DNA of 64,000 bases, taken from assembly GCA_041662625.1 (NCBI GenBank), contig JBAZSB010000002.1, forward strand, positions 12,024 through 76,023, in the 5' to 3' direction. Made by a program: the position numbers and the translations under genes. The notes under the pieces are model-generated. The model was given only the letters and a program-made list of their open reading frames with translations, did no database searches and was not told where the DNA came from. Of the stretch, positions 1 to 64,000 are shown piece by piece. Each line of letters opens with the position of its first letter. Position 1 is the first letter of the stretch. Origin of the DNA: Patescibacteria group bacterium. Lineage in GTDB: Bacteria > Patescibacteriota > Patescibacteriia > Buchananbacterales > UBA6539.

Positions 1-317
1 TCTAAACCTAATCTGATTTCCCAGCTGTCTGGTGCGCCGTCATTGTCCGAATCAAGGCTGGATAATTTAACCGGCTCAGCCTGACGGGGCGAATAGCCAT
101 TATAAATTTCTGTATAATCGTTATAGCCATCACCATCAGTGTCAGGGTTATTCGGGTCAGTTTTAAAAAGGTTAATCTCGTCTTGGTCACTTAAACCGTC
201 ATTATCCGAATCAATAATTTCGGCGGCTAAACTTTGGTCAGAAAAAATAAAAAAAGCCGCCAATACAATAAAAGCGACAAAAATAGCAAAAAGGGTTTTT
301 GGGCAGTAATTTTTCAT
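1..317 (-). CDS. Partial secreted calcium-binding repeat protein (signal peptide plus DxDxDG thrombospondin-type-3-like repeats); 3' end lies beyond the window start
   Basis: Hand translation of the minus strand from the ATG (complement of 315-317) gives MKNYCPKTLFAIFVAFIVLAAFFIFSDQSLAAEIIDSDNDGLSDQDEINLFKTDPNNPDTDGDGYNDY...SLDSDNDGAPDSWEIRLGL with no stop to position 1. It has a hydrophobic signal sequence and repeated DxDxDG motifs. It is absent from the ORF track because it has no in-window stop. Confidence 0.5.
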   Translation of the reverse strand, partial: MKNYCPKTLFAIFVAFIVLAAFFIFSDQSLAAEIIDSDNDGLSDQDEINLFKTDPNNPDTDGDGYNDYTEIYNGYSPRQAEPVKLSSLDSDNDGAPDSWEIRLGL

Positions 318-436
318 TTTTGTTTTTATTTTGGCTAGGACCGCTAAAACAAAAAAGGTAGCACTTTCTCTACCTTCATTATTATCAGTATACCACAAAT
401 AAATTTTTTTGTCAAATCTATATTATTTATCAAATA

Positions 437-1222
437 TTAAATCGCTTCTTCTCTTAATACTTGTTTGACCAAAGGCAATAATTCTTGATATATTTTTTCA
501 TTCCCACCTACAAATATTCTATCCGCAAGATTAAAATTGGACTCTCCATCTATATTAGTAAATTTACCACCAGCTTCTCTGATGATCAACGCGCCGGCGA
601 ATTCCGGAAAACAATCCCTGGTCATGGATATAACCCCATCATATCTTCCGCTAGCTAATTCACAATAGCTTAAAGCCATTGATTTTGAATGGTTGTATTG
701 GCTAACTTTGTACGGAAAAAGTAATTGCATTACCTTGTCTTCTTGTGCCTTATCCTTCCAATGTTTTGATATTCTTAACTCAACTTTTATCACTTCCGAA
801 TTGTCATTTTTTATCCTAATTAATTGTCCATTTACTTTTGCCCCTTGACCCAGATAAGCAGTAAAAAGTTCATCTTTAGCTGGATAATAAACTGCCGCAA
901 ATTGGGCAATGCCATTATGAACATGGGAAACCACAATCGTATAAAGATCAGTACCATTAATAAATGACTCCGTGCCGCTTATCGGGTCCACAACCCATAA
1001 ATCATCCGCTTCTTTAACTAAATCATTTTCCTCTTCGGCAAAAATAGCATGCTGATTACCAAAAGTTTTAAGGATGGCATTAATACCTCTTTCGATTTTT
1101 AAATCTTCCTCAGTCAAAAATCTTTTTGTCACTCCAATATCCTTAATATTACCAGATTTCTTTATTAGATCCTTCCCGGCTCCAACCATAAAATCTAATA
1201 TTTTCTGATAGTTATGGGACAT
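437..1222 (-). CDS. Inositol monophosphatase family protein (SuhB/CysQ-like phosphatase)
   Basis: 261 aa with the WVVDPISGT motif (family signature WxxDPIDGT), DG metal-binding motifs and IMPase-family length. Confidence 0.75.
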   Translation of the reverse strand: MSHNYQKILDFMVGAGKDLIKKSGNIKDIGVTKRFLTEEDLKIERGINAILKTFGNQHAIFAEEENDLVKEADDLWVVDPISGTESFINGTDLYTIVVSHVHNGIAQFAAVYYPAKDELFTAYLGQGAKVNGQLIRIKNDNSEVIKVELRISKHWKDKAQEDKVMQLLFPYKVSQYNHSKSMALSYCELASGRYDGVISMTRDCFPEFAGALIIREAGGKFTNIDGESNFNLADRIFVGGNEKIYQELLPLVKQVLREEAI

Positions 1223-1247
1223 GAAATTGTAATTTTAGTATAAAATT

Positions 1248-2834
1248 CTAATCAAGGCTACATTTAATCTGGCCGCTGGCAGCAATAATTTGATCAATTG
1301 TCACATACTTGGTAGTCGCTTCAATTATATTACCCGTTGCCCCTGGCCCTTTTGGTTCCAAATACATAATCGGTTCAGTCATCAGTTGCTTAGGGATCAA
1401 ACCCATTAAATATAAATCAAGTTTAGAATATTTGCGCAAATTAGTGTTGGCCATTTTGGTCAGGCCGTTAGTAAAAGTCCCGTCATTATTATCAAGCCAG
1501 CCAAAACCGCCAAGCGGTGAAATAAAACCAGCATAGTTACTCCAGTGAGAATAGTCATCATTGCGCAGCAAAGCTTGGCTTTTTTGTCCGGTTTCATCAG
1601 TAAATTCAATGTAGGCTGCCCAGTTGTGTAAAATTTCGTGCATAATAACATTTAAAGCTTCGTCTAAACCATCTTGAGTTTCGGGATGATACTTATTGAT
1701 ATTACCCATCATAATTATCCCTTTGAGTTTGCCAGTTGAGCCATAAACTTCGGAGCGGTCAGCGATCGCTTTGTTTAAACCTTCAACTCGATTGGTCACT
1801 GTAATAAAATGGGCAATCTCATTGGTGTTTTCTGTAGGGATTTTGAAATTAGTGAAGACGAAAATAAAATCAAAAATATCAGGATTATTATCATAAAAAG
1901 TATTGATCACTTCATTTTTGACTTCTATCGTGCCATCATTTCTTTGCTGAATCAAATAGCCGTCATCGATAACAACGGAAGTGGGATAATTAAAACTGAT
2001 TTCCGCCAGTCCATCAGTAACCCAGGTAAAGCGGCCAGAAATAGCGTCTTTAATCGTTTGGAGCGTTTCAATTTCCGGGCCGTTATATTTTTCTGAGGCC
2101 AAAAAAATAACAGCAGCTTTTAATTTTTTGTTTTCACAATCCCGCTTATCAGTAATTGGCTCGGCCACCGGATTAAAAACATTTTTATTCAATTCAGTGA
2201 TTGGCCGGGTCCGGATGGAAAAATCACGGCTGCGGCTGAGGGCAAAAGACAAATCAAAACGGTTGGCCAAAACCGCCCCAACTGATTCAAAGGGCTGAAG
2301 GATCCCGTTATTTCTATAGTAATATTTTTTGGAAACTGAATCTTGATACAAAATACTGTCTGGTGTTTGATAATCGTGAATTAAAGGTTCGCCGATTTGA
2401 TAATTTTCAAAAAAAACATCGGGGATATCCACGACCCGCTTGGGCCAAGCCTGACCATAAATTGCTTCGGCAATATATTCATCTTGAATTTCGCGTAAAA
2501 CCCCGCCCTGCTCCACGGCATAAACTTGCGGCGCAGTCCGGACTTTGACTAAATAAGTCCCGGGTCGAATTGTAATATTTTTTCCCAAAGGATAATTATA
2601 CAAAAAATCATTACTGACGGTGACAATTCTGGAAAAATCTGATCCATACCAACTTTTGTAAGTAGTCTCGTTAGGAAAAGGATGACGCAGGCCTTGGCTA
2701 TCCAAATAATACACCGTACCAAAATCTTTTGATTTGACCAGTTCCAAAGCCGCGGCTGCGGGTGGTACAAACAAAAAATTGCCTAAAATTGTTAGGCTGA
2801 AAAAGATAAGAATTGCTCCGGCTTTAATTTTCAT
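1248..2834 (-). CDS. Secreted protein with an HExxH zinc-metallopeptidase-like motif
   Basis: 528 aa with an N-terminal signal peptide (MKIKAGAILIFFSLTILGNFLFVPPAAAA) and the motif VIMHEILHNW...IEFTDETG (HExxH with a downstream Glu, gluzincin-like). No family assigned. Confidence 0.45.
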   Translation of the reverse strand: MKIKAGAILIFFSLTILGNFLFVPPAAAALELVKSKDFGTVYYLDSQGLRHPFPNETTYKSWYGSDFSRIVTVSNDFLYNYPLGKNITIRPGTYLVKVRTAPQVYAVEQGGVLREIQDEYIAEAIYGQAWPKRVVDIPDVFFENYQIGEPLIHDYQTPDSILYQDSVSKKYYYRNNGILQPFESVGAVLANRFDLSFALSRSRDFSIRTRPITELNKNVFNPVAEPITDKRDCENKKLKAAVIFLASEKYNGPEIETLQTIKDAISGRFTWVTDGLAEISFNYPTSVVIDDGYLIQQRNDGTIEVKNEVINTFYDNNPDIFDFIFVFTNFKIPTENTNEIAHFITVTNRVEGLNKAIADRSEVYGSTGKLKGIIMMGNINKYHPETQDGLDEALNVIMHEILHNWAAYIEFTDETGQKSQALLRNDDYSHWSNYAGFISPLGGFGWLDNNDGTFTNGLTKMANTNLRKYSKLDLYLMGLIPKQLMTEPIMYLEPKGPGATGNIIEATTKYVTIDQIIAASGQIKCSLD

Positions 2835-2938
2835 TAATCTATTATATCAAATAAACCCAAAAAGAAAAACCCAGGGCAACAGGGTGCACTGGGCTGCCAA
2901 GAGACTTGGCAAAACTTGGTTAGGACGTGGGGCGAAAG

Positions 2939-3541
2939 TCAGACTTCAGCCCGCGTCGGATCCTTCCCTTGTGATCGCAACGGCGGCAACGTCGGTCCTC
3001 CTGAACCAGCCCTGGCCTTCACGGTTGGGTCACCAGCATGTGCCGGCGGCGGAGTGTCCAAAGCAGACGCAACCATTGGCGGCGGCGGGCTTCCGGCCTT
3101 CACCGGGGCACTGGCCATCGCGACCGTAGGCGCAGCCGCGGCTGACTGGAACGCTGAGCCAACCTGGAGCAGAGCCACTTCCTTCAGCGCGCTAAACCAC
3201 CGGAGTACCTGGCCTTTGGGAGAAACCAGATTCTCGTTCAGGTGTCGGATCAGCGTCTCAAAATCCACCGATAACGGCAGATTGGTCGGCAAAAATCCGA
3301 ATCCGTCTTTGGCCCACCCGGGCGGCTGCAACACTTCTGGTCGCCAGCTCTTCTTCGCCTTGGCGGTAGGGACCACTTGGCTCAGCTCGAAGATGGCGAG
3401 AACAAAGCCGCCACCTCTGACCACCAAGACTCCGTCTCCTGCCTGCTTCACTGCGGTAGGGGCCAAGGCTCCTACCTGGCCGTGGTATGTCGACTGCGAC
3501 AACAGTTCGACTGCTCCGTCTATTCGAATCGCATCCATCAT
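2939..3541 (-). CDS. Hypothetical protein with a Pro/Ala-rich C-terminal tail (GC-rich insert)
   Basis: 200-aa ORF with the strong RBS AGGAGGG 7 nt upstream of ATGATG. A globular ~130-aa N-terminus is followed by a low-complexity A/P-rich tail. The opposite-strand ORF 2916..3584 looks like a shadow ORF. Confidence 0.45.
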   Translation of the reverse strand: MMDAIRIDGAVELLSQSTYHGQVGALAPTAVKQAGDGVLVVRGGGFVLAIFELSQVVPTAKAKKSWRPEVLQPPGWAKDGFGFLPTNLPLSVDFETLIRHLNENLVSPKGQVLRWFSALKEVALLQVGSAFQSAAAAPTVAMASAPVKAGSPPPPMVASALDTPPPAHAGDPTVKARAGSGGPTLPPLRSQGKDPTRAEV

Positions 3542-3715
3542 GGTAAACGCCCTCCTATCCTTTCCTTGTTGTCTCCTTCACTAGGAACAACTCAATATTG
3601 GCAAATTTTTGCTTTTTTGTCAATCCCTAATTATATTGACGGCATGCCTAAAATATGTAAAAATTGAATTTATCCCTTGACGCAGCAGCTGGGAACAACC
3701 CATGGAGGGAGAAGT

Positions 3716-4144
3716 ATGCACCAACTCGCAGTAAAACAGCAACCGGATGCATTTGTGGTTGCCATCAACGAGGGAGCACTGAGTCATGGCGCTGAAGCCA
3801 GTGGCACCCTAAAGTGCGTCCAAGTCATGCAAGGCCGACGTCATGTCGACCGCGAAGCAGTGGCCGGCGCGATGTTTCTCTGTGAGGCGGATTTTCGCCC
3901 GCGCGAAACCTTCACGCCCGGAGATGGCACGCCGGTACCGGCAGAAAGTGAGGTCGTCTTTGTCGGCCTGGACAAAGTGCCCAAAAGGCGACTCCCGGAG
4001 AATCCGGGCTTCTATGATGTACATGGCGTCACTTTGTCGACCAATGGCCGAGTTGCCATTACCTTCGGCTCTGAGTCGATATTTGTCCCTGTACCCGCAC
4101 CGCGGAAAGTTTCCCAACATCCAAGCTCCGCAGTCCGAGTCTAG
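3716..4144 (+). CDS. Hypothetical protein (GC-rich insert), divergent from 2939..3541
   Basis: RBS GGAGGGAG lies upstream of the internal ATG at 3716 (MHQLAVKQQ...). A candidate TTGACG-N16-TAAAAA promoter lies upstream and a stem-loop plus T-run terminator follows. Confidence 0.45.
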   Translation: MHQLAVKQQPDAFVVAINEGALSHGAEASGTLKCVQVMQGRRHVDREAVAGAMFLCEADFRPRETFTPGDGTPVPAESEVVFVGLDKVPKRRLPENPGFYDVHGVTLSTNGRVAITFGSESIFVPVPAPRKVSQHPSSAVRV

Positions 4145-4203
4145 GGCGACATTGCCAAAGAAACAATAACTGTGTTGCTGCGTCGAACCGGATAACAGGC
4201 GCT

Positions 4204-4237
4204 CCGCTGCCAAGAGCGCCTGTCTTTTTAAAATTTT
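4204..4237 (+). terminator. Rho-independent terminator
   Basis: Stem CAGGCGCTC...GAGCGCCTG followed by TCTTTTT. Confidence 0.6.
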
Positions 4238-4313
4238 AAATTGCTGTTAATTTTGGTTACAAAAATAGCCCCCGCCTGGACGAAAGCTAATTAAGATAAA
4301 ATTAATTAAAAAT

Positions 4314-5135
4314 TTAAACCATTTTACCCGCGCAATATTCCTTGAATAACCGCATCAGGGCTTTGGTTTTTTGGCCAACACCACTTGCTACCACCAGTTC
4401 ATCAATTTGTCTGACGGGCATCACATTCAAAGTTGTGGCGGTTAAAAAATATTCATCATAGTCTTTAATTTTAGCCAAAGCAATATCGGCAATTTTTACT
4501 TTCATAATTTTTGGCGCAATTTCTAAAATGATTTTTTGGGTCACTCCTTCTAAAACTTTTTCGTCTGGCGAAGAAATTAAAGTATTACCTTTGATAACAA
4601 AAAAACTGCTTCGCGTGCCGCCGCAGATATTGCCAGATGGGTCAATCAATAAAGCGTCGAGGGCACCATTTTCAACGGCCTGGCCATAAGCCAAATACTG
4701 CATTAATAAATTTTTGGTTTTAGCCATGGGCAAAAACCGCTCCCCAGCATAAGTAATAACTTTAACGCCTTTTTGGTAAAAATTATTCGGGTAAAAAGTC
4801 AGGCCCACTGGAAATAAAAATAAAATCGGCTCGGTTTTGGTTTCCGGACCAATCAGTAAAACCCGAATCAAGGCATTTTCTAATTTATTTTTTTTAATTA
4901 ATTCTTCAGCCCAGTTCACTACAGTTTTAGTTTTAAATGGGTGTTTCAGACCAATAAGCCGGGCTGAGGCAAAAAGCTTTTCGATTTCCAATTCCGGCCA
5001 AAACATCTTCTTGGCCACAACTTTGATATTGGAATAAACGGCAAAGTCAAAAAACAGTGCTTTATTATAAACACTGACAGAAGCTTCCGATGAAGGGATT
5101 AATCGCCCATTTTTTATGACGTATTCAGCTGGCAT
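4314..5135 (-). CDS. Class IV (fold-type IV) PLP aminotransferase (branched-chain / D-amino-acid aminotransferase family)
   Basis: 273 aa with the family fold and length; similarity to BCAT/DAAT/ADC-lyase-type proteins judged by eye (ERFLPMAKTKN region). Confidence 0.65.
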   Translation of the reverse strand: MPAEYVIKNGRLIPSSEASVSVYNKALFFDFAVYSNIKVVAKKMFWPELEIEKLFASARLIGLKHPFKTKTVVNWAEELIKKNKLENALIRVLLIGPETKTEPILFLFPVGLTFYPNNFYQKGVKVITYAGERFLPMAKTKNLLMQYLAYGQAVENGALDALLIDPSGNICGGTRSSFFVIKGNTLISSPDEKVLEGVTQKIILEIAPKIMKVKIADIALAKIKDYDEYFLTATTLNVMPVRQIDELVVASGVGQKTKALMRLFKEYCAGKMV

Positions 5136-5141
5136 AATAAA

Positions 5142-7421
5142 CTATTTTGTAACCAACTTTTTGGCCGGCACACTTTGGCCAAATTTCTTTTCTGGCTGAG
5201 CCGAAGACAATTCATTAAGCCCAGCTTTAGTTGACAGCGAAAAACAGAACTTGGAACCTTTGTCGGCGCCTTCGCTTTCCACCCAAATCCTGCCCCGATG
5301 AGCATCAATAATCATTTTCGCTACGTAAAGCCCCAACCCCACGCCTTCGGTATGAACTCGGAAGCTGCCTTTACCCCGGGAAAATTTGCGGAACAATAAA
5401 GGCACCATGTTTTTTTCCACGCCGCGGCCGGTATCTTTAACGCAAAAAGTAATCAAATCTTTTTGGGGTTCATGCAAAAATGAAACGATAATTTCACCTT
5501 TTTCCGTATATTTAATGGCATTATCAACAAAATTCATCATCACTTCATGAATCTTATTGGGATCAGCGGTGATTTCGGGAGTGGGAACTTTTGGTTTATT
5601 AAATAATAATGTTAGATTTTTGGCTGTAGCGGTATTCTTCAAATTATCAACTACAGTCTGGGCAATATCTTCCAGGCGAACTTTTTTCCAGTCAAATTCC
5701 TGCCGGCCTGATTCAATCCGCGAAATATCAAGCAGATTTTCCACCAGTCCAATCAGCCGTTCGTTGGAAGCATAAACTTTTTCTAAATTCGCCATGATGG
5801 TCGGCGAAACCGGACCAAAAGATCCTTCACGCATCATCGAGATATAACCTTTAATCACAGTCAAAGGCGTGCGCAGCTGATGCGAAGCAATGGAAATAAA
5901 TTCAGACTTGGCCTGATCCAGCTGGCGCAGCTCCTGATTAGCTCTGCGCAACTGGGCAGTTTTACGCCGGACTTCTTCCTCCAATTTAACATTGAAATCT
6001 TTCAACTCATCATAAAGCCGGGCGTTTTCAATAGCAATACCCGCTTGACCAGAAATAAGTTTTAAGACATTTAAATCCTGACGGTTATAGGGATCACCGG
6101 ATTTTTTCGTACCAAAGGCAATTATCCCGATTAGCTGCTCTTTGACATACAGAGGAATAATCAAGGCAATATCGTTTTGATAAAGCGACAAAAGCAATTT
6201 GGCATCAACCGGCTGGAATTCGCCATTCTCATACCGCGTTTTCATTTCATCAATAACTAAAATACCTTTAATATTCTTTAATTCCTGGTTTAAAATTTTA
6301 ACGACATTGGGATAATTAGCCAATTTTTCGGCTTCCAGCGGCACGAAACCTTCCTGATAAAAAATTTCCAACTTGTTTTTTTTATTCAAAAGCACAACCC
6401 CGATTTTTTCACAGTGTAAGGACTCAACCAAAGTTTTGGCAATAGAAGCCAAAAGATTATGTAAATCCAAAATTGAAGAAGTAACTTCGGCAATCTGGGC
6501 CAACAAAATATCAGGGTTATATGACTTTTTATAAAGAAAGCGGTCAGTGATTCCTTCAATAGACCGGCGCAATGGCTGATAAGTAACAGAAACTAAAATT
6601 CCAACAATCAAACCAGAGATTAGATTTGATTTAAAGCCAAGAATGTCCTGAAAAAAAGTGGCGATTACGCCAGAAATAATGGCAAAGGTGATAGTAATAA
6701 CCAGAACAAAAAAACCAAAAGCTAGAGAACGGAAAACAACCAAACGAATATCCATTAAACGATAACGGGTAATGGCATAAGCCACAAAAACTACCATTAT
6801 AATTGTTCCAGTTGGACCTACCCAATTATATTTCGTGGTAAAAAAGAACAGAATTAAATTAGTGATTACGGCAATAATTGTCGAGGCTATTGTCCCCAAA
6901 AACAAATACCATAATTGTAAACGTGAAGTGCCCGAAGATTTTAAAAATTTTGTAACTAAATTAGCAAACGCCCAAGCCATGAATATAAAGGTAACAACTG
7001 AATGAATGTAATATCCCCATCCCACTCTAGCATCTATCTCACCATTACTATGTACAACCGCATCAGCAATAATAGAATGGGGAATTAAAGAAATAGTCCA
7101 TATTATAATTGGAGGTAAAAATAAAATTAGTTTAATTAGTTTGCTCTTGGGAAATTCACCTTTAGGGAAAACAAAAGAAAAATATAAAAAGAAGACAATT
7201 GTAAAATTGACTGCAAAATATACAAATTGTCCCCAAAAATAAACTGTTGCAAGTGTGGCCATCCTAAAAAAAGCTATACCAAAGCACCAAGCCGCAATAC
7301 CAAGAATGGTAATAGCAAAAAGAATATTAGACTTGCTTTTCTTATTTCTTATATAAACAAAAAAAGACAAAAATAAATTTATTACTCCTACAACTAATAA
7401 AATTATATTGCTATAATGCAT
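5142..7421 (-). CDS. Sensor histidine kinase: N-terminal 7TM sensor domain - GAF - HisKA - HATPase_c
   Basis: 759 aa with ~7 N-terminal TM helices, a central GAF-like region, the H-box SIASHQLRTPLTVIKGY, N/G1/G2 boxes (DNAIKYT, DTGRGV, GVGLGL) and a coiled-coil linker. Confidence 0.85.
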   Translation of the reverse strand: MHYSNIILLVVGVINLFLSFFVYIRNKKSKSNILFAITILGIAAWCFGIAFFRMATLATVYFWGQFVYFAVNFTIVFFLYFSFVFPKGEFPKSKLIKLILFLPPIIIWTISLIPHSIIADAVVHSNGEIDARVGWGYYIHSVVTFIFMAWAFANLVTKFLKSSGTSRLQLWYLFLGTIASTIIAVITNLILFFFTTKYNWVGPTGTIIMVVFVAYAITRYRLMDIRLVVFRSLAFGFFVLVITITFAIISGVIATFFQDILGFKSNLISGLIVGILVSVTYQPLRRSIEGITDRFLYKKSYNPDILLAQIAEVTSSILDLHNLLASIAKTLVESLHCEKIGVVLLNKKNKLEIFYQEGFVPLEAEKLANYPNVVKILNQELKNIKGILVIDEMKTRYENGEFQPVDAKLLLSLYQNDIALIIPLYVKEQLIGIIAFGTKKSGDPYNRQDLNVLKLISGQAGIAIENARLYDELKDFNVKLEEEVRRKTAQLRRANQELRQLDQAKSEFISIASHQLRTPLTVIKGYISMMREGSFGPVSPTIMANLEKVYASNERLIGLVENLLDISRIESGRQEFDWKKVRLEDIAQTVVDNLKNTATAKNLTLLFNKPKVPTPEITADPNKIHEVMMNFVDNAIKYTEKGEIIVSFLHEPQKDLITFCVKDTGRGVEKNMVPLLFRKFSRGKGSFRVHTEGVGLGLYVAKMIIDAHRGRIWVESEGADKGSKFCFSLSTKAGLNELSSAQPEKKFGQSVPAKKLVTK

Positions 7422-8148
7422 TCAATTTCTGAAAAACTTTAAAAATAAATTGATTTCTAAATATTAATCTCCCAGAATTTCCTCTCTTGAAAAACAATTG
7501 ATTATTAAAAATTTTATTACAATATGGCACTACCTCTTCAGATAAATAATAAATCGGCCAAACTGGATCTTTATTATCCTTAAAATAATTGCTCAGCACA
7601 CTCTTACAATAAACTTGTTTGAAATCTTTAATAAAATGAAAAGGAAATTTTAATTTTTCAAGCTTCAGCCTTAAAGAATCTTTGATAAACGAGTAACCAC
7701 CATATATATTATTTTCTAAAGCATAATTCATTACAGTATATGTCAATCCTAATAAAACTAAATGTCGAGGTAAAAACGATTTTTCATCATAGCGCTCCAC
7801 GATTAATCGACCGAGTTCAGCCCTTTTATTTCTAGGAATTTTGGAAATTTCTAATGGCTCTTGGAATTGAAAACAATCTTTCTCTGTCGGCAAATATTCA
7901 TCTCGGATTAATCTCACGGTACCAATAATCCTATCATCAATTTTAGCTATAAAATAAACACTCCGGCCATCATCATAGTCATCAACTTCTTTCTCTTCTT
8001 GATTTCTAATAATATAGCTACGTTCTAAATAAATCCTATATCTAAATTTATACATCTCAACCAGCTCCTCATTATGATCTGGCATGCCAAAATAAATTGT
8101 CTTTTCATTCTTATTTATTCTTAAGCTGATCTCGTTTAATACTTTCAT
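7411..8148 (-). CDS. GNAT-fold N-acyl amino acid synthase / autoinducer-synthase-like acyltransferase (Acetyltransf_5-like)
   Basis: 245 aa with YKFRYRIYLERSYI...DDYDD...YFIAKIDDRIIGTVRLI...ELGRLIV, which matches the NAS/LuxI-like GNAT core pattern. Overlaps the upstream methyltransferase by 38 nt; alternative start at 8085. Confidence 0.5.
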   Translation of the reverse strand: MKVLNEISLRINKNEKTIYFGMPDHNEELVEMYKFRYRIYLERSYIIRNQEEKEVDDYDDGRSVYFIAKIDDRIIGTVRLIRDEYLPTEKDCFQFQEPLEISKIPRNKRAELGRLIVERYDEKSFLPRHLVLLGLTYTVMNYALENNIYGGYSFIKDSLRLKLEKLKFPFHFIKDFKQVYCKSVLSNYFKDNKDPVWPIYYLSEEVVPYCNKIFNNQLFFKRGNSGRLIFRNQFIFKVFQKLNAL

Positions 8149-8854
8149 AATCTCTTGGCTTTATCGCTGAATTTAATATTGCCTGACCGGCATAGACTAA
8201 TTTATTCTCTGAAACTTCGACGAAACCATTACGAATGAGCAATTCTTTTTGTTCATTATCCTTCATTAAATGACCCGCTCCTTCATTTTTTTTGATCTTA
8301 GAATTGTAGTAAAACATCTTAACGGTAGGAACGATCATTTTAAAAACTTTTAAAATTAAACACCAAAAACCTATCTTTTTAATATCTTTTTTAAAATGAT
8401 CTTTATAAATATTCACTGGGTTCCAACCTTCTCGGACATTTGAGATAACAATTTTTCCACCTGGTTTTAAAATTCTGTAAAACTCCTTAAAGACTTTATC
8501 TCTATCTCCAGGGGCTAAAGTATAAATAACATTGTTTGAAACTATCTTATCAAAATAATCATCTGAAAATGACAAAGGCTTAGCTAAGTCATGAAATATA
8601 ATTCCAATTTCTTGATCTTTTACTCTAAGTTGCCTTAAACCTTCTTCGCTATTATCTAAGGCGACCACATTCGCCCCTCTTTGTTTTAATCTTACTGCTA
8701 AATTGCCTGTTCCAGCCCCAGCATCTAAGACTAAATCTCCTTTATTAACTACAGATTCTTTGATCAGTTCTTCCATTAATTCTTGGTAAGGAATAACAAT
8801 GTTCAAGATATCGTAGGTTTTAAAATACTGCTGCCAGAATTCTGCATCCAACAT
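8111..8854 (-). CDS. Class I SAM-dependent methyltransferase
   Basis: 247 aa with motif I VLDAGAGTGNLAVRL and motif post-I/II (VVALDNSE, IVSNNVIY). Confidence 0.8.
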   Translation of the reverse strand: MLDAEFWQQYFKTYDILNIVIPYQELMEELIKESVVNKGDLVLDAGAGTGNLAVRLKQRGANVVALDNSEEGLRQLRVKDQEIGIIFHDLAKPLSFSDDYFDKIVSNNVIYTLAPGDRDKVFKEFYRILKPGGKIVISNVREGWNPVNIYKDHFKKDIKKIGFWCLILKVFKMIVPTVKMFYYNSKIKKNEGAGHLMKDNEQKELLIRNGFVEVSENKLVYAGQAILNSAIKPRDYESIKRDQLKNK

Positions 8855-8859
8855 ATAAC

Positions 8860-9534
8860 TTAATCCTTCTTATAAATAAACCTGACCAAAAGAATTATCA
8901 TTGGTAAAGAAAAATATGGTCCTAACCAATATGGTCCGAGTTGCAAAAAAAATAAAGGGGCCAAAGCGGCAAAAAATGAGGCAAAAATTCCAATTATTGC
9001 CGCAGCAGTCATCATATAAGTCAATTGCGTTCTGATAAATCCCTGACTTATTTTGTATTTCTGGAATAAAGTATAAAAAGCCAGAATAACATAAAAATAG
9101 AAATGAATATTAAAGTATGTAATGCCCAGCCGACCCAATAAGTAAGTATTATTTGAGGGCCTTAAGATAATTTCTTTAACCCAGATGCCCGGTATTATTG
9201 TTACTAGAATCATAACAACAATACTTATTCCGATTAACAAAACCTGCCAAGATTTTAAAATTTTACTTTGATAAGGAAAATAAATGGAAAGAAAAAAGAA
9301 AGGAATTACTAACATTGCTCCTGACCCATTTTGTACCCAGGTCCAAATCCAGGCTGTCTGCACGGTTTGCGCTTCCCGAAAAAGCGCCATGCCCAGCGTC
9401 CAAGTACCTACCAAAAAAACCGTTATGGCAAAAGTGATATTAATTTTATTTTTTGGATTCCTTAGCCAGACCAAAAGTGCTAAACCGATATTGAGTCCGG
9501 CGACAATAATTAATCCAATATTTGTCCAGTACAT
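8860..9534 (-). CDS. Stand-alone 7TM membrane protein paralogous to the N-terminal sensor domain of the adjacent histidine kinase
   Basis: 224 aa with 6-7 TM helices. Its N-terminus MYWTNIGLIIVAGLNIGLALLVWLRNPKNKINITFAITVFLVGTWTLGMALFREA aligns with the kinase N-terminus MHYSNIILLVVGVINLFLSFFVYIRNKKSKSNILFAITILGIAAWCFGIAFFRMA. Confidence 0.6.
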   Translation of the reverse strand: MYWTNIGLIIVAGLNIGLALLVWLRNPKNKINITFAITVFLVGTWTLGMALFREAQTVQTAWIWTWVQNGSGAMLVIPFFFLSIYFPYQSKILKSWQVLLIGISIVVMILVTIIPGIWVKEIILRPSNNTYLLGRLGITYFNIHFYFYVILAFYTLFQKYKISQGFIRTQLTYMMTAAAIIGIFASFFAALAPLFFLQLGPYWLGPYFSLPMIILLVRFIYKKD

Positions 9535-9714
9535 AAATTTTTAAAACCTCATTTTAATCATGTAATCTTAGATTCACCAATAAAAATAAGTCCAACCTAA
9601 TTTTAATTATACCACAAAACCCGCTGTTTTACATAACCAAATACCTATGTTAACCAAAGTCCTTCTGATTAACATATGTTAACCTACTTTCCCGTAGTTA
9701 ACAAAGAAAAAAGC

Positions 9715-9762
9715 CCCCTTTCCTGCTGTCAGGCAAAAAAGAGGGTTTAGGTTTGATCACAA
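9715..9762 (-). terminator. Rho-independent terminator downstream of the giant CHAP protein gene
   Basis: On the minus strand: hairpin CCTGACAGCAGG followed by GGGGGCTTTTTTCTTT. Confidence 0.5.
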
Positions 9763-9778
9763 GGTGCATCTAGCTTGT

Positions 9779-12700
9779 TTACGGCCCCAGATCCCGGTAC
9801 TTCAGCGAGTAGCTGCAACTGCTGCCCACGGAGTAGGCCCGGATGCGGAGGTAATACCAGCCGGTACTGTTTGGTTTATAGGTGAAGCTGAACTGAAGAT
9901 TACCACCGCTGTCATCGTTGTAGGCAACGCGGACAGTGCCGGCAGAATTGGAGTACAGCTCACCGTAGTCATCGCCAATGCCGCCAGTTGTGTTGAAATT
10001 GTAGCGGCGGCCGCTTACCAGATACACTCTGAACCAGTCGTAGCGATCGGCGCTCGACAAGGTGTGGGGTCCGTGGGCCTGTTCCGTAGCCGTCGGGTTA
10101 TTCAACACTGTGGAACCGGAAACAATGTTGTCAGCCGGATCCCAAGCATCATTGGCAGGCGGTGGCGGTATGACGGCCAAATCCCGGTACTTCAGCGAGT
10201 AGCTACAATTACTACCTACTGAGGAGGCCCGGATACGGAGGTAATACCAGCCGCTGACTGTCGGCGCATAGGTAAAACTGAACTGCAGGTTACCACCACT
10301 GTCGTCATTGTAAGCGACGCGAGTGGTACCCGTTGCATTGGAGTACAACTCGGCGTAATCATTACCGGTCCCGCCAGTTGTGTTGAAATTGTAGCGACGG
10401 CCGCTTACCAGATACACCCTGAACCAGTCGTAGCGATCCATATTGGAAAGCGTATGTGGTCCATGGTTCTGCTCTGCAGTGGTCGGGTTGTTTAGCACTG
10501 TGGCGCTGGAGACAATCCCGTCAGCCGGATCCCAGGCGTCGATAATAGGTGTTGGAATAGTAGTAATATTCGACTCCAGCACCGTACCATCAACTTTATC
10601 CTGCAGGATAATGAACACTTGGGGTGGTGGCGCTTGGCCTAAGGGCACAGCAAACCAAATCCTGGTCAGGTCAGAGGCTTTACCAAGAGCACAGAAGCCG
10701 TAGATCCGACGTCGACTGCCGTCTGGTTTTGCCTCATAGATCTCAACCCAGGTTCGAGCGGCACTGGTGTTAAGGCCGCAAGTCACACAGTAGGCTGAAC
10801 TGAAAATCCGGTCAGGATATTCAGCCCAGTTACTGATTGACAAGAGATAGCGGGTCCAGTTACCACTGGAGGTGCTGTATTCTTCACTGCCAATGATGGT
10901 GAGCTGAGGAATTGGAACCAACTCCAAAGGCGAAATCACCTCAAAGGTAACGCCTCCTTCATTGTTGCTTTCATCCTCCTCGCTCACCTCGCTGTCACAG
11001 TCAGCATAAGCGCGCCAAGTGAAAATCCCGGAGCTGTCACAATGATCCAGATCAAAAATCACTTCCGCTGTCTGGCCAGAAGCCAGGGCCGGCAGGCGTT
11101 GCTTCAGGAAAAAATTGTTCCAGGTCAAGCCAACATTGAAAGCTGGCGCATCAACCGGACCAATATTTCCTGCCACAATAGTTACCTTGATCGGATCACC
11201 AGTCCAGGGATCAAGAGGATCGACTGAACAGTTCATGATGACGCAGTCAGCTCGCCGCGGTGGCAGGACTGTCACTGAAGCGCTTGCGGAGTTGTCGCCT
11301 TCGTTGCTTTCGGCCACAACATTGCCACTGTCAACGACCGCAGTCACCGTCTGTGTCCCTTCAGCTGTCAGATTGAAATTGACACTGAAAGGCACACTGC
11401 CACCCGCGGGAATCGCCGGCAGGTCAACAGTTGCTGTCTGCCCGCTGAAACTGATGGCCAGTTGGCAGACGCCAGAGGCCTCATTGCCACTGTTAGACAT
11501 TACACCCGAAACCGTGGCTGTTCCGCCAACTCGCAGTTCAGCCGGGCTGACTGAAAGGTTTGCAAGTGTCAGGTTAGGTTGAGCCGGCGGCGGCAAAGCT
11601 TGGATGATTGTCGATTCAGAGTTATCACCTTCGTTATACTCAGCAATAACCCCGGTTGAATCAACATAAGCATCCACCTTATAGCTGCCTTCGGCCTGTA
11701 TCCCGAGGTTGAAGGTGTGGTAATACACTCCGCCGTGAGACAAGCCGTCGATCTCAATGGCTTGACTGCTCTGGCCGGCAATGCCGACCGTCAGCACAAA
11801 CGGCGTATTGATGTTCACGTCGCCATCATTAATGATCCCAACCTGAATGCAAAGAGGATCACCAGTATGAACTTCGGCTGTTGCCAGTTCAAGTGATACA
11901 AACTTCAACTGGGCTTTTAGATCGGCTTCGTTAATAACCTTGAAACCGACTTTGACTTGGCAACCTTCAGCCGCCTGATTGATGACGTGCCAAACGTCGT
12001 TAATCCGAACGCAGGCAACCAGATAGTAGTCACCGGGTTCAGTCGAGACGTAGCTGCTGCCGACACTGCCGCTTTTCGTCTGACCCGGTTGTAAAGTTAC
12101 GGGCGTCGACATGTAGCTGGAGAAATCAACCCAGACGTTTTCGGGCAACCGGTAGGGGAAAAGCGACGGGCCTTGGTAGGTCACCACTTGGTCAGTCGGA
12201 TTTTCCACGGTGTAAGTTATCCTGGGACAAACATAGGGCAAATACGGCCCAGTGCTATCCTCGGTTAACCCAGCGACCAGCCTAAGCGGCGCTTCGGGAA
12301 AAGGCGGTTGAGGCGGTGGTTCGGGGTCAGGCAGCTTTTCCACGACAGTCACGGTCACTCTCTCTGACTGAATCGACCGGTCGTCGTAAAGCTCAATCCA
12401 TGTTTCTGCCGTACCGATGTTATTGGCAATGATGTAGCCATTGTCACCGGAGATGACAAAGACACTTGGGCTAGACGAAATGAAAAGCACTTGCACCCCA
12501 GTCATCTCATTGCCGTACTGGTCAAACACTTGAGCCGTGGCCCAGCCGTCCGTGGCATACTGCCAAGTAGTTTGCGTCAGATTGATCCGCAACGTTGTTG
12601 GCGTGGGTGCCGGTGTTGGCGGGGGCGGGGGTGTAGCTTCGGTTGTCACTGTCACCTCGTTGCTCCAACCAAAAACCAGCTCGCTGGCCGTAACTGCTGC

Positions 12701-14176
12701 CAGCTGATAGGTGCAGCTATGGCTTGGCTCCAATGGATAATCAGTCCACTGAGTAAAGCCACTGACCAGTTTGGCAATCTTTACCCCGTCACGAAACAGC
12801 CAGAGAAATGGCGCATACGGGTAGGCCGTGTTTTGCCACTGGAGGAACGCCGAGTTGTAGCCATCAGCAGTACCTTGCAGGGTAAAGCTGCCGGGATTTC
12901 CCGGGCCAGTAATGGTCACGATATTGGAGACATCAAGCGCGCCAGTACTATTGGACATGGCAAAGACTTGATATTGCCGTGTGCTGCCTGTTGGTAGGCC
13001 TGCTTCAGTGAATTCCCGAAGTGTGGTCTGGCCGATTTCAGTGCCGTTGGCAAACACGGCGTAGTAGTCGCATGTTGGACCACCTTCAATCCAAATAGTG
13101 TTGTGGTTTTCTGACATCGGTTTGCCGGTCAGAGTTAGGGCACTGAATTCACCGGTTGGCTCAAACACTTCAACCAGTGTACCGTCCAGACGGTGAAGTT
13201 CTACGCTGCCTGATTTGCAGTACCCGTTTTGGAAACACTGCTGGCCGTTAATGAAGTCACTGGTCGGACAGCCTAACACTGTTCCATCGTCCATCGGCAT
13301 ATCCGGACCATAGCGCTGGCAACCGCGAGTGTTGTCCCAACGACCGTAGCGGTAGAACTCCCAATACTTGCCGGGGATCAGGTAGGCCTGACTGCCAAAA
13401 AGCGGATCATAGATGATGATCGACTCTTCACCTCGGGCGTTGCGGAAGTTCTGGCAGAGGTAGCGGAACGGAGCCCAGTTATGGACAAAGATTCCGTCAC
13501 CGTCATCGATTGGCCAACCTACGCCATCCAAACCACCGTGGCGGTTGTAGCAGTTATTGATTTGTCGATCAATCGCTTGACCATCAGCAAACCGACCAAT
13601 GACCGAAAAACCAGGATAGTGTAACCAGCCTTTGACGAAGTAGTTAGTACTAAGTCGTTCTCCCGGCTCTACTTTCCAAGTGCCATCAGCGTTCTGACTC
13701 ATTGGCAACAGACGGAATGGCTTGGTGGAATTATTGATGTTTTGTTCAAACACCTCAATTCCATCCCTCATCACCCGTGAAACAATACCGACGTGGCCAG
13801 AACCACTATCGCAGGATGTCCAACCGTTATTCCACCAAATGATAAAGTCGCCAATCTGGGGCGGTACCACACTGCTATCGTTGGAAACAGCATGGTAACC
13901 CAACCTCTCCGGCAACCGCAACCACATATTGGCTGCACATCCGACTTCGTAGTCAATCACCTTATGGTACGCGGCAGCGAATCTCTTGGCCAAGTTAACA
14001 CACTGGTATTCCGCTTGGCTGGCCGTACAAGGCTTCTCGGTGCAGTCACCATTAGAATACGCGGTGACTCCCATGAAAGAGCCAATTTCGCGTCCGTAGT
14101 CCGGACCACAGTCGTTCGGGCACTGACCTGACGCCACTGTCGCCACAAACATAACCACACAAAATATCGTTCTCAT
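9779..14176 (-). CDS. Giant secreted cell-wall hydrolase-like surface protein: signal peptide - CHAP domain - Ig-like/CARDB repeats - Pro-rich linkers - two C-terminal PPC (pre-peptidase C-terminal) domains
   Basis: Start moved to MRTIFCVVMFVATVASG (RBS GGAGGT 9 nt upstream). The CHAP motif has a Cys near YQCVNLAKRF and a His at SGSGHVGIV. NEGDNSxST repeats are CARDB-like, linked by PPPPTPAPTPT. The two C-terminal ~130-aa units (AWDPAD...RYDWFRVYL...YNDDSGGN...YYLRIRA) are PPC-like. GC is ~57% in an AT-rich backbone. Confidence 0.75.
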   Translation of the reverse strand: MRTIFCVVMFVATVASGQCPNDCGPDYGREIGSFMGVTAYSNGDCTEKPCTASQAEYQCVNLAKRFAAAYHKVIDYEVGCAANMWLRLPERLGYHAVSNDSSVVPPQIGDFIIWWNNGWTSCDSGSGHVGIVSRVMRDGIEVFEQNINNSTKPFRLLPMSQNADGTWKVEPGERLSTNYFVKGWLHYPGFSVIGRFADGQAIDRQINNCYNRHGGLDGVGWPIDDGDGIFVHNWAPFRYLCQNFRNARGEESIIIYDPLFGSQAYLIPGKYWEFYRYGRWDNTRGCQRYGPDMPMDDGTVLGCPTSDFINGQQCFQNGYCKSGSVELHRLDGTLVEVFEPTGEFSALTLTGKPMSENHNTIWIEGGPTCDYYAVFANGTEIGQTTLREFTEAGLPTGSTRQYQVFAMSNSTGALDVSNIVTITGPGNPGSFTLQGTADGYNSAFLQWQNTAYPYAPFLWLFRDGVKIAKLVSGFTQWTDYPLEPSHSCTYQLAAVTASELVFGWSNEVTVTTEATPPPPPTPAPTPTTLRINLTQTTWQYATDGWATAQVFDQYGNEMTGVQVLFISSSPSVFVISGDNGYIIANNIGTAETWIELYDDRSIQSERVTVTVVEKLPDPEPPPQPPFPEAPLRLVAGLTEDSTGPYLPYVCPRITYTVENPTDQVVTYQGPSLFPYRLPENVWVDFSSYMSTPVTLQPGQTKSGSVGSSYVSTEPGDYYLVACVRINDVWHVINQAAEGCQVKVGFKVINEADLKAQLKFVSLELATAEVHTGDPLCIQVGIINDGDVNINTPFVLTVGIAGQSSQAIEIDGLSHGGVYYHTFNLGIQAEGSYKVDAYVDSTGVIAEYNEGDNSESTIIQALPPPAQPNLTLANLSVSPAELRVGGTATVSGVMSNSGNEASGVCQLAISFSGQTATVDLPAIPAGGSVPFSVNFNLTAEGTQTVTAVVDSGNVVAESNEGDNSASASVTVLPPRRADCVIMNCSVDPLDPWTGDPIKVTIVAGNIGPVDAPAFNVGLTWNNFFLKQRLPALASGQTAEVIFDLDHCDSSGIFTWRAYADCDSEVSEEDESNNEGGVTFEVISPLELVPIPQLTIIGSEEYSTSSGNWTRYLLSISNWAEYPDRIFSSAYCVTCGLNTSAARTWVEIYEAKPDGSRRRIYGFCALGKASDLTRIWFAVPLGQAPPPQVFIILQDKVDGTVLESNITTIPTPIIDAWDPADGIVSSATVLNNPTTAEQNHGPHTLSNMDRYDWFRVYLVSGRRYNFNTTGGTGNDYAELYSNATGTTRVAYNDDSGGNLQFSFTYAPTVSGWYYLRIRASSVGSNCSYSLKYRDLAVIPPPPANDAWDPADNIVSGSTVLNNPTATEQAHGPHTLSSADRYDWFRVYLVSGRRYNFNTTGGIGDDYGELYSNSAGTVRVAYNDDSGGNLQFSFTYKPNSTGWYYLRIRAYSVGSSCSYSLKYRDLGP
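9790..10565. repeat. Tandem duplication of ~390 bp (2 units, ~88% identical) encoding the two PPC domains
   Basis: 9790-10175 versus 10180-10565 share long identical runs, for example cccggtacttcagcgagtagct...ggaggtaataccagcc...gccagttgtgttgaaattgtagcg.cggccgcttaccagatacac.ctgaaccagtcgtagcgatc. Confidence 0.85.
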
Positions 14177-14231
14177 TTCTCGATACCTCCATATTGTCAA
14201 AGGTCTATGGTATTTCTCTTCTACTCACATC

Positions 14232-14262
14232 GTAGAAAAGGGAGCTTTTACAGAAAGCTCCT
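14232..14262 (-). terminator. Rho-independent terminator for the lipoprotein gene
   Basis: On the minus strand: GGAGCTTTCTGTAAAAGCTCC followed by CTTTTCT. Confidence 0.55.
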
Positions 14263-14340
14263 TAAAAAAATCAACATAGAACTTAATCTCTTTAAGGAGA
14301 TCTCTGGCGCTATGTTGATTATGGTCTTAGAATTTTAATT

Positions 14341-15030
14341 TTACTTCGTCGATAAAAACTTAAAACTGGATAAAATTTCGTAATAAGTTGGCAAAAACCT
14401 ACTATTTGAATCCAAATGCTCTGCTAATACAAAAACTATTTTATCATTATTCATTAAACAAAGATTTTTTTTGATAAATCTTTTATCGTTATCCATAATA
14501 TAATTAATTGAAAAAACCTTTTCACCATTAATATCCTCAAATCCTTTATCTAAAATGTTCAAATTATTATATTTATCATTCCAAATTGCATCAGAATATA
14601 ATATTAAATCTGTATCACACCATTGCTTATTGTTTTGGCCGGCATGACCAAGATCATTATCATCAGCTAAAAGAAAATGAAATTCCATATAAATTTCATC
14701 TTCCGGGACAAATACACTATTGCCGCTAGGTTCATAACGAGAAGCGAGTTGAATAATTGATCCCCCAGCATATAATTCCCAACGAGGGGGATACTTAAAC
14801 TCAAACCCATATTCCTCATTCCAATAAGTTTTCCAGTTACTCGTGTCTATTGCTTTAGTAGTTGTGGCAGTGTTGGTATTTACATTTTGATCTATCGGCT
14901 GATTCGTATTTTGATTTACATTCTGGTTCTGATTAACTACCGGATTCGGCTTTTTCAGGCACGCCGAAACAGCCAGGCTTAAGCCAGCTAAAAGGGCAAT
15001 AATTGCGAGTTTTTGGGTTAGTTTTTTCAT
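14341..15030 (-). CDS. Putative lipoprotein with an Asn/Gln-rich low-complexity region
   Basis: Signal peptide with lipobox-like LAVSAC, then NQNQNVNQNTNQPIDQNVNTN, then a globular domain. Confidence 0.45.
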   Translation of the reverse strand: MKKLTQKLAIIALLAGLSLAVSACLKKPNPVVNQNQNVNQNTNQPIDQNVNTNTATTTKAIDTSNWKTYWNEEYGFEFKYPPRWELYAGGSIIQLASRYEPSGNSVFVPEDEIYMEFHFLLADDNDLGHAGQNNKQWCDTDLILYSDAIWNDKYNNLNILDKGFEDINGEKVFSINYIMDNDKRFIKKNLCLMNNDKIVFVLAEHLDSNSRFLPTYYEILSSFKFLSTK

Positions 15031-15131
15031 ACTTTTTTGGTAAAAAATAAAGCGCTTGGGGCGCTATATTGAAACTCTTTGATTCTATTCTCATTTTATC
15101 ACTCCTAAAAACCGTGTCAATAGCAGTTATT

Positions 15132-16892
15132 TTAAAAAGTCAGCTCTTCTGGCTCGACTCGTCCATTAAGAGTCGAAGCAGACTCATCTGGTTCGGCCGG
15201 TGCTAAAACCAACCGGCAAAGCCTCAGCTCATCGTAAGAAAACCGGCCGCCTAGTTTTTCAAAAACCGGCGAAAGCCGCTCAAACCCCAGTTCATTAAAA
15301 GCTGCTGCTATTTCGGCCAGAGATTTTTGCAATGGCATTGAAAGTATCCGATTCAGATCCGCCTTCTCTACCAGATTTTTTGCCGCCAGCTTTTCCAAGT
15401 GATTTAAAATTGTGCCTTGGGTTAAGCCGCGCTGTTTGGCAATGGCCGCGATATCCTTGCCAGCGCGCCAAAGCGTTAAAGTTTCCATTTTAGTATCGGT
15501 TTTAATCTTTACGCGACGGTGCGAAGGGCGGGCGTTCAGATCACCGCCGCAGGCAATGATAAAATCGCGCTGTTGTTTTTCAATTTCTGCCGGTAAAACT
15601 TCAGCCAGCTCGGCTTGAGTCTTAAACGATAAATCCAAAAAATCTTTGTCTTTTTCTAAAACCTGCTTATCAACTTCAAAAGCGCGGCGATTATACCCAA
15701 GCAAAAAAAGTCCGGAAAGCCGCCGCACCCGCGACAGCGCCACGTAGCCTTGGCCGGCTTCAAAAACCTTGCTCAAATCAATTACGGCCTGATCCAAACT
15801 CATGCCTTGGCTTTTGTGAATGGTAATCGACCAGGCCAGCCGCAAAGGCAGCTGGCTGATTTTGGCGCGCGGGATGCCGTTTTCTTCGGCGGTCCAGTCT
15901 GCCGGTAAAACTTCAATCTGCCGGCTGTCTTTGGTTTGAACAATTGGATAATTGCTTTTCTCGTCAAAGCCTAATACCGTGCCGAGCGTGCCGTTGACAT
16001 ACCGATTGCCCGAATCATTTTTGGTAAACATCACAGCCGCGCCTTTTTTTAAACTTAAAACCTCCGGTGACAGACAGCCTTTCTGCAAAGCCGCCACCAG
16101 CGGTTTTGGCCCGCGGCCGGACATGATAAAATCCATCGCCTTGCCTGGCAGCTCGTTTAATTTTTTATCATTAATGTGGTCAACATCGGCATTATGAGAA
16201 AAAAGTTTTGGCGCACCGGCCGGCGCGGCTAAATATTCTATAACCTGAAGTTTAATCAAAGCCAAATGCGAATCAGAAAATTTGTTTTGGCGAATGGCCT
16301 GCAAAACGTTTAAAAAATCACCATCATCCTGTCGGTATTGCTCAGTTAAATAACAAACCTTTAAATCGGCTTTTTGCCAAACAAACGACTGAAAAGCAAA
16401 TCGCTGTTTGGCAGTACCAAAAAGATCAGTGGCAGCCTCCTCTTCATCCTTCTTTAAAACCGGCGGCAGCTGAAAAAAATCGCCGACTAAAATTATTTGC
16501 AAACCGCCAAACGGGCTGGAATTTTTTTTAACTTTCCGGCAAACGGCGTCAATCATTTCCAAAGTCTGTGGTTTTAGCATTGATACTTCGTCAACAATCA
16601 AAACCTTGGCATTGGCAATGCGTCTGGCCACCCGCCTGTTGGCGGCAATGTTAGTTAGGTCTGATTTGCTTAATTTTTCTTTGATGCCAATGCCGGACCA
16701 GGAATGAATAGTCAGCCCGCCGATGTGAGTCGCGGCAATGCCGGTGGCCGCGGTGATTGCCGGTTCAATGCCAAAAGATTTCAGGTAACTGACATATTCA
16801 TTAATAACATAGGTTTTGCCCGAGCCGGGTTGGCCGGTTAAAAAAACATTAACGCCGGTTTTCATTATTGCTAACGCTTGGGACTGTTTCAT
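15132..16892 (-). CDS. SF1 ATP-dependent DNA helicase, PIF1/RecD-like (AAA_30), with a C-terminal HTH-like tail
   Basis: Walker A GQPGSGKT near the N-terminus, Walker B LIVDEVSM, the PIF1-like motif VGDFFQLPPV and QYRQ in the helicase core. Confidence 0.8.
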   Translation of the reverse strand: MKQSQALAIMKTGVNVFLTGQPGSGKTYVINEYVSYLKSFGIEPAITAATGIAATHIGGLTIHSWSGIGIKEKLSKSDLTNIAANRRVARRIANAKVLIVDEVSMLKPQTLEMIDAVCRKVKKNSSPFGGLQIILVGDFFQLPPVLKKDEEEAATDLFGTAKQRFAFQSFVWQKADLKVCYLTEQYRQDDGDFLNVLQAIRQNKFSDSHLALIKLQVIEYLAAPAGAPKLFSHNADVDHINDKKLNELPGKAMDFIMSGRGPKPLVAALQKGCLSPEVLSLKKGAAVMFTKNDSGNRYVNGTLGTVLGFDEKSNYPIVQTKDSRQIEVLPADWTAEENGIPRAKISQLPLRLAWSITIHKSQGMSLDQAVIDLSKVFEAGQGYVALSRVRRLSGLFLLGYNRRAFEVDKQVLEKDKDFLDLSFKTQAELAEVLPAEIEKQQRDFIIACGGDLNARPSHRRVKIKTDTKMETLTLWRAGKDIAAIAKQRGLTQGTILNHLEKLAAKNLVEKADLNRILSMPLQKSLAEIAAAFNELGFERLSPVFEKLGGRFSYDELRLCRLVLAPAEPDESASTLNGRVEPEELTF

Positions 16893-16900
16893 AAAGATAA

Positions 16901-17614
16901 CTAGACAAAATTAATATAATCCCGCCAATACTCATATAATGCTCTGGTGGCTAGTAAATCACCGACATTGTATTTGGCAATGTCTAGAAATTTCTTTTCT
17001 TTAAAAAGCTTTCCGACATCATCGCCGGTAATGCCAGAAGCTTTCGGACTGGCAATGCCAAACGCCCGGCTCCAAAGATGCAAATTGCCTTTTTTCCTGG
17101 CGGCGCCGTAAAAAGTCAACTGGTCTAATAAATCAATGTGCCGCGCGCCGAATTTCTGGCTGGATAAATAACGGTTGGACATTAAATCTTTGGTCGGTTT
17201 AATTTTGTGAACAGCCGAGCGGATCATTAAAAAAGGCGCATCAAAACCGCGGCCGTTGAAACTGACAAAATTTTGGTAATTAGCCGCTCCCTGCCAAAAA
17301 TTTTGCAACATTTCCGCCTCAGTCATCGGTTTAAATTTAAATCCATTTTCTTCAAATTCCGCCAAGCTCTGCCCGGGCGCCTGAAAATAAATTGCTCCTT
17401 GGTTCTTTTCATAGTCCAAAATTCCAATTACCGCGATCTCGCCAGTCAGCGGTGAAAACCCCAGCCAATTTTTTAAATCAGTTAAATTGGCCTGATATTC
17501 ATTCTCATCTTTGGCTTCTTTCCTGATCCAATTAGTTAAAGAACTTTGGGTGGCTTCGTCCAAACTATCAAAATCCTCGCCAACAGTTTCTAAGTCAAAA
17601 ATTAGAGTAGACAT
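16901..17614 (-). CDS. RNase H-like 3'-5' exonuclease (PolB-exonuclease-like, YprB/MrfB-type)
   Basis: N-terminal Exo I motif IFDLETVG plus later acidic/His motifs (FNGRGFDAPFL, YNVGDL); ~237 aa as expected for this family. Confidence 0.6.
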   Translation of the reverse strand: MSTLIFDLETVGEDFDSLDEATQSSLTNWIRKEAKDENEYQANLTDLKNWLGFSPLTGEIAVIGILDYEKNQGAIYFQAPGQSLAEFEENGFKFKPMTEAEMLQNFWQGAANYQNFVSFNGRGFDAPFLMIRSAVHKIKPTKDLMSNRYLSSQKFGARHIDLLDQLTFYGAARKKGNLHLWSRAFGIASPKASGITGDDVGKLFKEKKFLDIAKYNVGDLLATRALYEYWRDYINFV

Positions 17615-17732
17615 ATTGCGGTTTATTAAAATGATATTTAGTTATTCTCAAGCTGATCTAAACCAGTACTATTATACCTTAATAATTCAACTCTTGACAT
17701 ATATTTTTAATCGAGTATTATGTAAATAAGAT

Positions 17733-17776
17733 CACGACGAAAAGTCCCCTTTAAGGTTCTGTCCTTATGGGGTCCT
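17733..17776. terminator. Bidirectional stem-loop terminator
   Basis: CCCCTTTAAGG-ttctgt-CCTTATGGGG with T-runs on both sides; 40 nt downstream of the NYN gene stop. Confidence 0.5.
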
Positions 17777-17808
17777 TTTCATATATGAAAGCTTTTTGCT
17801 TAATTCAT

Positions 17809-18264
17809 TCATAAAACTAATTTTTTGGCAGCCGCTTTCTTTAATAATCCAGAATACTTAAATATATTAGGGACTATTAAGGTCTCTAATTTGTTTTGTT
17901 CTCTTAAATACCGGATCAAACAATAAAAGTCACCATCGCCAGTAACAATAATTGCTTTATTGTAATTTTTGTATTCAATCATCGTATACAAAACTAATTC
18001 TGTATCAACATTGCCTTTAACCCGGCCGTCAGGTAATTCCATCGTTGGTTTAAAAATAAGAATATAGCCACATTTTTGCAAAGACAGGTAAAGACTGGCA
18101 TTGCCTGGCACGTAACCAACAAATAAGTAAGCTACTGCCACATTGTATTTTTCCTTAAGATAGATTCTAAATTTCAGCCAATCTAAAATCCAACCTTGAT
18201 CACGAATGGCCAGATTTAAATTCTGGCTATCAATAAAAGCGTAATTATTTTTACCAAAAGTCAT
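17809..18264 (-). CDS. NYN-domain (PIN-like) predicted ribonuclease
   Basis: AFIDSQNL at the N-terminus and the TGDGDF motif, both characteristic of NYN/LabA-like domains. Confidence 0.7.
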   Translation of the reverse strand: MTFGKNNYAFIDSQNLNLAIRDQGWILDWLKFRIYLKEKYNVAVAYLFVGYVPGNASLYLSLQKCGYILIFKPTMELPDGRVKGNVDTELVLYTMIEYKNYNKAIIVTGDGDFYCLIRYLREQNKLETLIVPNIFKYSGLLKKAAAKKLVL

Positions 18265-18418
18265 AAAAAAATAGCGCCAAAACGCTATGTTTAATCAACA
18301 CTTTCACTAACTTTGAAGTGGGTCCTAGGCTCAACCCCGCACCTTTATCTAAAAAACTATTATCAGGGCCCCAGGCTCAACATAGCGCGAAAAGCTCTAA
18401 GACCCTGATAATAATCCT

Positions 18419-18655
18419 TTAAAGAGCCGGCCGAAATAGGCGGCATTCTATCGTATTACCATTGGGTAGTTTGACCGTTACCCGCGATGGATAGCGACAA
18501 CCTAAAATCGCTTTGGCCAAAGGCGACAAAAAGGATATTTTGCCGGATTTTGGATCACCAGTTGGTAAATCAACGATTTCCAACTCTTTGATTTTGCCAT
18601 TTAAAACGACTAAGACTTTGTCCCCAATTGTAATTTTTTTAGACTTTTTGAACAT
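18419..18655 (-). CDS. Stand-alone GreA/GreB C-terminal (FKBP-like) domain protein
   Basis: 78 aa; KISFLSPLAKAILGCRYPSRVTVKLPNGNTIECRLFR matches the GreA C-terminal signature (KIS..SPlgkALlG...GD.v.v..P.G...y.I). Confidence 0.55.
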   Translation of the reverse strand: MFKKSKKITIGDKVLVVLNGKIKELEIVDLPTGDPKSGKISFLSPLAKAILGCRYPSRVTVKLPNGNTIECRLFRPAL

Positions 18656-18679
18656 AGCACGAAAAGCTTCTTATTAGTT

Positions 18680-18742
18680 TGTCATACTGAATTTATTTCA
18701 TCATCTCTACTAACTAGATTCTGAAACAAGTTCAGAATGACA
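18680..18742. repeat. REP/MITE-like nested inverted-repeat element (TGTCAYYCTGAAYTTRTTTCA family), copy 1
   Basis: TGTCATACTGAATTTATTTCA ...spacer... TGAAACAAGTTCAGAATGACA. The two arms are mutual reverse complements and each arm is internally palindromic. Confidence 0.7.
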
Positions 18743-18958
18743 ATGTAAGGGTTATCCCCAGCTTTTGCCGACGGCGGAAAAAACCGACGGCTCAAACTTA
18801 ATTTTTTCAAAAAAATTCACCGCAACTTGGATTCGGTGAACATTTTTTCAAAGTTCTTATTTACTTTTTGGTTTTTGCGACGGCGCTAGAGTATGCGACG
18901 GCTTTATTCTTATTAATAATCTTAGCATATTGAATTGCGATGTCAATAGTTTAATTGT

Positions 18959-19564
18959 TTAATCTTTTTTAACAAACTTTTGGTATTCTTCATCCTGATC
19001 AATTAATTTCTCAATTAACCCCCGCAAAAAATCGGCTTTGGAAATTGGCGTGTTATGTGTCTTCCAATGTAAAAACCGTTCAATCCGAGAATTGATTCTC
19101 AAAGTGAATTTGATCGTTGGCGCTTCGTGGCCTTCGCCCTTTTCCACAGTTTGCAAAAAATCAAGGATAATCTTTTCCAAATTTTTCTCAGTATAATATT
19201 GAAGCTGTAAGAATTTAGCTGTGCTTTTATCTTTTTGCAGATGAAGCAAATTTTTATTAATCAGCTTTCCTTTTTCTGAAAGATAAAGGATTGGTTTATG
19301 GTGCGCTAAGGCAATAGCAATTAAATAACCACTTTCGGGTAAAGGTCGACTGCCTTCAATAATTAAAGCATCCATCTTTTCTAAAAGAACTTCCCCGGCC
19401 TGATTAATTTTTTCTAAATCCTGATTAGAAAAACCGGAGATATTTTTGTCGGCCAAATTACTCATCACTAAAACTCCAGCTTGATTCAAAATATCAATTA
19501 TTTTAGAAAATCTGCTTTGGAAATTTTCTGATGCTTGATTGTCAGCAGCAAAATAGAGGCGCAT
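18959..19564 (-). CDS. Hypothetical protein: N-terminal Rossmann-like (nucleoside 2-deoxyribosyltransferase-like) domain plus C-terminal ribbon-helix-helix-like segment
   Basis: The N-terminus MRLYFAADNQ...EGSRPLPESGYLIAIALAHHKPILYL resembles NDT/DNPH1-type folds. The C-terminus TIKFTLRINSRIERFLHWKTHNTPISKADFLRGLIEKLI has a beta-alpha-alpha RHH pattern. This assignment is a weak inference. Confidence 0.3.
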   Translation of the reverse strand: MRLYFAADNQASENFQSRFSKIIDILNQAGVLVMSNLADKNISGFSNQDLEKINQAGEVLLEKMDALIIEGSRPLPESGYLIAIALAHHKPILYLSEKGKLINKNLLHLQKDKSTAKFLQLQYYTEKNLEKIILDFLQTVEKGEGHEAPTIKFTLRINSRIERFLHWKTHNTPISKADFLRGLIEKLIDQDEEYQKFVKKD

Positions 19565-19573
19565 TTAAATAAG

Positions 19574-20500
19574 TTAATAAATTATTTCTCCGGCGATATC
19601 TCTAGCCATTAATTCCTTTATTTTCGAAATATTTTTGGTTTGGGCAGTTGCCCACATGAATTTAGTTACAGTTGTTTCCCAGGTTAAATTATTAATTATT
19701 AAAATATTTTTTGGTGCCAAAACCGCGCCAGAAATTTTCTTTGACCAGATTACCACCGGCATGTCCGGCGTAATTTTTTCTAAAAGAAAAATTAAATCCT
19801 CGGGCAAAGTCTGGTAAATATTGGCATTAACCACAATTCCTTCTTTATCACTGACTTGTTTAGCCAGGGCTTTGGGGCTTAGAAACGGACCAAGCTGGAT
19901 TATCTCGATTTTATCGTTTAACTTGTCAAAAAAATTTACCTTGCCGCTGTTTTGCAAGGCCGCTTTTTCAAAAATCCGGATGCTGAAATCAATCCGGCCC
20001 AAAATACTTGGGGCTGGCGCGGTAAAAACATTTAATGATTCCTCTAGCGAACGACTGGCCTGGTTGGCGCGTAAAAGCCGGTTACCAAACATTAGGCAGA
20101 CTTCGGTGATATTATAATTGGCGCTTTGCACTGAATTAATTAAGTTAGCGCGAATTTCCAGTTTTTTGGTGTCAGCCGGATTGGATTGGCTGCCGGTAAA
20201 AATGATGGGTTTGCTCAAATTTTGCAGCAAAAATGAAAGAGCAGAAGCGGTGTAAAGCAGATTATCAATACCGTGTAAAATCACAAAACCATCAGCCGAA
20301 TCCAAACGGCTGTAAATTTCTTTGGCCAACTTTAACCAAAGCTCGGGCGTGATATCAGCGCCGGCTTTTTTGAAAAGCAAAACTGGCTCAATATCGGCAA
20401 TAATATTAAGCTCTTTGGTCTGGTCAAGCCAGTCTTTGGGCTGCAGGCCAAAAGGCTGGCTGGCCACCATTAAATAGATTTTTTTGCGGTTTTGGGTCAT
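19574..20500 (-). CDS. L-asparaginase/GatD-family-like protein, possibly non-catalytic (no N-terminal TGGT threonine motif)
   Basis: GFVILHGIDNL matches the asparaginase hinge/active-site region GFVI.HGTDT, and the two-domain length fits. The N-terminal catalytic TGGTIA motif was not seen (IYLMVASQPFG instead). Confidence 0.5.
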   Translation of the reverse strand: MTQNRKKIYLMVASQPFGLQPKDWLDQTKELNIIADIEPVLLFKKAGADITPELWLKLAKEIYSRLDSADGFVILHGIDNLLYTASALSFLLQNLSKPIIFTGSQSNPADTKKLEIRANLINSVQSANYNITEVCLMFGNRLLRANQASRSLEESLNVFTAPAPSILGRIDFSIRIFEKAALQNSGKVNFFDKLNDKIEIIQLGPFLSPKALAKQVSDKEGIVVNANIYQTLPEDLIFLLEKITPDMPVVIWSKKISGAVLAPKNILIINNLTWETTVTKFMWATAQTKNISKIKELMARDIAGEIIY

Positions 20501-20596
20501 AATCCTGCGCCGTCACGGTCTGACAGCCGTCTATATATATTTTACAATTTTAAGGACAAAAAAACAACCTCAAAAAATGTGGCATTAGCCAAATCT

Positions 20597-21097
20597 TTAG
20601 AGGCTGTTTTTTAGCAAACCACCGTAATAATCTAACTGATAAACTTCTTGGTTATTAAAACGAATAGTCTCATGACCCTGGAATCTTTTAATATCACCTT
20701 CAACCTTATTGAAATATTCAAACTCGCCTTCAGTAAAGTGGCTGGGGCCGCGGAAAGGCTTGGCAATGGTGACGTGCCGCAGGGCTTTTTTCAAAAATTC
20801 ATAAACTGTCTTTGGCTCAATGTCTGAATCAGTCACTTCGCCTTGGTAAGCCATCTCCCAGGCGGGCTGGCCTAAAAAGAAAACGGTTTCCTTGCCTTTA
20901 AAGGGATTAAAACCAGAATAATTATCCAGATACCGAAAACCATTCTGTTCAAATTCAAAAATTTTTTTGCCATCGGGCAGAACTGTTTTTTTGGCTAGTG
21001 GGGAAATATCTTCGATTTCATCGGGTGGCAAACTACTTTTGGCATAGCTACTAATTTTGGCGGAAACCAAAACATCAGCCAGTTGATTTAAATCCAT
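20597..21097 (-). CDS. Hypothetical protein
   Basis: 166-aa ORF with good coding appearance and no recognised motif. Confidence 0.4.
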   Translation of the reverse strand: MDLNQLADVLVSAKISSYAKSSLPPDEIEDISPLAKKTVLPDGKKIFEFEQNGFRYLDNYSGFNPFKGKETVFFLGQPAWEMAYQGEVTDSDIEPKTVYEFLKKALRHVTIAKPFRGPSHFTEGEFEYFNKVEGDIKRFQGHETIRFNNQEVYQLDYYGGLLKNSL

Positions 21098-21482
21098 ACT
21101 TATTTATCCTAACATATTTCCTGTTCAATCACTAATTAATTTTAATCAGTTGCTAAAGGCCGGGATATCTGCTAAACTTAAAGATATGATTTACGAGTCC
21201 TTAGAATTCTCCGCCAAAGGCGGATGCGCCTTGGGCGCAAAATAATTATACCTATTTATGATTTACGAATCATTGGAGTTCAAATAATAACAAAAGATTA
21301 GCCGCGTGTTTTTGATTTACAGGCGGTTTTTTATTACCGGACGAAGCGAGTAAAATAAAAAATGAAGTTTTCACATTTTTAAGCGAGTGAGGCAAAAAGA
21401 GTCTTTCTAAGACTTACTCTAGAGTTAATCCTATTTTTTTGCTAAGATTAAATTGCTAATTATTTAATTAGTAAATAAAATT

Positions 21483-22784
21483 ATGAAATATAAGTATCTT
21501 CAAACTCATGATCCTGAAGTCAGCCAAACTCTACAGGGAGAGATGAACCGACAAAGAGAAGGAATGGAATTGATTCCTTCGGAAAATTATGTTTCACAGG
21601 CGGTTTTGGATGCTTTGGGTTCAGAGTTCACAAATAAATATAGTGAAGGCTATCCGGGACGACGCTACTATGGCGGTCAGCAATTTACTGATCAAGTGGA
21701 GTCACTGGCTATTGAGCGAGCGAAAAAATTATTCCGTTGCGACCATGCCAATGTTCAGCCGCTTTCCGGCGCTCCCGCCAACGTCGCAGTCTATTCGGCC
21801 TGGCTTAATCCTGGTGATACCGTCATTGGGATGGACCTTTCCCATGGCGGTCATCTTACTCATGGCCATCCGGTTACCTACATGGCTAAAATTTATAATT
21901 TCGTCCGCTATAAAATTAAGGATTTGGAAACCGGGGAAATTGATTATGACCAGCTGCGGGATTTGGCCCTAAAGCATAAACCAAAAATTATCCTGGCCGG
22001 TTTTTCCGCCTACCCACGCGAATATGACTACGCCAAATTTTCTGAAATTGCTAAAGAAGTTGGCGCCATCGCTATGGCCGACATGGCTCATATTGCCGGT
22101 TTAATTGCCGCCGGCGAACTCAAAAATCCTTTTGATTATGGTTTCCAAATTGTCACTACCACTACACACAAAACTTTGCGCGGACCTCGCGGTGGCATGA
22201 TTATGTCCCAGGGCAAAGTCGGTAATCCTTTAAAAGAAGTAGAAAAAACTATTGAGAATCTACCAACCATTATTGACCGGGCGGTTTTTCCGGGTTTTCA
22301 GGGTGGACCGCATATGAATAATATCGCCGCCAAGGCTGTCGCTTTCGGCGAAGCGTTAACACCTGAATTTAAGGAATACGCCAAGCAAATTTTAAAAAAT
22401 GCCAAAGTTCTAGCGGAAACGCTAATGAGTTTAGGCTGTAAATTGGTTACCAACGGCACGGATAATCATTTAATGCTAATTGACACCGTCACTTCCTTTG
22501 GCATAACCGGCGACGTGGTGGAAAAAACCTTGGATAAAATCAATATTACTTCAAATAAAAACGCTATTCCGGATGATAAAAATCCCTATTACACACCATC
22601 AGGTATTCGGATCGGGACACCGGCCATTACCACCAGAGGCATGAAAGAACAAGAGATGAAACGAATTGCTGAATGGATTGTTGAGGCGGCGAAAAACCGG
22701 GATAATGAAGCGAAATTGAAAGAAATCCAGCAAACAGTCAAAGAGCTCTGCCTTAAATTTCCAATTCCCAGCATCCAGGAATAA
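21483..22784 (+). CDS. glyA: Serine hydroxymethyltransferase
   Basis: LIPSENYVSQAVLDALGSEFTNKYSEGYPGRRYYGG and the PLP-lysine region TTTTHKTLRGPRGGMI; 433 aa. Confidence 0.95.
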   Translation: MKYKYLQTHDPEVSQTLQGEMNRQREGMELIPSENYVSQAVLDALGSEFTNKYSEGYPGRRYYGGQQFTDQVESLAIERAKKLFRCDHANVQPLSGAPANVAVYSAWLNPGDTVIGMDLSHGGHLTHGHPVTYMAKIYNFVRYKIKDLETGEIDYDQLRDLALKHKPKIILAGFSAYPREYDYAKFSEIAKEVGAIAMADMAHIAGLIAAGELKNPFDYGFQIVTTTTHKTLRGPRGGMIMSQGKVGNPLKEVEKTIENLPTIIDRAVFPGFQGGPHMNNIAAKAVAFGEALTPEFKEYAKQILKNAKVLAETLMSLGCKLVTNGTDNHLMLIDTVTSFGITGDVVEKTLDKINITSNKNAIPDDKNPYYTPSGIRIGTPAITTRGMKEQEMKRIAEWIVEAAKNRDNEAKLKEIQQTVKELCLKFPIPSIQE

Positions 22785-22852
22785 GTGTGATTGAAAAAGA
22801 TAAGCAAGCAAATCCAGAAATTTCCGGTTTACCCCATAATGACACTGAAAAA

Positions 22853-23713
22853 ATGCCAAAAAAAACTGCTCAACTTATTGACGGCAAAAATTTGGCCGAA
22901 AAAATTCTTTTGGAACTCAAAGGCCAAATTGCCCAGCTGAACCGGCCGCCGGGACTGGCCGTGATTTTAATCGGCGACGATCCGGCCTCCAAACTTTATG
23001 TCCGAAACAAAAAACTGGCTTGCGAAAAAGTCGGCATTGTTTTCCATAGTTATTTTTGCGGCGGGACTTGTCTGCCTAACGTGACCGAAATTGAAATTTT
23101 AAAAGCAATTGATTTTTTAAATAATGATCCGACAATTGACGGCATTATCGTTCAGCTGCCAATCCCCCAAAAATTTAATACCCAAAAAATAATCAATCGG
23201 ATCGATCCGAAAAAAGATGTTGATGGTTTCCATCCAGAAAATCAGAAGAAAATTATTACCGGCACGGCAATTATAATTCCGCCTTTGATTCAGGCCGTAA
23301 ATGCGGCGTTAATGGCAACCCAGGAAGAATTAAAAGATAAAAATACAATTATTATTTCAAAAAACCCAATCTTTAGCGAGCCGCTCAAAATATATCTCAG
23401 TAATCAGGGATTGAAAGTAGAAACGGTTAAGCCTGACCAGGGCTTAGCTGATAAAACTAAAAAGGCCGACATTTTAATTACCGTTGTCGGCCAAAAACAC
23501 CTGATCAAAAAAAATATGGTCAAACCTGATGCCATTATCATTGACGTTGGAACTAATTTAATTAGTGAAAATAAGTGGACTGGTGATGTTGATCAAAAGG
23601 TAACCGAAGTGGCGGGATGGCTCACACCGGTTCCTGGCGGCATTGGCCCATTAACTGTCGCCTTTTTATTGACTAACACTTATCAATTAGCCAAAAAAAA
23701 TTTATATGCTTGA
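22853..23713 (+). CDS. folD: Bifunctional 5,10-methylene-THF dehydrogenase / 5,10-methenyl-THF cyclohydrolase
   Basis: AQLIDGKNLAEKI...YVRNKKLACEKVGI...GIIVQLPIP...PVPGGIGPLTVAFL. Start moved to MPKKTAQ; the ORF opens at 22787 immediately after glyA. Confidence 0.9.
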   Translation: MPKKTAQLIDGKNLAEKILLELKGQIAQLNRPPGLAVILIGDDPASKLYVRNKKLACEKVGIVFHSYFCGGTCLPNVTEIEILKAIDFLNNDPTIDGIIVQLPIPQKFNTQKIINRIDPKKDVDGFHPENQKKIITGTAIIIPPLIQAVNAALMATQEELKDKNTIIISKNPIFSEPLKIYLSNQGLKVETVKPDQGLADKTKKADILITVVGQKHLIKKNMVKPDAIIIDVGTNLISENKWTGDVDQKVTEVAGWLTPVPGGIGPLTVAFLLTNTYQLAKKNLYA

Positions 23714-24575
23714 CCAAAAAATCACTAAGCAAATTATCCGGGCTCAAAAAAATGAAATTACAGAATTTTACCTTTACCAAAAATTAGCCAGTATCACCAA
23801 AAATTCTCACAATCAAGAAGTACTGAAAAAAATCGCCCAAGAGGAAAAAGAACACTATAATTTCTGGCAAACTCAGACAAATCAAAAAATTAAACCACAC
23901 ACTTTAAAGCTTTGGTTTTATTTTTTAATCAGCAAATTCTTTGGCCTGACTTTCGGCATTAAGCTGATGGAAAAAGGCGAGGCCAAAGCCCAAATTAATT
24001 ACAATGAGATTGGCCGCCTTATTCCCCAGGCGCTTAAAATTTCGGCTGAAGAAAATCAGCACGAAAACAATTTGGTTAACATGATCGATGAGGAAAAATT
24101 AAAATATGTTGGCTCAATTGTCCTGGGTTTAAATGACGCCCTGGTGGAACTGACCGGCGCTTTAGCCGGCTACACTTTAGCCTTACATAATACCAAATTA
24201 ATCGCCATGACCGGCTTAATCACCGGTCTTGCAGCCTCACTTTCCATGGCCGCCTCGGAATATTTATCAACCAGTTCAGAAAAGACGGAAAAAAATCCGC
24301 TGCGGGCTTCAATTTATACCGGCATCACTTATGTTTTAGTCGTCTTATTTTTAATTCTGCCGTATTTAGTTTTAAACAATTTTTATCTTGCGCTGGTGGC
24401 CATTATTTTGGAATCGATGTTGATTATTCTAATCTTTACTTATTATGTTTCGGTCGCCCAAGATATCCCATTTAAAAAAAGGTTTATAACCATGGCTTCA
24501 GTCAGCTTGGGCGTGGCGGCGTTGACTTTTCTCATTGGCTTTATCGTCAGACTATTTTTTGGTCTTGAAGTTTAA
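23706..24575 (+). CDS. VIT1/CCC1-family iron/manganese transporter with an N-terminal ferritin-like (rubrerythrin-like) domain
   Basis: N-terminal EEKEHYNFW / AEENQHENNL di-iron-like motifs followed by a 5-TM VIT1-like C-terminus (GLNDALVELTGALAG). Confidence 0.7.
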   Translation: MLDQKITKQIIRAQKNEITEFYLYQKLASITKNSHNQEVLKKIAQEEKEHYNFWQTQTNQKIKPHTLKLWFYFLISKFFGLTFGIKLMEKGEAKAQINYNEIGRLIPQALKISAEENQHENNLVNMIDEEKLKYVGSIVLGLNDALVELTGALAGYTLALHNTKLIAMTGLITGLAASLSMAASEYLSTSSEKTEKNPLRASIYTGITYVLVVLFLILPYLVLNNFYLALVAIILESMLIILIFTYYVSVAQDIPFKKRFITMASVSLGVAALTFLIGFIVRLFFGLEV

Positions 24576-24673
24576 AAAATGATAAAGCTGGAACTACGGC
24601 TCAAAGCCTTCATAACAATTTGGTTAAAATTAAAAAAAGACGGGTTAGTCAGGCGACAACTCGTCTTGTTTGT

Positions 24674-25540
24674 TTATAACCGCCAAAGGTCGCCAGCAAC
24701 CAAATCCAGATCAGGCGACTCGAACTGCGCCAACTCAGGATGCTTCTCGACCGCAAAGGCCCAGAGCAAACTCCGTAGATAGGCAGCAACTCGCTCGCTG
24801 GTTAGCTGAATGTCGTCTCCTTGGCAAAGCTGATAAAGGGTCGTGGTGTGGTCTTGGGCCGCAATAGGCCGGCTGATCGAGTAGGTCACCCGAAAACGGC
24901 GCCAGAAAGGAAAACGCCAAGTCAAAGGCAGACGTGGCCACTGGCCTTTGTACCAAGACTCTTGACTGCCCTGATCCCAGAACAGCATGATTTTGAAATC
25001 CGCTCCCGTCCTAACAGCTTCAGCCACCAGACGACCGACTCCAGTAAGAAATGGATTTAGTATTTTATCGGCGTCCGTTCTGGTCCCTTCCCCATAGACC
25101 CAGAGAATGGCATTCCGGAATCTAGTTAGAACCTCGACTTGCCGACGGATGACTTCCCGCCGAACCGCCGCGGCACCCGCTTTACCTTTGTCCGGCAATT
25201 CGATCACCCGCAGGTGACGCAGCAGCGACCGGATCGGACCAAGGTGCTTGAGATATTTCTGTTTGCCGACAACGATAATCAGCATTGCCATATATCTCAA
25301 AACCCAGGGCCAAAGGAAGCTGTAGACGCCGAGGAAAATTCCAGGGTATGACGAATGGTTGGCAAAAATCAAAACCCGACCCTGCGTCGGGATATTGTTC
25401 CGGCCCGCCACCTGGAGACGAAAAAAAGGCAGCTTACAAATAAAGATCAAACTCGCAATCAGGGTGACGACCAGTCGATCCAGCCACCACAACACCCAGC
25501 CCTGACCTGGTTCCGAAACGTTCTGATTCTGAACCATCAA
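24674..25540 (-). CDS. Lysophospholipid (1-acyl-glycerol-3-phosphate-type) acyltransferase, PlsC/LPLAT family; GC-rich
   Basis: N-terminal TM segment, FANHSSYPG (NHxxxxD-like block I, with a G replacing the D) and YGEGTRT (EGTR block III). GC ~57%. Confidence 0.55.
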   Translation of the reverse strand: MMVQNQNVSEPGQGWVLWWLDRLVVTLIASLIFICKLPFFRLQVAGRNNIPTQGRVLIFANHSSYPGIFLGVYSFLWPWVLRYMAMLIIVVGKQKYLKHLGPIRSLLRHLRVIELPDKGKAGAAAVRREVIRRQVEVLTRFRNAILWVYGEGTRTDADKILNPFLTGVGRLVAEAVRTGADFKIMLFWDQGSQESWYKGQWPRLPLTWRFPFWRRFRVTYSISRPIAAQDHTTTLYQLCQGDDIQLTSERVAAYLRSLLWAFAVEKHPELAQFESPDLDLVAGDLWRL

Positions 25541-25596
25541 TTATCCTCCCACGGTTTTGATTTCAACTAGCCTGATTCAGCTTTTTATCTTAATAT

Positions 25597-25628
25597 AAAA
25601 AAATAGCCTTGGCAAGCCAGGCTATTTT
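25597..25628. terminator. Bidirectional stem-loop terminator
   Basis: AAAAAATAGCCTTGGCAAGCCAGGCTATTTTTT. Confidence 0.6.
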
Positions 25629-25638
25629 TTACTACTAA

Positions 25639-26100
25639 TTAAACTGTTGGTTTTTTGGGCAAGACAGGTGGCTGTTGCGGTTGCGGTGGCGGGGCAGTTG
25701 GTTTCATCAGTTGGCCACCACGAGTAGTCAAGGCGGCAATAACTAAAGCCCCAAACATCAATAAAAACCCAACCCAAAGATTCCACATGCTGTAAAAACT
25801 TTTTAAGCCAGAAAGATAAGTGCCAGCTGCCTTCACATATTGAATCGTTACCAATAAATCCAAAATGCCGCCCAAAATAAACCAGCTAACACCCAAAATC
25901 AAACCATCTTTAACACCACCAGGATGCTTTCTGAAATAGAGTCTACCCAAAACAAAGGCGGCCACACCAGATAAAATGATTTCTAAAATCTGTTGCCAAA
26001 TAACCGGCAAAGGCGTGACCATCAGGGCGCAAACGCCGATAAACATTACGGCCCACATGCCCGCACCAAGCCCTAAGGCAAGTTTTAAATTTTTGATCAT
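25639..26100 (-). CDS. Membrane protein (4 TM) with a Pro/Gln-rich C-terminus
   Basis: Hydrophobic helices and C-terminal PPPQPQQPPVLPKKP. Confidence 0.45.
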   Translation of the reverse strand: MIKNLKLALGLGAGMWAVMFIGVCALMVTPLPVIWQQILEIILSGVAAFVLGRLYFRKHPGGVKDGLILGVSWFILGGILDLLVTIQYVKAAGTYLSGLKSFYSMWNLWVGFLLMFGALVIAALTTRGGQLMKPTAPPPQPQQPPVLPKKPTV

Positions 26101-26111
26101 AGATTTTTTTA

Positions 26112-26492
26112 TTAATAAACTTTTATTAAATTGCAGTTACCGTCCACTTCGACAAAGTGATGAGCGGTACCTTCCCGAAAAGCCGGGCATTGATTTGCCA
26201 CTTCGTCATCAACGCTTTGGCGTGGATTATGGGCAACATCGCAAACCCAGTCCGGAACAATCGCATTACTCAGACACGGGCCGGCTTCAAAATCCTGGTC
26301 ACCACTGGAAAGCCTAGTTTGGCAAAGCTCCTGGCATTTAACCTGGGCCAAAGTCTTATCCGCCTGTTTTTTTTGTTCCACTTGGACCTTACCGGTTGTA
26401 TAATCAACGGCATTAATCACTCTTTGGCAGCCGGCAAGAATAAAAAAACCAGCCGCTAAAATCAGTGCTGTTTTTGTAAAACTTAATACCAT
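26112..26492 (-). CDS. Small secreted Cys-rich protein
   Basis: Signal peptide MVLSFTKTALILAAGFFILAGC followed by 8 Cys in ~100 aa. Confidence 0.4.
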   Translation of the reverse strand: MVLSFTKTALILAAGFFILAGCQRVINAVDYTTGKVQVEQKKQADKTLAQVKCQELCQTRLSSGDQDFEAGPCLSNAIVPDWVCDVAHNPRQSVDDEVANQCPAFREGTAHHFVEVDGNCNLIKVY

Positions 26493-26594
26493 ATTACCTC
26501 CTGGCTTTAGTATAGCATGGATAAGAAATTAAGAAAATAAGAAATTAATAAATTAAGACTGAGTTAGGCTTTAATTTTTTAATTTTTTAATTTC

Positions 26595-27062
26595 TTATTT
26601 TTTTACTTTAAATACCAGCCAATTCTTTTTTTGCGCCGTAAACTGGGTTAAAACATAAACTCCCCGGAGCTTTTTGCCCTTCAATTCAAACTTTAAAGAC
26701 TTGGATGTATGTTCCAACAGCTTAAATTTGCCTTTGTCCAAAATTTCCACCAGGCCGGCACCGTAATTACCTTTCGGGATTACTCCGGCAAAATTAATAT
26801 AGGCAACTGGATGATCTTCTACGGCAACAGCCAAATGTTTGACTCCGGCAATAGTTGGAATACCTTTGGGTACTGCCCAAGATTTTAAAACAACCGGACC
26901 TTTAATAATTTTATCTGGCAATTCCAACCTGAAATCATAATGCAAATGTGAGGCTGAATGTTTTTGGACAACAAAACGTGACTGGCTTTTTATTTTAGCT
27001 TGTGCCTTAGGCTCCGGCGTTTTACTAAACTTTCTTTTCTTTTGATATTTTTCTAAAGCCAT
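26595..27062 (-). CDS. Stand-alone LigD-type 3'-phosphoesterase (PE) domain protein
   Basis: RFVVQKHSASHLHYDFRLE...LKSWAVPKG matches the LigD PE active-site block (HxxHxHYDFRLE, WAVPKG); 155 aa. Confidence 0.7.
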   Translation of the reverse strand: MALEKYQKKRKFSKTPEPKAQAKIKSQSRFVVQKHSASHLHYDFRLELPDKIIKGPVVLKSWAVPKGIPTIAGVKHLAVAVEDHPVAYINFAGVIPKGNYGAGLVEILDKGKFKLLEHTSKSLKFELKGKKLRGVYVLTQFTAQKKNWLVFKVKK

Positions 27063-27068
27063 ACAAAT

Positions 27069-27130
27069 AGAAATCAGAAATTAGAAATCAGAAGAATAAT
27101 TCTGATCTCTGATCTCTGATTTCTGATCTC
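27069..27130. repeat. Long imperfect inverted repeat built of tandem AGAAATCAGA units
   Basis: agaaatcagaaattagaaatcagaagaat | aattctgatctctgatctctgatttctgatctc, lying between two minus-strand genes. Confidence 0.7.
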
Positions 27131-27134
27131 TGGA

Positions 27135-27416
27135 TTATCCCTTAAGATAAACCAAATCGCCTTCTTTGACTGACTGGGCCACTTTTAAACCAACAGCGTC
27201 ACCAGATTTAGCGACACTCACCTGTTCATGTTCGACTTGCATTGAATCAACCGGCTGCTCAAAATCACCACCATGAGTCGCGATGATAATGGTATCGCCG
27301 ACTTTAAGTTGGCCGGCTAATTCCAAGACTCCGACCCCGATTTTGTTAAAGTAGTGGGTGATTTTGCCAATCTGCTTACCTTTGGGTAATTCAATTTTTT
27401 GTGCATCGTCTGCCAT
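27135..27416 (-). CDS. Small beta-barrel protein resembling translation-factor domain 2 (EF-Tu D2-like)
   Basis: 93 aa; GKITHYFNKIGVGVLELAGQLKVGDTIII...GDAVGLKV...EGDLVYL is the pattern of the EF-Tu domain-2 barrel. Confidence 0.4.
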   Translation of the reverse strand: MADDAQKIELPKGKQIGKITHYFNKIGVGVLELAGQLKVGDTIIIATHGGDFEQPVDSMQVEHEQVSVAKSGDAVGLKVAQSVKEGDLVYLKG

Positions 27417-27461
27417 ATACTAAAATTCTAGCTTTTAAGCCAAAATAAGTCAATGGAGTCA

Positions 27462-27514
27462 AAAAAAGAGACCAGCTGACAGAGTACCTCCTTTCTTCTG
27501 TCAAACTGGTCACA
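27462..27514 (-). terminator. Rho-independent terminator ending the GC-rich purine operon
   Basis: On the minus strand: GACCAGTTTGACAG...CTGTCAGCTGGTC followed by TCTTTTTTT. Confidence 0.6.
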
Positions 27515-27540
27515 AGTAGCATTCAGGGCATCCCTCCGGA

Positions 27541-28842
27541 TTAGCCCATGTAGTTGTCGAGTTCTTCCCGACGCATCTGATCGAAGGCATACACTGCCGG
27601 ATTGGTCTGCCCCAGAATCTGCATCGCCGCTCCGATCGCGTTGCCTTCGGGCCAAGTCGTCAGATTCGGCGTCTGCGATGGCAGGTGTACGCTTGACCAA
27701 AGATCATCCGGAAATTGCTCGAGAGTCGCTGGGACCGAAATCACTGGCCAAGGACTGTGAGCCGCGACGATCGGACCCAGACCATTGGACCGGCCGGCCT
27801 TGACCACGATGACGCCACCTTGCGGATAGTCATAGAACAGCCGTTCCAGACGCTGCAGCCCCTCAACCGGACTCTTGTGGCCGGAAGCCACGATCCGTTC
27901 AACGGTGACTCCAGGCAACTGGGGAACTTTTGGTGCTTCATCCTTGTCGGACCCAAGCCAGACAACCAGCGCCTGTCTCGGGAGCACCAAGCGTTCGGCC
28001 ATCTGGGCGACGTAACGGTAGTTCTCTTCGACTTGGCCAAGGACAGCAGCGCCACCATCGCGGAACACCTGCTTATCGAGCGGTTTGCCATTTTCCCAAA
28101 GACGCCAACTGTCGTTGTCCACGACATCGGAAACTCGGAGTTCGCTGTCGGCTTCGATCTTGATGTCAAGCCATGTGAGGCCAAAGTTCGCCCAGGCCCG
28201 CTCAAGGATCAAAGACACCCGGCGAACCAATTGATCAAGCTTGGCCATATCCGCCAGATCGGTGATGACCCCACTAGCAGGAATCTTGGCAAACGGGCTA
28301 ACCCGATGTCGACTCTCACCCTCGCCCTCTTCATGCCAGATCGGCTTCTTGGGCAAGGCAAGATCCCAGGTATCCTTGAAGGGATCAAGGATCAACGGAT
28401 CGTCGCAGGGTAGTGATAGGCCTTTCCAATCTCGACCAGTCGTCTTGAGGAAGAACTCAACCAACAACCGGTGAAAACGGTACGGCTTGGTTGGATCAGC
28501 CGTTCGAAGCTGGGGATTGCGCATCAGGAAACTGCCAACTCCCAGCCGTCGGGCGACAATCTCCAGCAGCAACATCAGCGACCGCAGCGCGACAAACTCC
28601 GTTTCGGAAATCTGCTCCACGTAAGCCACCGGCACGTCGCAAGTCCGAAGAAGTTCGAAAACGCGGCAAGTGGTTATGGTAGCACATTGGGCTTTGGACC
28701 CAAACTTCTGGGTAAAACTCGGGTCATCATGGGCAGTGATGTCCGAACCATTCCTGACGATCACCAGATCGTCTCGGCCTTCTACTGCGAAGATACCCTT
28801 GGTTTTGCCCTTGGCTATCTGCTTACCTAGTGTATACTCCAT
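27541..28842 (-). CDS. purC-purE: Bifunctional SAICAR synthetase (PurC) - N5-CAIR mutase/AIR carboxylase (PurE) fusion, PAICS-like
   Basis: The N-terminal half has PurC blocks (GKTKGIF, DDLVIVRNGSDITAHDD, WLDIKIE). The C-terminal half has PurE blocks (VVWLGSDKDE, IVASGHKSP similar to SAHRTP, AGRSNGLGPIVAAHSPWPVISVP). GC ~60%. Confidence 0.75.
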   Translation of the reverse strand: MEYTLGKQIAKGKTKGIFAVEGRDDLVIVRNGSDITAHDDPSFTQKFGSKAQCATITTCRVFELLRTCDVPVAYVEQISETEFVALRSLMLLLEIVARRLGVGSFLMRNPQLRTADPTKPYRFHRLLVEFFLKTTGRDWKGLSLPCDDPLILDPFKDTWDLALPKKPIWHEEGEGESRHRVSPFAKIPASGVITDLADMAKLDQLVRRVSLILERAWANFGLTWLDIKIEADSELRVSDVVDNDSWRLWENGKPLDKQVFRDGGAAVLGQVEENYRYVAQMAERLVLPRQALVVWLGSDKDEAPKVPQLPGVTVERIVASGHKSPVEGLQRLERLFYDYPQGGVIVVKAGRSNGLGPIVAAHSPWPVISVPATLEQFPDDLWSSVHLPSQTPNLTTWPEGNAIGAAMQILGQTNPAVYAFDQMRREELDNYMG

Positions 28843-28863
28843 GGCATTCCTTTCTCCGACTTT

Positions 28864-29397
28864 TCAGCCGATCTGTTCCTGGTCTTCCGAATCTTCCGGT
28901 CGACCTTCCGATCTCTGACCACAACGGTCACAACCGTCACACTGGTGACCCACGGCAAACCGTTTCAACTCATCGAGCATCTCCAGCACTCCCGCTGCGG
29001 GTTGACCGGATTTCTCGAGTACGGCATCAGCGACCTTGATCGAACATTTGACGCGTAGCGCCACGGCAATGGCGTCGCTGGGCCGCGAATCAACCTTGAC
29101 GACCCCGCCTGCGGTTTTCAACTCGATATAGCCCAGGAAAATCCCGTTACCAGTGAGTTGGTTGATGCCAACTTCCAAAACCTCAGCATCCAAGCCAGCC
29201 AAGATGTTCACGATTAAGTCGTGGGTCATCGGCCTTATAGGCACTTGACCAGCCAAGGCCATACCGATGGCCACAGCTTCGGCTGGACCAATCATGACTG
29301 GTAAGATCAGAGCCGCCGCTTCACTGTGTAACAACACTGTTGGTCGACCTTGGCTATCCTGGACTACAGCCAACGCATGGAGTTCTTGTCTATCCAT
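28864..29397 (-). CDS. Bifunctional-nuclease (BFN/DUF151) family protein with a Cys-rich acidic C-terminal tail
   Basis: The PSDAIAVALR motif and domain length match BFN; the C-terminus carries CDGCDRCGQ. Confidence 0.55.
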   Translation of the reverse strand: MDRQELHALAVVQDSQGRPTVLLHSEAAALILPVMIGPAEAVAIGMALAGQVPIRPMTHDLIVNILAGLDAEVLEVGINQLTGNGIFLGYIELKTAGGVVKVDSRPSDAIAVALRVKCSIKVADAVLEKSGQPAAGVLEMLDELKRFAVGHQCDGCDRCGQRSEGRPEDSEDQEQIG

Positions 29398-29476
29398 CGC
29401 ATTCTCTCCTTATGTGGAGTAAGGGTGGGCCAGCCCGGCAAAGGACCGGCCCACACCAGTTTCAGGTTGGAGAACT

Positions 29477-30745
29477 CTACTCCGGCACTTTCCCGTCGGG
29501 ATAAAGGACCGAGTGGCCCTTGCCCTGCGAGATCAGCGACCGGTACGTTTCGAGTGCCGTTTGAACGGCCGGATCAGTCAGGTCCAGTGTCTGGCGTTTC
29601 TCGGCGGCCATATAGGCGGCCTGACAGAGCCTGGTGATTTCCAAGCCGTATTCCCAGTTCAACAGTCCGTCATGGCCTTCACGGAAAGCATCACGGGCAT
29701 CGACCTGCTCATCAACGTAACCGTAAAGGTCGGGTTCGTTGGGCTGAACAGCCAGAAGGCCACGCGAAGCCGTCGACTTCTCCAAGGCCCCCTCGGCATC
29801 GGTCACGGCTTCGGCCGCGGCATCGCCGATGAAGACCTCAAGCGACGAACGCAAGGAGTTGACCTCCAAAGCATAGCCCGGGCCCATTCCTTCCATCGAG
29901 AGTCGGAGGCCCTGCTTGTCGTACATCCAAGAAGTGGCAAACTGAGCCACAACACGCTGCCGGGTCTCCGGATTCTCAAAGGTGACCAGACCGGTGGCGA
30001 AGTCTTCGGCCGGAACCAACGCGTAGTCAACGCCCATCCTCTTCAGGAGTTGGGCTCGATACTTGGGCTGGCCCCACTTCAGAAGCAGGGTATCGGCCCC
30101 AATACTAACCGGCCTGAGGAATCTCAGATCCTTGCCGACCGGTGTCAAAAGACGCCAAAGCACCGCGATGGTGTGGCAAGCCATGTCCGAAAGGACACCG
30201 CCACCTTGCCGGGTTGCATCCCAGAACCAACCCTCGTGGGGTCCAGAATGTTCTTCGCCGCCACGAGCCAAAACCAACGGCCCCATCTTTCCTTGGACGC
30301 GAGCCAGACCTTTCAGCCCTGCTTTGATGGCTTTCATGTGGATCTGGTTCTCGAAGTACGAGGTCGGGCAGCCGAGAGTCTTGGCCAGCTCAACCATACG
30401 GCGAGCCTCGGTAATGGTTCGGCCCAACGGCTTTTCGCAGATCAGCCCTTTGGGTTTCTTACCCAGTCTCGTCGCCGCATCGACGACCTGTTCCATCAAT
30501 TCAACGCGGAACGGATTCGGGGCGAAATTGGCAATCACGTCGCAATGCTCGACAAGATCGGCGACGCTTTTGTATACTACGCAATCAATTTCGCCGGTAG
30601 CGGTGGCCTTAGCGGCCAGTTGTTCCGCACCCTTCAGGGCGTGGACACCGCCGAATTCCAAACCAGGTACCAACTGGTTGGCGGCCTGCTGGAAATTGGC
30701 AACAAATCCAGCACCCATCGATCCTAGTCTGAGGATTTCCTTCAT
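29477..30745 (-). CDS. Gfo/Idh/MocA-family NAD(P)-dependent oxidoreductase
   Basis: N-terminal Rossmann fold, the EKP motif (LICEKPLGRTITEARRMVELAK) and length 422 aa; RBS AAAGGAGAG. Confidence 0.75.
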   Translation of the reverse strand: MKEILRLGSMGAGFVANFQQAANQLVPGLEFGGVHALKGAEQLAAKATATGEIDCVVYKSVADLVEHCDVIANFAPNPFRVELMEQVVDAATRLGKKPKGLICEKPLGRTITEARRMVELAKTLGCPTSYFENQIHMKAIKAGLKGLARVQGKMGPLVLARGGEEHSGPHEGWFWDATRQGGGVLSDMACHTIAVLWRLLTPVGKDLRFLRPVSIGADTLLLKWGQPKYRAQLLKRMGVDYALVPAEDFATGLVTFENPETRQRVVAQFATSWMYDKQGLRLSMEGMGPGYALEVNSLRSSLEVFIGDAAAEAVTDAEGALEKSTASRGLLAVQPNEPDLYGYVDEQVDARDAFREGHDGLLNWEYGLEITRLCQAAYMAAEKRQTLDLTDPAVQTALETYRSLISQGKGHSVLYPDGKVPE

Positions 30746-30873
30746 CAGTCTCTCCTTTCAATCAAACACTGTCTCCAATCTCTCTCCCGCCCTGAAACAG
30801 ATCAGGCCGGAACACTTCTTTTTGTTTCTTTGCCGTTTCTCCTTCCTTATCTTTTGTAACTTCCCTCGCTTGG

Positions 30874-30946
30874 TTGTGAAAAAACAAGTCTTTCCCTCCC
30901 TTTGGAAAAGACTATTAAAACTGGGTTTAATTTAACAAAAAAAAGC
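30874..30946. promoter_or_regulatory. Conserved ~73-bp upstream element, copy 1 (second copy at 34510..34590), containing the palindrome AGTCTTTCC-N9-GGAAAAGACT
   Basis: ttgtgaaaaaacaagtctttccctccctttggaaaagactattaaaactgggtttaatttaacaaaaaaaagc compared with ttgtcaaaaaaacaaagtcttcccctcacgttggaaaagacttttccctacaaaactggctttaatttaacaaaaaaaagc. Both lie 5' of minus-strand operons. Confidence 0.6.
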
Positions 30947-30982
30947 TATAAAGTCAATCACATGATGCTAATCTACAATTTA

Positions 30983-31014
30983 TGCGAATGATAATAATAT
31001 TCGCAACATTCGCA
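30983..31014. promoter_or_regulatory. Perfect inverted repeat TGCGAAT-N9-ATTCGCA plus a third ATTCGCA half-site (candidate operator)
   Basis: tgcgaat gataataat attcgca ac attcgca; AT-rich and lies ~240 bp upstream of the oxidoreductase start. Confidence 0.5.
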
Positions 31015-31226
31015 TACTACTCGCATCCATTATCATTATATTAAAAAAAGGACCAGACAACCTTCTTCATCTCGCCGAATCCGCTTTCAAGCGGAGAAGG
31101 CGGGACTTGGTCGTTATGGTCCCTTGGATCTCAATAGTGTACAAAACCCTCCTTAGTCTCGCCGTAGTCCGAAGGACGTAGGCGGATTAGTCTCGCCGTA
31201 GTCCGAAGGACAAAGGCGGACTTGGG

Positions 31227-32924
31227 TTAGTGGCGAAAGCCCCGGCACTTCTTGTCTGGCATCAGGTACAGCGTCATACCGGCCGCAGTCAGTTCCTCCT
31301 GAACTTTTCCGTCGTTGACCGAACCGGACGAAGCGAATAAGACGGTGATTCCTGCTTCGTGCAACACCAGACCAGCATCACCGAAAGGCAAGAAGCTATC
31401 CGAATAGGCAGCGGCTTCCACCAACCCTACTTTTTCCTCGTCCTGTCTGTTGGCTTCACCGCGCTCATAGCCTCGAACTGCCAGCTCTGCCGCACCGACG
31501 CGATCCATCCGACCGCATCCGTTGCCTTCCAGTTCGTAGACGATCATATCTCTGACTTGCCTCTGCCTCACAATGGTGATGGTATTGCTCTTGGCCTGAG
31601 AGCCGATTGCCCAACCAGCCTTGAGACAGCCTTCCAATTCTGGTCGGCGAGGTCCGATGATTTGCAGATCCGGATCGTCAAACGACGGCACAAACTGGCT
31701 CGGCGGATAATGAGTGTAGTCCCCGCCACCGACATGGGTAAAGATCGGGGTATTATCCATAGGTAGATTGCCAGCCAGCGCCGGATTCAACATCACACGG
31801 CACTTGCCTGTCTTTTTGCGCGCCAGTATTTCGATCGCATTTTCGTCAGCGCTGGGCGCAAACACAGCATCCAGAATCCGGCGCTGTCCTTTCGGCATAT
31901 GGTAATACAGCAGCATGTCAGCGATCTCGGCAGTGATATGGAAGTTGAACAGCAGTACGCCGCCATGAATCGCCAATTCATCGCCTTCGATCATGCTTCT
32001 GACCGCCTCGACGATGGCATCTCGTCCTTTGCCTTTGACAATCCCGGCACCGCAGATATTGACGTGCTTGTCCGCCAAGGCAAAACTGTGTGTGTCTGCC
32101 GGAAATACTGCCGCCAGCCGTGTCATGGTTTCGGTCAGCGTATGGAGATCATCCAAGTTGTTGCAGCTTGGACTCATGCCTTCAACTCCGACGAAGCGGC
32201 TCGGCGCCAACTCCCAATCACCACCACCGGTATACAAGGCGGCTGGCACTTGGTGAGGATTGGGTCCATAAGCGAGCGACAAAACCCGTTCGCCGCTGAT
32301 GCCGGCGAACTGTCCGTCGCTGATGAAATCTGCTGCTGTCAGGTAATGTCTGGCAATCATTGCCAGCGCTTTGCCGGCGAGGCGCTTTCGGGTCTCGGGT
32401 AAGACATCGCCATCGTTTTTCACCATTTCTTCCCAGACCTTGGGAATGTCAGATTCATCGACAACGACGATGCGCAAACGCTTTGAACCCATCGCTGCTT
32501 GCGCCGGTCCACCGACGTCAACCTTTTCCAGCACCTCCTCAAACGATAGCGCTCCACTGTCGATCGCGGCCTGGAGATCGTAGAATCCGCCGACGAATAT
32601 CTCGCAAAGTGGCCCGCCGAGTTCACGCAGCTCATCAAGGTGTTTGGGTTTGGCTGGTTTGGCACACAGTGCACCAAGTACCTTGGGATGCAGCGATACT
32701 ACGCCGTGGTCGAACATCGGCGGCGAGCCAATGGTCGCATAGTTGTTACAGGTAATACCACTCCCTTCGAGGAAACAGGTTGTGCCGTCCGACCCATAGA
32801 GGGTCAATCCCAATGATTCATGCAGATAGCGAGCAAATGCTGCAATCCCTTCTGTCTTGTCAGCAACGCTTAAAAACGCTGCCCTGACAATTCCTGAATC
32901 TGCCGTACTCACTTTATCACTCAT
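31227..32924 (-). CDS. purH: Bifunctional AICAR transformylase / IMP cyclohydrolase
   Basis: N-terminal MGS-like block FLSVADKT...GSDGT...LHPKV and the C-terminus ...SDSFLPFGDAG...VLFASSGSVNDG...RGFRH, which matches the PurH C-terminus (ASDAFFPFRD...QPGGSIRD...RHFRH). Confidence 0.8.
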   Translation of the reverse strand: MSDKVSTADSGIVRAAFLSVADKTEGIAAFARYLHESLGLTLYGSDGTTCFLEGSGITCNNYATIGSPPMFDHGVVSLHPKVLGALCAKPAKPKHLDELRELGGPLCEIFVGGFYDLQAAIDSGALSFEEVLEKVDVGGPAQAAMGSKRLRIVVVDESDIPKVWEEMVKNDGDVLPETRKRLAGKALAMIARHYLTAADFISDGQFAGISGERVLSLAYGPNPHQVPAALYTGGGDWELAPSRFVGVEGMSPSCNNLDDLHTLTETMTRLAAVFPADTHSFALADKHVNICGAGIVKGKGRDAIVEAVRSMIEGDELAIHGGVLLFNFHITAEIADMLLYYHMPKGQRRILDAVFAPSADENAIEILARKKTGKCRVMLNPALAGNLPMDNTPIFTHVGGGDYTHYPPSQFVPSFDDPDLQIIGPRRPELEGCLKAGWAIGSQAKSNTITIVRQRQVRDMIVYELEGNGCGRMDRVGAAELAVRGYERGEANRQDEEKVGLVEAAAYSDSFLPFGDAGLVLHEAGITVLFASSGSVNDGKVQEELTAAGMTLYLMPDKKCRGFRH

Positions 32925-32954
32925 ACTCGTCTCTCTCCTTTTCTCTCTCTGTTC

Positions 32955-34481
32955 CTAGGCCACAATGGCCAAGGGTTTCATTGCCTTCAATCCATTCTTC
33001 ATTTCTCTTCGCGCATCCTTGATCGCATCACCAACATAGGCTGCCGGATGCTTCAGTAGGTAAATCTCGCGTGGAGTTAATCCTTTCCAGACGCGCCGGA
33101 ACTTAGGATCAGCCCCGTCAGACTCCATATATTGCTCGGCTGCAACGCAAAGATTGGGCGCACCAGCTTTGACCCGGGCCACTAGTTCCTTCTTGACGAA
33201 GGTGTGAGCGCCTTCAAAGCCTTGCCGCTGCAATGCGTTGTGGAGTAATTCCGCTAACGATGCTGGTCCGAATATCTTGACCCAGTGCAGGCAGCGTTCT
33301 TCGTTGAACGCCAGAGCGCCCATCTGCCGATGCACGCTGTACAACTCCTGGGTAAAGTACTCAAGGGCTTCGATGAAAGTGCGCATCACCGAGGACCACC
33401 GCAAATCGCGTTGGAAGTTGCTCCCGCGCGTCAGCCACGGTCTTAAGGCACAACTCAACACGATTGCATCGGCGCCAATGGCGTTCTCAGCCCGAATGGG
33501 GTTGGCTTCCTTGGCTGCTCCCGCCGAAGAGGTCGAGGTAATACCGACATCCTTTGAAGGAATGACCTCGCCGAGTTCAGGCATGTGCAAGATCCGGAGA
33601 TCATCACACAGACTCATCATCGGTCCGCTGATCGCGACGAGCTCGCTGTAAAAACGAACCGTGTGATGAATAGGCGGAACCTGACTAGCACCTCTGGCTA
33701 CCGGCAAGTCAAGAATATTCATCAGCGTCCGTTCGGCTTTTTTGGGAATACCGACGGCGCGCTGCGATGCGGCGGTACCGACGAAACCACAGAACTTGCC
33801 CGGCACCGCCAAGGCAGCCCGTTGCAGTTCCACAGCGCAGTCAATGTATTGCTGATGGCCACAAGCCAGATAAAATCCGACTGTACCTGGTATGGCCGGC
33901 TGCAAGTGGGTGCGAAACATCTCCCGCATCTTCAGGTTTTCACCAATCTTGGCTCGCCAAACTTCATCGAGTGCCATCATCTTTGGCCAAATAATCAGAC
34001 TGAACACAACTCGAAGCTGCAAGGCATATGCCGTCGAAATCGTGTCATAGGAAGTTGCCGTATAGTGCAACCACTTCCAAAGTCCTTTGGGAAGATAACG
34101 GCGCATCAATGCCAGAAGCGCCAGGATATCGTGGCCGATTCCTTTGGTCTTCTTCTTTCTGTCTCCGTATTCGAGGCGATCCTGTTTTGTTGTGGTGACA
34201 TTCTTGAGGACGTAGAGCAAACGCTCTTTCGTCAGCAATTTGGCGTCCTTTTCCGGCATGATTCCGATAATGGCTAACGCCACCATCCAGAACCATTCCA
34301 CCAGGACCAACCAAAGTGCCCATTGGTCATAGCCGAGGTACGGAACCAGTTCCGGTTGCTGTTCTGCATATCTGTGATCCATATGCATCACCAGCACCCG
34401 CCGTCGATCCTTGGCTAAAACCGCGAAATACGCAATCGCGGCCGCTAACATCTCTCGGGCTTTATCAATAGTCATACGCAC
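32955..34481 (-). CDS. Adenylosuccinate-lyase-like protein (fumarate-lyase superfamily), divergent with a hydrophobic N-terminal extension
   Basis: A fumarate-lyase signature-like block TSTSSAGAAKEANPIRAEN (consensus GSSxMPxKxNP), length 508 aa and operon context with purH/purC-E; RBS AAGGAGG. Confidence 0.5.
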   Translation of the reverse strand: MRMTIDKAREMLAAAIAYFAVLAKDRRRVLVMHMDHRYAEQQPELVPYLGYDQWALWLVLVEWFWMVALAIIGIMPEKDAKLLTKERLLYVLKNVTTTKQDRLEYGDRKKKTKGIGHDILALLALMRRYLPKGLWKWLHYTATSYDTISTAYALQLRVVFSLIIWPKMMALDEVWRAKIGENLKMREMFRTHLQPAIPGTVGFYLACGHQQYIDCAVELQRAALAVPGKFCGFVGTAASQRAVGIPKKAERTLMNILDLPVARGASQVPPIHHTVRFYSELVAISGPMMSLCDDLRILHMPELGEVIPSKDVGITSTSSAGAAKEANPIRAENAIGADAIVLSCALRPWLTRGSNFQRDLRWSSVMRTFIEALEYFTQELYSVHRQMGALAFNEERCLHWVKIFGPASLAELLHNALQRQGFEGAHTFVKKELVARVKAGAPNLCVAAEQYMESDGADPKFRRVWKGLTPREIYLLKHPAAYVGDAIKDARREMKNGLKAMKPLAIVA

Positions 34482-34509
34482 ACCTCCTTAGTTCCAACTC
34501 CAACCCTAA

Positions 34510-34590
34510 TTGTCAAAAAAACAAAGTCTTCCCCTCACGTTGGAAAAGACTTTTCCCTACAAAACTGGCTTTAATTTAACAAAAAAAAGC
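34510..34590. promoter_or_regulatory. Conserved ~73-bp upstream element, copy 2
   Basis: See 30874..30946; lies ~30-110 bp upstream of the purB-like start. Confidence 0.6.
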
Positions 34591-34608
34591 CTGACCGTCA
34601 AATGAAGA

Positions 34609-35229
34609 CTAATCAAGCCTGATGGCATTCAATACTTGCCAAATTTGCTCCGGCGTGGTTTCGGGCACAACGGCAAACTCGATGATTCGCACTTGGCCCG
34701 CCCGATAGTGCTGGATTAAAGGCAAGGTTTGTTGGTAGTAAATCCTAAGCCTCTCCGCAATGGCAGCAGGTGTGTTGTCGTCTCGGCCGCGGCGTTCATC
34801 ATGAGCATCAAGGGCAATCCTGGCAGCAACATCATCTGGTGAACACTCCAGTACCACCACCAGTTTGATTGTGGCAAAAGATTCAACCATGCGCGCCTGA
34901 AAGACGTTGCGGGGCAGACCGTTAAGAACTACCCAGTCATCAGCTCCAACGGCCGACTCAAGGTAATGCCTTAGGATTTTTCCCGCCACGGGAAATTCAT
35001 CGTCGGCAAGCAACCTGCTAGCAGCAAAAACTTGCCCTATTACTTCATGATCATGAGCATCCAAAAAAGGCATGACGTCCGGTTGTTTCTGAGCAGTTCT
35101 CAGCTGGTCCCCGAAGTCAAAATGACAGCAACGTCTGCCGCCAAAGCCCTGCTCTTGGATTAACTTACCCAGCGGTGATTTACCACTGCCAGTTGGACCT
35201 ACTACTAAAAGAGCTTTGTGTCGACGCAT
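34609..35229 (-). CDS. Adenylate-kinase-family nucleoside monophosphate kinase
   Basis: P-loop GPTGSGKS, NMP-binding and LID-like motifs (LNGLPRN, RRGRDDN). Start placed at the internal ATG that has RBS GGAGGAAGG; the ORF opens at 35307. Confidence 0.6.
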   Translation of the reverse strand: MRRHKALLVVGPTGSGKSPLGKLIQEQGFGGRRCCHFDFGDQLRTAQKQPDVMPFLDAHDHEVIGQVFAASRLLADDEFPVAGKILRHYLESAVGADDWVVLNGLPRNVFQARMVESFATIKLVVVLECSPDDVAARIALDAHDERRGRDDNTPAAIAERLRIYYQQTLPLIQHYRAGQVRIIEFAVVPETTPEQIWQVLNAIRLD

Positions 35230-35353
35230 TGTCCTTCCTCCGTTGTTGGGACAAACTTTTCGCCTCAAGATTAGATTAAAATTAACAGAAAATAACCAAG
35301 GCGTCAATAAAAGTCAATTGACAAAAAATAGCAACAAAACTATGCTACTAATA

Positions 35354-35552
35354 GCTGGGCGCACCGACCTTTGGTGAAACTTGTATCGGCTTCGGCCTGT
35401 CAACTGTTTGTCACCCATAACTGGTGCGCCCAACCCGAAAACTTACTGCCCTTTGTCTGGCTCACTACCAGGGCACGATCCCTGTCCTCCCCATGCAGGC
35501 CACGAATCTATGCAATGTAGTTCACCGCTACTCGTGGCCTGCTCTTTTTTTT
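35354..35552 (+). ncRNA. Candidate structured small RNA with intrinsic terminator (family unassigned)
   Basis: GC-rich segment in an intergenic region: a 9-bp closing stem GGGCGCACC/GGUGCGCCC encloses a UUCG-tetraloop hairpin (GGCUUCGGCC); further hairpins follow (CUGGCUCACUACCAG, CAGGGCACGAUCCCUG); it ends in an 11-bp stem GCAGGCCACGA/TCGTGGCCTGC plus T8. Confidence 0.35.
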
Positions 35553-35608
35553 GATTGAAAAAACTCCTCTCTTCTGCTAAGCTTAGATAGTTAAATGTTA
35601 AATGTTAA

Positions 35609-36703
35609 TTGTTAATTGTTATTATGTCGTTTAGTATCGGCATCGTCGGCCTGCCTAACGTCGGCAAATCAACACTTTTCAAAGCCCTGACCAAAAAACA
35701 GGTTGATGCTTCTAATTATCCTTTTTGCACCATTGACCCAAACATTGGAGTGGTGGCCGTGCCTGATGAACGAATTGATAAATTGTCAGTGATGTCAAAA
35801 TCAGCCAAAACGATTTATACCACCATTGAATTTGTTGACATCGCCGGCCTAGTTAAGGATGCTCATAAAGGTGAAGGGCTGGGTAACCAATTTTTAGCCA
35901 ACATCCGGGAAGTTGATGCCATTGTTCAAGTCGTCCGGCAGTTTTCCGATAAAAATGTCATTCATGTCGCCGGCAAGGTGGACCCCGAGTCGGACAAAGA
36001 AACAATTAGTCTGGAATTAATTTTTGCTGATTTACAAACTTTGGGAAAAAGAATCAGTAAAAACCAAAAAGATTTACATGCCAATTTAAAAGAAGCAAAA
36101 GAGATTCAGCCGGTTTTGGAAAAATTAAAAACCGGCTTTAACGCCGGCAAGCTGGCTTCGGAAATCATTACTGATGAAAAAGAAAAATTATTAATCCGCG
36201 ACTTGAATCTTTTGACCATCAAACCAATGATTTATGTTTTGAATGTGGATGAAGACAAAGTTTATCCCGCCTCCGCTAAAGCTACGGCGGGCAAGCAAGA
36301 AACAGATTACATTACCATTTCGGCAAAAATTGAATCGGAATTAGCCGAACTGCCCGAGGTCGAAGCTAAAGAAATGCTCAAAGAACTCAAGCTGGAATCT
36401 TCAGGTTTAGATAAACTGATCAAAAAATCATACGAAATTTTAGGCTTGATTACTTTTTTGACTACCGGTCCGACCGAATCACGCGCTTGGACAATCAAAA
36501 AAGGGACAAAAGCGCCCCAGGCCGCCGGCGTGATCCACACTGATTTTGAAAAAAACTTTATCCGCGCTGAAGTGATTAACTGGCAAAAATTGTTGGAAGT
36601 TGGCTCTGAAGCTAAGGCCAAGGAATTAGGCTTAATCCGGATTGAAGGCAAAGATTACGTGATGCAAGACGGCGACACGGTTTATTTTAGAACTAACGCC
36701 TAA
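35609..36703 (+). CDS. ychF: Ribosome-binding ATPase YchF (Obg-like GTPase family)
   Basis: G1 GIVGLPNVGKSTLF, G3 DIAGLV, NxxD, and a C-terminal TGS domain (RAWTI..GTKAPQAAGVIHTDFEKNFIRAEV); 364 aa. Confidence 0.9.
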   Translation: MLIVIMSFSIGIVGLPNVGKSTLFKALTKKQVDASNYPFCTIDPNIGVVAVPDERIDKLSVMSKSAKTIYTTIEFVDIAGLVKDAHKGEGLGNQFLANIREVDAIVQVVRQFSDKNVIHVAGKVDPESDKETISLELIFADLQTLGKRISKNQKDLHANLKEAKEIQPVLEKLKTGFNAGKLASEIITDEKEKLLIRDLNLLTIKPMIYVLNVDEDKVYPASAKATAGKQETDYITISAKIESELAELPEVEAKEMLKELKLESSGLDKLIKKSYEILGLITFLTTGPTESRAWTIKKGTKAPQAAGVIHTDFEKNFIRAEVINWQKLLEVGSEAKAKELGLIRIEGKDYVMQDGDTVYFRTNA

Positions 36704-36985
36704 AATAATGTTTTTATTTATAATTCCAATATTATTGCTCAACATTTTCGTTTCTGGTTTTATTTTGATAATTCATATTAATAAATCCTTATGGAACAGA
36801 TGGGAGCAGATGACTATAAAATATCCTGTTTCTCATTATTACATTGCTGTTTTAAATGTGATTGTCTGCGTGTCTAATATTTTTCTTCTATATTACTTAT
36901 TAAAAACTGCCCAGGGTTAAAACCCCGGGCTACAATAATAAAGCAAATGATTTTAATTTAGGACGATTACGGATTGATAAAATTT

Positions 36986-38158
36986 TTAGCGCTGGAAGAC
37001 ATAAATCTGCCGCCAGACTTTTTGGCCTTCGCGACTATAAACTAATTTATCTTTATTCAACTGGGTAAAACCCAGTTTTTTTATTTCTGGCAAAACCGGC
37101 AGTTCCAAAACTTCCTTACCGAGGCGAAAAGCCGGAAAGATAATTACCACCTTGCTACCGGGATTTAAAATCTTTCTGAACTCACCAAATGCCGCATCAT
37201 AAAGCTTTGATAATTCTTCAACAATTTCTGATATCTGTTTTCTGTCTTCTGAACCCCGAAGCGGCGGGCCAAGGTATGGCTCAGTCACCACCGCATCAAC
37301 CTGCTGGACATATTTAGAAATCTGCTTTACATCCGCCTTGATAATTTGGAATTTGGAATTTGAGATTTGGAATTTATTTGGAATTTGACCCATTCGACTA
37401 CGCTCAGGGTCACCTTGAGCAGAGGCCGAAAGGTGAGATTTGGAATTTGTAATTTTTAAAAGCCATTCTAAGTTTTTCTTTGTATCCTTAACCGCTTTAT
37501 CAGAAATATCAGAACCAATCATTTTGTAGCCAAGCAAAAGTCCTTCTTGCAAAACTGTACCGGATCCGCAAAAGGGATCTAAAATTGTTGCCCCCCTTGG
37601 CAGCTGGGCTAAATTAATCATAATTTTTGCCAGCTTCGGCGGCATTGACCCGGATAACAAATCACGGACCGGCCGGCCAAAGTCGCGCTTACTATATTCT
37701 TCAAATTCCTGAACCGCACAAGTCTCGCCTAGCCATTTATTACCCAAAACCAAAAATTCCGCACATTGATTTTTTGAAACAACAACTGAAGACAAGGCCT
37801 TGTCTTTACTGGTAACTAAACGACAACTGATACCAGCTTCTTTTAAGTCCTTTTTAATTTCCATGCCAAAATTATCCGGCTTAGCCTCATAATAACTAAT
37901 GCCGAAATTGAGCTTTGTTTCTTTTTTAAGGGCTTTTAATTTTTCAACTGTCACCTTTCGACTGATTTGATTACCAATAATTTTACCGACTTTTATTGTC
38001 CCGCCAAGCCGACTCAAAACTTCAGCGCAATCAAAATCGTCATTTTCGATAATTAAAAAAGAGCCGGTTTCAGCAATAATTTTGGCAGGGGGTAAAACTG
38101 CCAAGATTTCTGCCACGGAAAGCTTTGGGTTGTGTCCTAAGATGAAAACGTATTGCAT
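36986..38158 (-). CDS. THUMP-domain RNA methyltransferase (Trm11/RlmL/UPF0020 family) carrying an in-frame repeat-element insertion
   Basis: Motif I DPFCGSGT, motif IV VVTEPYLGPP and an N-terminal THUMP-like region. Residues ~SKSHLSASAQGDPERSRMGQIPNKFQISNSKFQI are encoded by the TTTGGAATTTG repeat block at 37326-37455. Confidence 0.7.
   Translation of the reverse strand: MQYVFILGHNPKLSVAEILAVLPPAKIIAETGSFLIIENDDFDCAEVLSRLGGTIKVGKIIGNQISRKVTVEKLKALKKETKLNFGISYYEAKPDNFGMEIKKDLKEAGISCRLVTSKDKALSSVVVSKNQCAEFLVLGNKWLGETCAVQEFEEYSKRDFGRPVRDLLSGSMPPKLAKIMINLAQLPRGATILDPFCGSGTVLQEGLLLGYKMIGSDISDKAVKDTKKNLEWLLKITNSKSHLSASAQGDPERSRMGQIPNKFQISNSKFQIIKADVKQISKYVQQVDAVVTEPYLGPPLRGSEDRKQISEIVEELSKLYDAAFGEFRKILNPGSKVVIIFPAFRLGKEVLELPVLPEIKKLGFTQLNKDKLVYSREGQKVWRQIYVFQR
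37326..37455. repeat. TTTGGAATTTG-type tandem repeat element (copy inside the methyltransferase CDS)
   Basis: tttggaatttggaatttgagatttggaatttatttggaatttg ... gagatttggaatttgtaattttt; related copies at 43600-43665 and 44040-44094. Confidence 0.8.
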
Positions 38159-38241
38159 ATTATTGGCTTAGTAACTTACCAACTTAAAAACTTACTAACT
38201 TAAGTATACCATATAAAATTAAAAACTATTAAATTTAAAAT

Positions 38242-38310
38242 AAAAAAAGCCCCGGAACGAAAACCTGGGTTCTCGTCCGGGAAAAACAAAAAAGCCTACT
38301 GTCGCTAGGC
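38242..38310 (-). terminator. Two tandem Rho-independent terminators
   Basis: On the minus strand: GCCTAGCGACAGTAGGC + TTTTTTGTTTTT, then CCCGGACGAGAACCCAGGTTTTCGTTCCGGGG + CTTTTTTT. Confidence 0.65.
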
Positions 38311-38631
38311 TACCTCTGCCAATAAGTTGGCCGGTTGGAAAACGACTTCGGCGAACGAATCTTCTTCACCTAGATCAGCAACCAACGGATCAGCCGCCTG
38401 GCACGAACCGGGGCAATCCATCCCTTTTGCTCCAATATGAAGCAACGTTCTTAGGCCATTGTTACCAATGGCACCAATAACTTGCTTCCCACAGCTCTGG
38501 CATGTGACATAACCGATAGTGAATGAACCAATCACTGCTGCCAACAAAATACCTGGACTTTCTTTCTTTTCTGACTTCAAGACTAATTCCTTCTTGTTTG
38601 ACCGGTTAAGAGCAGCAATACAAAGAACCAT
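38305..38631 (-). CDS. Small membrane protein with CxxC and CPGSC motifs
   Basis: 108 aa with two hydrophobic segments, CQSCGK...DCPGSCQ, followed by tandem terminators; no family recognised. Confidence 0.4.
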   Translation of the reverse strand: MVLCIAALNRSNKKELVLKSEKKESPGILLAAVIGSFTIGYVTCQSCGKQVIGAIGNNGLRTLLHIGAKGMDCPGSCQAADPLVADLGEEDSFAEVVFQPANLLAEVA

Positions 38632-38639
38632 TCTACCTT

Positions 38640-38880
38640 ACTTCAGAACATCTGTCAATACTATCGGTATACCTACTACATTCAAAGATTGTGGTTGGTT
38701 AATTTTTTTCGGCCAGAATAGAACTTCATCTCGCCTCTCGGCTTCCACTCGAGGCGCCCTGAGCATAGCCGAACGGGCGCCCCGCCTCAAGCCTATGATA
38801 TGAGCTTATCTTTAATAAACGTGAGCCGACCTGCCCGCCAACGTGCAGCAGGCGGGAGGCGACTCCGAGAGTAGAGGTTT
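38640..38880 (-). ncRNA. GC-rich structured 5' leader or small RNA candidate (family unassigned)
   Basis: A local GC spike in AT-rich intergenic DNA with several mutually exclusive hairpins (GCGCCC-N15-GGGCGC; CCCGCC-N11-GGCGGG; GCCTC...GAGGC). It lies immediately 5' of the 38305..38631 gene on its strand. Confidence 0.3.
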
Positions 38881-39010
38881 AATTTTTTAAAAATAACTAT
38901 TCTGGCTTGGGGCGGGGTCAATGAAAATCTCTGCCAATGATTTATATATAAAAGAAGAACCCCGGGGGTAACCCGGGGCCCTTCTGACGATAATATAGTC
39001 ATCTCTGATT

Positions 39011-39187
39011 TTAGAATCGTCTTCGTGGAGGTCGACTCTGTCGTTTCTTCCGGTGGCAATCCCGACAAAAAATTGGTCGGTCACCATCTGGTTCAAACGG
39101 TAGTTCGGTAATCTCAGCGCCGCATTCAGAACAGGTCCAATGTCCCTGGAACATCTGGCGCTGACCAAATTGATTTTGATCGTCCAT
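39011..39187 (-). CDS. Small zinc-ribbon protein (58 aa, CxxC-N17-CxxC, basic C-terminus)
   Basis: Hand translation gives MDDQNQFGQRQMFQGHWTCSECGAEITELPFEPDGDRPIFCRDCHRKKRQSRPPRRRF. A terminator hairpin GGGCCCCGGGTTACCCCCGGGG + T-run follows. Below the 60-aa ORF-track cutoff. Confidence 0.45.
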   Translation of the reverse strand: MDDQNQFGQRQMFQGHWTCSECGAEITELPFEPDGDRPIFCRDCHRKKRQSRPPRRRF

Positions 39188-39688
39188 CTAATTACCTTCT
39201 CGTTGTTTTGTTAAACTTAATGCTCAAAATCAACTTGGCTTAAACGCTAAAATTATTTTGAAAAATTAAGTGTAAACAAAACTATTAATTATTAATGGCT
39301 ATATACTAGCATACTTTTAAAATTTTGTCAATAATCCACAAATCTCCTAGATGCTAAAGGGGGAATTGACTTATTTTTTAACCTATGATAAGCTATTTAA
39401 GATCCTGAATAATCCATAAGTCGGATTCAGGCATTAGGCTTAACAATTAAACCTTTCCCCGTGTTACCCTTCTAACTTAGATCGGGTGACCATTACCTTA
39501 TCCAATTCTGCGATAAGGAAAGGCGTTTTTCAAACAGTTAACAGTTAACTGCCAAGTGTTAATTGTTATTAACATAGCGCTGGGAAAATACCGAGCGTTT
39601 TTAATAAATTAAAATAACAAGGATTTAGCAAAATTAGGAGTTGAGATCCAAAACCTACTTCCTACTACCTACTTCCTACTACCTAACT

Positions 39689-40153
39689 ATGACTAACCAC
39701 TACGAACTGCTTTATTTGGTAGGCGCTAATTACACCGATGAAGAGTTGATGCCAATTAAAGAAAAAGTAAAAGAATTACTCAAAAAATTTGGCGGCGAGA
39801 TTACGCTGGAAGACAGTTTGGGCAAAAAGAAACTGGCTTATCCCATCAAAGGTAACCACCAAGGTTATTACTTGCTGATGGAATTCAATATAGACGGGGC
39901 TAAGCTGAAAGAGTTAAACCAAAACCTTAAACTCACTAGTGAAGTTTTAAGGCATGTTGTTGTCAGCAGAAAAATTGAGACTCCCAGCTTACTGAAAACG
40001 ACTGCCGCTAAATTAAAGACTGCTGAACAAAAAGAGAGAGAAGTTAAAATCACACCCGAGGAAGAACGTAAAACCGAACCAGAAAAAGGTAAAATTAAAT
40101 TGGAAGACCTAGACCAGCGGCTTGATGAGATTTTGGAAGGTGATATAATGTAG
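39689..40153 (+). CDS. rpsF: 30S ribosomal protein S6
   Basis: Start at MTNHYELLYLV...; S6 fold pattern and the rpsF-ssb-rpsR operon context. Confidence 0.85.
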   Translation: MTNHYELLYLVGANYTDEELMPIKEKVKELLKKFGGEITLEDSLGKKKLAYPIKGNHQGYYLLMEFNIDGAKLKELNQNLKLTSEVLRHVVVSRKIETPSLLKTTAAKLKTAEQKEREVKITPEEERKTEPEKGKIKLEDLDQRLDEILEGDIM

Positions 40154-40237
40154 AAACATCAAATAAATAACGGAGCCAACAACCATATATTTCTATACAA
40201 TCAATATAGCGCGCCTAAATCTTAAACCTAAAAAAAT

Positions 40238-40675
40238 ATGAACCTAAATAAAGCCATGATTATCGGCAACTTGACCCGGGATCCGGAAACGCGAACTACG
40301 CCTTCAGGCCAAACCGTTACGTCCTTTAGCGTTGCCACCAACTTAATCTGGACTGACGCTAACGGCGAAAAACAAAAAAAAGTGGAATTCCATAATATCG
40401 TGGCCTGGCGGAAATTAGCCGAAATTTGTGCCCAGTATTTAAAAAAAGGCAATAAAGTCTATATTGAAGGCCGGCTCCAAACTCGCGATTGGGAAGGTCA
40501 AGATGGTGTTAAACGTTATCGCACTGAAATTATTGCCGAAAATATGATAATGCTTGACACTAAAGGTACCAGCTCTGGTTCAAGAGAATCCACCCCTTCC
40601 CCTACCGATGATTTCAGTCAGCCTGAGCCAACCAAACAAGAGGATGAAATCCAAGTAGAAAATATTCCCTTTTAA
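40238..40675 (+). CDS. ssb: Single-stranded DNA-binding protein
   Basis: MNLNKAMIIGNLTRDPETRTTPSGQTVTSFSVATN...VEFHNIVAWRKLAE... OB-fold and the acidic C-terminal tail ending in DIPF-like EDEIQVENIPF. Confidence 0.9.
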   Translation: MNLNKAMIIGNLTRDPETRTTPSGQTVTSFSVATNLIWTDANGEKQKKVEFHNIVAWRKLAEICAQYLKKGNKVYIEGRLQTRDWEGQDGVKRYRTEIIAENMIMLDTKGTSSGSRESTPSPTDDFSQPEPTKQEDEIQVENIPF

Positions 40676-40748
40676 TTAATAAACTCACCATTAGCCGTTG
40701 ACCGCTTTACTACCACGGTTAACGGTTAATGGTTTAGAATTATATACT

Positions 40749-40982
40749 ATGATTAAAAACAATAATAATTCAATGGCCAAAGAAAAAAATTGCCATTTTT
40801 GCCTTAATAACATCCAGGATATTGATTACAAAGATGTTCAGACTTTACGGCGATTTATTTCTTCCTATTCTAAAATTGTTCCTCGCAAAAGAAGCGGCGT
40901 CTGCTCCAAACACCAAAGAAAATTAGCTACCGCCATCAAACGAGCCCGGACAATGGCAATCTTACCCTTTACTACCCGCTAA
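40749..40982 (+). CDS. rpsR: 30S ribosomal protein S18
   Basis: CHFCLNNIQDIDYKDVQTLRRFISSYSKIVPRKRSGVCSKHQRKLATAIKRAR; the ORF opens at 40698. Confidence 0.85.
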   Translation: MIKNNNNSMAKEKNCHFCLNNIQDIDYKDVQTLRRFISSYSKIVPRKRSGVCSKHQRKLATAIKRARTMAILPFTTR

Positions 40983-40983
40983 A

Positions 40984-41556
40984 ATGGCAATCCTCAGCAC
41001 TCTCAATGACATCAAACAGGGTTTAACTATTATTTATAATGGTGAGCCTTGTAAAGTAGTCCAGGCGCGGTTTGTCCGGATGCAACAACGAAAGCCAGTA
41101 ATGCAAACCAAGCTGAAAAATCTAATCAACGGTAAAATGATTGAATATAATTTCAAGCCGGGCGAAAAAATCGAAACTGGTGATTTAATTAATAAAAAAG
41201 TCAGTTTTTTATATGCCGCCGGGGATGAATTTAGCTTCATGGATAACAAAACTTATGAGCAGTTTTCTTTTTCCAAAGAGCAACTCGGCGAACAAATCAA
41301 TTTTTTGAAAGAAGGCTCCGAAGTGAATCTATTGTCTTTTAATAACCAGCCAATCAATATTGAGCTGCCGGCAAAAATGGATTTTAAAATTACTTCTGCC
41401 CCAGAAGGCATCAGAGGCGATTCCGCTCAGGGCCGGGTGACCAAAACCGCTGAAGTTGAAACCGGCTTCACCGTTCAAGTGCCTTTGTTTGTCAAAGAAG
41501 GCGACGTAATCAAAGTTAACACGGAAACCGGCGAATACGTAGAAAGAGTCAGTTGA
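40984..41556 (+). CDS. efp: Elongation factor P
   Basis: 190 aa; the KPG loop (EYNFKPGEK) and three-OB-domain length. Confidence 0.9.
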   Translation: MAILSTLNDIKQGLTIIYNGEPCKVVQARFVRMQQRKPVMQTKLKNLINGKMIEYNFKPGEKIETGDLINKKVSFLYAAGDEFSFMDNKTYEQFSFSKEQLGEQINFLKEGSEVNLLSFNNQPINIELPAKMDFKITSAPEGIRGDSAQGRVTKTAEVETGFTVQVPLFVKEGDVIKVNTETGEYVERVS

Positions 41557-41561
41557 CACTT

Positions 41562-41634
41562 TATGTCACCCTGAACTTGTTTCAGGGTCTTGATTTAAAT
41601 CTTAGAGATGCCGAAACAAGTTCGGCATGACACA
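41562..41634. repeat. REP/MITE-like nested inverted-repeat element, copy 2
   Basis: TATGTCACCCTGAACTTGTTTCAGGGTC ... GCCGAAACAAGTTCGGCATGACACA. Confidence 0.7.
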
Positions 41635-41645
41635 TACTTAAAAAT

Positions 41646-41753
41646 ATGGGACAAAACAGCGCTTTAAGAGCCAGAATCAAACATGCGAAAAAAAATACCC
41701 GAAAAGGTAAAGAGTTAAGAATGAAAACTCGGGACCTCCGACCTAAAAGATAA
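41646..41753 (+). CDS. Small basic ORF (35 aa) resembling the N-terminus of ribosomal protein S20; possible truncated rpsT
   Basis: MGQNSALRARIKHAKKNTRKGKELRMKTRDLRPKR resembles the S20 N-terminus (..NIKSAKKR....K.R.KN..). It is followed by a terminator hairpin AGCCGGGAAACTGGCT + T7 and there is no SD. Confidence 0.25.
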   Translation: MGQNSALRARIKHAKKNTRKGKELRMKTRDLRPKR

Positions 41754-41868
41754 TAAATCTGGAAAATTATTCAAAAGATTAGCCGGGAAACTGGCTAATT
41801 TTTTTATAAAAAAAGGCCTGAGGTGTTAGCCTCAAGAGCCACGATGAACAATTTCAATTACCCTCCCT

Positions 41869-42336
41869 TTATTGTAGCGGCAGCGCCAGCAGTTTGGCCA
41901 ATGTCTCCTCGGGCAGGTCCGGCGGAACCATTAAGTAGGGCGGCAGCATACGCTGTCGGATCCGGATGAATTTCTTCAGGGCCTCAATTGTCAGAAAATG
42001 ACAAATCGTTTCGGTCATCAGACCGACGTGAGTATGAGTAGTAGAATCCAAATCCGAGATTTCCGCCTTAACGGCTTTAGCCGCGGATAGGATTTGACCA
42101 CCCAGTGACCGGCACTCCCAACAAGTCGGCAAGCGCAGCAGAACTGCCATGCCATTGCCCTCACCGAACATCAGTAGTCCGTAGTGCTGACTAATGATTT
42201 GAGGCTTTGCCTCTAATTGCTCCAGTTGTGGCAGTTCCCTGATACAAGTGGTTGGCAATTCGCTCAAGGCTAGTTCAGCCAAAATCATTGCTGCGGCTGC
42301 TTGGGGATCTGCCTCAGTCAAATTTTCCAAAGACAT
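41869..42336 (-). CDS. Hypothetical protein (downstream of recA, in the position often occupied by recX but not recognisably RecX)
   Basis: 155-aa ORF, moderately GC-rich, with a TCWECRS motif and a terminator after it. Confidence 0.35.
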   Translation of the reverse strand: MSLENLTEADPQAAAAMILAELALSELPTTCIRELPQLEQLEAKPQIISQHYGLLMFGEGNGMAVLLRLPTCWECRSLGGQILSAAKAVKAEISDLDSTTHTHVGLMTETICHFLTIEALKKFIRIRQRMLPPYLMVPPDLPEETLAKLLALPLQ

Positions 42337-42470
42337 GCTTCGACCCTCCTTCGTCTTTCTTGATTGCCTGTTTCGGATATCTCATCTTAACATATTGTGA
42401 AATTTTTGCAAATTTAAAAAACCACCCTGACATAACATCAGGGCGGTTTTCTATTTGAAGCTTTATATTA

Positions 42471-43520
42471 CTATTTTTCTTTTTTGTCTGGGCTTTCGCC
42501 GGCTTTAATCTTTTGCCAGACTTGTTTTCTCACTTCGGCAATCAGCTTGGGATTTTCTTTCAAAAACTGCTTAACATTCTCCCGGCCAGTGCCTAATTTC
42601 TCAGCGCCAAAAGTATAAGTATTGCCGGATTTACTAATCACACCATAAGTTACACCGGTATCCAAAGCATCGCCAGCAATCGAAATGCCTTCATTATACA
42701 TAATGTCAAACTCACAAATTTGGAAGGGCGGCGCCACTTTATTTTTTACTACTTTAGCCTTCACCCGGTTACCAATAATTTTCTCCCCCATTTTAATTTG
42801 AGCGGCGCGGCGGACTTCGATTCGAACGGAAGAATAAAATTTCAATGCTGTACCGCCGGTGGTGGTCTCCGGATTACCAAAGAAAATACCAATCCGCATC
42901 CGGGTCTGATTGATGAAAATGACCATCGTATTACTTTTAGAAATAATACCGGCCAATTTTCTTAAAGCCTGGCTCATCAGACGCGCCTGCAAGCCAATAT
43001 GGGTATCACCCATCTCGCCCTCAATTTCTTTTTTCGGCGTCAGGGCAGCGACAGAATCAATAACAATCACATCAATGCCATTAGACCGCACCAAAGTTTC
43101 CACAATTTCCAAAGCTTGTTCTCCGGTATCGGGTTGAGAAATCAGTAAATCCTTGATATTAACCCCGATTTTTTTGGCGTATTCGGGATCCAGGGCATGC
43201 TCGGCGTCGACAAAAGCGGCAATCCCGCCGACTTTCTGAACTTCAGCCACAATGTGCTGGGCTAAGGTGGTTTTTCCTGAAGCTTCCGGGCCAAAAATTT
43301 CAATGATTCGGCCACGCGGTACCCCACCCACGCCTAAAGCAATGTCTAAGGATAAACAACCAGTGGAAACCGCTGCCACTTCCATTCTTTTAGCTTCACC
43401 CAGTTTCATGATTGAACCATCGCCAAATCGCTGCTTGATTTGGTCAATGGCTTGTTGGGCAGCAGAAATTCGGTTGGCTATGTTTGAAGCGCTAGTTGAT
43501 TTTTCGTCTTTTTTTGCCAT
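42471..43520 (-). CDS. recA: Recombinase RecA
   Basis: [11 protein letters not shown] Walker [46 protein letters not shown]. Confidence 0.95.
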
Positions 43521-43599
43521 AAGTTTGATCGATAGTTATTTAATTCATTAAAACATTAAGGTGCTATAATCCGATGTAAAAAATAGAAGAATAGTCAAG

Positions 43600-43665
43600 A
43601 TTATTAAGCACCAAATTCTAAATTACAAATTCCAAACAAATCTCAAATTACAATCTTCAAAACAT
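43600..43665. repeat. TTTGGAATTTG-type repeat element (intergenic copy, opposite orientation)
   Basis: caaattctaaattacaaattccaaacaaatctcaaattacaatc is the reverse complement of the GGAATTTG(T/A) units. Confidence 0.7.
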
Positions 43666-43677
43666 TTAGTTATTATT

Positions 43678-44094
43678 CTACTTGGTTTTTTCTAATATTG
43701 CAGCCAGTATCCTCAGTAATTCCATATTTTCCTGTAATATCGGTTTGATTTCTTCTTGAAGTTGAGTGTTAGCTTCGATCATTAAATTCAGCCAATAAAT
43801 AGTTTCTTTGGCTTCTTTGCGGCTGATCCTTAATCGAAATTGAAAATCTTTTTTTGTTTCTGTCTCATTAGCTTCACGATAATTAGCGCCAATTGATGTG
43901 CCTGACCTTATAGCCTGGCGGCCTAATACAAAATTGATATCATTTTTAGGTAAGACCTTAGCTAGTCTAATAAGTCTTTTGCTAAATTCCAAGGTCCTAT
44001 CTTCTAAGTCATACCGTTTTGAATTTTGAACATTAGTGCTTGGAATTTGTTTGGAATTTGAGATTTTGGATTTGTAATTTTCAACATAGCCCAT
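43678..44094 (-). CDS. Four-helix-bundle protein of the '23S rRNA intervening-sequence protein' family (TIGR02436-like)
   Basis: ...SIGANYREA...DFQFRLRISRKEAKETIYWLNLM matches the family core (GANI.EA....dF..fl.iA.GS..E...wl). The N-terminal ~20 aa (ENYKSKISNSKQIPSTN) are encoded by the repeat element, so the true start is uncertain. Confidence 0.6.
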   Translation of the reverse strand: MGYVENYKSKISNSKQIPSTNVQNSKRYDLEDRTLEFSKRLIRLAKVLPKNDINFVLGRQAIRSGTSIGANYREANETETKKDFQFRLRISRKEAKETIYWLNLMIEANTQLQEEIKPILQENMELLRILAAILEKTK

Positions 44095-44195
44095 ACTACT
44101 TTATTTAATAGTTAGTTTGGCACTATGTTGATTATATTTTAATAAGTAAATCGAACCCCTAAAAACCTTCCCCTAAGAACCTAAAAACCTACAAC

Positions 44196-44900
44196 CTAAT
44201 TATTACTACTACTCTCCGCTTCATTGACCACAACCTGAAGATATTTCTTGGTTTGCTTGCCATGCCGGCTTTCCGCTGTAACTTCGATGATATTAACGCC
44301 GGACTGAAGATCGATTGTTTCGGAAAAATTGCCTTGAGTATCGGCCAGCACTTGTTGACCATTGATTTCCAAAACGGCTTCGGGCTCAGCTTGGCCGACT
44401 AATTCAATAAAACTTTGTTCAGTTATCAAGTTATTACTTGGGCTAATAATTGTCAAAAACGGCGGGGTCATGATCGCTTTAACTTTTAGTCCTAGATACG
44501 CCAGGCAGGCTAAAGCTAAAAGCCCAATAAGTATCCCCCGAACAATTTTTGGCGTCACCACCAGATGGAATCGAGAAATTCTTCTGACTGGTTTTTTAAA
44601 GTCCTCTTCGGGAAATTTTCTGGTTTTACTGTAAACTTTTCTTTCGCTCTGATAAGTCACCAGGGAATCTTTATCATTTAGGCCTAAATACTTGGCATAA
44701 ACCTTTAAAAAATTCTTTGCATAAACTTCACCGGGCAATTTATCAAATTCGCTGCTTTCGATGGCAGCCAAATATCTAGCTGAAATATTAGTCGCTTGAC
44801 TGGCCTGCGCTAGACTAACGCCCTTTTTCTCCCGGCTTAATTTTAAGCTTTCGCCTAAGTTCGGCGGATTAGAAATTTCTTTAGCCTGAAAACCAACCAT
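44196..44900 (-). CDS. RodZ-like cytoskeleton protein (N-terminal XRE-type HTH, single TM, C-terminal periplasmic domain)
   Basis: GESLKLSREKKGVSLAQASQATNISARYLAAIE HTH, a TM helix ILIGLLALACLAYLGL, and a C-terminal beta-rich domain. Confidence 0.55.
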   Translation of the reverse strand: MVGFQAKEISNPPNLGESLKLSREKKGVSLAQASQATNISARYLAAIESSEFDKLPGEVYAKNFLKVYAKYLGLNDKDSLVTYQSERKVYSKTRKFPEEDFKKPVRRISRFHLVVTPKIVRGILIGLLALACLAYLGLKVKAIMTPPFLTIISPSNNLITEQSFIELVGQAEPEAVLEINGQQVLADTQGNFSETIDLQSGVNIIEVTAESRHGKQTKKYLQVVVNEAESSSNN

Positions 44901-44909
44901 AAATTTAAG

Positions 44910-47204
44910 CTAACTTTGCTCCTCCTCATCCTCTTCAAAGTCTTCTTCCTCTTCTTCAATTTCATCATCAGAAGTATTTTCTATTGTATCACCATCAAAG
45001 TGATTTATCAAAACTTCCCTGGGTTTAGCGCCGTCACCGGGCCCAATCACTCCCTGCTCTTCCAATAAATCCAAAATTCTGGCTGCCCGGGCATAGCCAA
45101 TCCGCAACCGGCGCTGCAAAAGCGAGGCGGAAGCTTTTTTTGCCCGGACAATGACTTCTTTGGCTTCGGGCAACAAAGGATCACCATCTTCAATATCGCC
45201 AGAAAAATTTGAGGCCTCGCTGAAACCAGTTTGCTGCTTTTCCACCACTTCTTCAATATAGTCGGGCTTCGAGCGGTCTTTAAGATACTCAGTGACCCGC
45301 TTAATTTCGTCATCAGAGGCAAAAGCACCCTGGAGCCGTTTGGGTTTGGAAATTTCCGCGGAGATGTAAAGCATATCACCTTTACCCAGTAATTTTTCCG
45401 CTCCTGACATATCCAAAATCGTCCGGGAATCAACTAGTGAAGCAACCGAAAAAGCCACCCGCGAAGTAATGTTGGCTTTGATTAACCCGGTCAAAACATC
45501 AACTGATGGCCGTTGCGTTGCTAAAACTAAATGGATACCGACCGCCCGCGACATCTGCGCCAGCCGGACAATAGCGGCTTCCACTTCAGCGCCGGCGCTG
45601 GCCATCAAATCGGCCAGCTCATCAATCACAAAAACAATATAAGGCATTTTATCAGCCGCCTCATTATTATAACTTTCAATATTGCGATGATGAGAAGCGG
45701 CTAAAGTATCAAAGCGCTTTTCCATTTCTTTAATCGTCCAGCGCAAAGCGTTAATCGTTTTTCGGACGTCAATAATCACCGGCGTCAATAAATGGGGAAT
45801 ACTATTATAAATCGGCAGCTCCACCCGTTTAGGATCAACCATGATAAATTTTAAATCGCCCGGCCCATTTTCAAACAGTAAAGTTAAAATAATTGAATTG
45901 ATACAAACACTTTTTCCTGAACCGGTGGCACCAGCAATCAAAAGATGGGGCATCTTGGCTAAATCCGCCAGCCACGGCCGGCCCATGACATCTTTACCCA
46001 AAGCAACAGTCAAATTAGTTTTTCGGCCCTTGAATGGTTCACTACTAATAATATCTTTCAGCGGAACAATGGCGGCGGCTTGGTTGGGAACTTCCACGCC
46101 CACCAAAGACCGGCCGGGAATCGGGGCTTCGATCCGAATCGGATGCGCCGCCAAAGCCAAAGCTAAATTATCGGCTAAAGCAGTAATGCGGGACAGTTTA
46201 ACACCTTCGGCCGGTTTCAAAGTATACTGGGTCACGGTTGGTCCGACCTGGGCCTCCCCCATTTCCACTCTAATCCCAAAGTTCTCTAGCGTCTTTTCAA
46301 TAATCATTTTGTTGGCTTTGAGATCACCACCATTGGGGGTAGTGGTTTTACCGGTCAATAAATCAAGTGGTAAATCAATTTTGGTTTGTTTAAATTTGCT
46401 GACGCCAAGATCCAGCTGCCGATCTTCTTTTTCTTCCTCACTTTCTTGCACTTGGGCCCGATGGCCACTGCCAGCCTGTTCCACTTCAACTTCATGCTGA
46501 GAAAAATTTAATTCCTCTTCTTCCGGCTCAGGCTCAGGTGGTTCAATTTGAGATCTTTCTCTTTGGGCCTGAACCTTACGAATCTTGCGCTGGGTAAAAG
46601 AATCTCTAATTCTGCTAATCCAAGAATCTGCTTCTTCATCCTCCTCTTCTTCTGCTTGGTCGCGTCTTTTTTCCAAAAGATTAATTAAATAGGATTCAAA
46701 AAGCAAAATAAAACCAATAATGGTTAAAGCCAGTAAAACGACTAGGGCCGCCCAAAAACCCATCAGCCTCAAAAAAAGCCAGGCTAAAACTAAACCAGAA
46801 TAACCACCGCCCAAACCAATCTTAGCGGCTTCGACCAAATCGTCTGCATGGAAAACTAAATGGACTAAGCCATTAAAACTGAAAATAAAAAGAAAAAGAC
46901 CAAGCACATTTGAAGTCTTAAACTCATATTTGGCTGGCCGGAGTAAAAAATAACCAACTATTATCAAAACTACGGGCAAATACCAGCGAACGGCGCCAAA
47001 CAAAATCTTCAAAAAACTGTTGAGATAAACGCCAAGTGTTCCGGCTAAATTAAAAAGACTTAAAATTGCCACTGCGCCAAAAGCTAAAAGTAAAACAATA
47101 AGGATGCCGCGCTTGGTTTCACTAGAGACTTGAAAACCCGGCCGGCTGAAATCCAGGTCGCGTAAACCTTTGATCCTTTGAATTTTTCGTTTTCGTTGCG
47201 CCAT
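44910..47204 (-). CDS. ftsK: DNA translocase FtsK/SpoIIIE
   Basis: N-terminal 4 TM, an acidic linker, a motor domain with HLLIAGATGSGKSV Walker A, and a C-terminal gamma winged helix (SLLQRRLRIGYARAARILDLLEEQGVIGP). Confidence 0.9.
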   Translation of the reverse strand: MAQRKRKIQRIKGLRDLDFSRPGFQVSSETKRGILIVLLLAFGAVAILSLFNLAGTLGVYLNSFLKILFGAVRWYLPVVLIIVGYFLLRPAKYEFKTSNVLGLFLFIFSFNGLVHLVFHADDLVEAAKIGLGGGYSGLVLAWLFLRLMGFWAALVVLLALTIIGFILLFESYLINLLEKRRDQAEEEEDEEADSWISRIRDSFTQRKIRKVQAQRERSQIEPPEPEPEEEELNFSQHEVEVEQAGSGHRAQVQESEEEKEDRQLDLGVSKFKQTKIDLPLDLLTGKTTTPNGGDLKANKMIIEKTLENFGIRVEMGEAQVGPTVTQYTLKPAEGVKLSRITALADNLALALAAHPIRIEAPIPGRSLVGVEVPNQAAAIVPLKDIISSEPFKGRKTNLTVALGKDVMGRPWLADLAKMPHLLIAGATGSGKSVCINSIILTLLFENGPGDLKFIMVDPKRVELPIYNSIPHLLTPVIIDVRKTINALRWTIKEMEKRFDTLAASHHRNIESYNNEAADKMPYIVFVIDELADLMASAGAEVEAAIVRLAQMSRAVGIHLVLATQRPSVDVLTGLIKANITSRVAFSVASLVDSRTILDMSGAEKLLGKGDMLYISAEISKPKRLQGAFASDDEIKRVTEYLKDRSKPDYIEEVVEKQQTGFSEASNFSGDIEDGDPLLPEAKEVIVRAKKASASLLQRRLRIGYARAARILDLLEEQGVIGPGDGAKPREVLINHFDGDTIENTSDDEIEEEEEDFEEDEEEQS

Positions 47205-47384
47205 ATTTAGTTAACCAATCCTCAAATAATAGTAAACACTTGATGATATATATTTTAGCATATTTTGTCGGATAAATCATCAGTTGTTGATTTCGTGACT
47301 TTTCCTTATAACAAAGCACCCACCTGAGGTGGGCGCTATGTTGATTCTATCTAATAGATTATATTAACTCTCTAACTTTATCGT

Positions 47385-50300
47385 TTATTTTTCTTCCAGC
47401 TTAAATCCAGTACCAGCCGGAATTAACCGACCAATGATAACATTTTCCTTAAGGCCTTTCAGGTGATCAATTCGGCCTTCGACTGCGGCATTAATTAAGA
47501 CCCGCGAAGTTTCTTGGAAAGAAGCCGCCGACAAAAAGCTGGAGGTTGATAAAGAAACTTTGGAAATACCCAAAAGTAATTCTTCACCAACTGCCGACTG
47601 CGCCTCTTTCTTTTTAAGTGACGAGTTAGCTTCATCAAGTTCATCTTTTTCAATTCTTTGACCTTCTAAAAGTTGGGTGTCACCGATTTTATTAACTAAA
47701 ACCCGGGAAAACATCTGCCGGACAATTAATTCAATATGACGATTATCTAATTTCTGACCTTGGGAGGAATAAATAGTTTGAATTTCATCCACCACATACC
47801 TCTGGGTCTCTGCTTTACCTTTAAGGTGATAAAGCTGCTTTAAATCCAAACTGCCATTAGTCAAAGCATCACCTTTAGTAATCAAATCGCCATCGGCCAC
47901 TAACAAATTAAATTCGGGCGGGATCTTATAAACTTGTGATTTCTTCTCTTTGACTGAAATAATAATTTTGTCTTCTTCCAATTTAACAGTGCCATCCTGT
48001 TTAGCTAAGACTTTTTCTCCATCCTCATTAGTAAATAAAAGTTCACCCTTTTTAATCTTCTGTTTATTCTTGGCGGCAATTTTTACCTTAGCTTTGTCTT
48101 TAGCCTTTAAGGGATAAGTATCTTGATCAACATGTTCATAAAAAACTTTAATTACCTTAAACCGATTCAGACCGGATTCTTTTTTCGGTTCTTCAATTTT
48201 AACGGTACCATCAACTTCGGAGACAAAAGCTCGTCTTTTTGGCGGCCTGGCCTCAAAAATTTCCTCAACTCGAGGCAAACCTTGGGTAATATCTAATCCC
48301 GCCACACCACCAGTATGAAAAGTTCTCATCGTCAGCTGCGTTCCCGGCTCACCAATACTTTGAGCGGCAATAATTCCAACCGCTGTCCCCATGGCGACTG
48401 GCTTATTGTAAGCCAGATCCCAGCCGTAACATTTCTGGCAAATTCCCCGGTGGGTTTTACAAGCCATAACTGACCGCACTTTGATTTCGGCTAGATCTAA
48501 TTGTTTCAAAACTGCAACTTTTTCAGAATTAATTAAATCCCCTTTATTAATAATTACTTTTTTAGTTTTGGGATCAACAATTTTTTCCGCAATATAGCGA
48601 CCCTTTACCCGATCAATTAAATTCAAATTAATGGCTTCGCTGGCTTTTTTGGTCAATACTACCCCTTCAGTATCACCGCAATCTTTTTCATTAATCACCA
48701 AATCCTGCGAAACATCAACTAGCCGCCGCGTCAAATAGCCAGCATTAGCTGTTCTTAAGGCGGTGTCGGATAAACCTTTTCGGGCACCATGGGTAGAAAT
48801 GAAGTATTCCAACACATCAAAACCTTCTTTGAAATTACCTTTGACCGGTAATTCAATAATATCACCAGCCGGATTGGTCACTAAGCCCTTCATTCCAACG
48901 ATTTGAATCAACTGACTCCAACTCCCACGAGCGCCTGACTCAACCATGGTAAAAATTGGCCCATAGGGATCAAGAGTATTTTGACTCATTTTGACAATTT
49001 TATCCTTAATATTCATCCAAATCTCAATGATTTTGGTATGACGTTCACTGTCAGTGAGCAGCCCGGAATTATATTGATTTTCCACTTCTTCCACTTCTTG
49101 CTCACCAGATGTAATCACCTCTTTTTTACCAGCAATTTTAGGCACATCATCCATCCCCCAAGAATAACCCGACTGAGTCAGATATTTAAAGCCTAAATTT
49201 TTAATTTTATCCAACAGGTGGGCCACTTCGATTTCATCATATTTTTCCAAAAATTCAGAAACCATTTGGCGTAAGCTTTTACTATCCACGACGCTGTTTT
49301 GAAATGGATAATCATCGGGCAAAACTTGATTAAAAATCAGGCGGCCAACTGAAGTTTCATAAAGTTTGTCTTTGAACCCAACTGATTTCAATTTCTTTTC
49401 CAACCAGCTGCCAGGACGAACCCTGATGGTTTGCTGAATTTTAATTTTTTGCAAGTTGTAAGCTAAAATTGCTTCATCACAATCGGCAAAAATTTTGACT
49501 TTATCATCTTTAGCGTTTTGAATCAAAGTTAAATAATGACAGCCCCAGACTATATCTTTGGTCGGCCGGGCGACAGGATCACCAGTGGCTGGTTTCAAAA
49601 TATTACGTGAGGCAATCATCAAGTTAGCGGCTTCCCATTTAGCCTTCTCGGTTAATGGCACATGAACTGCCATCTGGTCACCATCAAAATCAGCATTAAA
49701 AGCCTCGCAAACCATAGGGTGAATTTGAATGGCTTTACCCTCAATCAAAACTGGCTTGAAAGCTTGAATCCCTAAACGATGGAGGGTAGGAGCACGATTA
49801 AGTAAGACGTGGGCGTCTTTAACAATATTTTCTAAAATATCCCAGACTTCGTTGCGGCCCGATTCAATAAAACGATTGGCACTTCGGACATTATGGACGT
49901 ATTCTTGCTGAATTAATTTACTGATGACAAAAGGCTTAAATAATTCTAAAGCCATTCGTTTGGGCAAGCCACACTCATAAATTTTCAATTTTGGTCCAAC
50001 AACAATCACGCTGCGGCCAGAATAGTCGATTCTTTTACCTAATAAATTTTGACGAAATCGGCCTTGCTTACCTTTCAAAATATCAGCCAAAGACTTAAGC
50101 ATCCGCTTCTGACCGGTGGAAGCCACCACCGTTTTGCCGTGGCGGGCCGAGTTATCAATCAAAGCATCAACTGCTTCCTGTAACATTCTTTTTTCATTCC
50201 GACAAATTACTTCAGGCGCATTTAATTCTTTTAATTGTTTCAACCGATTATTCCGATTGATAATGCGCCGATATAAATCATTAAGGTCAGAAGTAGCAAA

Positions 50301-51302
50301 ACGGCCGCCATCCAAAGGAACCATTGGCCGCAGGTCGGGCGGGATAACGGGCACACTTACTAAAATCATCCACTCGGGCCGGATTTTATTTTTCAAAAAA
50401 TTCTTGGCTAGTCTGAGCTGCTTTAAAAGTTTATCTTTTTGCGGCGTTTCGTTGCCTTCAATTTGCTGCTCTAATTCCGCCACTAGTTTTTCCAAATTAA
50501 TTTTTTCTAGCAGGCGCCTGACACCATCGCCGCCAATATCAGCCTCAAAGATATGGCCGTATTTCAAAGATAAATCTTGATAAACATGCTCAGAAATAAT
50601 TCTTAAAGGCTTTAAATCTTTGAGCTCTTGCTCGGCCAGGCGCAAAATCTGTTCCAACTCTTTAGTCTTTTCCTTGCGGGAATCGTCCAAAGCCACCATT
50701 TCCTTCTCGGGATCACTGCTTGATCCGCCCTTACCTTTGGTCTCTTCTTTGTTTGTTTGGCCGGCTCGGCTTTTGATTAAATTTAATTGATGATTAAAAT
50801 CACTTTCAATTTTTTTCTTTTTAACTTTAAATTCCTGACGAATTTGCTCCAAAGTTTCTTTTTTCAAATCTTCATTAACTTCAGTAATAATAAAATCGGC
50901 AAAATAAATTACTTTTTCTAAGGCTTGCGGTGACAAATTTAAAATCAAACCAATTTTAGAAGGCACACCGCGTAAAAACCAAATGTGGGAACAGGGGGCG
51001 GCTAAATCAATGTGGCCCATCCGTTCGCGTCTGACCACCGAACGAGTGACTTCCACACCGCATTTATCGCAGACAATACCTTTATAGCGGATTTTTTTGT
51101 ATTTACCGCAATAACATTCCCAGTCTTTGGAAGGTCCAAAGATTCTTTCGCAAAATAAACCATCCTTCTCAGGTTTCTGAGTTCGATAATTAATAGTTTC
51201 CGGCTTAGTCACTTCCCCAAAAGACCAATCATGAATCTGATCGGGCGAAGCTAAACTCAGCCTTAAAGCGTCAAAATCAATTACACTTTTTTCTTCGACC
51301 AT
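47385..51302 (-). CDS. rpoC: DNA-directed RNA polymerase subunit beta'
   Basis: 1305 aa; zinc-finger CYCGKYKKIRYKGIVCDKCGVEV, the NADFDGDQM catalytic motif, and the trigger loop and bridge helix regions. Confidence 0.97.
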   Translation of the reverse strand: MVEEKSVIDFDALRLSLASPDQIHDWSFGEVTKPETINYRTQKPEKDGLFCERIFGPSKDWECYCGKYKKIRYKGIVCDKCGVEVTRSVVRRERMGHIDLAAPCSHIWFLRGVPSKIGLILNLSPQALEKVIYFADFIITEVNEDLKKETLEQIRQEFKVKKKKIESDFNHQLNLIKSRAGQTNKEETKGKGGSSSDPEKEMVALDDSRKEKTKELEQILRLAEQELKDLKPLRIISEHVYQDLSLKYGHIFEADIGGDGVRRLLEKINLEKLVAELEQQIEGNETPQKDKLLKQLRLAKNFLKNKIRPEWMILVSVPVIPPDLRPMVPLDGGRFATSDLNDLYRRIINRNNRLKQLKELNAPEVICRNEKRMLQEAVDALIDNSARHGKTVVASTGQKRMLKSLADILKGKQGRFRQNLLGKRIDYSGRSVIVVGPKLKIYECGLPKRMALELFKPFVISKLIQQEYVHNVRSANRFIESGRNEVWDILENIVKDAHVLLNRAPTLHRLGIQAFKPVLIEGKAIQIHPMVCEAFNADFDGDQMAVHVPLTEKAKWEAANLMIASRNILKPATGDPVARPTKDIVWGCHYLTLIQNAKDDKVKIFADCDEAILAYNLQKIKIQQTIRVRPGSWLEKKLKSVGFKDKLYETSVGRLIFNQVLPDDYPFQNSVVDSKSLRQMVSEFLEKYDEIEVAHLLDKIKNLGFKYLTQSGYSWGMDDVPKIAGKKEVITSGEQEVEEVENQYNSGLLTDSERHTKIIEIWMNIKDKIVKMSQNTLDPYGPIFTMVESGARGSWSQLIQIVGMKGLVTNPAGDIIELPVKGNFKEGFDVLEYFISTHGARKGLSDTALRTANAGYLTRRLVDVSQDLVINEKDCGDTEGVVLTKKASEAINLNLIDRVKGRYIAEKIVDPKTKKVIINKGDLINSEKVAVLKQLDLAEIKVRSVMACKTHRGICQKCYGWDLAYNKPVAMGTAVGIIAAQSIGEPGTQLTMRTFHTGGVAGLDITQGLPRVEEIFEARPPKRRAFVSEVDGTVKIEEPKKESGLNRFKVIKVFYEHVDQDTYPLKAKDKAKVKIAAKNKQKIKKGELLFTNEDGEKVLAKQDGTVKLEEDKIIISVKEKKSQVYKIPPEFNLLVADGDLITKGDALTNGSLDLKQLYHLKGKAETQRYVVDEIQTIYSSQGQKLDNRHIELIVRQMFSRVLVNKIGDTQLLEGQRIEKDELDEANSSLKKKEAQSAVGEELLLGISKVSLSTSSFLSAASFQETSRVLINAAVEGRIDHLKGLKENVIIGRLIPAGTGFKLEEK

Positions 51303-51341
51303 ACCCGGTTATAAATTTAATGATTATTATTTACTATTAAT

Positions 51342-54300
51342 TTAACTTTTGGCTGCTTTTTCCTTTTTGTCTGCCTTAGATGTTAATTCCTCGGCCTGAT
51401 CTTTTGCTCCATCAGCTTCTTCTACCAATTCAGTCAAAACTGAAGTTGCCACTGGTTTATTTTCCTTAATTAATTCGATATTTAAACATAAACCATTTAA
51501 TTCACGCAGCAAAACATTAAATGACTCGGGAATATTTAATCGCCGAATCGGTTCACCCTTAATAATTGATTCGTAAGCTTTTGATCGGCCCGGCACATCA
51601 TCGGATTTGATTGTTAAAATCTCTTGCAAAGTATTAGCCGCCCCATAAGCTTCCAAAGCCCAAACTTCCATTTCACCAAACCGCTGACCGCCAAACTGAG
51701 CTTTACCACCCAAGGGCTGCTGAGTAATTAATGAGTAAGGACCAATTGACCGTTGGTGAATCTTATCTTCCACCATGTGATTTAATTTCATTATGTAAAT
51801 TTTGCCAACTGTTACCGGCTGCTCAAAGGCTTCGCCTGTTCGACCATCATAAACCGTCATTTTGCCATCGGGGGAAAAACCTGCTTTTTGGAGTTCTTGC
51901 TTGATTTGTTCCTCATTCATCCCATTTAAAACCGGCGTGGCCACCCGATAACCTAATTTATCAGCAGCTAACCCCAAATGAGTTTCCAAAATCTGACCTA
52001 AGTTCATCCGCGAAACTACCCCTAATGGACTTAAAATTATATCAACTGGCTTACCATCTTTTAGAAACGGCATATCTTCTAGCGGCAGAACGACAGAAAC
52101 TACACCTTTATTACCATGGCGACCGGCCATTTTATCACCCACTTGAATTTTCCGTAAGTTGGCAATAGAAACTTGGTACATCTTAATTACACCAGATGGC
52201 AACTTGTCGCCGCCTTCGCGGGTGAATAATTTGATATCAACAACTTTACCTTTTTCACCATGTTCCAAATAAAGAGAACTATCACGAACATCCCGGGCTT
52301 TCTCACCAAAAATTGCCCGGAGTAATTTTTCTTCAGCGGAAAGTTCAGTTTCACCTTTTGGCGTAATCTTACCGACTAAAATATCACCGGAAGAAACTGC
52401 CGCGCCAATTCGCACGACCCCTTCGGCATCTAAATCTTTGAGTTTTTCTTCACCAATATTAGGGATATCGGAAGTGACTAATTCCGGTCCTAATTTAGTA
52501 TCACGGACTTCAACCTGAAAATCTTCAATATAAATAGAAGTATAACGATCCTCTTGGACAACTCGCTCGGAAACAATGATGGCATCTTCATAGTTATAGC
52601 CTTCCCAAGCCATAAAGGCGACAGTAATATTTTGGCCCAAAGACAATTCACCATGATCGGTGGCTGGCCCATCGGCTAAAACATCACCTTTCTTAACTTC
52701 CTGGCCTTTTTGGACAACTGGTCTTTGATTAATACAAGTTGAAGCATTGGAACGGATAAATTTATTAAGCCGATAACGTTTCAGTCCACCGCTGTTTTCT
52801 AAAATTTGAATCCGATCGGCTTGGACTTCGGCGATTTTACCATCAGCCTGACAAACAATAACATGGCCTGAATCACAAGCCGCTTTTTCTTCCAAACCCG
52901 TACCAACGATTGGGGCTTGGGGATTAATACAGGGCACGGCCTGACGTTGCATGTTCGAACCCATCAAGGCGCGAACGGCATCATCATGTTCCAAAAATGG
53001 AATTAGGGAAGTGGCCACACTGACAATTTGATTCGGGGCCACATCCATATAATCAATAACATCAACGTGTTCAATTTCTGGCTCACCATACTTTCTGACT
53101 TCGGCGCGCTCAACCAAAAAATAGCCCTTTTCGTCAATCGGCGTAGTGGCGGCAGTGGTGATTGAATTTTCACTCTGAAAAGCGGTTAAATAAATTACCT
53201 CATCAGTTACCCTTGGCTTCAGGGGAACTTTTTTGAGGCTTTTAATTTTTTCTATTTGCTTAGCTGATTTCGAAGTAATAATTTCACCAGCCTTAACGAT
53301 AACTTCTTTAGTGGCTGGATCACTAATATCTTGCCGGGCAATTTCCTCTTGGGTTTCCACTGCGTCATTGTTGACGTCATGTTTGACTTTCCGAAAAGGA
53401 GTTTCAATAAATCCGTATTCATTAACTTTGGCGTAAGTGGCCAAGTGGCCGACTAAACCGATATTTGGACCTTCGGGAGTGGCAATCGGGCAAATCCGGC
53501 CGTAGTGAGTCGGATGCACATCGCGGACATCAAATCCAGCGCGTTCCCGCGAAAGACCGCCCGGACCCATGGCTGATAACCGACGCTTATGTTCCAGCTC
53601 GGCCAAAGGATTAGTTTGGTCCATAAACTGAGATAACTGCGAAGACATGAAAAACTCTTTAACTGCACCAATAACCGGCCGGGCATTAATCAAACGATTA
53701 GGATTAATTTCGGCCACATCCAAAGTGCTCATTCTGTCTTTGACAATTCTTTCCATTCGAGCTAAACCAATACGAAATTTGTTTTGGACTAGTTCACCAA
53801 TAGCCCGAACGCGCCGATTACCCAAATGATCAATATCATCAGGTTCTTTTTGAGAAATATTAAGTTTGATAATTTCGGAAGTGACATTAACCAAATCTTC
53901 CAGTCTTAAAACCCGGTTTTCCTTGGTGATGGGCAAATCCTGACTAAAACGCTGATTAATTTTATAACGGCCGACTTTACCAAAATCATAACGGTCAAAA
54001 TTAAAAAACATGGCATAAATTAAAGATTTCGCATTATCAACTGTCGCCAAATCGCCGGGACGAATTCTTTTATAAACTTCGATCAAACCTTCACTCTCGT
54101 TACCAGTGGCATCTTTGGCTAATGTATTTTTGATGTAAGAAATTTCTGGATGAGTATCAACGTTTTTAAAAAGTTCTAAAATTTCTTCATCATTACTATG
54201 ACCGAAAGCCCGGAGTAATGCCGTCACGGCAATTTTTCTTTTGCGATCAATTTTAACCCAAATGACATTATTGATATCAGTTTCAAATTCTAACCAGGAA

Positions 54301-54788
54301 CCGCGATTAGGAATTATCTTTGCCCCATAATAACGCCGCTCACCAAAAACTTCTGAGGTAAAGAAAATCCCAGCTGATCTAATTAACTGGGAAACCACGG
54401 CTCGCTCAATGCCATTAATGATAAAAGTGCCCCGGTCAGTCATCAAAGGAAAATCACCCAGATACACTTCTTGCTCAATTTCTTTATTTAATTTTTTGTT
54501 AACTAATTTACCAACAACGCGTAAAGGGGCTTCATAACTTAAATTTTTTTCTTTACTGGTGACTTCGTCAAATTTCGGTTCGTCCAAATAATATTTACCA
54601 AAATATAATTCCAAATCACGGCCAATAAAATCACGGATCGGCGAAACTTCTTCAAACAGCTCTGACAAGCCGTGATCTAAAAACCATTTATAAGAATCCT
54701 TCTGGACTTCAATCAAATCAGGCATCGGTACGGCTGGCCGAAGAGTGGTGAAAACCTTTCTCTTTGAAGTTGAGGTTTTGGTGGTCAT
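51342..54788 (-). CDS. rpoB: DNA-directed RNA polymerase subunit beta
   Basis: 1148 aa; GNRRVR, the rifampicin-cluster region ([13 protein letters not shown]), and [12 protein letters not shown]. Confidence 0.97.
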
Positions 54789-55152
54789 AGTTAATTTAGA
54801 TCTCCGGAAAAAACAACAAAAATCTCTCCCAACCCCTAAGCGGGAAGCGAGTTGATTTTTTTGTTTTTAGTTTTGAGAAAAAAAGAAGCCCACTATGTTT
54901 GTTTTTAAAATCAATGCGTTAGTTCGAATAGCGGGAATTTTTTAAATCGCCATTTAATGGAAATTAACTTGTCAATATTATCATAATTCCAAGGCCTTGT
55001 CAAATGTTTTCTCCTTTTATAATACGATTAATACCAATTTGGCTAAATTTAGCTAAAAAAATTCAAAAAAATAAAGACTTATCCACAATTTTTCCCACTA
55101 GCCACCTAAGGGTTAATTTTTGGGTAACCAAAAATGATGAACAATAAGTTGA

Positions 55153-55410
55153 TTAAAAATTTGGTTTTTTGGGTTTTTGCCGGGGCAGACTGTTAAATGT
55201 TTCGGGTTTTTCCACAATTCGATCCAAAACTGGATTAGGTGGCGCCCCAACATTTTTAATGGTCCGCAGACTAGTTTCTGTTGCCAAGGCAACGCCCGTA
55301 CAACCCAAAGCCCAGGCTAAATAATCCTGGGAACCCAAAAGATGGTTTATTCCTAAACCAATACCCACGCCAATGATGGTGGCTAAAATAATTCGCGACC
55401 AATAATCCAT
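55153..55410 (-). CDS. Small membrane protein
   Basis: 85 aa with two hydrophobic helices; weak evidence. Confidence 0.3.
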   Translation of the reverse strand: MDYWSRIILATIIGVGIGLGINHLLGSQDYLAWALGCTGVALATETSLRTIKNVGAPPNPVLDRIVEKPETFNSLPRQKPKKPNF

Positions 55411-55499
55411 AGGCTAAATTATAATTTTTAATTATTAATTTTGAATCAATTTTGAATATTCAAATATTAAAATATTGAATCAAAATTCGAATTTCAAAA

Positions 55500-56831
55500 T
55501 TAATAATTATAATTGCTATCTTTTAACTTTTTCAATTCTTCTCTAACAATTGCCCGGTCATCCCAGGGAATATTTTTATCCCCAACCACCATGGCTTGCT
55601 CACAACCCTTACCGGTAATCAAAACTAAATCATCAGGCCCAGCTAAACTCAAGGCTTTAGAAATTGCTTCCCGGCGATCTAAAATTTTAAATAAATTTTG
55701 ATTAATGATTTTGCCCTCTTCAATTGCTCCGGCCGCGACCTGATCAATAATGGTTTGCGGATCGTCATCATAGGGATCTTCATTAGTGACAATTACCAAA
55801 TCAGCTTTTTGGCCAGCCAACTGGCCAAGTTTGGGTCGGCGGGCAATATCCCTTCCGCCACCGGTTGAACCTAAAACCTGAATCACTTTCTGATGCGGAA
55901 TTAATTTAACAATATCATAGAGAGCACCAACCGCCTTTGGTTCATAAGCATAGTCAACAATTATTTTAAACGCTTGGCCTTCACTAATAAATTCAATGCG
56001 ACCCGGTATCCCCTCAATTGTCCCAAGGCTTTTAGCCATACTGGCCAAACTTAAACCTTGCGATAAACCAATGGTGATAGCGGCTAAAGAATTATAAATA
56101 TTATGTTGGCCAAAAAGTTTAAACTCAAAAATTTGACGGTCGATGACAAACTCAATGCCATCGGCTGTAACTTTTTGATTTTCTGCCCGAATGACTCGGC
56201 CCTGATTGGTGGACTTATTAGTCAGAGTAAAAACTAATTTTTCTTCCGCCCAATTATTTAAAAAGTCATTAACATTTTCATCGTCCAAATTTGCAATGAT
56301 AGTCTTTTTAATTTTTTGACCACTAATTAATTTTGGTGAATCATTTTTAAGCTTTTTAAATAATTTTAATTTAGCATTTTTATAGTTAGCAAACCCACCA
56401 TGGGCCTCGATATGCTCCGGGTATAAATTAGTAAAAACTAAAATATCATAATTAATACCTAAATGGCGAAATTGCTCAATGCCCTGGGAAGTCGTTTCAA
56501 TCACCGCATACTGACAATTGAATTTGACCATCTGCTTAATTAATTTCTGCAAAGCCAACCGGCCAACCATTGTCATCTTTTTATTATTCAGCCACTCTTT
56601 TCTATCCACCTGAAAAAAGAAAGTTGAAGCCGCCCCCACTTTATAACCGGCTTTTTCTAAAATTTTAGTAATCAAATAAACGACACTTGATTTGCCCGAA
56701 GTTCCGGTAACACCAATCACAATGAGTTTATCAGACGGTGAACCATAAAAAAAATTAGCGGCAATTGCCAGAGTATAATGGTAAGCCTTAATGAAAGGTT
56801 TAGGAATTATTTTACGCAGAAAAGTTAACAT
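55500..56831 (-). CDS. Mur ligase family protein, MurE-like UDP-N-acetylmuramoyl-tripeptide ligase
   Basis: P-loop VIGVTGTSGKSS, the central domain, and the C-terminal GKGCEQAMVVGDKNIPWDDRAIVREEL matching the Mur C-terminal block (GKGHE.yQ...k.pF.Dre.vreaL). Confidence 0.65.
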   Translation of the reverse strand: MLTFLRKIIPKPFIKAYHYTLAIAANFFYGSPSDKLIVIGVTGTSGKSSVVYLITKILEKAGYKVGAASTFFFQVDRKEWLNNKKMTMVGRLALQKLIKQMVKFNCQYAVIETTSQGIEQFRHLGINYDILVFTNLYPEHIEAHGGFANYKNAKLKLFKKLKNDSPKLISGQKIKKTIIANLDDENVNDFLNNWAEEKLVFTLTNKSTNQGRVIRAENQKVTADGIEFVIDRQIFEFKLFGQHNIYNSLAAITIGLSQGLSLASMAKSLGTIEGIPGRIEFISEGQAFKIIVDYAYEPKAVGALYDIVKLIPHQKVIQVLGSTGGGRDIARRPKLGQLAGQKADLVIVTNEDPYDDDPQTIIDQVAAGAIEEGKIINQNLFKILDRREAISKALSLAGPDDLVLITGKGCEQAMVVGDKNIPWDDRAIVREELKKLKDSNYNY

Positions 56832-56846
56832 AGAAAATTATGTATT

Positions 56847-56910
56847 AAGAATTATAAATTCAGAATTGTCACCCTGAATTTATTTCAGAATCTCTGAATT
56901 TATAATTCTT
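56847..56910. repeat. Perfect 18-bp inverted repeat (AAGAATTATAAATTCAGA) enclosing a REP-like arm (copy 3 of the family)
   Basis: aagaattataaattcagaa TTGTCACCCTGAATTTATTTCAGAATC tctgaatttataattctt. Confidence 0.7.
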
Positions 56911-57056
56911 GGTTGCTACTACAATTCTACCACCTTGATAGTCTTTCCGGCAAACTAGGCAGGTTTTAGATCTGACCAAAAATACTTTGCTTTTTAGGCC
57001 ATTTTCTAGCCTAATTAAACCCTTTTCTGACTTATTAACTTATCCCCTGCCTCATC

Positions 57057-57116
57057 TTGACAGGGGTTTTTGTTTTAAGGTATACTATCAATATATTGAT
57101 ATCAATATATTGATAG
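57057..57116 (+). promoter_or_regulatory. Sigma70-type promoter (TTGACA-18-TATACT) with an overlapping double palindromic operator
   Basis: ttgaca ggggtttttgttttaagg tatact followed by CTATCAATATATTGATA TCAATATATTGATAG. The 18-mer CTATCAATATATTGATAG is self-complementary and is present as two overlapping copies. Confidence 0.65.
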
Positions 57117-57131
57117 AGCAGGGGACCATGA

Positions 57132-57344
57132 ATGCGCATTAATGCCAAAAAATTAGGCAAAAACATCAAAAACAAACGGCTAAGAAAAGGCATCTCACAA
57201 GAGATGCTGGCCCGAGCCGCTAATTTGAAGCTCTCTAATTTAGCGAAATTAGAGGGCGGTTTTAATTCTAATCCAACTTTAGAAACACTGGCTAGTATTG
57301 CCGGTGTTTTAACTAACGGGAGTATCGATGCCTTGGTTAGATAG
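57132..57344 (+). CDS. XRE-family helix-turn-helix transcriptional regulator
   Basis: KNKRLRKGISQEMLARAANLKLSNLAKLEGG matches the HTH_3 pattern; 70 aa. Confidence 0.8.
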   Translation: MRINAKKLGKNIKNKRLRKGISQEMLARAANLKLSNLAKLEGGFNSNPTLETLASIAGVLTNGSIDALVR

Positions 57345-60300
57345 AAAAAGACTACTAAAATCTAGACTGGAAAACCTCCGGGAGGCAGGTAAGTTCTTGG
57401 GGTTGTCAATTTTATCTATCATTTTGGTTTTGTTTATCTTAGGCTGGGTCGCTTATGCTTTCCAAGCTTCGGCGGCAACCGGCATCAATTCTCAACTCAA
57501 CTACCAAGGTAAACTTAACGACAGTAGTGGCGTAGCAGTAAGTGACGGGACCTACAACATTAAACTGGCAATTTATGCTGCCAGTAGTGGTGGGACCTGT
57601 CTTTGGACTGCAGTTGGATCTTGCGCTGATGGCAATGTGGCAACAACCACAGTTACCACAGTCAACGGAGTCTTTTCGGTAACTTTGGGTGGATCGGGCC
57701 AAAATTCGTTAGCCACTTCAACGATTGCTACTGTTTACAAATGGAATACTGATAGTTTGTATTTAGGAGTGACGATTCGAGGCACGACTGCTTCTCCTGT
57801 CTACGATGAAGAAATGACGCCAAGAAAGAGAATTACTTCGTCAGCTTATGCTTTCAATGCTGATTTGGTGGATGGGATCAGTGCGACTTCAACTGCTGCT
57901 GTGGCCAACGAACTTTTAGCTTTAGATGCTTTTGGTAATTTGAATTTGTTTAATCAAGGGGTATCGAGTACTTATGCCACGACCAGCTGGTTATTGGTTA
58001 GAGAAAGCTCAACGATGAAAGAACTTAATGCCACTTCAACTAACGTTGATAATTTAACAGTGTTTAATACTGGGACCTTTAACTGGCTGTCAGCCACGAC
58101 ATCGTTAGACTACTGGTTTAATGCTTCGTCGACTTTGGGTAGCTGGGATTATTTAAAGATGAAACCAGCCACTTCCACCGTCTTAAGCTTGCTTGATTCG
58201 GATTATCGGATTTCAACTTTGAATGCGACGAGCACTCTGACTGACCACAGCACGACAACCGGCAACTTATATACCGGCAGACTTTGTTTTGCCAACGGCA
58301 ACTGCTATGACGATATCACCACCATTTTAAGCGGCGTCGAGTTCTTCTTACATGAAGATGATTCCGATGTGGTGGGCTACGAAAAGCTGTTGCGCGATCC
58401 GGCCAGTGGCGCTCAGACCACTGATTTCTGTAATGCGGAAGACAGCCTTTATTGCGCGATTGATGAATATGTCACGGAAACTGACGATCTTAATACGACC
58501 GTTATTCCTTCAGGAACCTGGTCGTTTCATACTTTTATCAATATTGATTCTAATACGGGCGTGTCAAATATGGTGATTAGGGTTTATGCCCGAACCGCCG
58601 GCGGGGCGGAAACCCAGCTGTTTAGCGCCACTTCCACCGAGTTGACTACCGGGCTTAAAGAATACCAGATCAGTACGGTCCAGTCTGAATTCAATATTAA
58701 TACTACCGATCGCTTGGTCGTCAAATACTTGGGCTGGTCTACCTCAGCCGCCGCCCGAACCATCACCTTATATTATGAAGGCACGGCTAATTATTCTCAT
58801 TTAGTGACACCCTTTACCGTGGTTGATTTAGGTTCTTATGTCCAACGCAATATCAATGAGACAATTACGGCTAATTGGATTTACAATTCATTGACAACTT
58901 TTTCTGATTTACGAGCTACGACTTTGAATGCCACGACGACTAATGTTGATAATCTCAAAGTCTTGAATACGGGTACCTTTAACTGGTTATCGGCCACTTC
59001 ATCTTTAGATTACTGGTTTAATGCATCATCGACCTTAGCTTCTGGTTTGAGCCAGTGGTACTACCCCTGGACTGGGGCCATTACGCCAACCAGTTCAGTT
59101 GGTATATTTGTTAATGCGTCCTCAACGATTGCGGCTAACTTTAGGGTGGATGGGAATGCGACGACAACTGGCCACTTTGAAGCGGATTCCAATTTCTATG
59201 TCAAAGACGGCATGGTTAGTATCGGTATAGAGCCAGGGATATTTGCCGGAGCATCTACTTTCATCAACTATGAAACCTGGACAGGAAATACTGGCACTCT
59301 TATCAGCAATAATTTTATATCTACCTTCAGCCCAACAACTAATTCTAATTCTTTGAACGTTGGTATAAATAATGATGCAACTGGCAATGGCACAGAACAC
59401 CAGACTTATATTGCCGGTTATCTTGGTACCACTAATTATGAAGGTACGGCTAGTCTAGAAAATCTAATTGGCCTGCAATCAACTGCTGAATTAGCCAATG
59501 CTGGAAGCGTGACCAGTACGGTAGCAATTGGCGGTCTGATTAATAATGGCATAGCTGATACTGATGGGGGCGGAGATATGACCAATGCTTATGTTTTTAA
59601 CAGCGCTTTTACCATCGGCACCCAGGCCGGAACTATTGCCAATGCCTATATGTATAATAGCAATGGATTTGTACTAAATGGTGGCACAATTACTAACGCT
59701 TACGGGTTAAATTTGGAAACACCAGCCTACAATGGTGGCACAATTACTAATTTGTATGGCATCTATATTGATAACCAAACTGGTGCTACCAATAACTATG
59801 CAATTTATACCAATACGGGTAACGTCAGATTTGGTGATGACTTATTAGTGGTGGGTAATGCCACGACTTCCGGTTACTTGGTTGTAGGCACAACTAACCC
59901 CACCACCAATTTGGGTGCCGGTGACTTGTTGGTGGGTAGAAATGCGACCACAACCAACCATTTTGAAGCTGATTCTACTTTTTATGTCAAAGAAGGACAA
60001 GTTGGCATTGCTACATCAACACCTTGGGCAACCTATGAATTAGCCGTGAATGGTGAGGCGATAATCACTGGCGATACTTTAATTAATAATGATTTGTATG
60101 TTGCTGAAAGCTATGCAGCTGATGGCGCCAACGGCAATCTATTTTTAGGCAGAAACGTCGGTAATTGGGAAAGCTTAATTTGGAACGTATCCAACAATCA
60201 ATTTGAGCTTTCGGATGAGTTAGCAGTTACAGGTAACCTTTATGTCTCTGGCTATGCCAGTACTACTAACTTGGTTTTAGGCAATGATGGGTCAAACCTC

Positions 60301-63300
60301 GGGACTTATGCTGACTTGTACGTTAATTCTGGAAACTTATTCTTTAATGGGACTCAGTTGACTGGTTCTTCTGGACTTTCTTTCTGGCAGTATAATCCCG
60401 GCTTGAGTAATAGTACCTATAAGGCGATTTCGCCAACTTCGACTGACATTGGTATTTTTGTCACGGCGTCTTCGACGATTGCCGCTAACTTCAGAGTGGA
60501 TGGGAATGCGACGACAACGGGTAATACTTCTTTACAAGGTACTTTATATGTTAAAGATGGTAACGTCGGCATTGGGACATCAACACCACAACAAGAATTA
60601 TTTGTCAATAATTCAACGGGTGAAGCTGATATTGTAATGAGTAGTGCGCTTAATAATGATGTTAATCTTAGATGGACTATTGAAGGAAAAAATAAATTTA
60701 ATATCTTTTATGATGCTAGTGATGGTGATTTGGCTTTTTATGATAACGTGGGTGTAGCTCAAAGAATGACGATTGATACAACTGGCAATGTCGGTATTGG
60801 CACGACTGCCCCGGGAGATCTATTAAGTGTTAATGGCAAAACTTTCTTGGGTGGCAATGCTTCGACGACTGGGACATTAGTTGTCAATGCTCAATCAGGT
60901 TATACTGGCTGGGCCGCACCAACCAACACTTTCACTGTCGTTGGCTCAGGGTTGTTTACCGGTAATGCCACGACTTCGGGTAACTTTACCGCTCAAAATA
61001 CTTTGTATGTTAAAGATGACAATGTCGGCATTGGGACGGCGAGCCCAAGAGCAAAATTAGAAGTAAAAAGTGCAGGAACTATAGTTACTTTCCCCGCTGG
61101 AACGCAAGATTTAATTATTGATAATTATTCAGCCGCAGCGGCCTCAGAAGCAGCAATTTTATTAGGTGGTTCGGGGACAGGCGGATATGGTATCTATTCA
61201 AAAATTTTACAGACTAATAATGGCAATTTTGGTTCTCTTCAATTTCAGTCAAGGGCTGATGCCGCAGGGACTGGCTGGACAACACGAATGACAATTGACG
61301 CTACCGCTGGCAATGTCGGTATTGGTTTAACCGCTCCCGGGTATAAACTTGATGTCTTAGGTACAGCTTCAACCACTGATTTATACGTTGGCGGTAATTT
61401 GGCCCGGACTTCGACTTCTACTAATATCTATGGCGGCATGATTGTTGATACTGATACTTTGGTGGTTAATGCCAATGAGAACCGGGTGGGAATTGGGACG
61501 GCGAGTCCGGCATATCCATTAGATATTTACACTGCAAGCGGCGACGCTAATTTGAGAGTTAAATCAAATACTGATGACGCCAACATCTCTCTTACTTCAA
61601 ACGGTGATGGAGTTGGTACCGAGAAAAGTCAAATAACATTTATAGATAATGTGACCTCAAAATGGACTATTGGTAAAAGCGATGATAACAATTTCTTATT
61701 ATATGATTACACTCGTGGAAGCACAATTTTTAGAGCTTATGCTAACGGGAATTTAGCGTTAATGGAGAACGGTGGCAATGTCGGTATTGGCACGACTGCC
61801 CCGGGAGATCTATTAAGTGTTAATGGCAAAACTTTCTTGGGTGGCAATGCTTCGACGACTGGGACATTAGTCGTCAACGCTCAATCAGGCTATTCTGGCT
61901 GGGCCGCACCAACCAACACTTTAACCGTGGTTGGGTCCGGTTACTTTACTACTAATTTGAGAGTATCAGGCAACGCCACGACTTCGGGTAACCTTAATGT
62001 CTCTGGCTATGCTTCAACTACTAACTTAGTCCTAGCTGACGGGGCGTCTAACCTAGGAACTTACTCTGATTTGTATGTTAATTCTGGGAATCTATTCTTT
62101 AATGGTACCCAGTTAACTGGCTCTAATGGTTTGGCTTTCTGGCAGTATAATCCCGGCTTGAGTAATAGTACCTATAAGGCGATTTCGCCAACTTCAACTG
62201 ACATTGGTTTCTTTGTTAATGCTTCTTCAACGGTGGCGGCAAACTTCCGGGTGGATGGGAATGCGACGACGACTGGCAATACTACCTTACAAAATACTTT
62301 GTATGTTAAAGATAGTAGCGTCGGGATTGGGACAACTGATTTAACTGACTACAAATCAAGTGGCAATAATTATTCCAGTGAATTAGTTGTAGATTTAGCT
62401 AGCACAGTAACTACTTGGAATACTGCTCAATCTCAACTTACACTAAGAAATTCCAATACGACGGCTAACAACTGGTCTGGACTCGCTTTTGCATCCAACG
62501 ACGGCACAAATACTGCTTATGGTGCTGCCATAGCCGCTCAATTCACAGACAGGACAGCTGGCGGCTGGACGAGCGCTGAACTAGCATTTTTTACTGGTAC
62601 TAAAGGAGCGGCTCCTTTGGAAAGAATGAGAATAGACAAAAGTGGCAATGTCGGGATTGGACTTACCCCAGTTGCTGGAAGAAAACTCCAGGTTACATCT
62701 GGTGCTTCAGAGCATCCTCTTTGGCTCCAGACAGCTGATCGGTGGGGTGGGTTAACATTATCTGATACAGCTGACAATATTATGATGTATGTCTATCCAG
62801 ATGATGCTGATTTGGGTGGAACAATACTTAACCTTCGTGATGCTGGAACTACAAAAGTAATGATAGATACTGATGGTGATACTTATTTCAATGGCGGCAA
62901 TGTCGGGATTGGGACGACTATACCTTTGACAAAATTGCAAGTTGGAGTTGATAATGCGGGAGAGGCATTATCAATGGGTTCACTTGTGCCACAAGTGGCG
63001 ATAATGGGAGCGCAAAATAATACATCAGAAGATAGTATTTTGAGATTAATAAGGCCTACTTATTCAGGTAATTTATATCCTGCATCAGTTGATTTTAAAA
63101 TGAGCACTTGGAATTCACTTGGTTGTGTTAATGGTTGTGCATCTAGAACCAAACTTACAATTGGGTTAAAAGATGGCACTTTATACGACACCAGTAATGT
63201 TGCGGATATTATGACATTATTATCAAGTGGTAATGTCGGTATTGGCACGACTGCCCCTTACTACAAGCTTGAAGTTTCAGCGCCAACTGCTACTACCACT

Positions 63301-64000
63301 TTGTATGTGGTGGGCAATACCAGATTAGAAGGCAATGCCACCACTACTGGTAATGTCTACCTTGGCACTAATCAAAATAACTTTGTCCGGTTAGAAGATG
63401 GCCAGGTTGACTCTCTTAGTCTAGCACCTGCTACTTCGACGGTTTTAATTTTTGATAGTCAAGCTTATTGGTCTGATGACAGTACTTATTTAGACGGCCA
63501 AACTTTATTATCAAACAAAGGTACTAATCATCCATATTTTTCTATAGATATGACTTATAGTGAAATGGTGGCAGGTCCAGTCGTAACCAGTAAAGATGTA
63601 TTTTCAGTAATGCATACTAGCAGTGGCGATAGTGTTGGTATTGGTTTAGAAAATGGTGCTAATAGTGATTTAATTTGGTTTGATACTTGGGGTACGTATC
63701 AACAAGGAAGACAAGGAACTCAATATTTTGGCTGGCTAGATACCCTAAATGAATTTTATCTAACGAATAATTTTGCTATTTCTGGCAATGCCACCACCAC
63801 CGGCTGGCTGACGGTTGGAATAGTCTCTCCGGCTCGGACTTGGGCAACGGGTGATGCCAGTATCGGCAACCGCCTCTTAGTGGATGAAGACATTTATGTT
63901 GGTGAATCTGCTAGTAATGATGATGATTCCATATTCTTTGATGCCGGTAATGAATCTATCGTCTGGGATGATAGCCCAGGAGAATTTGACTTTAGCGATG
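57328..64000 (+). CDS. Partial giant secreted, repeat-rich surface protein (>2,200 aa in window) with tail-fibre-like 'GNVGIGTTAP / GNATTTG...LYVKDG' beta-helix repeats; N-terminal signal/anchor; continues past the window end
   Basis: Frame established by hand: ATG at 57328 (MPWLDRKRLLKSRLENLREAGKFLGLSILSIILVLFILGWVAYAFQASAATGINSQ...) overlaps the XRE stop by 17 nt. The frame stays open through sampled blocks to 64000. No complete ORFs >=60 aa occur on the + strand over 6.6 kb in the track (expected when the long frame has no stop in the window). Internal DNA repeats: 60238-60575 ~ 61997-62335; 60781-60960 ~ 61781-61960; 58020-58140 ~ 58930-59050. Confidence 0.6.
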   Translation, partial: MPWLDRKRLLKSRLENLREAGKFLGLSILSIILVLFILGWVAYAFQASAATGINSQLNYQGKLNDSSGVAVSDGTYNIKLAIYAASSGGTCLWTAVGSCADGNVATTTVTTVNGVFSVTLGGSGQNSLATSTIATVYKWNTDSLYLGVTIRGTTASPVYDEEMTPRKRITSSAYAFNADLVDGISATSTAAVANELLALDAFGNLNLFNQGVSSTYATTSWLLVRESSTMKELNATSTNVDNLTVFNTGTFNWLSATTSLDYWFNASSTLGSWDYLKMKPATSTVLSLLDSDYRISTLNATSTLTDHSTTTGNLYTGRLCFANGNCYDDITTILSGVEFFLHEDDSDVVGYEKLLRDPASGAQTTDFCNAEDSLYCAIDEYVTETDDLNTTVIPSGTWSFHTFINIDSNTGVSNMVIRVYARTAGGAETQLFSATSTELTTGLKEYQISTVQSEFNINTTDRLVVKYLGWSTSAAARTITLYYEGTANYSHLVTPFTVVDLGSYVQRNINETITANWIYNSLTTFSDLRATTLNATTTNVDNLKVLNTGTFNWLSATSSLDYWFNASSTLASGLSQWYYPWTGAITPTSSVGIFVNASSTIAANFRVDGNATTTGHFEADSNFYVKDGMVSIGIEPGIFAGASTFINYETWTGNTGTLISNNFISTFSPTTNSNSLNVGINNDATGNGTEHQTYIAGYLGTTNYEGTASLENLIGLQSTAELANAGSVTSTVAIGGLINNGIADTDGGGDMTNAYVFNSAFTIGTQAGTIANAYMYNSNGFVLNGGTITNAYGLNLETPAYNGGTITNLYGIYIDNQTGATNNYAIYTNTGNVRFGDDLLVVGNATTSGYLVVGTTNPTTNLGAGDLLVGRNATTTNHFEADSTFYVKEGQVGIATSTPWATYELAVNGEAIITGDTLINNDLYVAESYAADGANGNLFLGRNVGNWESLIWNVSNNQFELSDELAVTGNLYVSGYASTTNLVLGNDGSNLGTYADLYVNSGNLFFNGTQLTGSSGLSFWQYNPGLSNSTYKAISPTSTDIGIFVTASSTIAANFRVDGNATTTGNTSLQGTLYVKDGNVGIGTSTPQQELFVNNSTGEADIVMSSALNNDVNLRWTIEGKNKFNIFYDASDGDLAFYDNVGVAQRMTIDTTGNVGIGTTAPGDLLSVNGKTFLGGNASTTGTLVVNAQSGYTGWAAPTNTFTVVGSGLFTGNATTSGNFTAQNTLYVKDDNVGIGTASPRAKLEVKSAGTIVTFPAGTQDLIIDNYSAAAASEAAILLGGSGTGGYGIYSKILQTNNGNFGSLQFQSRADAAGTGWTTRMTIDATAGNVGIGLTAPGYKLDVLGTASTTDLYVGGNLARTSTSTNIYGGMIVDTDTLVVNANENRVGIGTASPAYPLDIYTASGDANLRVKSNTDDANISLTSNGDGVGTEKSQITFIDNVTSKWTIGKSDDNNFLLYDYTRGSTIFRAYANGNLALMENGGNVGIGTTAPGDLLSVNGKTFLGGNASTTGTLVVNAQSGYSGWAAPTNTLTVVGSGYFTTNLRVSGNATTSGNLNVSGYASTTNLVLADGASNLGTYSDLYVNSGNLFFNGTQLTGSNGLAFWQYNPGLSNSTYKAISPTSTDIGFFVNASSTVAANFRVDGNATTTGNTTLQNTLYVKDSSVGIGTTDLTDYKSSGNNYSSELVVDLASTVTTWNTAQSQLTLRNSNTTANNWSGLAFASNDGTNTAYGAAIAAQFTDRTAGGWTSAELAFFTGTKGAAPLERMRIDKSGNVGIGLTPVAGRKLQVTSGASEHPLWLQTADRWGGLTLSDTADNIMMYVYPDDADLGGTILNLRDAGTTKVMIDTDGDTYFNGGNVGIGTTIPLTKLQVGVDNAGEALSMGSLVPQVAIMGAQNNTSEDSILRLIRPTYSGNLYPASVDFKMSTWNSLGCVNGCASRTKLTIGLKDGTLYDTSNVADIMTLLSSGNVGIGTTAPYYKLEVSAPTATTTLYVVGNTRLEGNATTTGNVYLGTNQNNFVRLEDGQVDSLSLAPATSTVLIFDSQAYWSDDSTYLDGQTLLSNKGTNHPYFSIDMTYSEMVAGPVVTSKDVFSVMHTSSGDSVGIGLENGANSDLIWFDTWGTYQQGRQGTQYFGWLDTLNEFYLTNNFAISGNATTTGWLTVGIVSPARTWATGDASIGNRLLVDEDIYVGESASNDDDSIFFDAGNESIVWDDSPGEFDFSD

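What the first reader, a model, noticed from the sequence alone, without database searches (positions are those of the whole stretch)
4314..9534. Compact 5-gene operon pairing an N-acyl-amino-acid-synthase-like GNAT and a SAM methyltransferase with a 7TM-sensor histidine kinase and a stand-alone paralog of its 7TM domain
Five minus-strand genes are separated by -38 to +6 nt, so they are probably co-transcribed: a 7TM membrane protein, a SAM-dependent methyltransferase, a GNAT with the N-acyl amino acid synthase / LuxI-like core (YKFRYRIY...DDYDD...IIGTVRLI...ELGRLIV), a 7TM-GAF-HisKA-HATPase kinase, and a class IV (D-amino-acid/branched-chain) aminotransferase. The first 55 residues of the small 7TM protein align residue-by-residue with the kinase N-terminus, suggesting a duplicated ligand-binding module. 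The arrangement (acyl-amino-acid synthase plus modifying methyltransferase and aminotransferase, with a membrane sensor kinase and a decoy/co-receptor copy of its sensor domain) looks like a self-contained lipid-like signal production-and-sensing cassette. No response regulator is adjacent. This combination is not a described quorum-sensing architecture.
Basis: partly seen in the sequence, partly recalled or inferred. Interest (0 to 1): 0.7.

Follow-up and report, generated by a model that had tools for sequence, protein, structure and literature searches.

The report
Swappable signal-maker plus sensor-kinase cassette
In a tiny uncultured (Patescibacteria) bacterium, two enzymes predicted to make a methylated fatty-amide molecule are fused by operon structure to the membrane sensor of a histidine kinase, and comparison with relatives shows that enzymes and sensor domain are exchanged together as one cassette while the rest of the kinase stays put, which is the genetic signature of a matched signal/receptor pair.

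Summary
The five minus-strand genes exist as described: 7TM protein, SAM methyltransferase (MT), LuxI/FeeM-type GNAT, 7TM-GAF histidine kinase (HK) and class IV aminotransferase. Spacing runs from -38 to +6 nt, and terminator-like hairpins bracket the unit. The host is a Patescibacteria (CPR) MAG.

Only MT, GNAT and the 7TM-HK are conserved together in relatives, and MT-GNAT fusion proteins exist in both orders. The aminotransferase is lineage-specific. The stand-alone 7TM paralog is real (28% identity over 224 aa, E 5e-17; dN/dS 0.115). It follows the species tree rather than the enzyme cassette, so a ligand-matched decoy role is unlikely.

The main new result concerns window 6765-8854 (MT, GNAT, HK sensor aa 1-219). 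In a close relative this block is replaced by an unrelated block (CqsA/BioF-like synthase, ICMT methyltransferase, different sensor). The flanks, including the HK core, remain 80-85% identical in DNA. Across 15 kinases, sensor/core identity is about 1.07 for same-cassette pairs and about 0.45 for different-cassette pairs. The cassette also has anomalously low GC.

This supports a matched product/sensor module resembling agr and comQXP pherotype loci. LuxI-homolog/kinase adjacency in CPR was already published in 2020. The product and the response regulator remain unknown.

The parts
9714..9745 (-). Terminator-like hairpin (13 bp stem plus T run) ending the upstream CHAP/CARDB gene. It marks the upstream boundary of the operon.
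9606..9614 (-). TGnTATAAT extended -10-like motif about 70 nt upstream of the first start codon. It is a candidate operon promoter, read by eye. The -35 is poor and the consensus scan did not call it.
   Evidence: Sequence. Not supported, so this is an inference only.
8860..9534 (-). Stand-alone HisKA_7TM membrane protein (224 aa), a paralog of the kinase sensor. It lies outside the swapped cassette and is under purifying selection.
   Evidence: Pfam PF16927, E 6e-8. 28% identity to HK aa 1-211, E 5e-17. A family of 28 proteins, all 220-231 aa. AF2 model is a 7-helix bundle, pLDDT 89.6. dN/dS 0.115 against L018.
8111..8854 (-). Cytoplasmic class I SAM-dependent methyltransferase (247 aa). It overlaps the GNAT gene by 38 nt.
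   Evidence: Methyltransf_11/25. No TM segment. Immediately upstream of the GNAT in almost all relatives. Fused to the GNAT in P0139, P0151 and P0200.
7411..8148 (-). LuxI/FeeM-superfamily N-acyltransferase (245 aa). It overlaps the kinase gene by 11 nt.
6765..7421 (-). Sensor part of the histidine kinase (aa 1-219, seven TM helices, HisKA_7TM). It belongs to the swapped cassette.
   Evidence: 26% identity to the L018 sensor against 82% for the core. GC3 is 0.237 against 0.397 in the core.
5142..6764 (-). Conserved kinase core (aa 220-759). It starts at the YRLMDIR junction motif and contains at least one further hydrophobic segment (aa 235-253; probably two TM helices by eye), GAF, the HisKA H-box (SHQLRTPL at aa 513) and HATPase_c.
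   Evidence: 80% DNA identity to L018 starting at window 6764.
6765..8854 (.). The exchangeable cassette as a whole (MT + GNAT + sensor domain). It is a low-GC block with no DNA homology to the orthologous locus L018.
   Evidence: One search gives the boundaries. One search gives GC 0.306, rank 4 of 310 among 2.09 kb windows of the 64 kb window.
4314..5135 (-). Class IV (D-amino-acid / branched-chain) aminotransferase. It is co-transcribed here but is not part of the conserved module.
   Evidence: Aminotran_4, E 1.7e-33. All NCBIfam equivalog scores are below cut-off. Absent from L001-L008 and L011-L017, present in L018/L019.
4266..4289 (-). Terminator-like hairpin 25 nt after the aminotransferase stop codon. 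It marks the downstream boundary of the operon.

Best explanation
The locus is a small-molecule production-and-sensing module of a Patescibacteria (CPR) bacterium.

Proposed mechanism. Two soluble enzymes, a LuxI/FeeM-type N-acyltransferase and a SAM methyltransferase, act on one metabolite. The product is most likely a methylated N-acyl amine or N-acyl amino acid, for example an N-acyl amino acid methyl ester or a related amphiphile. This lipophilic product partitions into the membrane. There it is recognised by the seven-helix HisKA_7TM domain of the kinase translated from the same mRNA. The kinase core (GAF-DHp-CA) then phosphorylates a response regulator encoded elsewhere. A candidate is a 128-aa single-domain receiver about 7.5 kb downstream, just beyond the window.

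Evolutionary unit. MT + GNAT + sensor domain (window 6765-8854) is an exchangeable cassette. At orthologous loci, unrelated biosynthetic cassettes, each with its own sensor domain, are recombined onto the same conserved kinase core at a conserved YRLMDIR junction. This resembles the pherotype polymorphism of agr and comQXP loci.

What is shown: gene content, fold class, conservation of the trio, the fusions, the cassette swap, sensor/cassette co-variation, and the compositional break.

What is inferred: that the enzymes' product is the sensor's ligand, the chemistry of the product, that it acts between cells, and the identity of the regulator.
For: (1) Conservation. MT-GNAT-7TM-HK are adjacent and co-oriented in 11 of 13 independent relative loci where the contig permits. 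L014 has three inserted genes between GNAT and HK. In L007 the HK is divergent, 2.8 kb away.

(2) Fusions. GNAT-MT (P0139, P0151), MT-GNAT (P0200) and GNAT-alpha-oxoamine synthase (P0175) fusion proteins exist.

(3) Coupling. The junctions overlap by 38 and 11 nt. GNAT and MT have no TM segment. The HK has 7 TM helices plus at least one further hydrophobic segment.

(4) Swap. Compared with the close relative L018, DNA identity is 85% over the stand-alone 7TM gene and 80% from HK aa 220 through the aminotransferase. The outer flanks are 77-89% identical. There is no homology across MT + GNAT + sensor. L018 carries instead a 7TM paralog, a BioF/Kbl/CqsA-family synthase, a 253-aa unknown protein, an ICMT methyltransferase and a different sensor.

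(5) Other cassettes. Other orthologous kinase cores (45-82% identity), several with the same downstream 528-aa gene, are preceded by further cassettes. These include an acyl-reductase-like protein plus MT, a synthase plus SDR, a GNAT plus a PS-decarboxylase-like protein, pyruvoyl Arg or His decarboxylases, PlsC plus HAD, and an unknown 539-aa protein.

(6) Co-variation. In 15 full-length kinases, same-cassette pairs (n=22) have a sensor/core identity ratio of 1.07 on average. Different-cassette pairs (n=83) average 0.45, and their sensors are 18-36% identical even when the core is 82% identical.

(7) Composition. The cassette has GC 0.306 and GC3 0.24-0.27. The kinase core has GC 0.400 and GC3 0.397, so GC3 steps inside the kinase gene. 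The cassette ranks 4th lowest of 310 windows. L018 shows the same pattern.

(8) Fold. The closest solved folds to the GNAT are signal synthases and FeeM. Eight LuxI-invariant positions are invariant in the family.

(9) Independent report. Bernard et al. 2020 independently flagged the orthologous Yonathbacteria pair. They found that the kinase N-terminus matches a CqsS sensory-domain HMM at 2.3e-10.
Against: There is no chemistry, and no ligand-binding or phosphotransfer data.

No acyl carrier protein or acyl-activating enzyme is present in the window. CPR bacteria often lack fatty-acid synthesis (own knowledge), so the acyl donor is unclear. Only L013 and L016 carry an AMP-binding enzyme nearby.

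No response regulator is adjacent in any locus. The nearest one is a single-domain receiver with no output domain.

The co-variation analysis rests on 15 kinases whose pairs are not independent. Sensor identity between distant same-type loci (GNAT about 45% identical, kinases without GAF) also falls to about 28%.

Co-variation would equally fit sensing of a membrane-resident product or of a substrate. Several alternative cassettes contain classical lipid-metabolism families (PS decarboxylase, PlsC, PEMT/ICMT, SPT-like).
Confidence: 0.5

Rival explanations
1. Membrane-lipid remodelling with feedback control. The GNAT and MT would make a structural aminolipid, such as an ornithine-, lysine- or glycine-lipid or a ceramide-like N-acyl lipid, possibly N-methylated. 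The 7TM kinase would monitor membrane composition. The product would be a membrane constituent and not an intercellular signal.
For: The alternative cassettes contain families typical of lipid synthesis: SPT/BioF-like alpha-oxoamine synthase plus SDR reductase, a PS-decarboxylase-like protein, PlsC acyltransferase, PEMT/ICMT, and an acyl-reductase-like NAD_binding_4 protein. A GNAT::alpha-oxoamine-synthase fusion recalls bacterial ceramide synthesis (own knowledge). The GNAT also hits Acetyltransf_5, the OlsB family (family assignment from own knowledge). An AMP-binding acyl-activating enzyme lies next to the cassette in L013 and L016.
Against: Close relatives (kinase core 82% identical) carry entirely unrelated enzyme sets at the same locus. 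This is unusual for essential structural lipids and typical of social or recognition traits. The nearest solved folds are signal synthases and a secreted-metabolite synthase. Methylation recurs in cassettes A, B and D and would neutralise and mobilise a small amphiphile.
Confidence: 0.2
2. A conventional AHL quorum-sensing synthase, as in the NCBI annotation 'acyl-homoserine-lactone synthase'. The GNAT would make an acyl-homoserine lactone from SAM. The kinase would be a LuxN-like AHL receptor, and the MT would be incidental.
For: Pfam Autoind_synth scores above its gathering cut-off (32.4 against 24), and the L016 ortholog scores 53 bits. PDB profile hits are only to AHL synthases (RpaI, BjaI, LasI, MesI). 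LuxI-invariant positions are conserved, with F to Y and W to Y changes. The published interpretation is in PMC7567580.
Confidence: 0.12
3. A sense-and-modify (detoxification or scavenging) operon. The 7TM sensor would detect an exogenous amine or lipid, for example from the host. The GNAT and MT would acylate and methylate it, so the sensor would match the substrate and not the product.
For: Sensor/cassette co-variation fits substrate sensing equally well. GNATs and methyltransferases are common modifying enzymes (own knowledge). CPR bacteria depend on host metabolites (own knowledge).
Against: The GNAT is of the long-chain acyl LuxI/FeeM type and not an acetyl-CoA resistance GNAT. The alternative cassettes are biosynthetic: alpha-oxoamine synthases and pyruvoyl decarboxylases generate amines. 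There is no transporter or efflux gene in the operon.
Confidence: 0.1
4. There is no functional link. The genes would merely be packed tightly in a small genome, and the kinase would sense something unrelated.
For: CPR genomes are compact, and the co-transcribed aminotransferase shows that unrelated genes can sit in the same operon.
Against: The trio is conserved across at least 13 divergent genomes (GNAT identity down to 42-45%). The genes overlap, fusion proteins exist, and the enzymes and the sensor domain are replaced jointly with a breakpoint inside the kinase gene.
Confidence: 0.05

Closest known systems
CPR 'LuxI homolog / putative sensory kinase' pairs (Bernard et al. 2020, mSystems, PMC7567580)
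   Same: It is the same protein family and the same adjacency. Their Table S4 entry 18 (OHA82508.1 / OHA82507.1, Yonathbacteria RIFCSPLOWO2_01_FULL_43_27) is my locus L005/L011. Its GNAT is 45% identical to the window protein. They also list 51 CqsA homologs next to kinases with a CqsS-like sensor.
   Different: The paper does not mention a methyltransferase (0 occurrences). In the passages retrieved by the term searches of its text and supplements (the paper was not read in full), it does not mention MT-GNAT fusions, stand-alone 7TM paralogs, or the fact that the LuxI-like and CqsA-like sets are alternative cassettes on one orthologous kinase core with co-swapped sensor domains.
agr (Staphylococcus) and comQXP (Bacillus) pherotype loci (own knowledge)
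   Same: A hypervariable block contains the signal-production gene(s) plus the N-terminal membrane sensor of the histidine kinase. It is flanked by a conserved kinase domain, and the breakpoint lies inside the kinase gene.
   Different: Those signals are modified peptides, and the variants are alleles of the same genes. Here the cassettes encode unrelated small-molecule enzyme families, there is no peptide precursor or AgrB/ComQ homolog, and no adjacent response regulator.
Synthase plus membrane-kinase lipid-signal systems: LuxM/LuxN, CqsA/CqsS, LqsA/LqsS, PhcB/PhcS (own knowledge)
   Same: A cytoplasmic synthase of a hydrophobic signal is encoded next to a polytopic histidine kinase that binds the signal within its TM domain. 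PhcB is a SAM methyltransferase that makes a fatty-acid methyl ester. CqsA is an alpha-oxoamine synthase, like the one in the alternative cassette in L018.
   Different: The sensor domain family differs (HisKA_7TM). LuxN gives only a non-significant hit (E 0.56). The GNAT plus MT enzyme pair is not used by any of these systems. There is no linked regulator or Hpt protein.
N-acyl amino acid synthases (FeeM/NasY) linked to PEP-CTERM/exosortase systems (Craig, Cherry & Brady 2011, cited via PMC7293339; NCBIfam TIGR03694; PrsK TIGR02916)
   Same: The best NCBIfam hit of the GNAT is the exosortase-associated acyltransferase. The next-nearest homologs outside CPR carry that annotation (28-31% identity). 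Kinase aa 17-474 aligns collinearly with PrsK, which has the same multi-TM plus GAF architecture (E 6e-5).
   Different: Both hits are far below the family cut-offs (53 against 112 bits; 22 against 300 bits). No PEP-CTERM or exosortase genes are nearby. In the one proteobacterial example examined, the synthases sit next to a TPR protein with no kinase within 8 kb.
N-acyl alanine methyl esters (NAMEs) of Roseovarius tolerans (PMC4582587, PMC11580390)
   Same: These natural products have exactly the chemistry a NAS-like GNAT plus a methyltransferase would give, and they are structural analogues of AHLs.
   Different: They come from a different phylum, and their synthase genes are unknown. The link to this locus is purely a chemical inference.

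Membership tests
LuxI-type AHL synthase (PF00765) | Sequence match to the family model above the curated threshold | tested here: inconclusive
   Pfam Autoind_synth scores 32.4 bits against a cut-off of 24, which is met. FeeM scores higher (43.2). The NCBIfam AHL-synthase equivalogs score 16-20 bits against cut-offs of 250-292, which is not met.
LuxI-type AHL synthase (PF00765) | LuxI fold and conserved residues (LasI R23, F27, W33, D44, D47, R70, E101, S103, R104) | tested here: met
LuxI-type AHL synthase (PF00765) | Uses SAM as amine donor and releases an acyl-homoserine lactone | not testable with these tools
   Requires enzymology or LC-MS.
LuxI-type AHL synthase (PF00765) | Cognate LuxR-type cytoplasmic receptor | tested here: not met
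   None of the genes within about 5 kb on either side of the operon that were scanned has an Autoind_bind/LuxR-type domain. The linked receptor candidate is a membrane kinase. The whole genome was not searched.
N-acyl amino acid synthase (FeeM, PF21926 / TIGR03694) | Sequence match above the curated threshold | tested here: inconclusive
N-acyl amino acid synthase (FeeM, PF21926 / TIGR03694) | PEP-CTERM/exosortase genomic context (for the TIGR03694 subfamily) | tested here: not met
   No exosortase or PEP-CTERM genes occur in the neighbourhoods examined.
HisKA_7TM sensor histidine kinases (PF16927) | N-terminal 7TM domain match plus an intact DHp/CA catalytic core | tested here: met
   PF16927 E 1.4e-18 over aa 7-225. 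HisKA 3.5e-17 and HATPase_c 2.1e-23. The H-box motif SHQLRTPL is at aa 513, and the N- and G-box-like motifs DNAIKYT, DTGRGV and GVGLGL are present at aa 633, 663 and 693. Seven hydrophobic segments lie in aa 6-218.
Pherotype-type signal/receptor locus (agr / comQXP logic) | Variable block = signal-production genes plus kinase sensor domain; conserved kinase core; breakpoint within the kinase gene | tested here: met
Pherotype-type signal/receptor locus (agr / comQXP logic) | Each sensor responds specifically to the product of its own cassette; adjacent cognate response regulator; autoinduction | not testable with these tools
   No regulator is adjacent in any locus. Ligand specificity needs experiments.
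Class IV aminotransferase as pathway member | Co-conservation with the GNAT/MT cassette | tested here: not met
   No tblastn hit in L001-L008. Absent from L011-L017. Present only in L018/L019, which lack the GNAT and MT.

The most novel reading that the evidence does not exclude
Patescibacteria carry a modular pherotype locus of a new type. A conserved histidine-kinase core accepts, by recombination at a conserved YRLMDIR junction, interchangeable cassettes. Each cassette consists of an unrelated small-molecule synthase set (LuxI/FeeM GNAT + MT; CqsA-like synthase + ICMT; reductase + MT; decarboxylases; others) and its own cognate 7TM sensor. Closely related episymbionts would therefore speak chemically different lipid or amine 'languages' for kin or host recognition. 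[quoted passage not shown]
Probability: 0.35. Interest if true: 0.85.

Novelty: new variant of a known kind. Interest (0 to 1): 0.62.

Why it matters
CPR/Patescibacteria are ultra-small, mostly uncultured episymbionts, and how they recognise hosts and kin is an open question. A locus where biosynthetic genes and the ligand-binding part of a kinase are exchanged as one unit gives a concrete, testable handle on this. The two enzymes can be expressed, the product identified, and its effect on the kinase tested.

The finding also offers natural domain-swap experiments that show where a 7TM sensor can be grafted onto a kinase core. [quoted passage not shown] Finally, it corrects the current database name 'acyl-homoserine-lactone synthase', which is not established.

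Tried and rejected
(1) I suspected that the high-GC stretches flanking the operon were rRNA. Rfam and ARAGORN found nothing in the window. The stretches are protein-coding (CHAP/CARDB gene and small Ala/Pro-rich ORFs).

(2) I searched the window for a response regulator, a second kinase, ACP and acyl-activating enzymes by phmmer and tblastn. None was found.

(3) The locus scan with the 31-sequence GNAT alignment failed because no conserved stretch was available. I repeated it with 9 sequences.

(4) The idea that the stand-alone 7TM protein is a decaying relic of an earlier sensor is rejected. Its dN/dS is 0.115, similar to the kinase core, and it belongs to a family of constant length.

(5) The idea that it is a transporter or enzyme gained no support. 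Foldseek gave only weak, non-significant GPCR-like 7-helix-bundle matches (best E 3.8e-3).

(6) I tested whether the PEP-CTERM N-acyl amino acid synthases share the kinase adjacency. In the one example checked they do not.

(7) I tried to discriminate AHL synthase from N-acyl amino acid synthase by sequence and fold. This is not possible.

(8) The specificity of the MT could not be resolved. The nearest solved relatives are a mix of N-, O- and C-methyltransferases.

(9) The afdb50 fold library was unavailable. The Craig et al. 2011 paper is not held.

Full report
**1. Observation**

| Window coordinates | Length | Pfam result |
|---|---|---|
| 8860-9534 | 224 aa | HisKA_7TM only, E 6e-8 |
| 8111-8854 | 247 aa | Methyltransf_11/25 |
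| 7411-8148 | 245 aa | FeeM 43 bits, Autoind_synth 32 bits, Acetyltransf_5 24 bits (all above gathering scores) |
| 5142-7421 | 759 aa | HisKA_7TM-GAF-HisKA-HATPase_c |
| 4314-5135 | 273 aa | Aminotran_4 |

- The junctions are +5, -38, -11 and +6 nt.
- The small 7TM protein aligns with the kinase N-terminus over its whole length (28% identity, 224 aa, E 5e-17).
- A 13-bp terminator-like hairpin at 9745-9714 ends the upstream gene. Another at 4289-4266 follows the aminotransferase. The five genes therefore look like one transcription unit.
- MT, GNAT and aminotransferase have no hydrophobic segments.
- The kinase has seven hydrophobic segments in aa 6-218 and another at aa 235-253; by eye the region after the junction probably holds two TM helices. 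It has an H-box motif (SHQLRTPL at aa 513) and N- and G-box-like motifs (DNAIKYT, DTGRGV, GVGLGL).
- The window holds no tRNA, rRNA or Rfam match.
- The rest of the window is ordinary chromosome: rpoB/C, ftsK, purine genes, glyA and a Mur ligase.
- The GNAT is 100% identical to a protein of a Patescibacteria-group MAG on a 172-kb contig.

**2. What is conserved**

The GNAT belongs to a sizeable family that is almost entirely CPR.
- There are about 85 homologs at 39% identity or more, annotated as Parcubacteria, Buchananbacteria, Yonathbacteria, Staskawiczbacteria or Paceibacterota.
- A profile search of 1.84 billion representatives finds 132 clusters at E<=1e-30.
- The next relatives are proteobacterial PEP-CTERM/exosortase-associated N-acyl amino acid synthases, at only 28-31% identity.

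I examined loci from 13 further genomes (L001-L008, L013-L016, L037).
- The MT lies immediately upstream of the GNAT, usually with a 4-nt overlap.
  - The exception is L002, where a radical-SAM/SPASM gene and an unknown gene are inserted.
- A HisKA_7TM kinase follows directly.
  - In L014 three genes intervene, including a pyruvoyl histidine decarboxylase.
  - In L007 the kinase is divergent, 2.8 kb away.
  - In L008 the contig ends before a kinase could be seen.
- The GAF domain is present only in one clade of these kinases.
- Fusion proteins tie the enzymes to one pathway: GNAT-MT (P0139, P0151), MT-GNAT (P0200) and GNAT fused to an alpha-oxoamine synthase (P0175, inside a 7TM-MT-fusion-kinase operon).

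The aminotransferase is absent from every one of these loci. No response regulator is adjacent anywhere, and none is in the window. A 128-aa single-domain receiver lies about 7 kb downstream, after argS, in the window's own genome (L009) and in two relatives.

**3. The cassette swap**

I searched with the stand-alone 7TM protein and then anchored on the kinase core (aa 226-759). This recovered orthologous loci with different content.

The closest is L018/L019. It shares the upstream CHAP/CARDB gene, the stand-alone 7TM gene (86% aa identity), the kinase core, the aminotransferase, the 528-aa gene, the YkuD gene and argS.

| Window segment | L018 segment | DNA identity |
|---|---|---|
| 9536-8855 | 9999-10680 | 85% |
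| 6764-4330 | 14653-17087 | 80% |
| 8854-6765 (MT, GNAT, kinase aa 1-219) | 10681-14652 | no homology |

The non-homologous L018 block encodes another 7TM paralog, a BioF/Kbl/SPT/CqsA-family alpha-oxoamine synthase, a 253-aa unknown protein, an ICMT/PEMT-type membrane methyltransferase and a different 7TM sensor. Per-25-residue identity between the two kinases is 8-44% up to aa 225 and 52-100% afterwards. The switch falls at the motif YRLMDIR (aa 220).

Other orthologous cores (45-82% identical) are preceded by other sets. Three loci (L019, L020, L022/23) keep the 528-aa gene downstream.

| Loci | Genes directly upstream of the kinase |
|---|---|
| L022-24 | NAD_binding_4 acyl-reductase-like protein + UbiE-like MT |
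| L026/31 | alpha-oxoamine synthase + SDR |
| L029 | Acetyltransf_1 GNAT + PS-decarboxylase-like protein |
| L025 | pyruvoyl arginine decarboxylase |
| L028 | pyruvoyl histidine decarboxylase |
| L034 | PlsC + HAD |
| L033, L035 | Shikimate_DH-like protein |
| L017, L030, L032 | 539-aa unknown protein |

In 15 full-length kinases the ratio of sensor identity to core identity depends on cassette type.
- Same-cassette pairs average 1.07 overall (n=22). The ten such pairs listed individually (core identity 50% or more) span 0.99-1.18.
- Different-cassette pairs average 0.45 overall (n=83). The listed pairs span 0.28-0.64.
- The core tree is not congruent with cassette type. The window's core is closest to the CqsA-type L018 (82%), then the HDC-type L028 (70%), and only then GNAT-type loci (about 65%).

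Composition agrees with the swap boundaries.
- Window 6765-8854 has GC 0.306, and its three coding segments (MT, GNAT, HK sensor) have GC3 0.24-0.27. It ranks 4th lowest of 310 windows of 2.09 kb.
- The kinase core has GC 0.400 and GC3 0.397, so GC3 steps inside one gene.
- L018 shows the same pattern (cassette GC 0.307; core GC3 0.482).

**4. The stand-alone 7TM paralog**

- It belongs to a family of proteins of constant size (220-231 aa).
- It occurs in 0-4 tandem copies upstream of cassettes of several types.
- It is under purifying selection: dN/dS 0.115, against 0.124 for the kinase core.
- It folds as a seven-helix bundle (pLDDT 89.6) with no significant match to any solved transporter or enzyme.
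- It is 86% identical in L018 (different cassette) and about 55% identical in L016/L003 (same cassette). It therefore tracks the genome and not the cassette.

It is a real and conserved accessory membrane protein. A role as a decoy for the same ligand is not supported. Other paralogs, such as the 220-aa one in L018, do lie inside the swapped block.

**5. What the enzymes are**

GNAT:
- The model is confident (pLDDT 93, pTM 0.90).
- A family profile hits only AHL synthases in PDB (RpaI 2.4e-4, BjaI, LasI, MesI).
- The invariant family residues R36, Y40, Y45, D56, D59, R79, E111 and R114 align with LasI R23, F27, W33, D44, D47, R70, E101 and R104. The LuxI Ser103 is Gly here.
- Pfam and NCBIfam favour the N-acyl amino acid synthase models, but below the NCBIfam cut-off.
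- The enzyme is therefore a distinct clade of the LuxI/FeeM superfamily. Whether the amine substrate is SAM, an amino acid or an amine cannot be decided in silico.

MT:
- It is a generic class I enzyme. Its nearest solved relatives include phosphoethanolamine and glycine/sarcosine N-methyltransferases and carboxyl methyltransferases.

Kinase N-terminal half:
- It aligns weakly but collinearly with PrsK, the PEP-CTERM system kinase (E 6e-5).

**6. Interpretation**

The enzymes and the sensor domain are replaced together, with a breakpoint inside the kinase gene. Together with the gene overlaps, the fusions and the conservation, this is the pattern expected if the sensor recognises what the adjacent enzymes make. 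It is the pattern known from agr and comQXP pherotypes (own knowledge). The difference here is that the variants are unrelated small-molecule pathways.

I therefore favour a production-and-sensing module whose product is a methylated N-acyl amine or amino acid (confidence about 0.5).

The main rival is that the products are membrane lipids monitored by the kinase. Several cassettes contain lipid-type enzymes. The radical turnover between close relatives argues for a recognition or signalling trait instead.

Still unknown:
- the acyl donor, since there is no ACP or acyl ligase in the window;
- the output regulator;
- whether the molecule acts between cells.

**7. Relation to the literature**

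Bernard et al. 2020 (PMC7567580) reported LuxI homologs in CPR, 18 of them next to a sensory kinase, and 51 CqsA homologs next to kinases with a CqsS-like sensor.
- Their Table S4 includes the Yonathbacteria ortholog of this pair. The basic pairing is therefore published, as an in-silico prediction.
- The paper does not mention a methyltransferase (0 occurrences).
- Searches of the held library on the topics I tried turned up no other paper on this system. In the passages I retrieved from Bernard et al. (the paper was not read in full), the following are not described:
  - the obligatory and sometimes fused methyltransferase;
  - the stand-alone 7TM arrays;
  - the fact that the LuxI-like and CqsA-like sets are alternative cassettes at one locus with co-swapped sensors.

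N-acyl alanine methyl esters are known natural products without known synthase genes (PMC11580390). This makes the GNAT + MT pair a candidate route.

**8. Verdict**

The production-and-sensing core holds. The aminotransferase and the decoy role do not. The claim of an undescribed architecture is only partly right.
- It is a new variant of a known kind of system. Interest is moderate to high because of the cassette-swap evidence and its direct testability.

Noticed in passing
window 9779-14200 (-), 2939-3541 (-), 3677-4144 (+): These genes have strikingly high GC in a 43% GC window. The 1473-aa CHAP+CARDB+PPC surface-type protein has GC 0.53. A 200-aa Ala/Pro-rich ORF has GC 0.61 and no Pfam hit. 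An opposite-strand 155-aa ORF is also GC-rich. The CHAP/CARDB gene is conserved in L018 (77% DNA identity). The cause of the GC contrast is unexplained.
   Followed up: partly
L009 10795-10967; L019 16709-17095; L020 17374-17781: A 128-aa single-domain response-regulator receiver lies directly downstream of argS in three related genomes, 6-7.5 kb downstream of the kinase on the same strand. It is the only receiver near the orphan kinase and a candidate partner, but it has no output domain.
   Followed up: partly
L017 8001-13937 (also L030, L032): Three tandem stand-alone HisKA_7TM genes (225, 229 and 241 aa) are followed by a 539-aa protein with no Pfam or NCBIfam hit and then the orthologous kinase. 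This is a cassette type whose 'enzyme' is completely unknown.
   Followed up: no
L037 378-6579: An operon reads 7TM (225 aa) - MT (240 aa) - GNAT::alpha-oxoamine-synthase fusion (617 aa) - 927-aa HisKA_7TM kinase. It combines the two synthase types that are alternatives elsewhere, which suggests N-acyl aminoketone (ceramide-like) chemistry in some members.
   Followed up: partly
L002 5771-7111; L007 5798-6907 (-); L013 13870-14988 (-): Radical-SAM enzymes recur in or near GNAT-type cassettes. In L002 a radical-SAM/SPASM gene is inserted between MT and GNAT, and L007 has one near the cassette. L013 has a radical-SAM gene about 3 kb beyond the kinase, on the opposite strand. Their role is unknown.
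   Followed up: no
L013 5480-7219; L016 4988-6721: A 577-579-aa AMP-binding (acyl-activating) enzyme lies just upstream of the MT-GNAT cassette in two relatives. It is a possible supplier of the acyl donor. No homolog is in the window.
   Followed up: partly
L001 (CAZHUO010000044.1) and L004 (JAACEG010000008.1): Two short contigs (8 and 14.5 kb) carry the typical Patescibacteria MT-GNAT-kinase cassette but are deposited in MAGs named Gammaproteobacteria and Lysobacteraceae. These are probably binning errors (inference).
   Followed up: no
L018 7773-8471: The close relative has an HTH_17 + Fic pair and extra small genes inserted between the CHAP/CARDB gene and the 7TM array. The window lacks them, which is another sign that this neighbourhood is recombinationally active.
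   Followed up: no
window 15132-16892 (-): A Pif1/RecD-like SF1B helicase with a C-terminal HTH_40 domain lies upstream of the CHAP/CARDB gene.
   Followed up: no

Follow-up and report, generated by a model that had tools for sequence, protein, structure and literature searches.

The gene at 9779-14176 on the minus strand of the window (the whole stretch of 64,000 nt that was analysed) codes for a predicted Sec-exported modular peptidoglycan hydrolase, which on balance we regard as most likely a polymorphic stalked lysin with exchanged ends. Comparison with its relatives indicates that the LGFP-plus-stalk scaffold has been retained across the family, while the N-terminal head and the C-terminal binding module have been exchanged. 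The hydrolase gene occupies a conserved chromosomal locus beside a lipoprotein gene and a 7TM kinase cluster. Positions of the features are given in Table 1.

Table 1. Features of the hydrolase gene and its surroundings, in window coordinates
Feature	Position	Strand	Basis
Hydrolase coding sequence, 1,465 aa (stop codon 9779-9781)	9779-14176	-	ORF list; ATG and ribosome-binding site read directly; homologs found
GGAGG ribosome-binding site, 9 nt 5' of ATG	14186-14190	-	Sequence reading
Predicted Sec signal peptide (MRTIFCVVMFVATVASGQ), canonical lipobox absent	14123-14176	-	Translation judged by eye
CHAP cysteine amidase/peptidase domain, aa about 25-190; C59, H128, E144/N146	13607-14104	-	
Two LGFP-like repeats, aa about 204-330, putative cell-wall-binding module	13187-13567	-	
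Two FN3-like beta-sandwich domains, aa about 348-511	12644-13135	-	AlphaFold2 model, Foldseek, Pfam of relatives
Ig-like domain (aa about 526-614) and further beta-sandwich (aa about 632-747)	11936-12601	-	Model
Three CARDB repeats, aa 762-855, 866-965 and 979-1073	10958-11893	-	Pfam
Segment of about 120 aa (aa 1085-1206) without family match	10559-10924	-	Pfam, alignment
Two PPC domains from a 390-nt tandem duplication	9782-10558	-	Pfam, direct repeat
Intrinsic-terminator-like hairpin and U-run, 34 nt 3' of stop	9714-9745	-	Terminator scan, fold energy
Terminator-like hairpin of the lipoprotein gene	14261-14241	-	Terminator scan
Upstream partner: lipoprotein of 229 aa with lipobox LAVSAC, N/Q-rich linker, motif IDTSNWKTYWNEEYGFEFKYP and variable C-terminal part	14341-15030	-	
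AT-rich cluster: 7TM-GAF histidine kinase, FeeM-like N-acyl amino acid synthase, methyltransferase, small HisKA_7TM protein	5142-9534	-	Pfam

Gene model and domain organization

The gene lies within an open reading frame at 9779-14200. Translation from the ATG at 14176 yields a product of 1,465 aa, and an independent ENA gene call on the ENA contig gave the identical product. The original prediction had described a real gene with a GGAGG ribosome-binding site and a terminator of its own, and both signals were located in the sequence. The terminator hairpin has a stem of 13 bp and a folding energy of -18.9 kcal/mol (z = -1.9). No rRNA, tRNA, or other Rfam matches were found across the 64,000 nt of the window. 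An apparent gap in the open reading frames at 57-64 kb is not an oddity, as a single giant reading frame exits the window end there.

A hydrophobic N-terminus similar to the predicted signal peptide begins every family member. An N-terminal lipoprotein anchor of the hydrolase was considered and rejected: in most members, the -1 residues of the Cys near the signal end were not lipobox-like, and several members had clear AxA-type cleavage sites past that Cys. The adjoining head matched CHAP (Pfam PF05257) on aa 55-146 with 38.4 bits (cut-off 26; 34.8 bits for the whole protein). The Cys of YQCVNLAKRF and the His of GSGHVGIV, which had been named as the catalytic pair, correspond to C59 and H128. 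When aligned with the E. coli glutathionylspermidine (Gsp) amidase, for which the title of PDB entry 3a30 names a modification of C59, these two residues and E144/N146 fall on its motifs QCV, GHV, and EQN. The catalytic residues were kept in all CHAP-type family members. The head has the features of a papain-like CHAP fold; the structure model of the N-terminal part was of moderate confidence (pLDDT 68).

Two LGFP-like repeats follow the head and represent the best-conserved part of the family. The repeat fold, a helix with a 3-4-stranded sheet, is as in MytA, and the LGFP motif reads VGWP / LGCP in the hydrolase. Pfam LGFP (PF08310) was undetected; no Pfam family matched aa 185-345 at E <= 1. 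The module occurs twice in P0038, a single bridging protein, at 33% identity (E 1e-13); there, a Pfam LGFP match (E 4e-10) spans the second half of one copy. The examples of LGFP described in the literature consulted come mainly from Actinomycetota and their phages (PMC3314691; PMC11299179). The module had been missed in the original prediction and favours the actinobacterial view taken there.

The stalk is rod-like and consists of about seven beta-sandwiches (two FN3, one Ig-like, one unassigned, and three CARDB). Its AlphaFold2 model (mc73d19d077f2) had a pLDDT of 80.5 and gave Foldseek matches to FN3/Ig arrays; Pfam fn3 matches were present in relatives. A Pro/Thr-rich linker precedes each of the Ig-like domain and the following beta-sandwich, where Pfam Big_1/Big_14 matches were weak; the actinobacterial style ascribed to these linkers is given no weight here. 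When searched as separate segments, the three CARDB repeats (PF07705) reached E values of 4e-12, 1e-17, and 1e-10 (46.8, 64.3, and 41.7 bits vs. a cut-off of 22.7). The predicted CARDB/Ig repeats are thus borne out, CARDB by matches above the cut-off and the Ig-like domain by the model. The segment at aa 1085-1206 had no Pfam match at E <= 1 and stands opposite gaps in other family members.

The C-terminal PPC domains (PF04151) were found as two stretches in the whole protein; unit 1 exceeded the cut-off of 25.9 by a narrow margin (28.7 bits). The duplication units, at 10169-10558 and 9782-10168, have a period of 390 nt and share 82% of amino acids and 76% of nucleotides; the identity of either unit to the lone PPC domain of the relative P0004 is 64-66%. 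The two copies differ in 24% of bases; 38 of the codon changes are synonymous and 26 are non-synonymous. The 390-bp tandem duplication which had been proposed as the source of the two domains is real but old. A recent duplication or a polymorphism in copy number is unlikely at this divergence. In sum of its Pfam match, intact catalytic residues, Ig/CARDB stalk, and duplicated PPC domains, the protein is probably the secreted multidomain CHAP peptidoglycan hydrolase that the original prediction had described.

Gene family, its exchanged ends, and the conserved locus

The gene belongs to a small family, which is known from a handful of related uncultured bacteria in landfill leachate and in a small number of other metagenomes. 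Among 5.8 billion proteins, seven full-length relatives were found, and the N-terminal region gave 157 matches among 1.84 billion representatives. Just one of 185,579 species genomes contained a family member, a MAG labelled "uncultured Gammaproteobacteria"; we do not trust this label for the organism of the window. The RpoB of the window (1,148 aa) scored highest against RpoB chains of 1,183-1,266 aa, which are Bacillota enzymes, and lower against the E. coli chain of 1,342 aa. The scan of species-genome loci was run with four sequences; the alignment of all seven relatives was too divergent. Ten metagenome loci carry the family. L002, the closest relative, originates from the Southern Ontario landfill leachate well LW4.

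Four types of head (CHAP, M23, NlpC/P60, and C39-like) are borne on the same LGFP-like module across the relatives. The M23 motifs HxxxD and HxH were intact in P0004, P0006, and P0010. The C-terminal modules vary as well and include PPC, Laminin_G_3, Disaggr_repeat/CBM96, and a CARDB-like end. Compared with L002, the middle of the gene has diverged like the flanks and both ends far more: synonymous third-position identity was 0.64-0.72 in the flanks and 0.70 over aa 239-513 vs. 0.42 in the CHAP head, 0.47 in the CARDB region, and 0.34 at the C-terminus. Even at synonymous positions, divergence at the ends far exceeds that of the flanks, and the ends were therefore replaced by recombination with divergent alleles.

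As in polymorphic toxins, the enzymatic domain varies while the scaffold is conserved. Such toxins also have their toxin domain at the C-terminus and are served by a delivery system of their own (T5SS/CDI, T6SS, or T7SS). Here, the head follows a Sec signal at the N-terminal end, and no secretion-system genes were found in the neighbourhood of the hydrolase gene.

In seven loci, the window among them, the gene next upstream of the family gene encodes a lipoprotein with the motif IDTSNWKTYWNEEYGFEFKYP, which is conserved in the N-terminal part, whereas the remainder is hypervariable; in three further loci, the motif was found upstream. Wherever the flank suffices, a hypervariable lipoprotein gene adjoins the family gene. 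The lipoprotein of the window had a weak Pfam match to PsbP_2. Over seven examples, no co-variation was visible between its variable part and the type of head, which leaves an immunity role unproven. The 7TM histidine-kinase cluster lies near the family gene in six loci, and HisKA_7TM proteins and/or the kinase adjoin it in L002, L006, L009, L011, and L012; orthology of the neighbouring cluster was assigned by tblastn.

Base composition and origin of the gene

The GC content of the hydrolase gene was 53.0%. The value of about 57% reported earlier is that of its third codon positions (GC3 57.6%). The gene had been described as a GC-rich island in an AT-rich backbone, and this applies locally. 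The island is not unique; it is one among several GC-rich blocks of a mosaic window, and 6 of 40 other window genes have a GC3 at least as high as that of the hydrolase gene (z = 1.36). The flanks are indeed AT-rich, though more so than the core genes and hence atypical: the immediate flanks have 29-35% GC vs. 40-45% for rpoB, rpoC, recA, and ftsK. The hydrolase gene departs from the core genes in GC3 (0.576 vs. 0.38) and also, as the comparison of codon usage with backbone genes proposed earlier showed, in codon usage, with a distance of 1.45 to core genes vs. 0.58 to other GC-rich genes. Its codon usage is common to a purine-synthesis block, which does look foreign. Lysine makes up 1.8% of the protein.

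The same compositional step recurs in the relatives. In all 12 AT-rich loci, the family gene had 44-55% GC vs. 27-40% in the flanks, whereas in the GC-richer relative L009 the family gene (53%) matches the local tsaD and HU genes (54-55%). We infer that GC-richness is a trait of the gene family and not a sign of recent capture from a host. It could be kept up by exchange with GC-richer relatives or by a recombination-linked GC bias.

An assembly chimera, in which GC-rich DNA of another organism was joined into an AT-rich contig, could give rise to abrupt GC steps such as those at the two ends of the gene. This explanation is most improbable, since 9.8 kb of sequence over both GC junctions (8455-18297) is repeated at 100% in a second assembly, an equal GC step occurs at orthologous loci from JGI, ENA, NCBI, and Logan assemblies, and the steps fall at intergenic regulatory signals.

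The original prediction proposed that an epibiont had captured the gene from a high-GC host of actinobacterial type and repurposed it for remodelling of, or attachment to, the host wall. The departure of GC content and codon usage from the core genes, the low content of lysine, and the distribution of the LGFP-like fold are in line with such a capture. Nevertheless, it is unlikely, and a recent transfer from a host is largely refuted. No close homolog was found outside the family, which is native to the lineage: in an exhaustive search of 1.84 billion representatives, outside CHAP domains were at most about 40% identical, with E >= 1e-11. Judged by domain architecture, the nearest of these proteins resemble those of Bacteroidota and other phyla and give no actinobacterial signal: they bear T9SS sorting tails, FlgD_ig, VWA, or ChW, with T9SS tails in eight of 40 and LGFP in one of 40. 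The closest homologs lie at syntenic loci in related AT-rich genomes, essentially the outcome that the original prediction had named as its refutation. Syntenic orthologs were present in at least six related genomes, and the gene was not missing at this site in relatives. No signature of mobility was detected: no tRNA, integrase, or transposase was found at the gene borders, and the flanking repeat was only a chance-level match of 24 nt with 75% identity. The agreement of the L009 gene with its local housekeeping composition and the escape of the module from the Pfam LGFP model also argue against capture. A sharp GC step and "foreign-looking" domains are no evidence of acquisition from a host; in this case the anomaly is inherited with the family.

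Origin from a phage or prophage, as an endolysin or tail-associated lysin on an integrated element, is very unlikely. The protein matched no PHROG family, tblastn gave no match in 50,697 phage records, and no relative was found among 2.9 million viral contigs. The neighbours are conserved chromosomal genes and phage genes are absent from among them; a Sec signal peptide and a length of 1,465 aa would be atypical for a phage lysin.

Proposed role and relation to known systems

According to the reading we prefer, a polymorphic stalked lysin, the LGFP repeats would dock the head onto peptidoglycan after export, and the CHAP cysteine would cut an amide or peptide bond in the stem peptide or the cross-link. 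Reach and a second attachment may come from the stalk and from the lectin-like PPC domains at its far end, and the lipoprotein may serve as a self-protection factor. The variation of the ends around a conserved core, with a variable lipoprotein encoded alongside, points to the wall of another cell (host, prey, or competitor) as the target; we infer this foreign target from the evolutionary pattern.

It is possible, though we hold it to be less probable, that the protein is a housekeeping autolysin, which is anchored by LGFP on the producer's own wall, remodels peptidoglycan or separates daughter cells, and is run by the neighbouring sensor. Every related contig seen has one copy of the gene, at a conserved locus. 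A histidine kinase adjoins the gene, and the genome makes peptidoglycan, because murE is present. In Bacillota, WalKR controls CHAP and NlpC/P60 autolysins. The LGFP repeats of MytA fix that enzyme to the wall of its producer (PMC11299179), and by analogy self-wall anchoring would fit an autolysin equally well. Against an autolysin, orthologous loci bear heads for different bonds (CHAP, M23, NlpC/P60, and C39-like), and both ends were replaced by divergent alleles within a short time. Self-remodelling needs no stalk of ~1,100 residues with variable lectin-like tips, and the adjoining hypervariable lipoprotein better fits the role of an inhibitor or immunity factor.

More tentatively, the locus might be a host-contact weapon of a probably episymbiotic lineage, a reading that we consider doubtful. 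The head and the tip would be cassettes drawn from a shared pool of GC-rich alleles, the lipoprotein would be protective, and the 7TM kinase and the signalling cluster for acyl-amino-acids would act as a switch. If so, the locus would parallel polymorphic toxin systems but depend on Sec, and it would be matched to particular partner cells by their wall chemistry and surface glycans.

Among known systems, the stalked lysin proposed here can be compared with MytA/PS1 of Corynebacterium glutamicum (PDB 6swz/6sx4). The catalytic domain of MytA is an esterase and not a peptidoglycan hydrolase; its repeats are five and C-terminal, whereas those of the window protein are two, internal, and highly divergent, and it has neither the stalk nor the PPC domains. 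Endolysins of actinophages (Mycobacteriophage Barnyard gp39, Tsukamurella phage TPA2) likewise combine one or more hydrolase domains with LGFP as the presumed wall-targeting part and shuffle catalytic modules combinatorially (PMC3314691). Unlike the window protein, these phage-encoded enzymes stay in the cytoplasm until lysis; they are far smaller, and their LGFP is at the C-terminus. The amidases of E. coli Gsp synthetase/amidase (3a30/2io7) and trypanothione synthetase (2vpm) are intracellular, fused to a synthetase, and act on a polyamine-glutathione amide. The window protein differs from them in its signal peptide, wall-binding module, and stalk domains.

Lysostaphin and zoocin A are secreted bacteriolysins of about 250-500 aa with an M23 head, a targeting domain, and no stalk. 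They are encoded next to an immunity gene, and those immunity factors that are known are FemABX-type wall modifiers. The window protein resembles these lysins in the exported lytic head joined to wall targeting, and M23 heads also occur in its family. An adjacent gene could protect the producer here as well; in this locus it encodes a lipoprotein, the role of which is hypothetical.

A literature search for CHAP in Patescibacteria returned nothing. Modular wall hydrolases are well known, and a family that is LGFP-anchored, stalked, and swaps both ends at one locus is apparently undescribed in the literature searched. For predatory or epibiotic CPR bacteria (Vampirococcus lugosii), secreted hydrolases are predicted to open a way through the wall of the host, and giant beta-rich proteins to bring about attachment (PMC8080830). 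There, hydrolase and giant surface proteins are separate, and no homology to them was shown; the window protein joins hydrolase and stalk in one chain. Should it be active on partner cells, it would be a concrete candidate for the means by which small uncultured bacteria open or grip the wall of another cell. Enzyme engineering could also draw on the family as a natural collection of heads combined with anchors.

Gene model and domain architecture

The target gene was recovered as a 4.4-kb minus-strand ORF (9779–14200 in the ORF listing). Reading of the sequence placed a GGAGG motif at 14190–14186, followed after a 9-nt spacer by the ATG at 14176, which gives a product of 1,465 aa; an identical product was obtained in the gene call of an independent ENA assembly. 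A 13-bp hairpin with a U-run is located at 9745–9714, 34 nt past the stop codon (−18.9 kcal/mol, z = −1.9). The real gene, ribosome-binding site and own terminator of the original prediction were thus all confirmed. The gene upstream is closed by its own hairpin (14261–14241), so the target unit looks monocistronic. The ENA contig was 100% identical to window positions 8455–18297, and both GC junctions of the target are therefore reproducible. After 9,843 bp at 100%, the final ~300 nt of this contig (9844–10146) differ from the window; the break lies within the methyltransferase gene (window ~8455) and may reflect strain variation or an effect of the contig end in assembly.

Features of the target protein (1,465-aa numbering) and of the window
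Feature	Position	Basis or GC content
Predicted Sec-type signal peptide, without canonical lipobox	aa 1–18	By eye; common to all relatives
CHAP	aa about 25–190	Pfam and alignment to solved structures
LGFP-like module, two helix-plus-sheet repeats	aa about 204–330	Structure comparison and bridging relative
Two FN3-like domains	aa about 348–511	Predicted structure and Foldseek
Ig-like domain	aa about 526–614	Predicted structure and Pfam
Additional beta-sandwich	aa about 632–747	Predicted structure
Three CARDB repeats	aa 762–1073	Pfam
Segment matching no relative	aa 1085–1206	Pfam and family alignment
Two PPC units	aa 1207–1465; window 10169–10558 and 9782–10168	Pfam and repeat comparison
Opposed overlapping ORFs and third ORF	2916–3584 (plus), 2939–3541 (minus), 3677–4144	Block 2916–4144: about 60% (57–61%)
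7TM/FeeM cluster	5142–9534	27–37%
Helicase/NYN segment	15132–18264
Acyltransferase	24674–25540	53%
Purine-synthesis block	27541–34481 (minus)	53–58%
GC-rich stretch	41869–42336	51%
Giant open frame	57328–64000 (plus), past window end

By domain membership, the target is a CHAP, CARDB and PPC protein. Pfam recognized CHAP (38.4 bits, cut-off 26), CARDB three times, and PPC over two stretches. The closest solved sequence match of the CHAP head (the N-terminal catalytic domain) was E. coli glutathionylspermidine amidase, with C59, H128, and E144/N146 of the target in register with its QCV, GHV, and EQN, and the original assignment to CHAP stands. The LGFP-like module, missed in that reading, is conserved more strongly across the family than any other part. 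The modelled module appears to have the LGFP fold, whereas the Pfam LGFP profile did not detect it. A single bridging protein (P0038) contains two copies of the module (33% identity, E 1e-13) and a Pfam LGFP match over part of one copy. LGFP repeats of MytA bind the peptidoglycan-arabinogalactan wall (PMC11299179), and in a few actinophage lysins LGFP is the presumed wall-binding part (PMC3314691). The stalk model (aa 340–770, pLDDT 80.5) showed four beta-sandwich domains arranged as beads on a string; its Foldseek matches were FN3 arrays, S-layer proteins, and the Aureispira grappling-hook protein. The target is exportable, its cysteine-amidase site is intact, and the LGFP-like module is joined to a long beta-sandwich rod and lectin-like tips.

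The predicted 390-bp tandem duplication of PPC was found with a period of 390 nt, but it is old: the units share 76% DNA and 82% protein identity and differ by 38 synonymous and 26 non-synonymous codons. Relative P0004 has a single PPC, to which each unit is 64–66% identical, so the duplication is later than the split from P0004. The PPC pair used as a query yielded just three extra relatives (75%, 50%, and 29% identity).

Heads, ends and divergence within the family

Only seven full-length relatives were found in a set of 5.8 billion clustered proteins. With the N-terminal 331 aa as the query, 1.84 billion representatives were searched exhaustively by HMMER, which gave 157 matches, 15 of them at E ≤ 1e-30. 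The family occurred in one of 185,579 species genomes and at ten metagenome loci; the one sample identified, the source of the closest relative (locus L002), was landfill leachate well LW4 in Southern Ontario. A phage lysin was considered and rejected, since phage genomes, viral contigs, and PHROGs contained no family match.

The key finding is a modular exchange, in which differing heads precede the same LGFP-like module and stalk. The head is CHAP in the target (P0001), P0002, P0003, P0005, P0007, P0008, P0009, P0011, P0022, and loci L017 and L019; Peptidase_M23 in P0004, P0006, P0010, P0013, P0019, P0035, and loci L018, L020, and L021 (HxxxD and HxH motifs intact in P0004, P0006, and P0010); NlpC/P60 in P0033; and Peptidase_C39_2-like in P0027 and locus L022. 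Heads predicted to cut different peptidoglycan bonds are thus interchangeable within the family. C-terminal ends vary as well: PPC (target, P0004, P0155), Laminin_G_3 (P0007, P0033), Disaggr_repeat/CBM96 (P0005, P0013), or CARDB-like (P0002, P0003, P0006).

Divergence between the window and L002 was measured as synonymous third-position identity. It was 0.64–0.72 for flanking genes and 0.70 for target aa 239–513 (second LGFP repeat and FN3 pair; 91% amino acid identity), and the middle of the target has co-diverged with the genome. Values for the CHAP head, the CARDB region, and the C-terminus were 0.42, 0.47, and 0.34, respectively. Both ends coalesce far deeper than the genome, which indicates allelic replacement by recombination, beyond fast protein evolution. 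This two-ended cassette exchange and the persistent GC anomaly are worth following.

In the GC-richer relative L009 (10001–15022), the hydrolase region consists of separate ORFs, CHAP + LGFP + FN3 (536 aa) and then CARDB/Ig (530 aa), followed by a 545-aa ortholog of window gene 1248–2834. At locus L010 (10001–12185), M23-headed P0010 stops at 463 aa with an unrelated tail overlapping the next ORF, possibly because a frameshift or truncation has affected this copy of the family gene.

Composition, chromosomal address and origin

The gene was originally described as a lone island of ~57% GC in AT-rich flanks. The flanks are indeed AT-rich; the GC content of the gene is 53.0%, and 57.6% is its GC3. 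The immediate neighbours, encoding FeeM, methyltransferase, lipoprotein, and a 7TM protein (28.9%, 31.7%, 32.5%, and 34.8% GC), are the most AT-rich genes of the window, so the GC step is exaggerated; core genes rpoB, rpoC, recA, and ftsK have 40–45%. Other GC-rich blocks are present (table), and GC3 equals or exceeds that of the target in 6 of 40 other window genes. The codon-usage comparison proposed earlier gave distances of 1.45 to core genes and 0.58 to the purine block. GC is uniform over the domains (0.50–0.57), and lysine makes up 1.8% of residues. The target is compositionally atypical, yet it is part of a GC-rich compartment in a mosaic genome and not a lone island.

The family gene was GC-richer than its flanks (44–55% vs. 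27–40%) in all 12 AT-rich loci having flanking sequence, including distant members whose kinase neighbours are just 30–58% identical to those of the window. In L009, the family gene (53% GC) is close to tsaD (54%) and HU (55%), and it is the kinase cluster that stands out there as AT-rich; GC3 of gene 1248–2834 is 0.37 in the window and 0.66 in its L009 ortholog. The anomaly is therefore heritable in the family, within a lineage of mosaic genomes. As to its source, the gene might have been replaced repeatedly by copies from GC-richer relatives, might lie at a recombination hotspot subject to GC-biased conversion, or might descend from an old transfer into the ancestor of the lineage.

In seven loci, the window among them, the gene immediately upstream of the family gene encodes a lipoprotein with the motif EIDTSxWxTYRNEEYGFEFKYP. 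The motif was also found upstream in L015, L018, and L020; the remaining contigs were too short upstream to judge. Apart from this motif, a lipobox, and an N/Q-rich linker, the lipoprotein is hypervariable. HisKA_7TM small proteins and a 7TM-GAF histidine kinase occur within a few kb in the window, L002, L006, L009, L011, and L012, often alongside varying FeeM-like acyl-amino-acid synthase, methyltransferase, or aminotransferase genes. Flank orthologs of the window and L002 share 65–86% protein identity. These shared neighbours and orthologous flanks place the target at a stable chromosomal address in the lineage.

In the very AT-rich window cluster, the 7TM-GAF kinase and stand-alone HisKA_7TM proteins are accompanied by a methyltransferase and a FeeM/autoinducer-synthase-like acyltransferase. 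The cluster is conserved beside the hydrolase locus in the same five relatives, with small-molecule enzymes differing by genome, and may be a signalling locus. Between the hydrolase locus and the asparaginase gene, a PIF1-like helicase with HTH_40, a PolB-exonuclease-like RNase H-fold protein, and an NYN-domain protein are encoded; in L002, the equivalent place is taken by genes for a LexA-like repressor and a type I restriction-modification system. The anchors are conserved, and the segment between them is variable.

A host-derived origin was not supported. The nearest non-family proteins reach at most about 35–40% identity over CHAP (E ≥ 1e-11). Forty of these outgroup proteins form a CHAP subfamily sharing the motifs F.GV.AYSNG, YQCVE, GHVAIV, EQN, and GWLR. 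As partner domains, 8 of the 40 have T9SS sorting tails, others FlgD_ig, CARDB, VWA, or ChW, and only one has LGFP; this picture is not actinobacterial. A search for tRNA, integrase, or flanking repeats at the target found none. The closest homologs lie in related genomes, an outcome that the original reading had named as refuting a host origin, although these homologs are GC-rich there too.

The window is chromosomal (rpoB, rpoC, ftsK, recA, ychF, murE, glyA, folD). Its RpoB (1,148 aa) scored highest against RpoB chains of 1,183–1,266 aa, presumably from Bacillota; its score against the E. coli chain (1,342 aa) was lower. The sole species-representative genome with a family member, GCA_964535715.1 (contig CAZHUO010000043.1; L008/L006), is labelled 'uncultured Gammaproteobacteria bacterium', a label that the lower E. 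coli score makes questionable for the lineage; either this label or the assignment of the 8-kb contig to the MAG may be wrong. Sequence features of the window would fit a monoderm-type bacterium, CPR/Patescibacteria-like or other.

Proposed action and other features of the window

In the proposed mechanism, the LGFP repeats would dock on peptidoglycan, the head would cut stem-peptide or cross-link bonds, and the stalk with PPC tips would add reach and a second attachment. The main rival is an autolysin acting on the cell's own wall under two-component control. Swappable heads, deep divergence at both ends, and the hypervariable lipoprotein neighbour are more like features of antagonistic or host-directed systems than of a tuned autolysin and so favour action on the wall of another cell, to which we would give about an even chance. 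In predicted function, the target is similar to modular lysins and bacteriolysins. It differs from a classical polymorphic toxin in having an N-terminal head and no dedicated secretion system. CPR predators have been proposed to attack their hosts with secreted hydrolases and giant surface proteins, but there the two are separate proteins (PMC8080830).

The ORFs of block 2916–4144 had no Pfam or NCBIfam matches. A seemingly ORF-free stretch of 7 kb is a single giant open frame, at least 2,224 aa long, with an N-terminal hydrophobic segment, many degenerate repeats (motifs such as GNATTTG and NVGIGT), and no Pfam matches. The purine-synthesis block shares its codon usage with the target. Its 433-aa SAICAR-synthetase and AIR-carboxylase fusion matched animal PAICS (PDB 4ja0, E 1e-44; 2h31, E 3e-42) far better than bacterial PurC (E 1e-11), and the purH, purB, purC, and purE products scored well under NCBIfam bacterial cut-offs; the block may be a non-bacterial-type acquisition.

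What the first reader, a model, noticed from the sequence alone, without database searches (positions are those of the whole stretch)
14306..14320. Recurring 14-nt motif (A)WYMAACATAGYGC(C) upstream of at least eight genes on their coding strand
GCGCTATGTTGATT-like sequences occur at 14306-14320 (upstream of the giant CHAP gene), 15060-15074 (lipoprotein), 18283-18299 and 18376-18389 (flanking the NYN gene start), 39568-39583 (rpsF), 44119-44133 (four-helix gene), 47331-47346 (ftsK) and 54889-54902 (rpoB). In each case except 18376-18389 the motif reads ...AACATAGCGC... in the sense orientation of the downstream gene, 17-130 nt before the start codon. It is often abutting a short hairpin. This fits a promoter-associated element or the binding site of a global regulator in a genome with few recognisable sigma70 boxes. 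It is not an obvious known motif.
Basis: seen in the sequence. Interest (0 to 1): 0.5.

Follow-up and report, generated by a model that had tools for sequence, protein, structure and literature searches.

The report
Conserved motif fused to terminator hairpins
A 12-15 base sequence, (AA)TCAACATAGCGC(C), recurs between genes of this uncultivated Patescibacteria lineage, always on the coding strand and almost always forming the foot of an RNA hairpin, so it looks like a new lineage-specific signal controlling transcription read-through or translation rather than a promoter.

Summary
AACATAGCGC (≤1 mismatch) occurs 15 times against 3.6 expected. All strong copies lie in the 10% of the window that is intergenic, and one was missed (ssb, 40199-40213). 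The rpoB site is not a member.

The window is a Patescibacteria genome near Candidatus Buchananbacteria. The 12-mer TCAACATAGCGC is kept at orthologous places in at least 10 related species: after rpoC, upstream of rpsF, between rpsF and ssb, and before four-helix "23S IVP" genes. Flanking DNA is unalignable. More distant Patescibacteria lack it.

In 17 of 21 sites AGCGC is the 5' arm of a hairpin whose upper stem differs between species. The hairpin is either an intrinsic terminator (followed by TTTTGTT) or a stem that buries the start codon.

Recognisable sigma-70 promoters exist. They lie upstream of the motif (so it is transcribed) or downstream of the hairpin (ftsK and others). Motif-bearing terminators occur only before co-directional genes.

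Best reading (~0.4): a transcribed, strand-specific recognition site fused to conditional terminator or translation-blocking hairpins, read by an unknown factor. Promoter, RNase-processing and ops-like readings remain possible. Nothing matches in Rfam or in the literature searched.

The parts
47332..47346 (-). Motif AATCAACATAGCGCC, 38 nt after the rpoC stop codon
   Evidence: 26.7 bits. Orthologous copies follow rpoC in L083-L089.
47315..47337 (-). Hairpin AGCGCCCACC-TCA-GGTGGGTGCT. Its 5' arm is the 3' end of the motif. The T-rich tail TTGTTATAA follows at 47306-47314. This is the rpoBC intrinsic terminator.
   Evidence: 10 pairs, 7 GC; -18.2 kcal/mol. The stems differ in all 8 species.
47243..47271 (-). 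Promoter-like site for ftsK (CCGACA-17-TATCAT, overlapping TGCTAAAAT), downstream of the motif-hairpin
   Evidence: TGnTAAAATATA is conserved in W, L086, L087 and L088.
44119..44133 (-). Motif AATCAACATAGTGCC, 24 nt before the ATG of the 23S_rRNA_IVP (four-helix) gene 43678-44094
   Evidence: The same arrangement precedes IVP genes in L084, L085, L087, L250 and metagenome loci.
44081..44094 (-). ATGGGCTATGTTGA: the start codon plus the first codons of the IVP gene. It is complementary to the motif, so the predicted stem buries the AUG.
   Evidence: -8.6 kcal/mol. In other IVP copies GCGCCA pairs with uAUGGCGC.
40199..40213 (+). Motif AATCAATATAGCGCG between rpsF and ssb, 24 nt before the ssb ATG. 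It has no hairpin.
   Evidence: 22 bits. Conserved in L083, L084, L085 and L089 at 26-28 nt from the ATG.
40122..40149 (+). Promoter-like site TTGATG-16-TATAAT (with TG) inside the 3' end of rpsF, upstream of the ssb motif
   Evidence: also present in L083.
39567..39581 (+). Motif variant TATTAACATAGCGCT in the rpsF leader (divergent intergenic region)
   Evidence: 17.9 bits. Orthologous copies are in L083, L085, L088 and L089.
39576..39606 (+). Hairpin AGCGCTGGG-AAAATA-CCGAGCGT plus a T-run, forming a terminator-like attenuator about 85 nt before the rpsF ATG (39689)
   Evidence: -11.4 kcal/mol.
18281..18295 (-). Motif variant ATTAAACATAGCGTT in front of the NYN gene
   Evidence: 13.7 bits. 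The relative L252 has AATCAATATGGCGCG plus hairpin plus TTTTT plus ATG at the same place.
18265..18288 (-). Hairpin ATAGCG-TTTTGG-CGCTAT plus TTTTTT, which runs directly into the NYN ATG (18264)
   Evidence: 7 pairs.
18376..18390 (+). The only inverted copy (CTCAACATAGCGCGA). On the transcribed minus strand it sits in the loop of the terminator hairpin after the Gre-like ORF.
   Evidence: Not conserved in relative L252.
15060..15074 (-). Motif variant TTTCAATATAGCGCC in the 5' leader of the lipoprotein-like gene 14341-15030
   Evidence: 17.4 bits.
15041..15065 (-). Hairpin AGCGC-CCCAA-GCGCT plus TTATTTTTTA, 21 nt before the ATG
   Evidence: The C-to-T change in the motif (AATA) is matched by TATT in the tail.
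15093..15120 (-). Strong sigma-70-type promoter TTGACA-16-TAAAAT (11/12, with TG). Its -10 ends 20 nt before TCAAT, which places the motif at about +13 of the transcript.
   Evidence: L250 and L251 show the same spacing (19 nt).
14306..14320 (-). Motif AATCAACATAGCGCC, 20 nt after the lipoprotein-like gene stop and 105 nt before the giant CHAP/CARDB ORF
   Evidence: 26.7 bits.
14241..14279 (-). CTATGTTGATT (14269-14279), a perfect complement of the motif's 5' part, then a T7 run, then a second terminator hairpin GGAGCTTT-CTGT-AAAGCTCC (14241-14261)
54889..54902 (-). It is not a member.
   Evidence: 2.6 bits. No hairpin and no orthologous conservation.

Best explanation
The element is a transcribed, strand-specific cis-signal. 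It combines a conserved 12-mer, UCAACAUAGCGC (often preceded by AA), with an RNA hairpin fused to it.

The last five bases of the 12-mer (AGCGC) form the 5' strand of the conserved lower stem of that hairpin. The upper stem is free to vary. The hairpin takes one of two forms:
- an intrinsic terminator followed by a U-tract (after rpoC, and in the leaders of rpsF, the lipoprotein-like gene, NYN and RNaseH-like/Pif1);
- a stem that pairs with the start-codon region (four-helix IVP genes).

It sits at junctions where the next gene runs in the same direction.

I propose it is a conditional terminator and translation-block module. A lineage-specific trans-acting factor (protein or RNA, unidentified) recognises the 12-mer. 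Because the site overlaps the 5' arm, binding decides whether the hairpin forms, and so sets read-through into the downstream gene and its translation.

Shown:
- the motif is real;
- it is under sequence-specific purifying selection;
- its orientation follows the gene;
- it is physically fused to covarying hairpins;
- many of those hairpins have a terminator-like character;
- predicted promoters lie upstream of the motif or downstream of the hairpin.

Inferred:
- that it acts at the RNA level;
- that a factor binds it;
- that termination or translation is regulated rather than constitutive.
For: (1) Selection on sequence. TCAACATAG is exact in 6 of 8 species after the rpoC stop (GAAACATAG in L085, TCAACATAAG in L089), although the flanks and hairpin tops are unalignable. 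The information content is 1.1-2.2 bits per position over the 12 positions and near zero upstream. It is also kept at rpsF, ssb, IVP, NYN and RNaseH-like/Pif1 sites in L083-L089 and L249-L252.

(2) Fusion to a hairpin. In 17 of 21 unbiased sites a stem starts at A7/G8 of the motif. The mean MFE is -11.1 against -6.3 kcal/mol for intergenic controls (p=3e-4). RNAalifold finds a 5-bp lower stem in 21-23 of 23 sequences. Positions 12-14 pair through CG, GC, AU and UA types.

(3) Terminator character. A GC stem plus a T-tract was called independently by the scanner at 47337-47315, 15065-15051 and 18288-18271.

(4) It is transcribed.
- 11/12 sigma-70 promoters end 19-20 nt upstream of the motif in W (lipoprotein-like gene leader), L250 and L251.
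- The ssb internal promoter lies 31-51 nt upstream.

(5) It is not the downstream promoter. Conserved promoters follow the hairpin for ftsK and for RNaseH-like/Pif1.

(6) Link to co-directional genes. Among terminator-like hairpins behind a gene, about 11-12 of 33-34 carry the motif when the next gene is co-directional, against 0-1 of 27-28 when it is convergent (Fisher p=0.0006-0.004). Two sites lie in divergent regions, where only a downstream gene is present (W rpsF, L192).

(7) IVP genes. The stem pairs GCGCCA with uAUGGCGC and buries the AUG (-10 to -16 kcal/mol).

(8) Strand and location. All 32 matrix hits are intergenic, and 28 of 31 are in sense orientation.
Against: - No trans-acting factor is identified, and no transcript data are available.
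- The ssb sites keep the full motif but have no hairpin.
- The absence from convergent terminators could be a side effect. Those terminators are bidirectional and need an A-tract on the 5' side.
- In about 60% of terminator-type sites the AACA of the motif is predicted to pair with UGUU in the U-tract. TGTT is enriched in motif tails, 6/12 against 8/48 (p=0.02). So part of the motif may be double-stranded rather than a free binding site.
- A -10-like hexamer abuts the motif at about half of the sites.
- In L250/L251 a second promoter after the terminator would partly bypass any attenuation.
- Promoters here are consensus matches, not mapped transcription start sites.
Confidence: 0.4

Rival explanations
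1. RNA processing or stability determinant. A sequence-specific endoribonuclease cuts in the single-stranded AAUCAACAUA just 5' of the hairpin. The downstream RNA then starts with a protective 5' stem-loop and a short leader, which is useful in a largely SD-less genome. The upstream RNA loses its 3' hairpin.
For: - The architecture is a single-stranded motif directly abutting a stable stem.
- The motif clusters 12-33 nt before SD-less start codons.
- It occurs only between co-directional genes, that is, within potential polycistronic transcripts.
- It is strand-specific.
- RNase E/Y sites next to hairpins are established biology (own knowledge).
Against: - Known RNases of this type have loose sequence specificity, whereas this is a 12-nt near-invariant site.
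- GCGC inside the stem is as conserved as the single-stranded part.
- The ssb sites lack any hairpin.
- The U-tracts are left unexplained.
- No candidate nuclease was tested.
Confidence: 0.18
2. Promoter or transcription-start element. A -10-like hexamer (TAnAAT, whose last T is the T of TCAAC) is followed by a conserved discriminator and initially transcribed sequence. Transcripts would start near ATAG and carry a 5' hairpin.
For: - TAcAAT, TAGAAT or TATAAT abuts the motif at ssb and many IVP sites.
- A is present at the -11-equivalent position in 13 of 24 sites and T at the last position in 23 of 24.
- The motif-to-ATG distance of 24-29 nt at ssb/IVP would be a normal short leader.
- IVP cassettes inserted at new places carry the motif with them, and no other promoter was found.
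- A divergent-region case exists, L192.
Against: - No -35 or TG extension is present.
- Half of the sites lack the essential -11 A (GGGGTC, ACTAAT, CGGAAT and others).
- The best-conserved bases lie downstream of the putative -10.
- After rpoC a start 2 nt before a -18 to -30 kcal/mol terminator would be futile, and ftsK has its own conserved promoter.
- Strong canonical promoters sit 19-20 nt upstream of the motif at three sites.
Confidence: 0.12
3. ops-like signal read on the non-template DNA strand. RNA polymerase pauses at the motif and a NusG/RfaH-type factor is loaded. That factor suppresses the terminator immediately downstream and helps ribosome loading on SD-less leaders.
For: - It is specific to the sense (non-template) strand and lies in transcribed leaders just before terminators.
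- The genome is mostly SD-less.
- One site lies before a giant ORF.
- (A/G)TAGCG at motif positions 5-10 equals positions 5-10 of E. coli ops, GGCGGTAGCGTG.
- RfaH recruits 30S subunits to leaders lacking SD and acts as an antiterminator (PMC5995543).
Against: - Only 5-6 of the 12 ops positions match.
- The pause-inducing TG at ops positions 11-12 and the C3:G8 pair are absent.
- The density, about 1 per 7-10 kb, is far above that of known ops regulons.
- Sites at the 3' end of rpoC do not fit operon-leader logic.
- No NusG paralogue was looked for or found in the sequence held.
- It does not explain why GCGC must be part of the RNA stem.
Confidence: 0.1
4. Purely structural or historical element. 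The motif is the left arm of an old imperfect palindrome (AACATAGCGC...GCGCTtTGTT) that simply lengthens terminator stems, or it is the decayed remnant of a REP/MITE-like repeat family. No trans-acting factor is involved.
For: - AACA is predicted to pair with UGUU in 15 of 26 sites.
- TGTT is enriched in motif tails.
- One compensatory change is seen: the C-to-T change in W 15061 is matched by G-to-A in the tail.
- Perfect inverted pairs occur at 14269-14320 and 44081-44133.
- REP elements also have an RTAG head next to a GC hairpin (own knowledge).
Against: - Pairing alone would allow any A-rich sequence, and distant relatives use plain A-tracts.
- The left arm is far better conserved than the right.
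- Orthologous retention across species with about 76-82% RpoC identity and saturated flanks argues against neutral relics.
- The stems are not shared between copies, unlike REPs.
- No REP-associated transposase (RAYT) flanked by motif copies was seen. The Y1_Tnp gene in L089 has none nearby.
- The ssb sites have no partner arm.
Confidence: 0.1
5. Multi-copy tiny RNAs or 3'-UTR-derived sRNAs. The motif is a single-stranded seed in front of a terminator and targets GCGCUAUGUUGA-like start regions.
For: - A promoter, about 12 nt, the motif and then a terminator would give RNAs of about 45 nt at W 15120-15041, L250 and L251.
- The complement of the motif contains AUG and occurs at some start codons (44081-44094, L110, L168, L184).
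Against: - Dozens of copies with an identical seed, embedded in mRNA leaders and 3' ends, would be unprecedented.
- Most copies have no promoter of their own.
- Few complementary targets are seen in 295 kb.
Confidence: 0.05
6. DNA uptake sequence, as in Neisseria or Pasteurellaceae, lodged in terminators.
For: - It is a short, lineage-specific, over-represented motif that is sometimes arranged as inverted pairs in terminators.
- Patescibacteria are naturally competent (PMC10633639, title and abstract only).
- PMC1852404 links terminators and uptake signals.
Against: - There are no copies in 259 kb of coding DNA, and the density is only about 1 per 7-10 kb.
- Orientation follows the gene even at sites without a hairpin.
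- It is absent from convergent terminators.
- It lies mostly outside the stem.
Confidence: 0.03

Closest known systems
Intrinsic (Rho-independent) terminators and leader attenuators
   Same: A GC-rich stem-loop followed by a T/U-tract, placed after operon ends (rpoC) or in 5' leaders (rpsF, the lipoprotein-like gene, NYN). The stems covary.
   Different: Ordinary terminators have no conserved sequence 5' of the stem beyond an A-tract. Distant Patescibacteria show exactly that. Here a near-invariant 12-mer replaces the A-tract, but only in about one third of co-directional terminators. The same 12-mer also occurs without a U-tract (IVP) or without any stem (ssb).
RAT/terminator overlap of BglG/SacY/LicT-type antitermination (and, by design logic, the T-box sequence)
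   Same: A conserved recognition sequence overlaps the 5' arm of a terminator, so binding and terminator formation are mutually exclusive. It is strand-specific and located in leaders.
   Different: RAT forms its own alternative hairpin and is bound by CAT-PRD proteins in sugar operons. Here no alternative stem is evident, the genes are housekeeping and diverse, the copy number is high, and no CAT-domain protein was seen. Rfam finds nothing.
ops element / RfaH (NusG paralogue) recruitment
   Same: A 12-nt, non-template-strand-specific leader element linked to antitermination and to translation of SD-less mRNAs. They share the hexamer (A/G)TAGCG.
   Different: Only a partial sequence match. The TG pause dinucleotide is lacking. 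The density is much higher. The motif is fused to an RNA hairpin. It also occurs at operon 3' ends.
REP elements (RAYT-associated)
   Same: A conserved RTAG 'head' directly 5' of a GC-rich palindrome. Both are intergenic, often lie after genes, and can act as terminators or stabilisers (own knowledge).
   Different: REP copies share the whole palindrome and are young and mobile. Here only the head and 5 bp of the stem are shared, sites are orthologous across genera, and no flanked RAYT gene was seen.
lambda/rrn nut sites (boxA plus boxB)
   Same: A linear conserved box next to a stem-loop of variable sequence, acting in cis on elongating polymerase.
   Different: In nut sites boxA and boxB are separated and do not overlap a terminator. 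There are few copies per genome. No sequence similarity was tested beyond AACA.
DNA uptake sequences in terminators (Neisseria DUS, Haemophilus USS)
   Same: A lineage-specific short motif that sometimes occurs as inverted pairs forming terminators.
   Different: Absent from coding DNA, of low density, oriented with the gene, and mostly outside the stem.

Membership tests
Sigma-70 promoter | A -35 hexamer (TTGACA-like) 16-18 nt upstream of a -10 hexamer, or a TG-extended -10 | tested here: not met
   No site has a 10/12 or better promoter that uses the hexamer abutting the motif as its -10. The good promoters found lie 19-51 nt upstream of the motif.
Sigma-70 promoter | A -10 hexamer with near-invariant A at position 2 and T at position 6 | tested here: inconclusive
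   T6 is present in 23 of 24 sites but A2 in only 13 of 24. TAcAAT is common at ssb/IVP sites and absent at many terminator-type sites.
Sigma-70 promoter | Primary transcript 5' ends 6-8 nt downstream of the -10 | not testable with these tools
   No transcript data are available.
Intrinsic terminator | A GC-rich stem-loop immediately followed by a U-tract | tested here: met
   Met for the terminator-type sites (47315-47337, 15051-15065, 18271-18288, 39576-39599 and all rpoC orthologues). Not met for the IVP sites (no U-tract) or the ssb sites (no stem).
Intrinsic terminator | Located at the end of a transcription unit, with transcript 3' ends in the U-tract | tested here: inconclusive
   The position after rpoC, with an independent ftsK promoter downstream, fits. 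Other copies lie inside leaders. 3' ends are not testable here.
Protein-dependent antiterminator site (RAT-like) | A conserved recognition sequence overlapping the 5' arm of the terminator | tested here: met
   AGCGC of the 12-mer forms the conserved lower stem.
Protein-dependent antiterminator site (RAT-like) | A cognate RNA-binding antiterminator protein (for example CAT-PRD) encoded in the genome and shown to bind | not tested
   Pfam scans of 30 window proteins showed no CAT, ANTAR, PyrR or TRAP domain. The rest of the genome was not available.
Known structured RNA families (Rfam 15) | A covariance-model match | tested here: not met
   No matches at gathering score in the whole window. At E<=5 around the nine window sites, no hit overlapped a motif site.
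REP / RAYT system | Many copies sharing the whole palindrome, not only the head | tested here: not met
   Upper stems differ between copies within the window and between orthologues.
REP / RAYT system | A Y1 transposase (RAYT) gene flanked by inverted REPs | tested here: not met
   None is present in the window. The one Y1_Tnp gene seen (L089 21790-22197) has no motif copy nearby. Whole genomes were not searched.
DNA uptake sequence | High density on both strands, including in coding DNA, with orientation independent of transcription | tested here: not met
   0 hits in 259 kb of coding DNA. 28 of 31 hits are in sense orientation. The density is about 1 per 7-10 kb.
ops / RfaH | The GGCGGTAGnnTG consensus with the TG pause and the C3:G8 pair | tested here: not met
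   Only (A/G)TAGCG is shared. Positions 1-4 and 11-12 differ.
ops / RfaH | A specialised NusG paralogue in the genome | not tested
   Not searched. The sequence held covers only about 6% of a genome per species.

The most novel reading that the evidence does not exclude
In this largely Shine-Dalgarno-less Patescibacteria clade, the 12-mer would be a genome-wide loading or recognition signal, present in roughly 100 copies per genome. A single lineage-specific factor, such as an ops-type NusG paralogue or a sequence-specific RNA-binding antiterminator, would use it to override terminator and start-codon hairpins at co-directional gene junctions. That would couple read-through to ribosome loading. 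It would amount to a global, post-initiation layer of gene control in organisms that have very few transcription factors.
Probability: 0.15. Interest if true: 0.8.

Novelty: new variant of a known kind. Interest (0 to 1): 0.52.

Why it matters
Almost nothing is known about how candidate-phyla-radiation bacteria control gene expression. They are mostly uncultivated, have tiny genomes and encode few regulators.

A near-invariant, strand-specific 12-mer welded to terminator and start-codon hairpins, and kept at orthologous junctions across genera, is a concrete handle. It has several uses:
- It predicts where transcription units end or are conditionally joined.
- It can be scanned for in every metagenome-assembled genome of the clade.
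- Its presence or absence can be correlated with protein families to nominate the factor that reads it.

If it proves to be a global antitermination or ribosome-loading signal, it would be a new regulatory logic for reduced genomes. If it is only a terminator flavour, it still improves annotation of this lineage.

Tried and rejected
**Searches that found nothing**
- Rfam at gathering score on the whole window and at E<=5 around the nine window sites: no hit overlapped a motif site.
- Literature search for the sequence: only unrelated primer hits.
- Viral contigs (IMG/VR) with the 15-mer: 39 hits, all look like chance matches in coding DNA, so no phage link.
- Metagenome scan with the 15-mer. 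About 18 hits are genuine (hairpin/T-run, or 12-33 nt before a start codon) and the rest are chance. It was useful for anatomy, not for counting.

**Mechanistic ideas tested and dropped**
- The motif's TCAACA as a -35 box: no -10 lies at 16-18 nt (manual check on the sequences).
- ACATAG or CATAGC as a -10: rejected on sequence.
- A leader peptide or upstream ORF ending at the TAG of the motif: at the window's rpoC site an in-frame stop lies 5 codons upstream and there is no start (sequence). Only that site was checked.
- A trans- or cis-acting antisense partner. The inverted copy at 18376-18390 sits in the loop of the Gre-like gene's terminator and could pair with the NYN motif. The relative L252 lacks it, so it is not a conserved feature.

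**Sites and families excluded**
- The rpoB-upstream site: 2.6 bits and not conserved.
- REP/RAYT and DNA uptake sequence membership: defining features not met.

**Synteny**
- Synteny downstream of the Pif1 helicase is not conserved, so the lipoprotein and CHAP sites could not be checked in relatives.
Full report
**What the window is.** RpoB and RpoC place it in the Patescibacteria, next to Candidatus Buchananbacteria. The RpoC sequence is identical to one on a 172-kb MAG contig, and the nearest other species have about 76-82% RpoC identity. Genes run mostly on the minus strand. Most genes have A/T-rich upstream regions without a Shine-Dalgarno sequence.

- The sequence at 14306-14320 is as stated.
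- AACATAGCGC with up to 1 mismatch occurs 15 times against 3.6 expected, and no shuffle reaches 15.
- The good copies are all intergenic. The rpoB site does not (2.6 bits). One site, between rpsF and ssb (40199-40213), was missed.
- A blind k-mer census of the 6.3 kb of intergenic DNA puts two families among the most intergenic-specific: TATTGACA, the sigma-70 -35 box, and this motif.
Canonical promoters are easy to see.

**Conservation.** I fetched the syntenic rpoB-rpoC-ftsK...efp-rpsR-ssb-rpsF region from seven related species (L083-L089). I also fetched three loci around Pif1-helicase homologues (L249-L251) and the greA-NYN locus of another relative (L252-L261).
- After the rpoC stop codon all eight species have (AA)TCAACATAG, exact in six and near-identical in two (GAAACATAG in L085, TCAACATAAG in L089). 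A GC-rich hairpin and a T-tract follow. The hairpin tops and all flanking DNA differ.
- The motif is likewise kept in the rpsF leader and 26-28 nt before the ssb ATG.
- It is kept 24-29 nt before the ATG of IVP genes, wherever those cassettes are inserted.
- It is kept before the NYN gene, and before the RNaseH-like/Pif1 operon of relatives.
- Information content is high for exactly 12 positions, TCAACATAGCGC, moderate for the preceding AA, and nil further upstream.
- More distant Patescibacteria, with about 50% identity in the RpoC C-terminus, have ordinary A-tract terminators after rpoC and no intergenic matrix hits in 122 kb.
- With the matrix, all 32 hits in 295 kb of clade DNA are intergenic. 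28 of 31 point the same way as the downstream gene.

**Anatomy.**
- In 17 of 21 unbiased sites a stem begins at A7/G8 of the motif. The 45 nt from ATAG onward fold far better than intergenic controls (mean -11.1 against -6.3 kcal/mol, p=3e-4).
- RNAalifold recovers a conserved 5-bp lower stem, AGCGC:GCG(C/U)U, in 21-23 of 23 sequences.
- Above that, pairs are kept through CG, GC, AU and UA types and through different stem lengths.
- Most stems are followed by a T-tract, often TTTTGTT. The independent scanner calls them terminator-like.
- In about 60% of these sites the AACA of the motif can pair with UGUU in the tail. TGTT is enriched in motif-bearing tails (p=0.02), and one compensatory change is seen.
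- At IVP genes there is no U-tract. Instead GCGCCA pairs with uAUGGCGC, or the whole motif pairs with AUGGGCUAUGUUGA, which buries the start codon.
- The ssb sites have the motif but no stem.

**Promoter or not?**
- No -35 or TG extension accompanies the hexamer that abuts the motif. The diagnostic -11 A of that hexamer is present in only 13 of 24 sites.
- Strong canonical promoters (11/12) lie upstream of the motif at a fixed distance: the -10 ends 19-20 nt before TCAAC. This is seen in the window's lipoprotein leader and in L250 and L251.
- A conserved internal promoter in the 3' end of rpsF precedes the ssb site. In these cases the motif is transcribed.
- Elsewhere a conserved promoter follows the motif-hairpin: TGnTAAAAT for ftsK, and TTGAGN-17-TATAAT for the RNaseH-like/Pif1 operon.
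- A transcription start 2 nt before a -18 to -30 kcal/mol terminator after rpoC would be pointless.
- The motif is therefore not, in general, the promoter. At ssb and IVP sites a TAcAAT hexamer is frequent, and promoter activity there cannot be excluded.

**Which gene does it serve?**
- Among terminator-like hairpins that follow a gene, about one third carry the motif when the next gene is co-directional. None, or one doubtful case, does when the next gene converges (Fisher p=0.0006-0.004).
- Two copies lie in divergent regions, where only a downstream gene exists. L249 also lies in a divergent region but follows a promoter and a possible small ORF.
- The distance to the next start codon is bimodal: a cluster at 12-33 nt and a tail from 48 to 360 nt.
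- This ties the element to read-through into, or expression of, the downstream gene rather than to termination as such.
- There is a caveat. Convergent terminators are bidirectional and need an A-tract on the 5' side.

**Most likely mechanism.** A sequence-specific recognition site overlaps the 5' arm of a terminator or of an AUG-occluding stem. This is the design of conditional terminators, as in the RAT/terminator overlap and T-box logic. Whatever binds the 12-mer decides whether the hairpin forms.
- I put this at about 0.4.
- Rivals are an RNase processing or stabiliser site (0.18), a promoter or start element (0.12), an ops-like non-template-strand loading site for a NusG paralogue (0.10), a purely structural or relic palindrome (0.10), tiny RNAs (0.05) and a DNA uptake sequence (0.03).
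- The ops idea rests on a shared (A/G)TAGCG hexamer and on RfaH's known roles in antitermination and in translating SD-less leaders (PMC5995543).
- The reader of the motif is unknown, and no transcript data were available.

**Comparison with what is known.** The hairpin-plus-U-tract part is an ordinary intrinsic terminator. The conserved 12-mer fused to it is not described.
- Rfam has nothing, and the literature search found only unrelated hits.
- REP, DNA uptake sequence and ops membership each fail on a defining feature (see the membership table).
- I therefore file it as a new variant of a known kind: a lineage-specific terminator or attenuator module with a conserved recognition box.
- Interest is moderate. 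It is a clean, testable handle on gene regulation in a poorly understood bacterial radiation, but its function is still inferred.

Noticed in passing
window 27500-35000: A GC-rich block (51-54% against about 40% elsewhere). Its genes carry strong GGAGG-type Shine-Dalgarno sequences, whereas most other genes in the window are SD-less. It is possibly a foreign island.
   Followed up: no
window 18717-18741(-), 41565-41589(+), 56868-56892(+): A second intergenic repeat: the 25-nt hairpin GTCAYYCTGAAYTTRTTTCAGRRTC, found 3 times against 0 expected. At 41565-41640 it is paired with a second hairpin (GCCGAAACAAGTTCGGC) inside ATGTCA...TGACA flanks, which looks MITE-like. Weak sub-threshold Rfam AaHKsRNA41 hits lie at two of the copies, 18674-18845 and 41518-41638.
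   Followed up: partly
window 18419-18958(-): ORF 18419-18655 encodes only a GreA/GreB C-terminal domain (78 aa). The relative L252 has a full 165-aa greA at the same place, upstream of NYN. In the window the N-terminal half is replaced by 303 nt of non-coding DNA that holds the hairpin repeat and a promoter-like site.
   Followed up: partly
window 39430-39535(+): A conserved structured leader upstream of rpsF (CTTAACAATTAAACCTTTYCC...hairpin...GATAAGGAAAGGYGTT), shared by W, L083, L087, L088 and L089. It may be an S6:S18-type autoregulatory leader. Rfam has no match.
   Followed up: no
window 27063-27134, 43545-43640, 39645-39688, 38165-38200, 55411-55499: Short low-complexity tandem repeats (for example AGAGATCAGA..., GTAATTTGAGATTTG..., CCTACTTCCTACTA...) lie immediately upstream of start codons. 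Similar repeats occur in relatives before IVP genes, for example GAGATAAAG.
   Followed up: no
window about 41660-41775(+), inside the 'intergenic' stretch 41557-41868: An unannotated conserved 37-codon ORF (MGQNSALRARIKHAKKNTRKGKELRMKTRDLRPKR). Related starts occur in L084, L085 and L088, and L087 has a 37-aa called gene at the corresponding place. It produced a false motif hit.
   Followed up: no
window 2835-2860 (upstream of 1248-2834, minus strand) and 27417-27450 (upstream of 27135-27416, minus strand): Promoter -10 boxes end 6-8 nt before the ATG (TGATATAAT-AGATTA-ATG; TTGACT-17-TAGAAT-TTTAGTAT-ATG), which suggests leaderless mRNAs.
   Followed up: no
window 43678-44094(-) and L084, L085, L087, L250: The four-helix '23S rRNA IVP' genes sit at different places in each species. 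In the window the gene lies between the HTH gene and recA, a position that is empty in L083 and L085-L089. Each copy brings its own copy of the motif, so it behaves like a mobile cassette.
   Followed up: partly
L132, L134, L151, L169, L176 (soil metagenome contigs, GC about 0.53): The 15-mer matches where AATCAACATA directly precedes a tRNA gene that begins GCGCCCGTAGCTCAG. This is an unrelated taxon and almost certainly coincidence, but the motif/stem junction falls exactly at the RNase P site.
   Followed up: no
window 14241-14279(-): The arm complementary to the motif starts a 9-codon mini-ORF (AUG UUG AUU UUU UUA AGG AGC UUU CUG UAA). Its stop codon lies in the loop of the second terminator before the giant CHAP ORF. 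This is a possible leader-peptide arrangement, seen only here.
   Followed up: no
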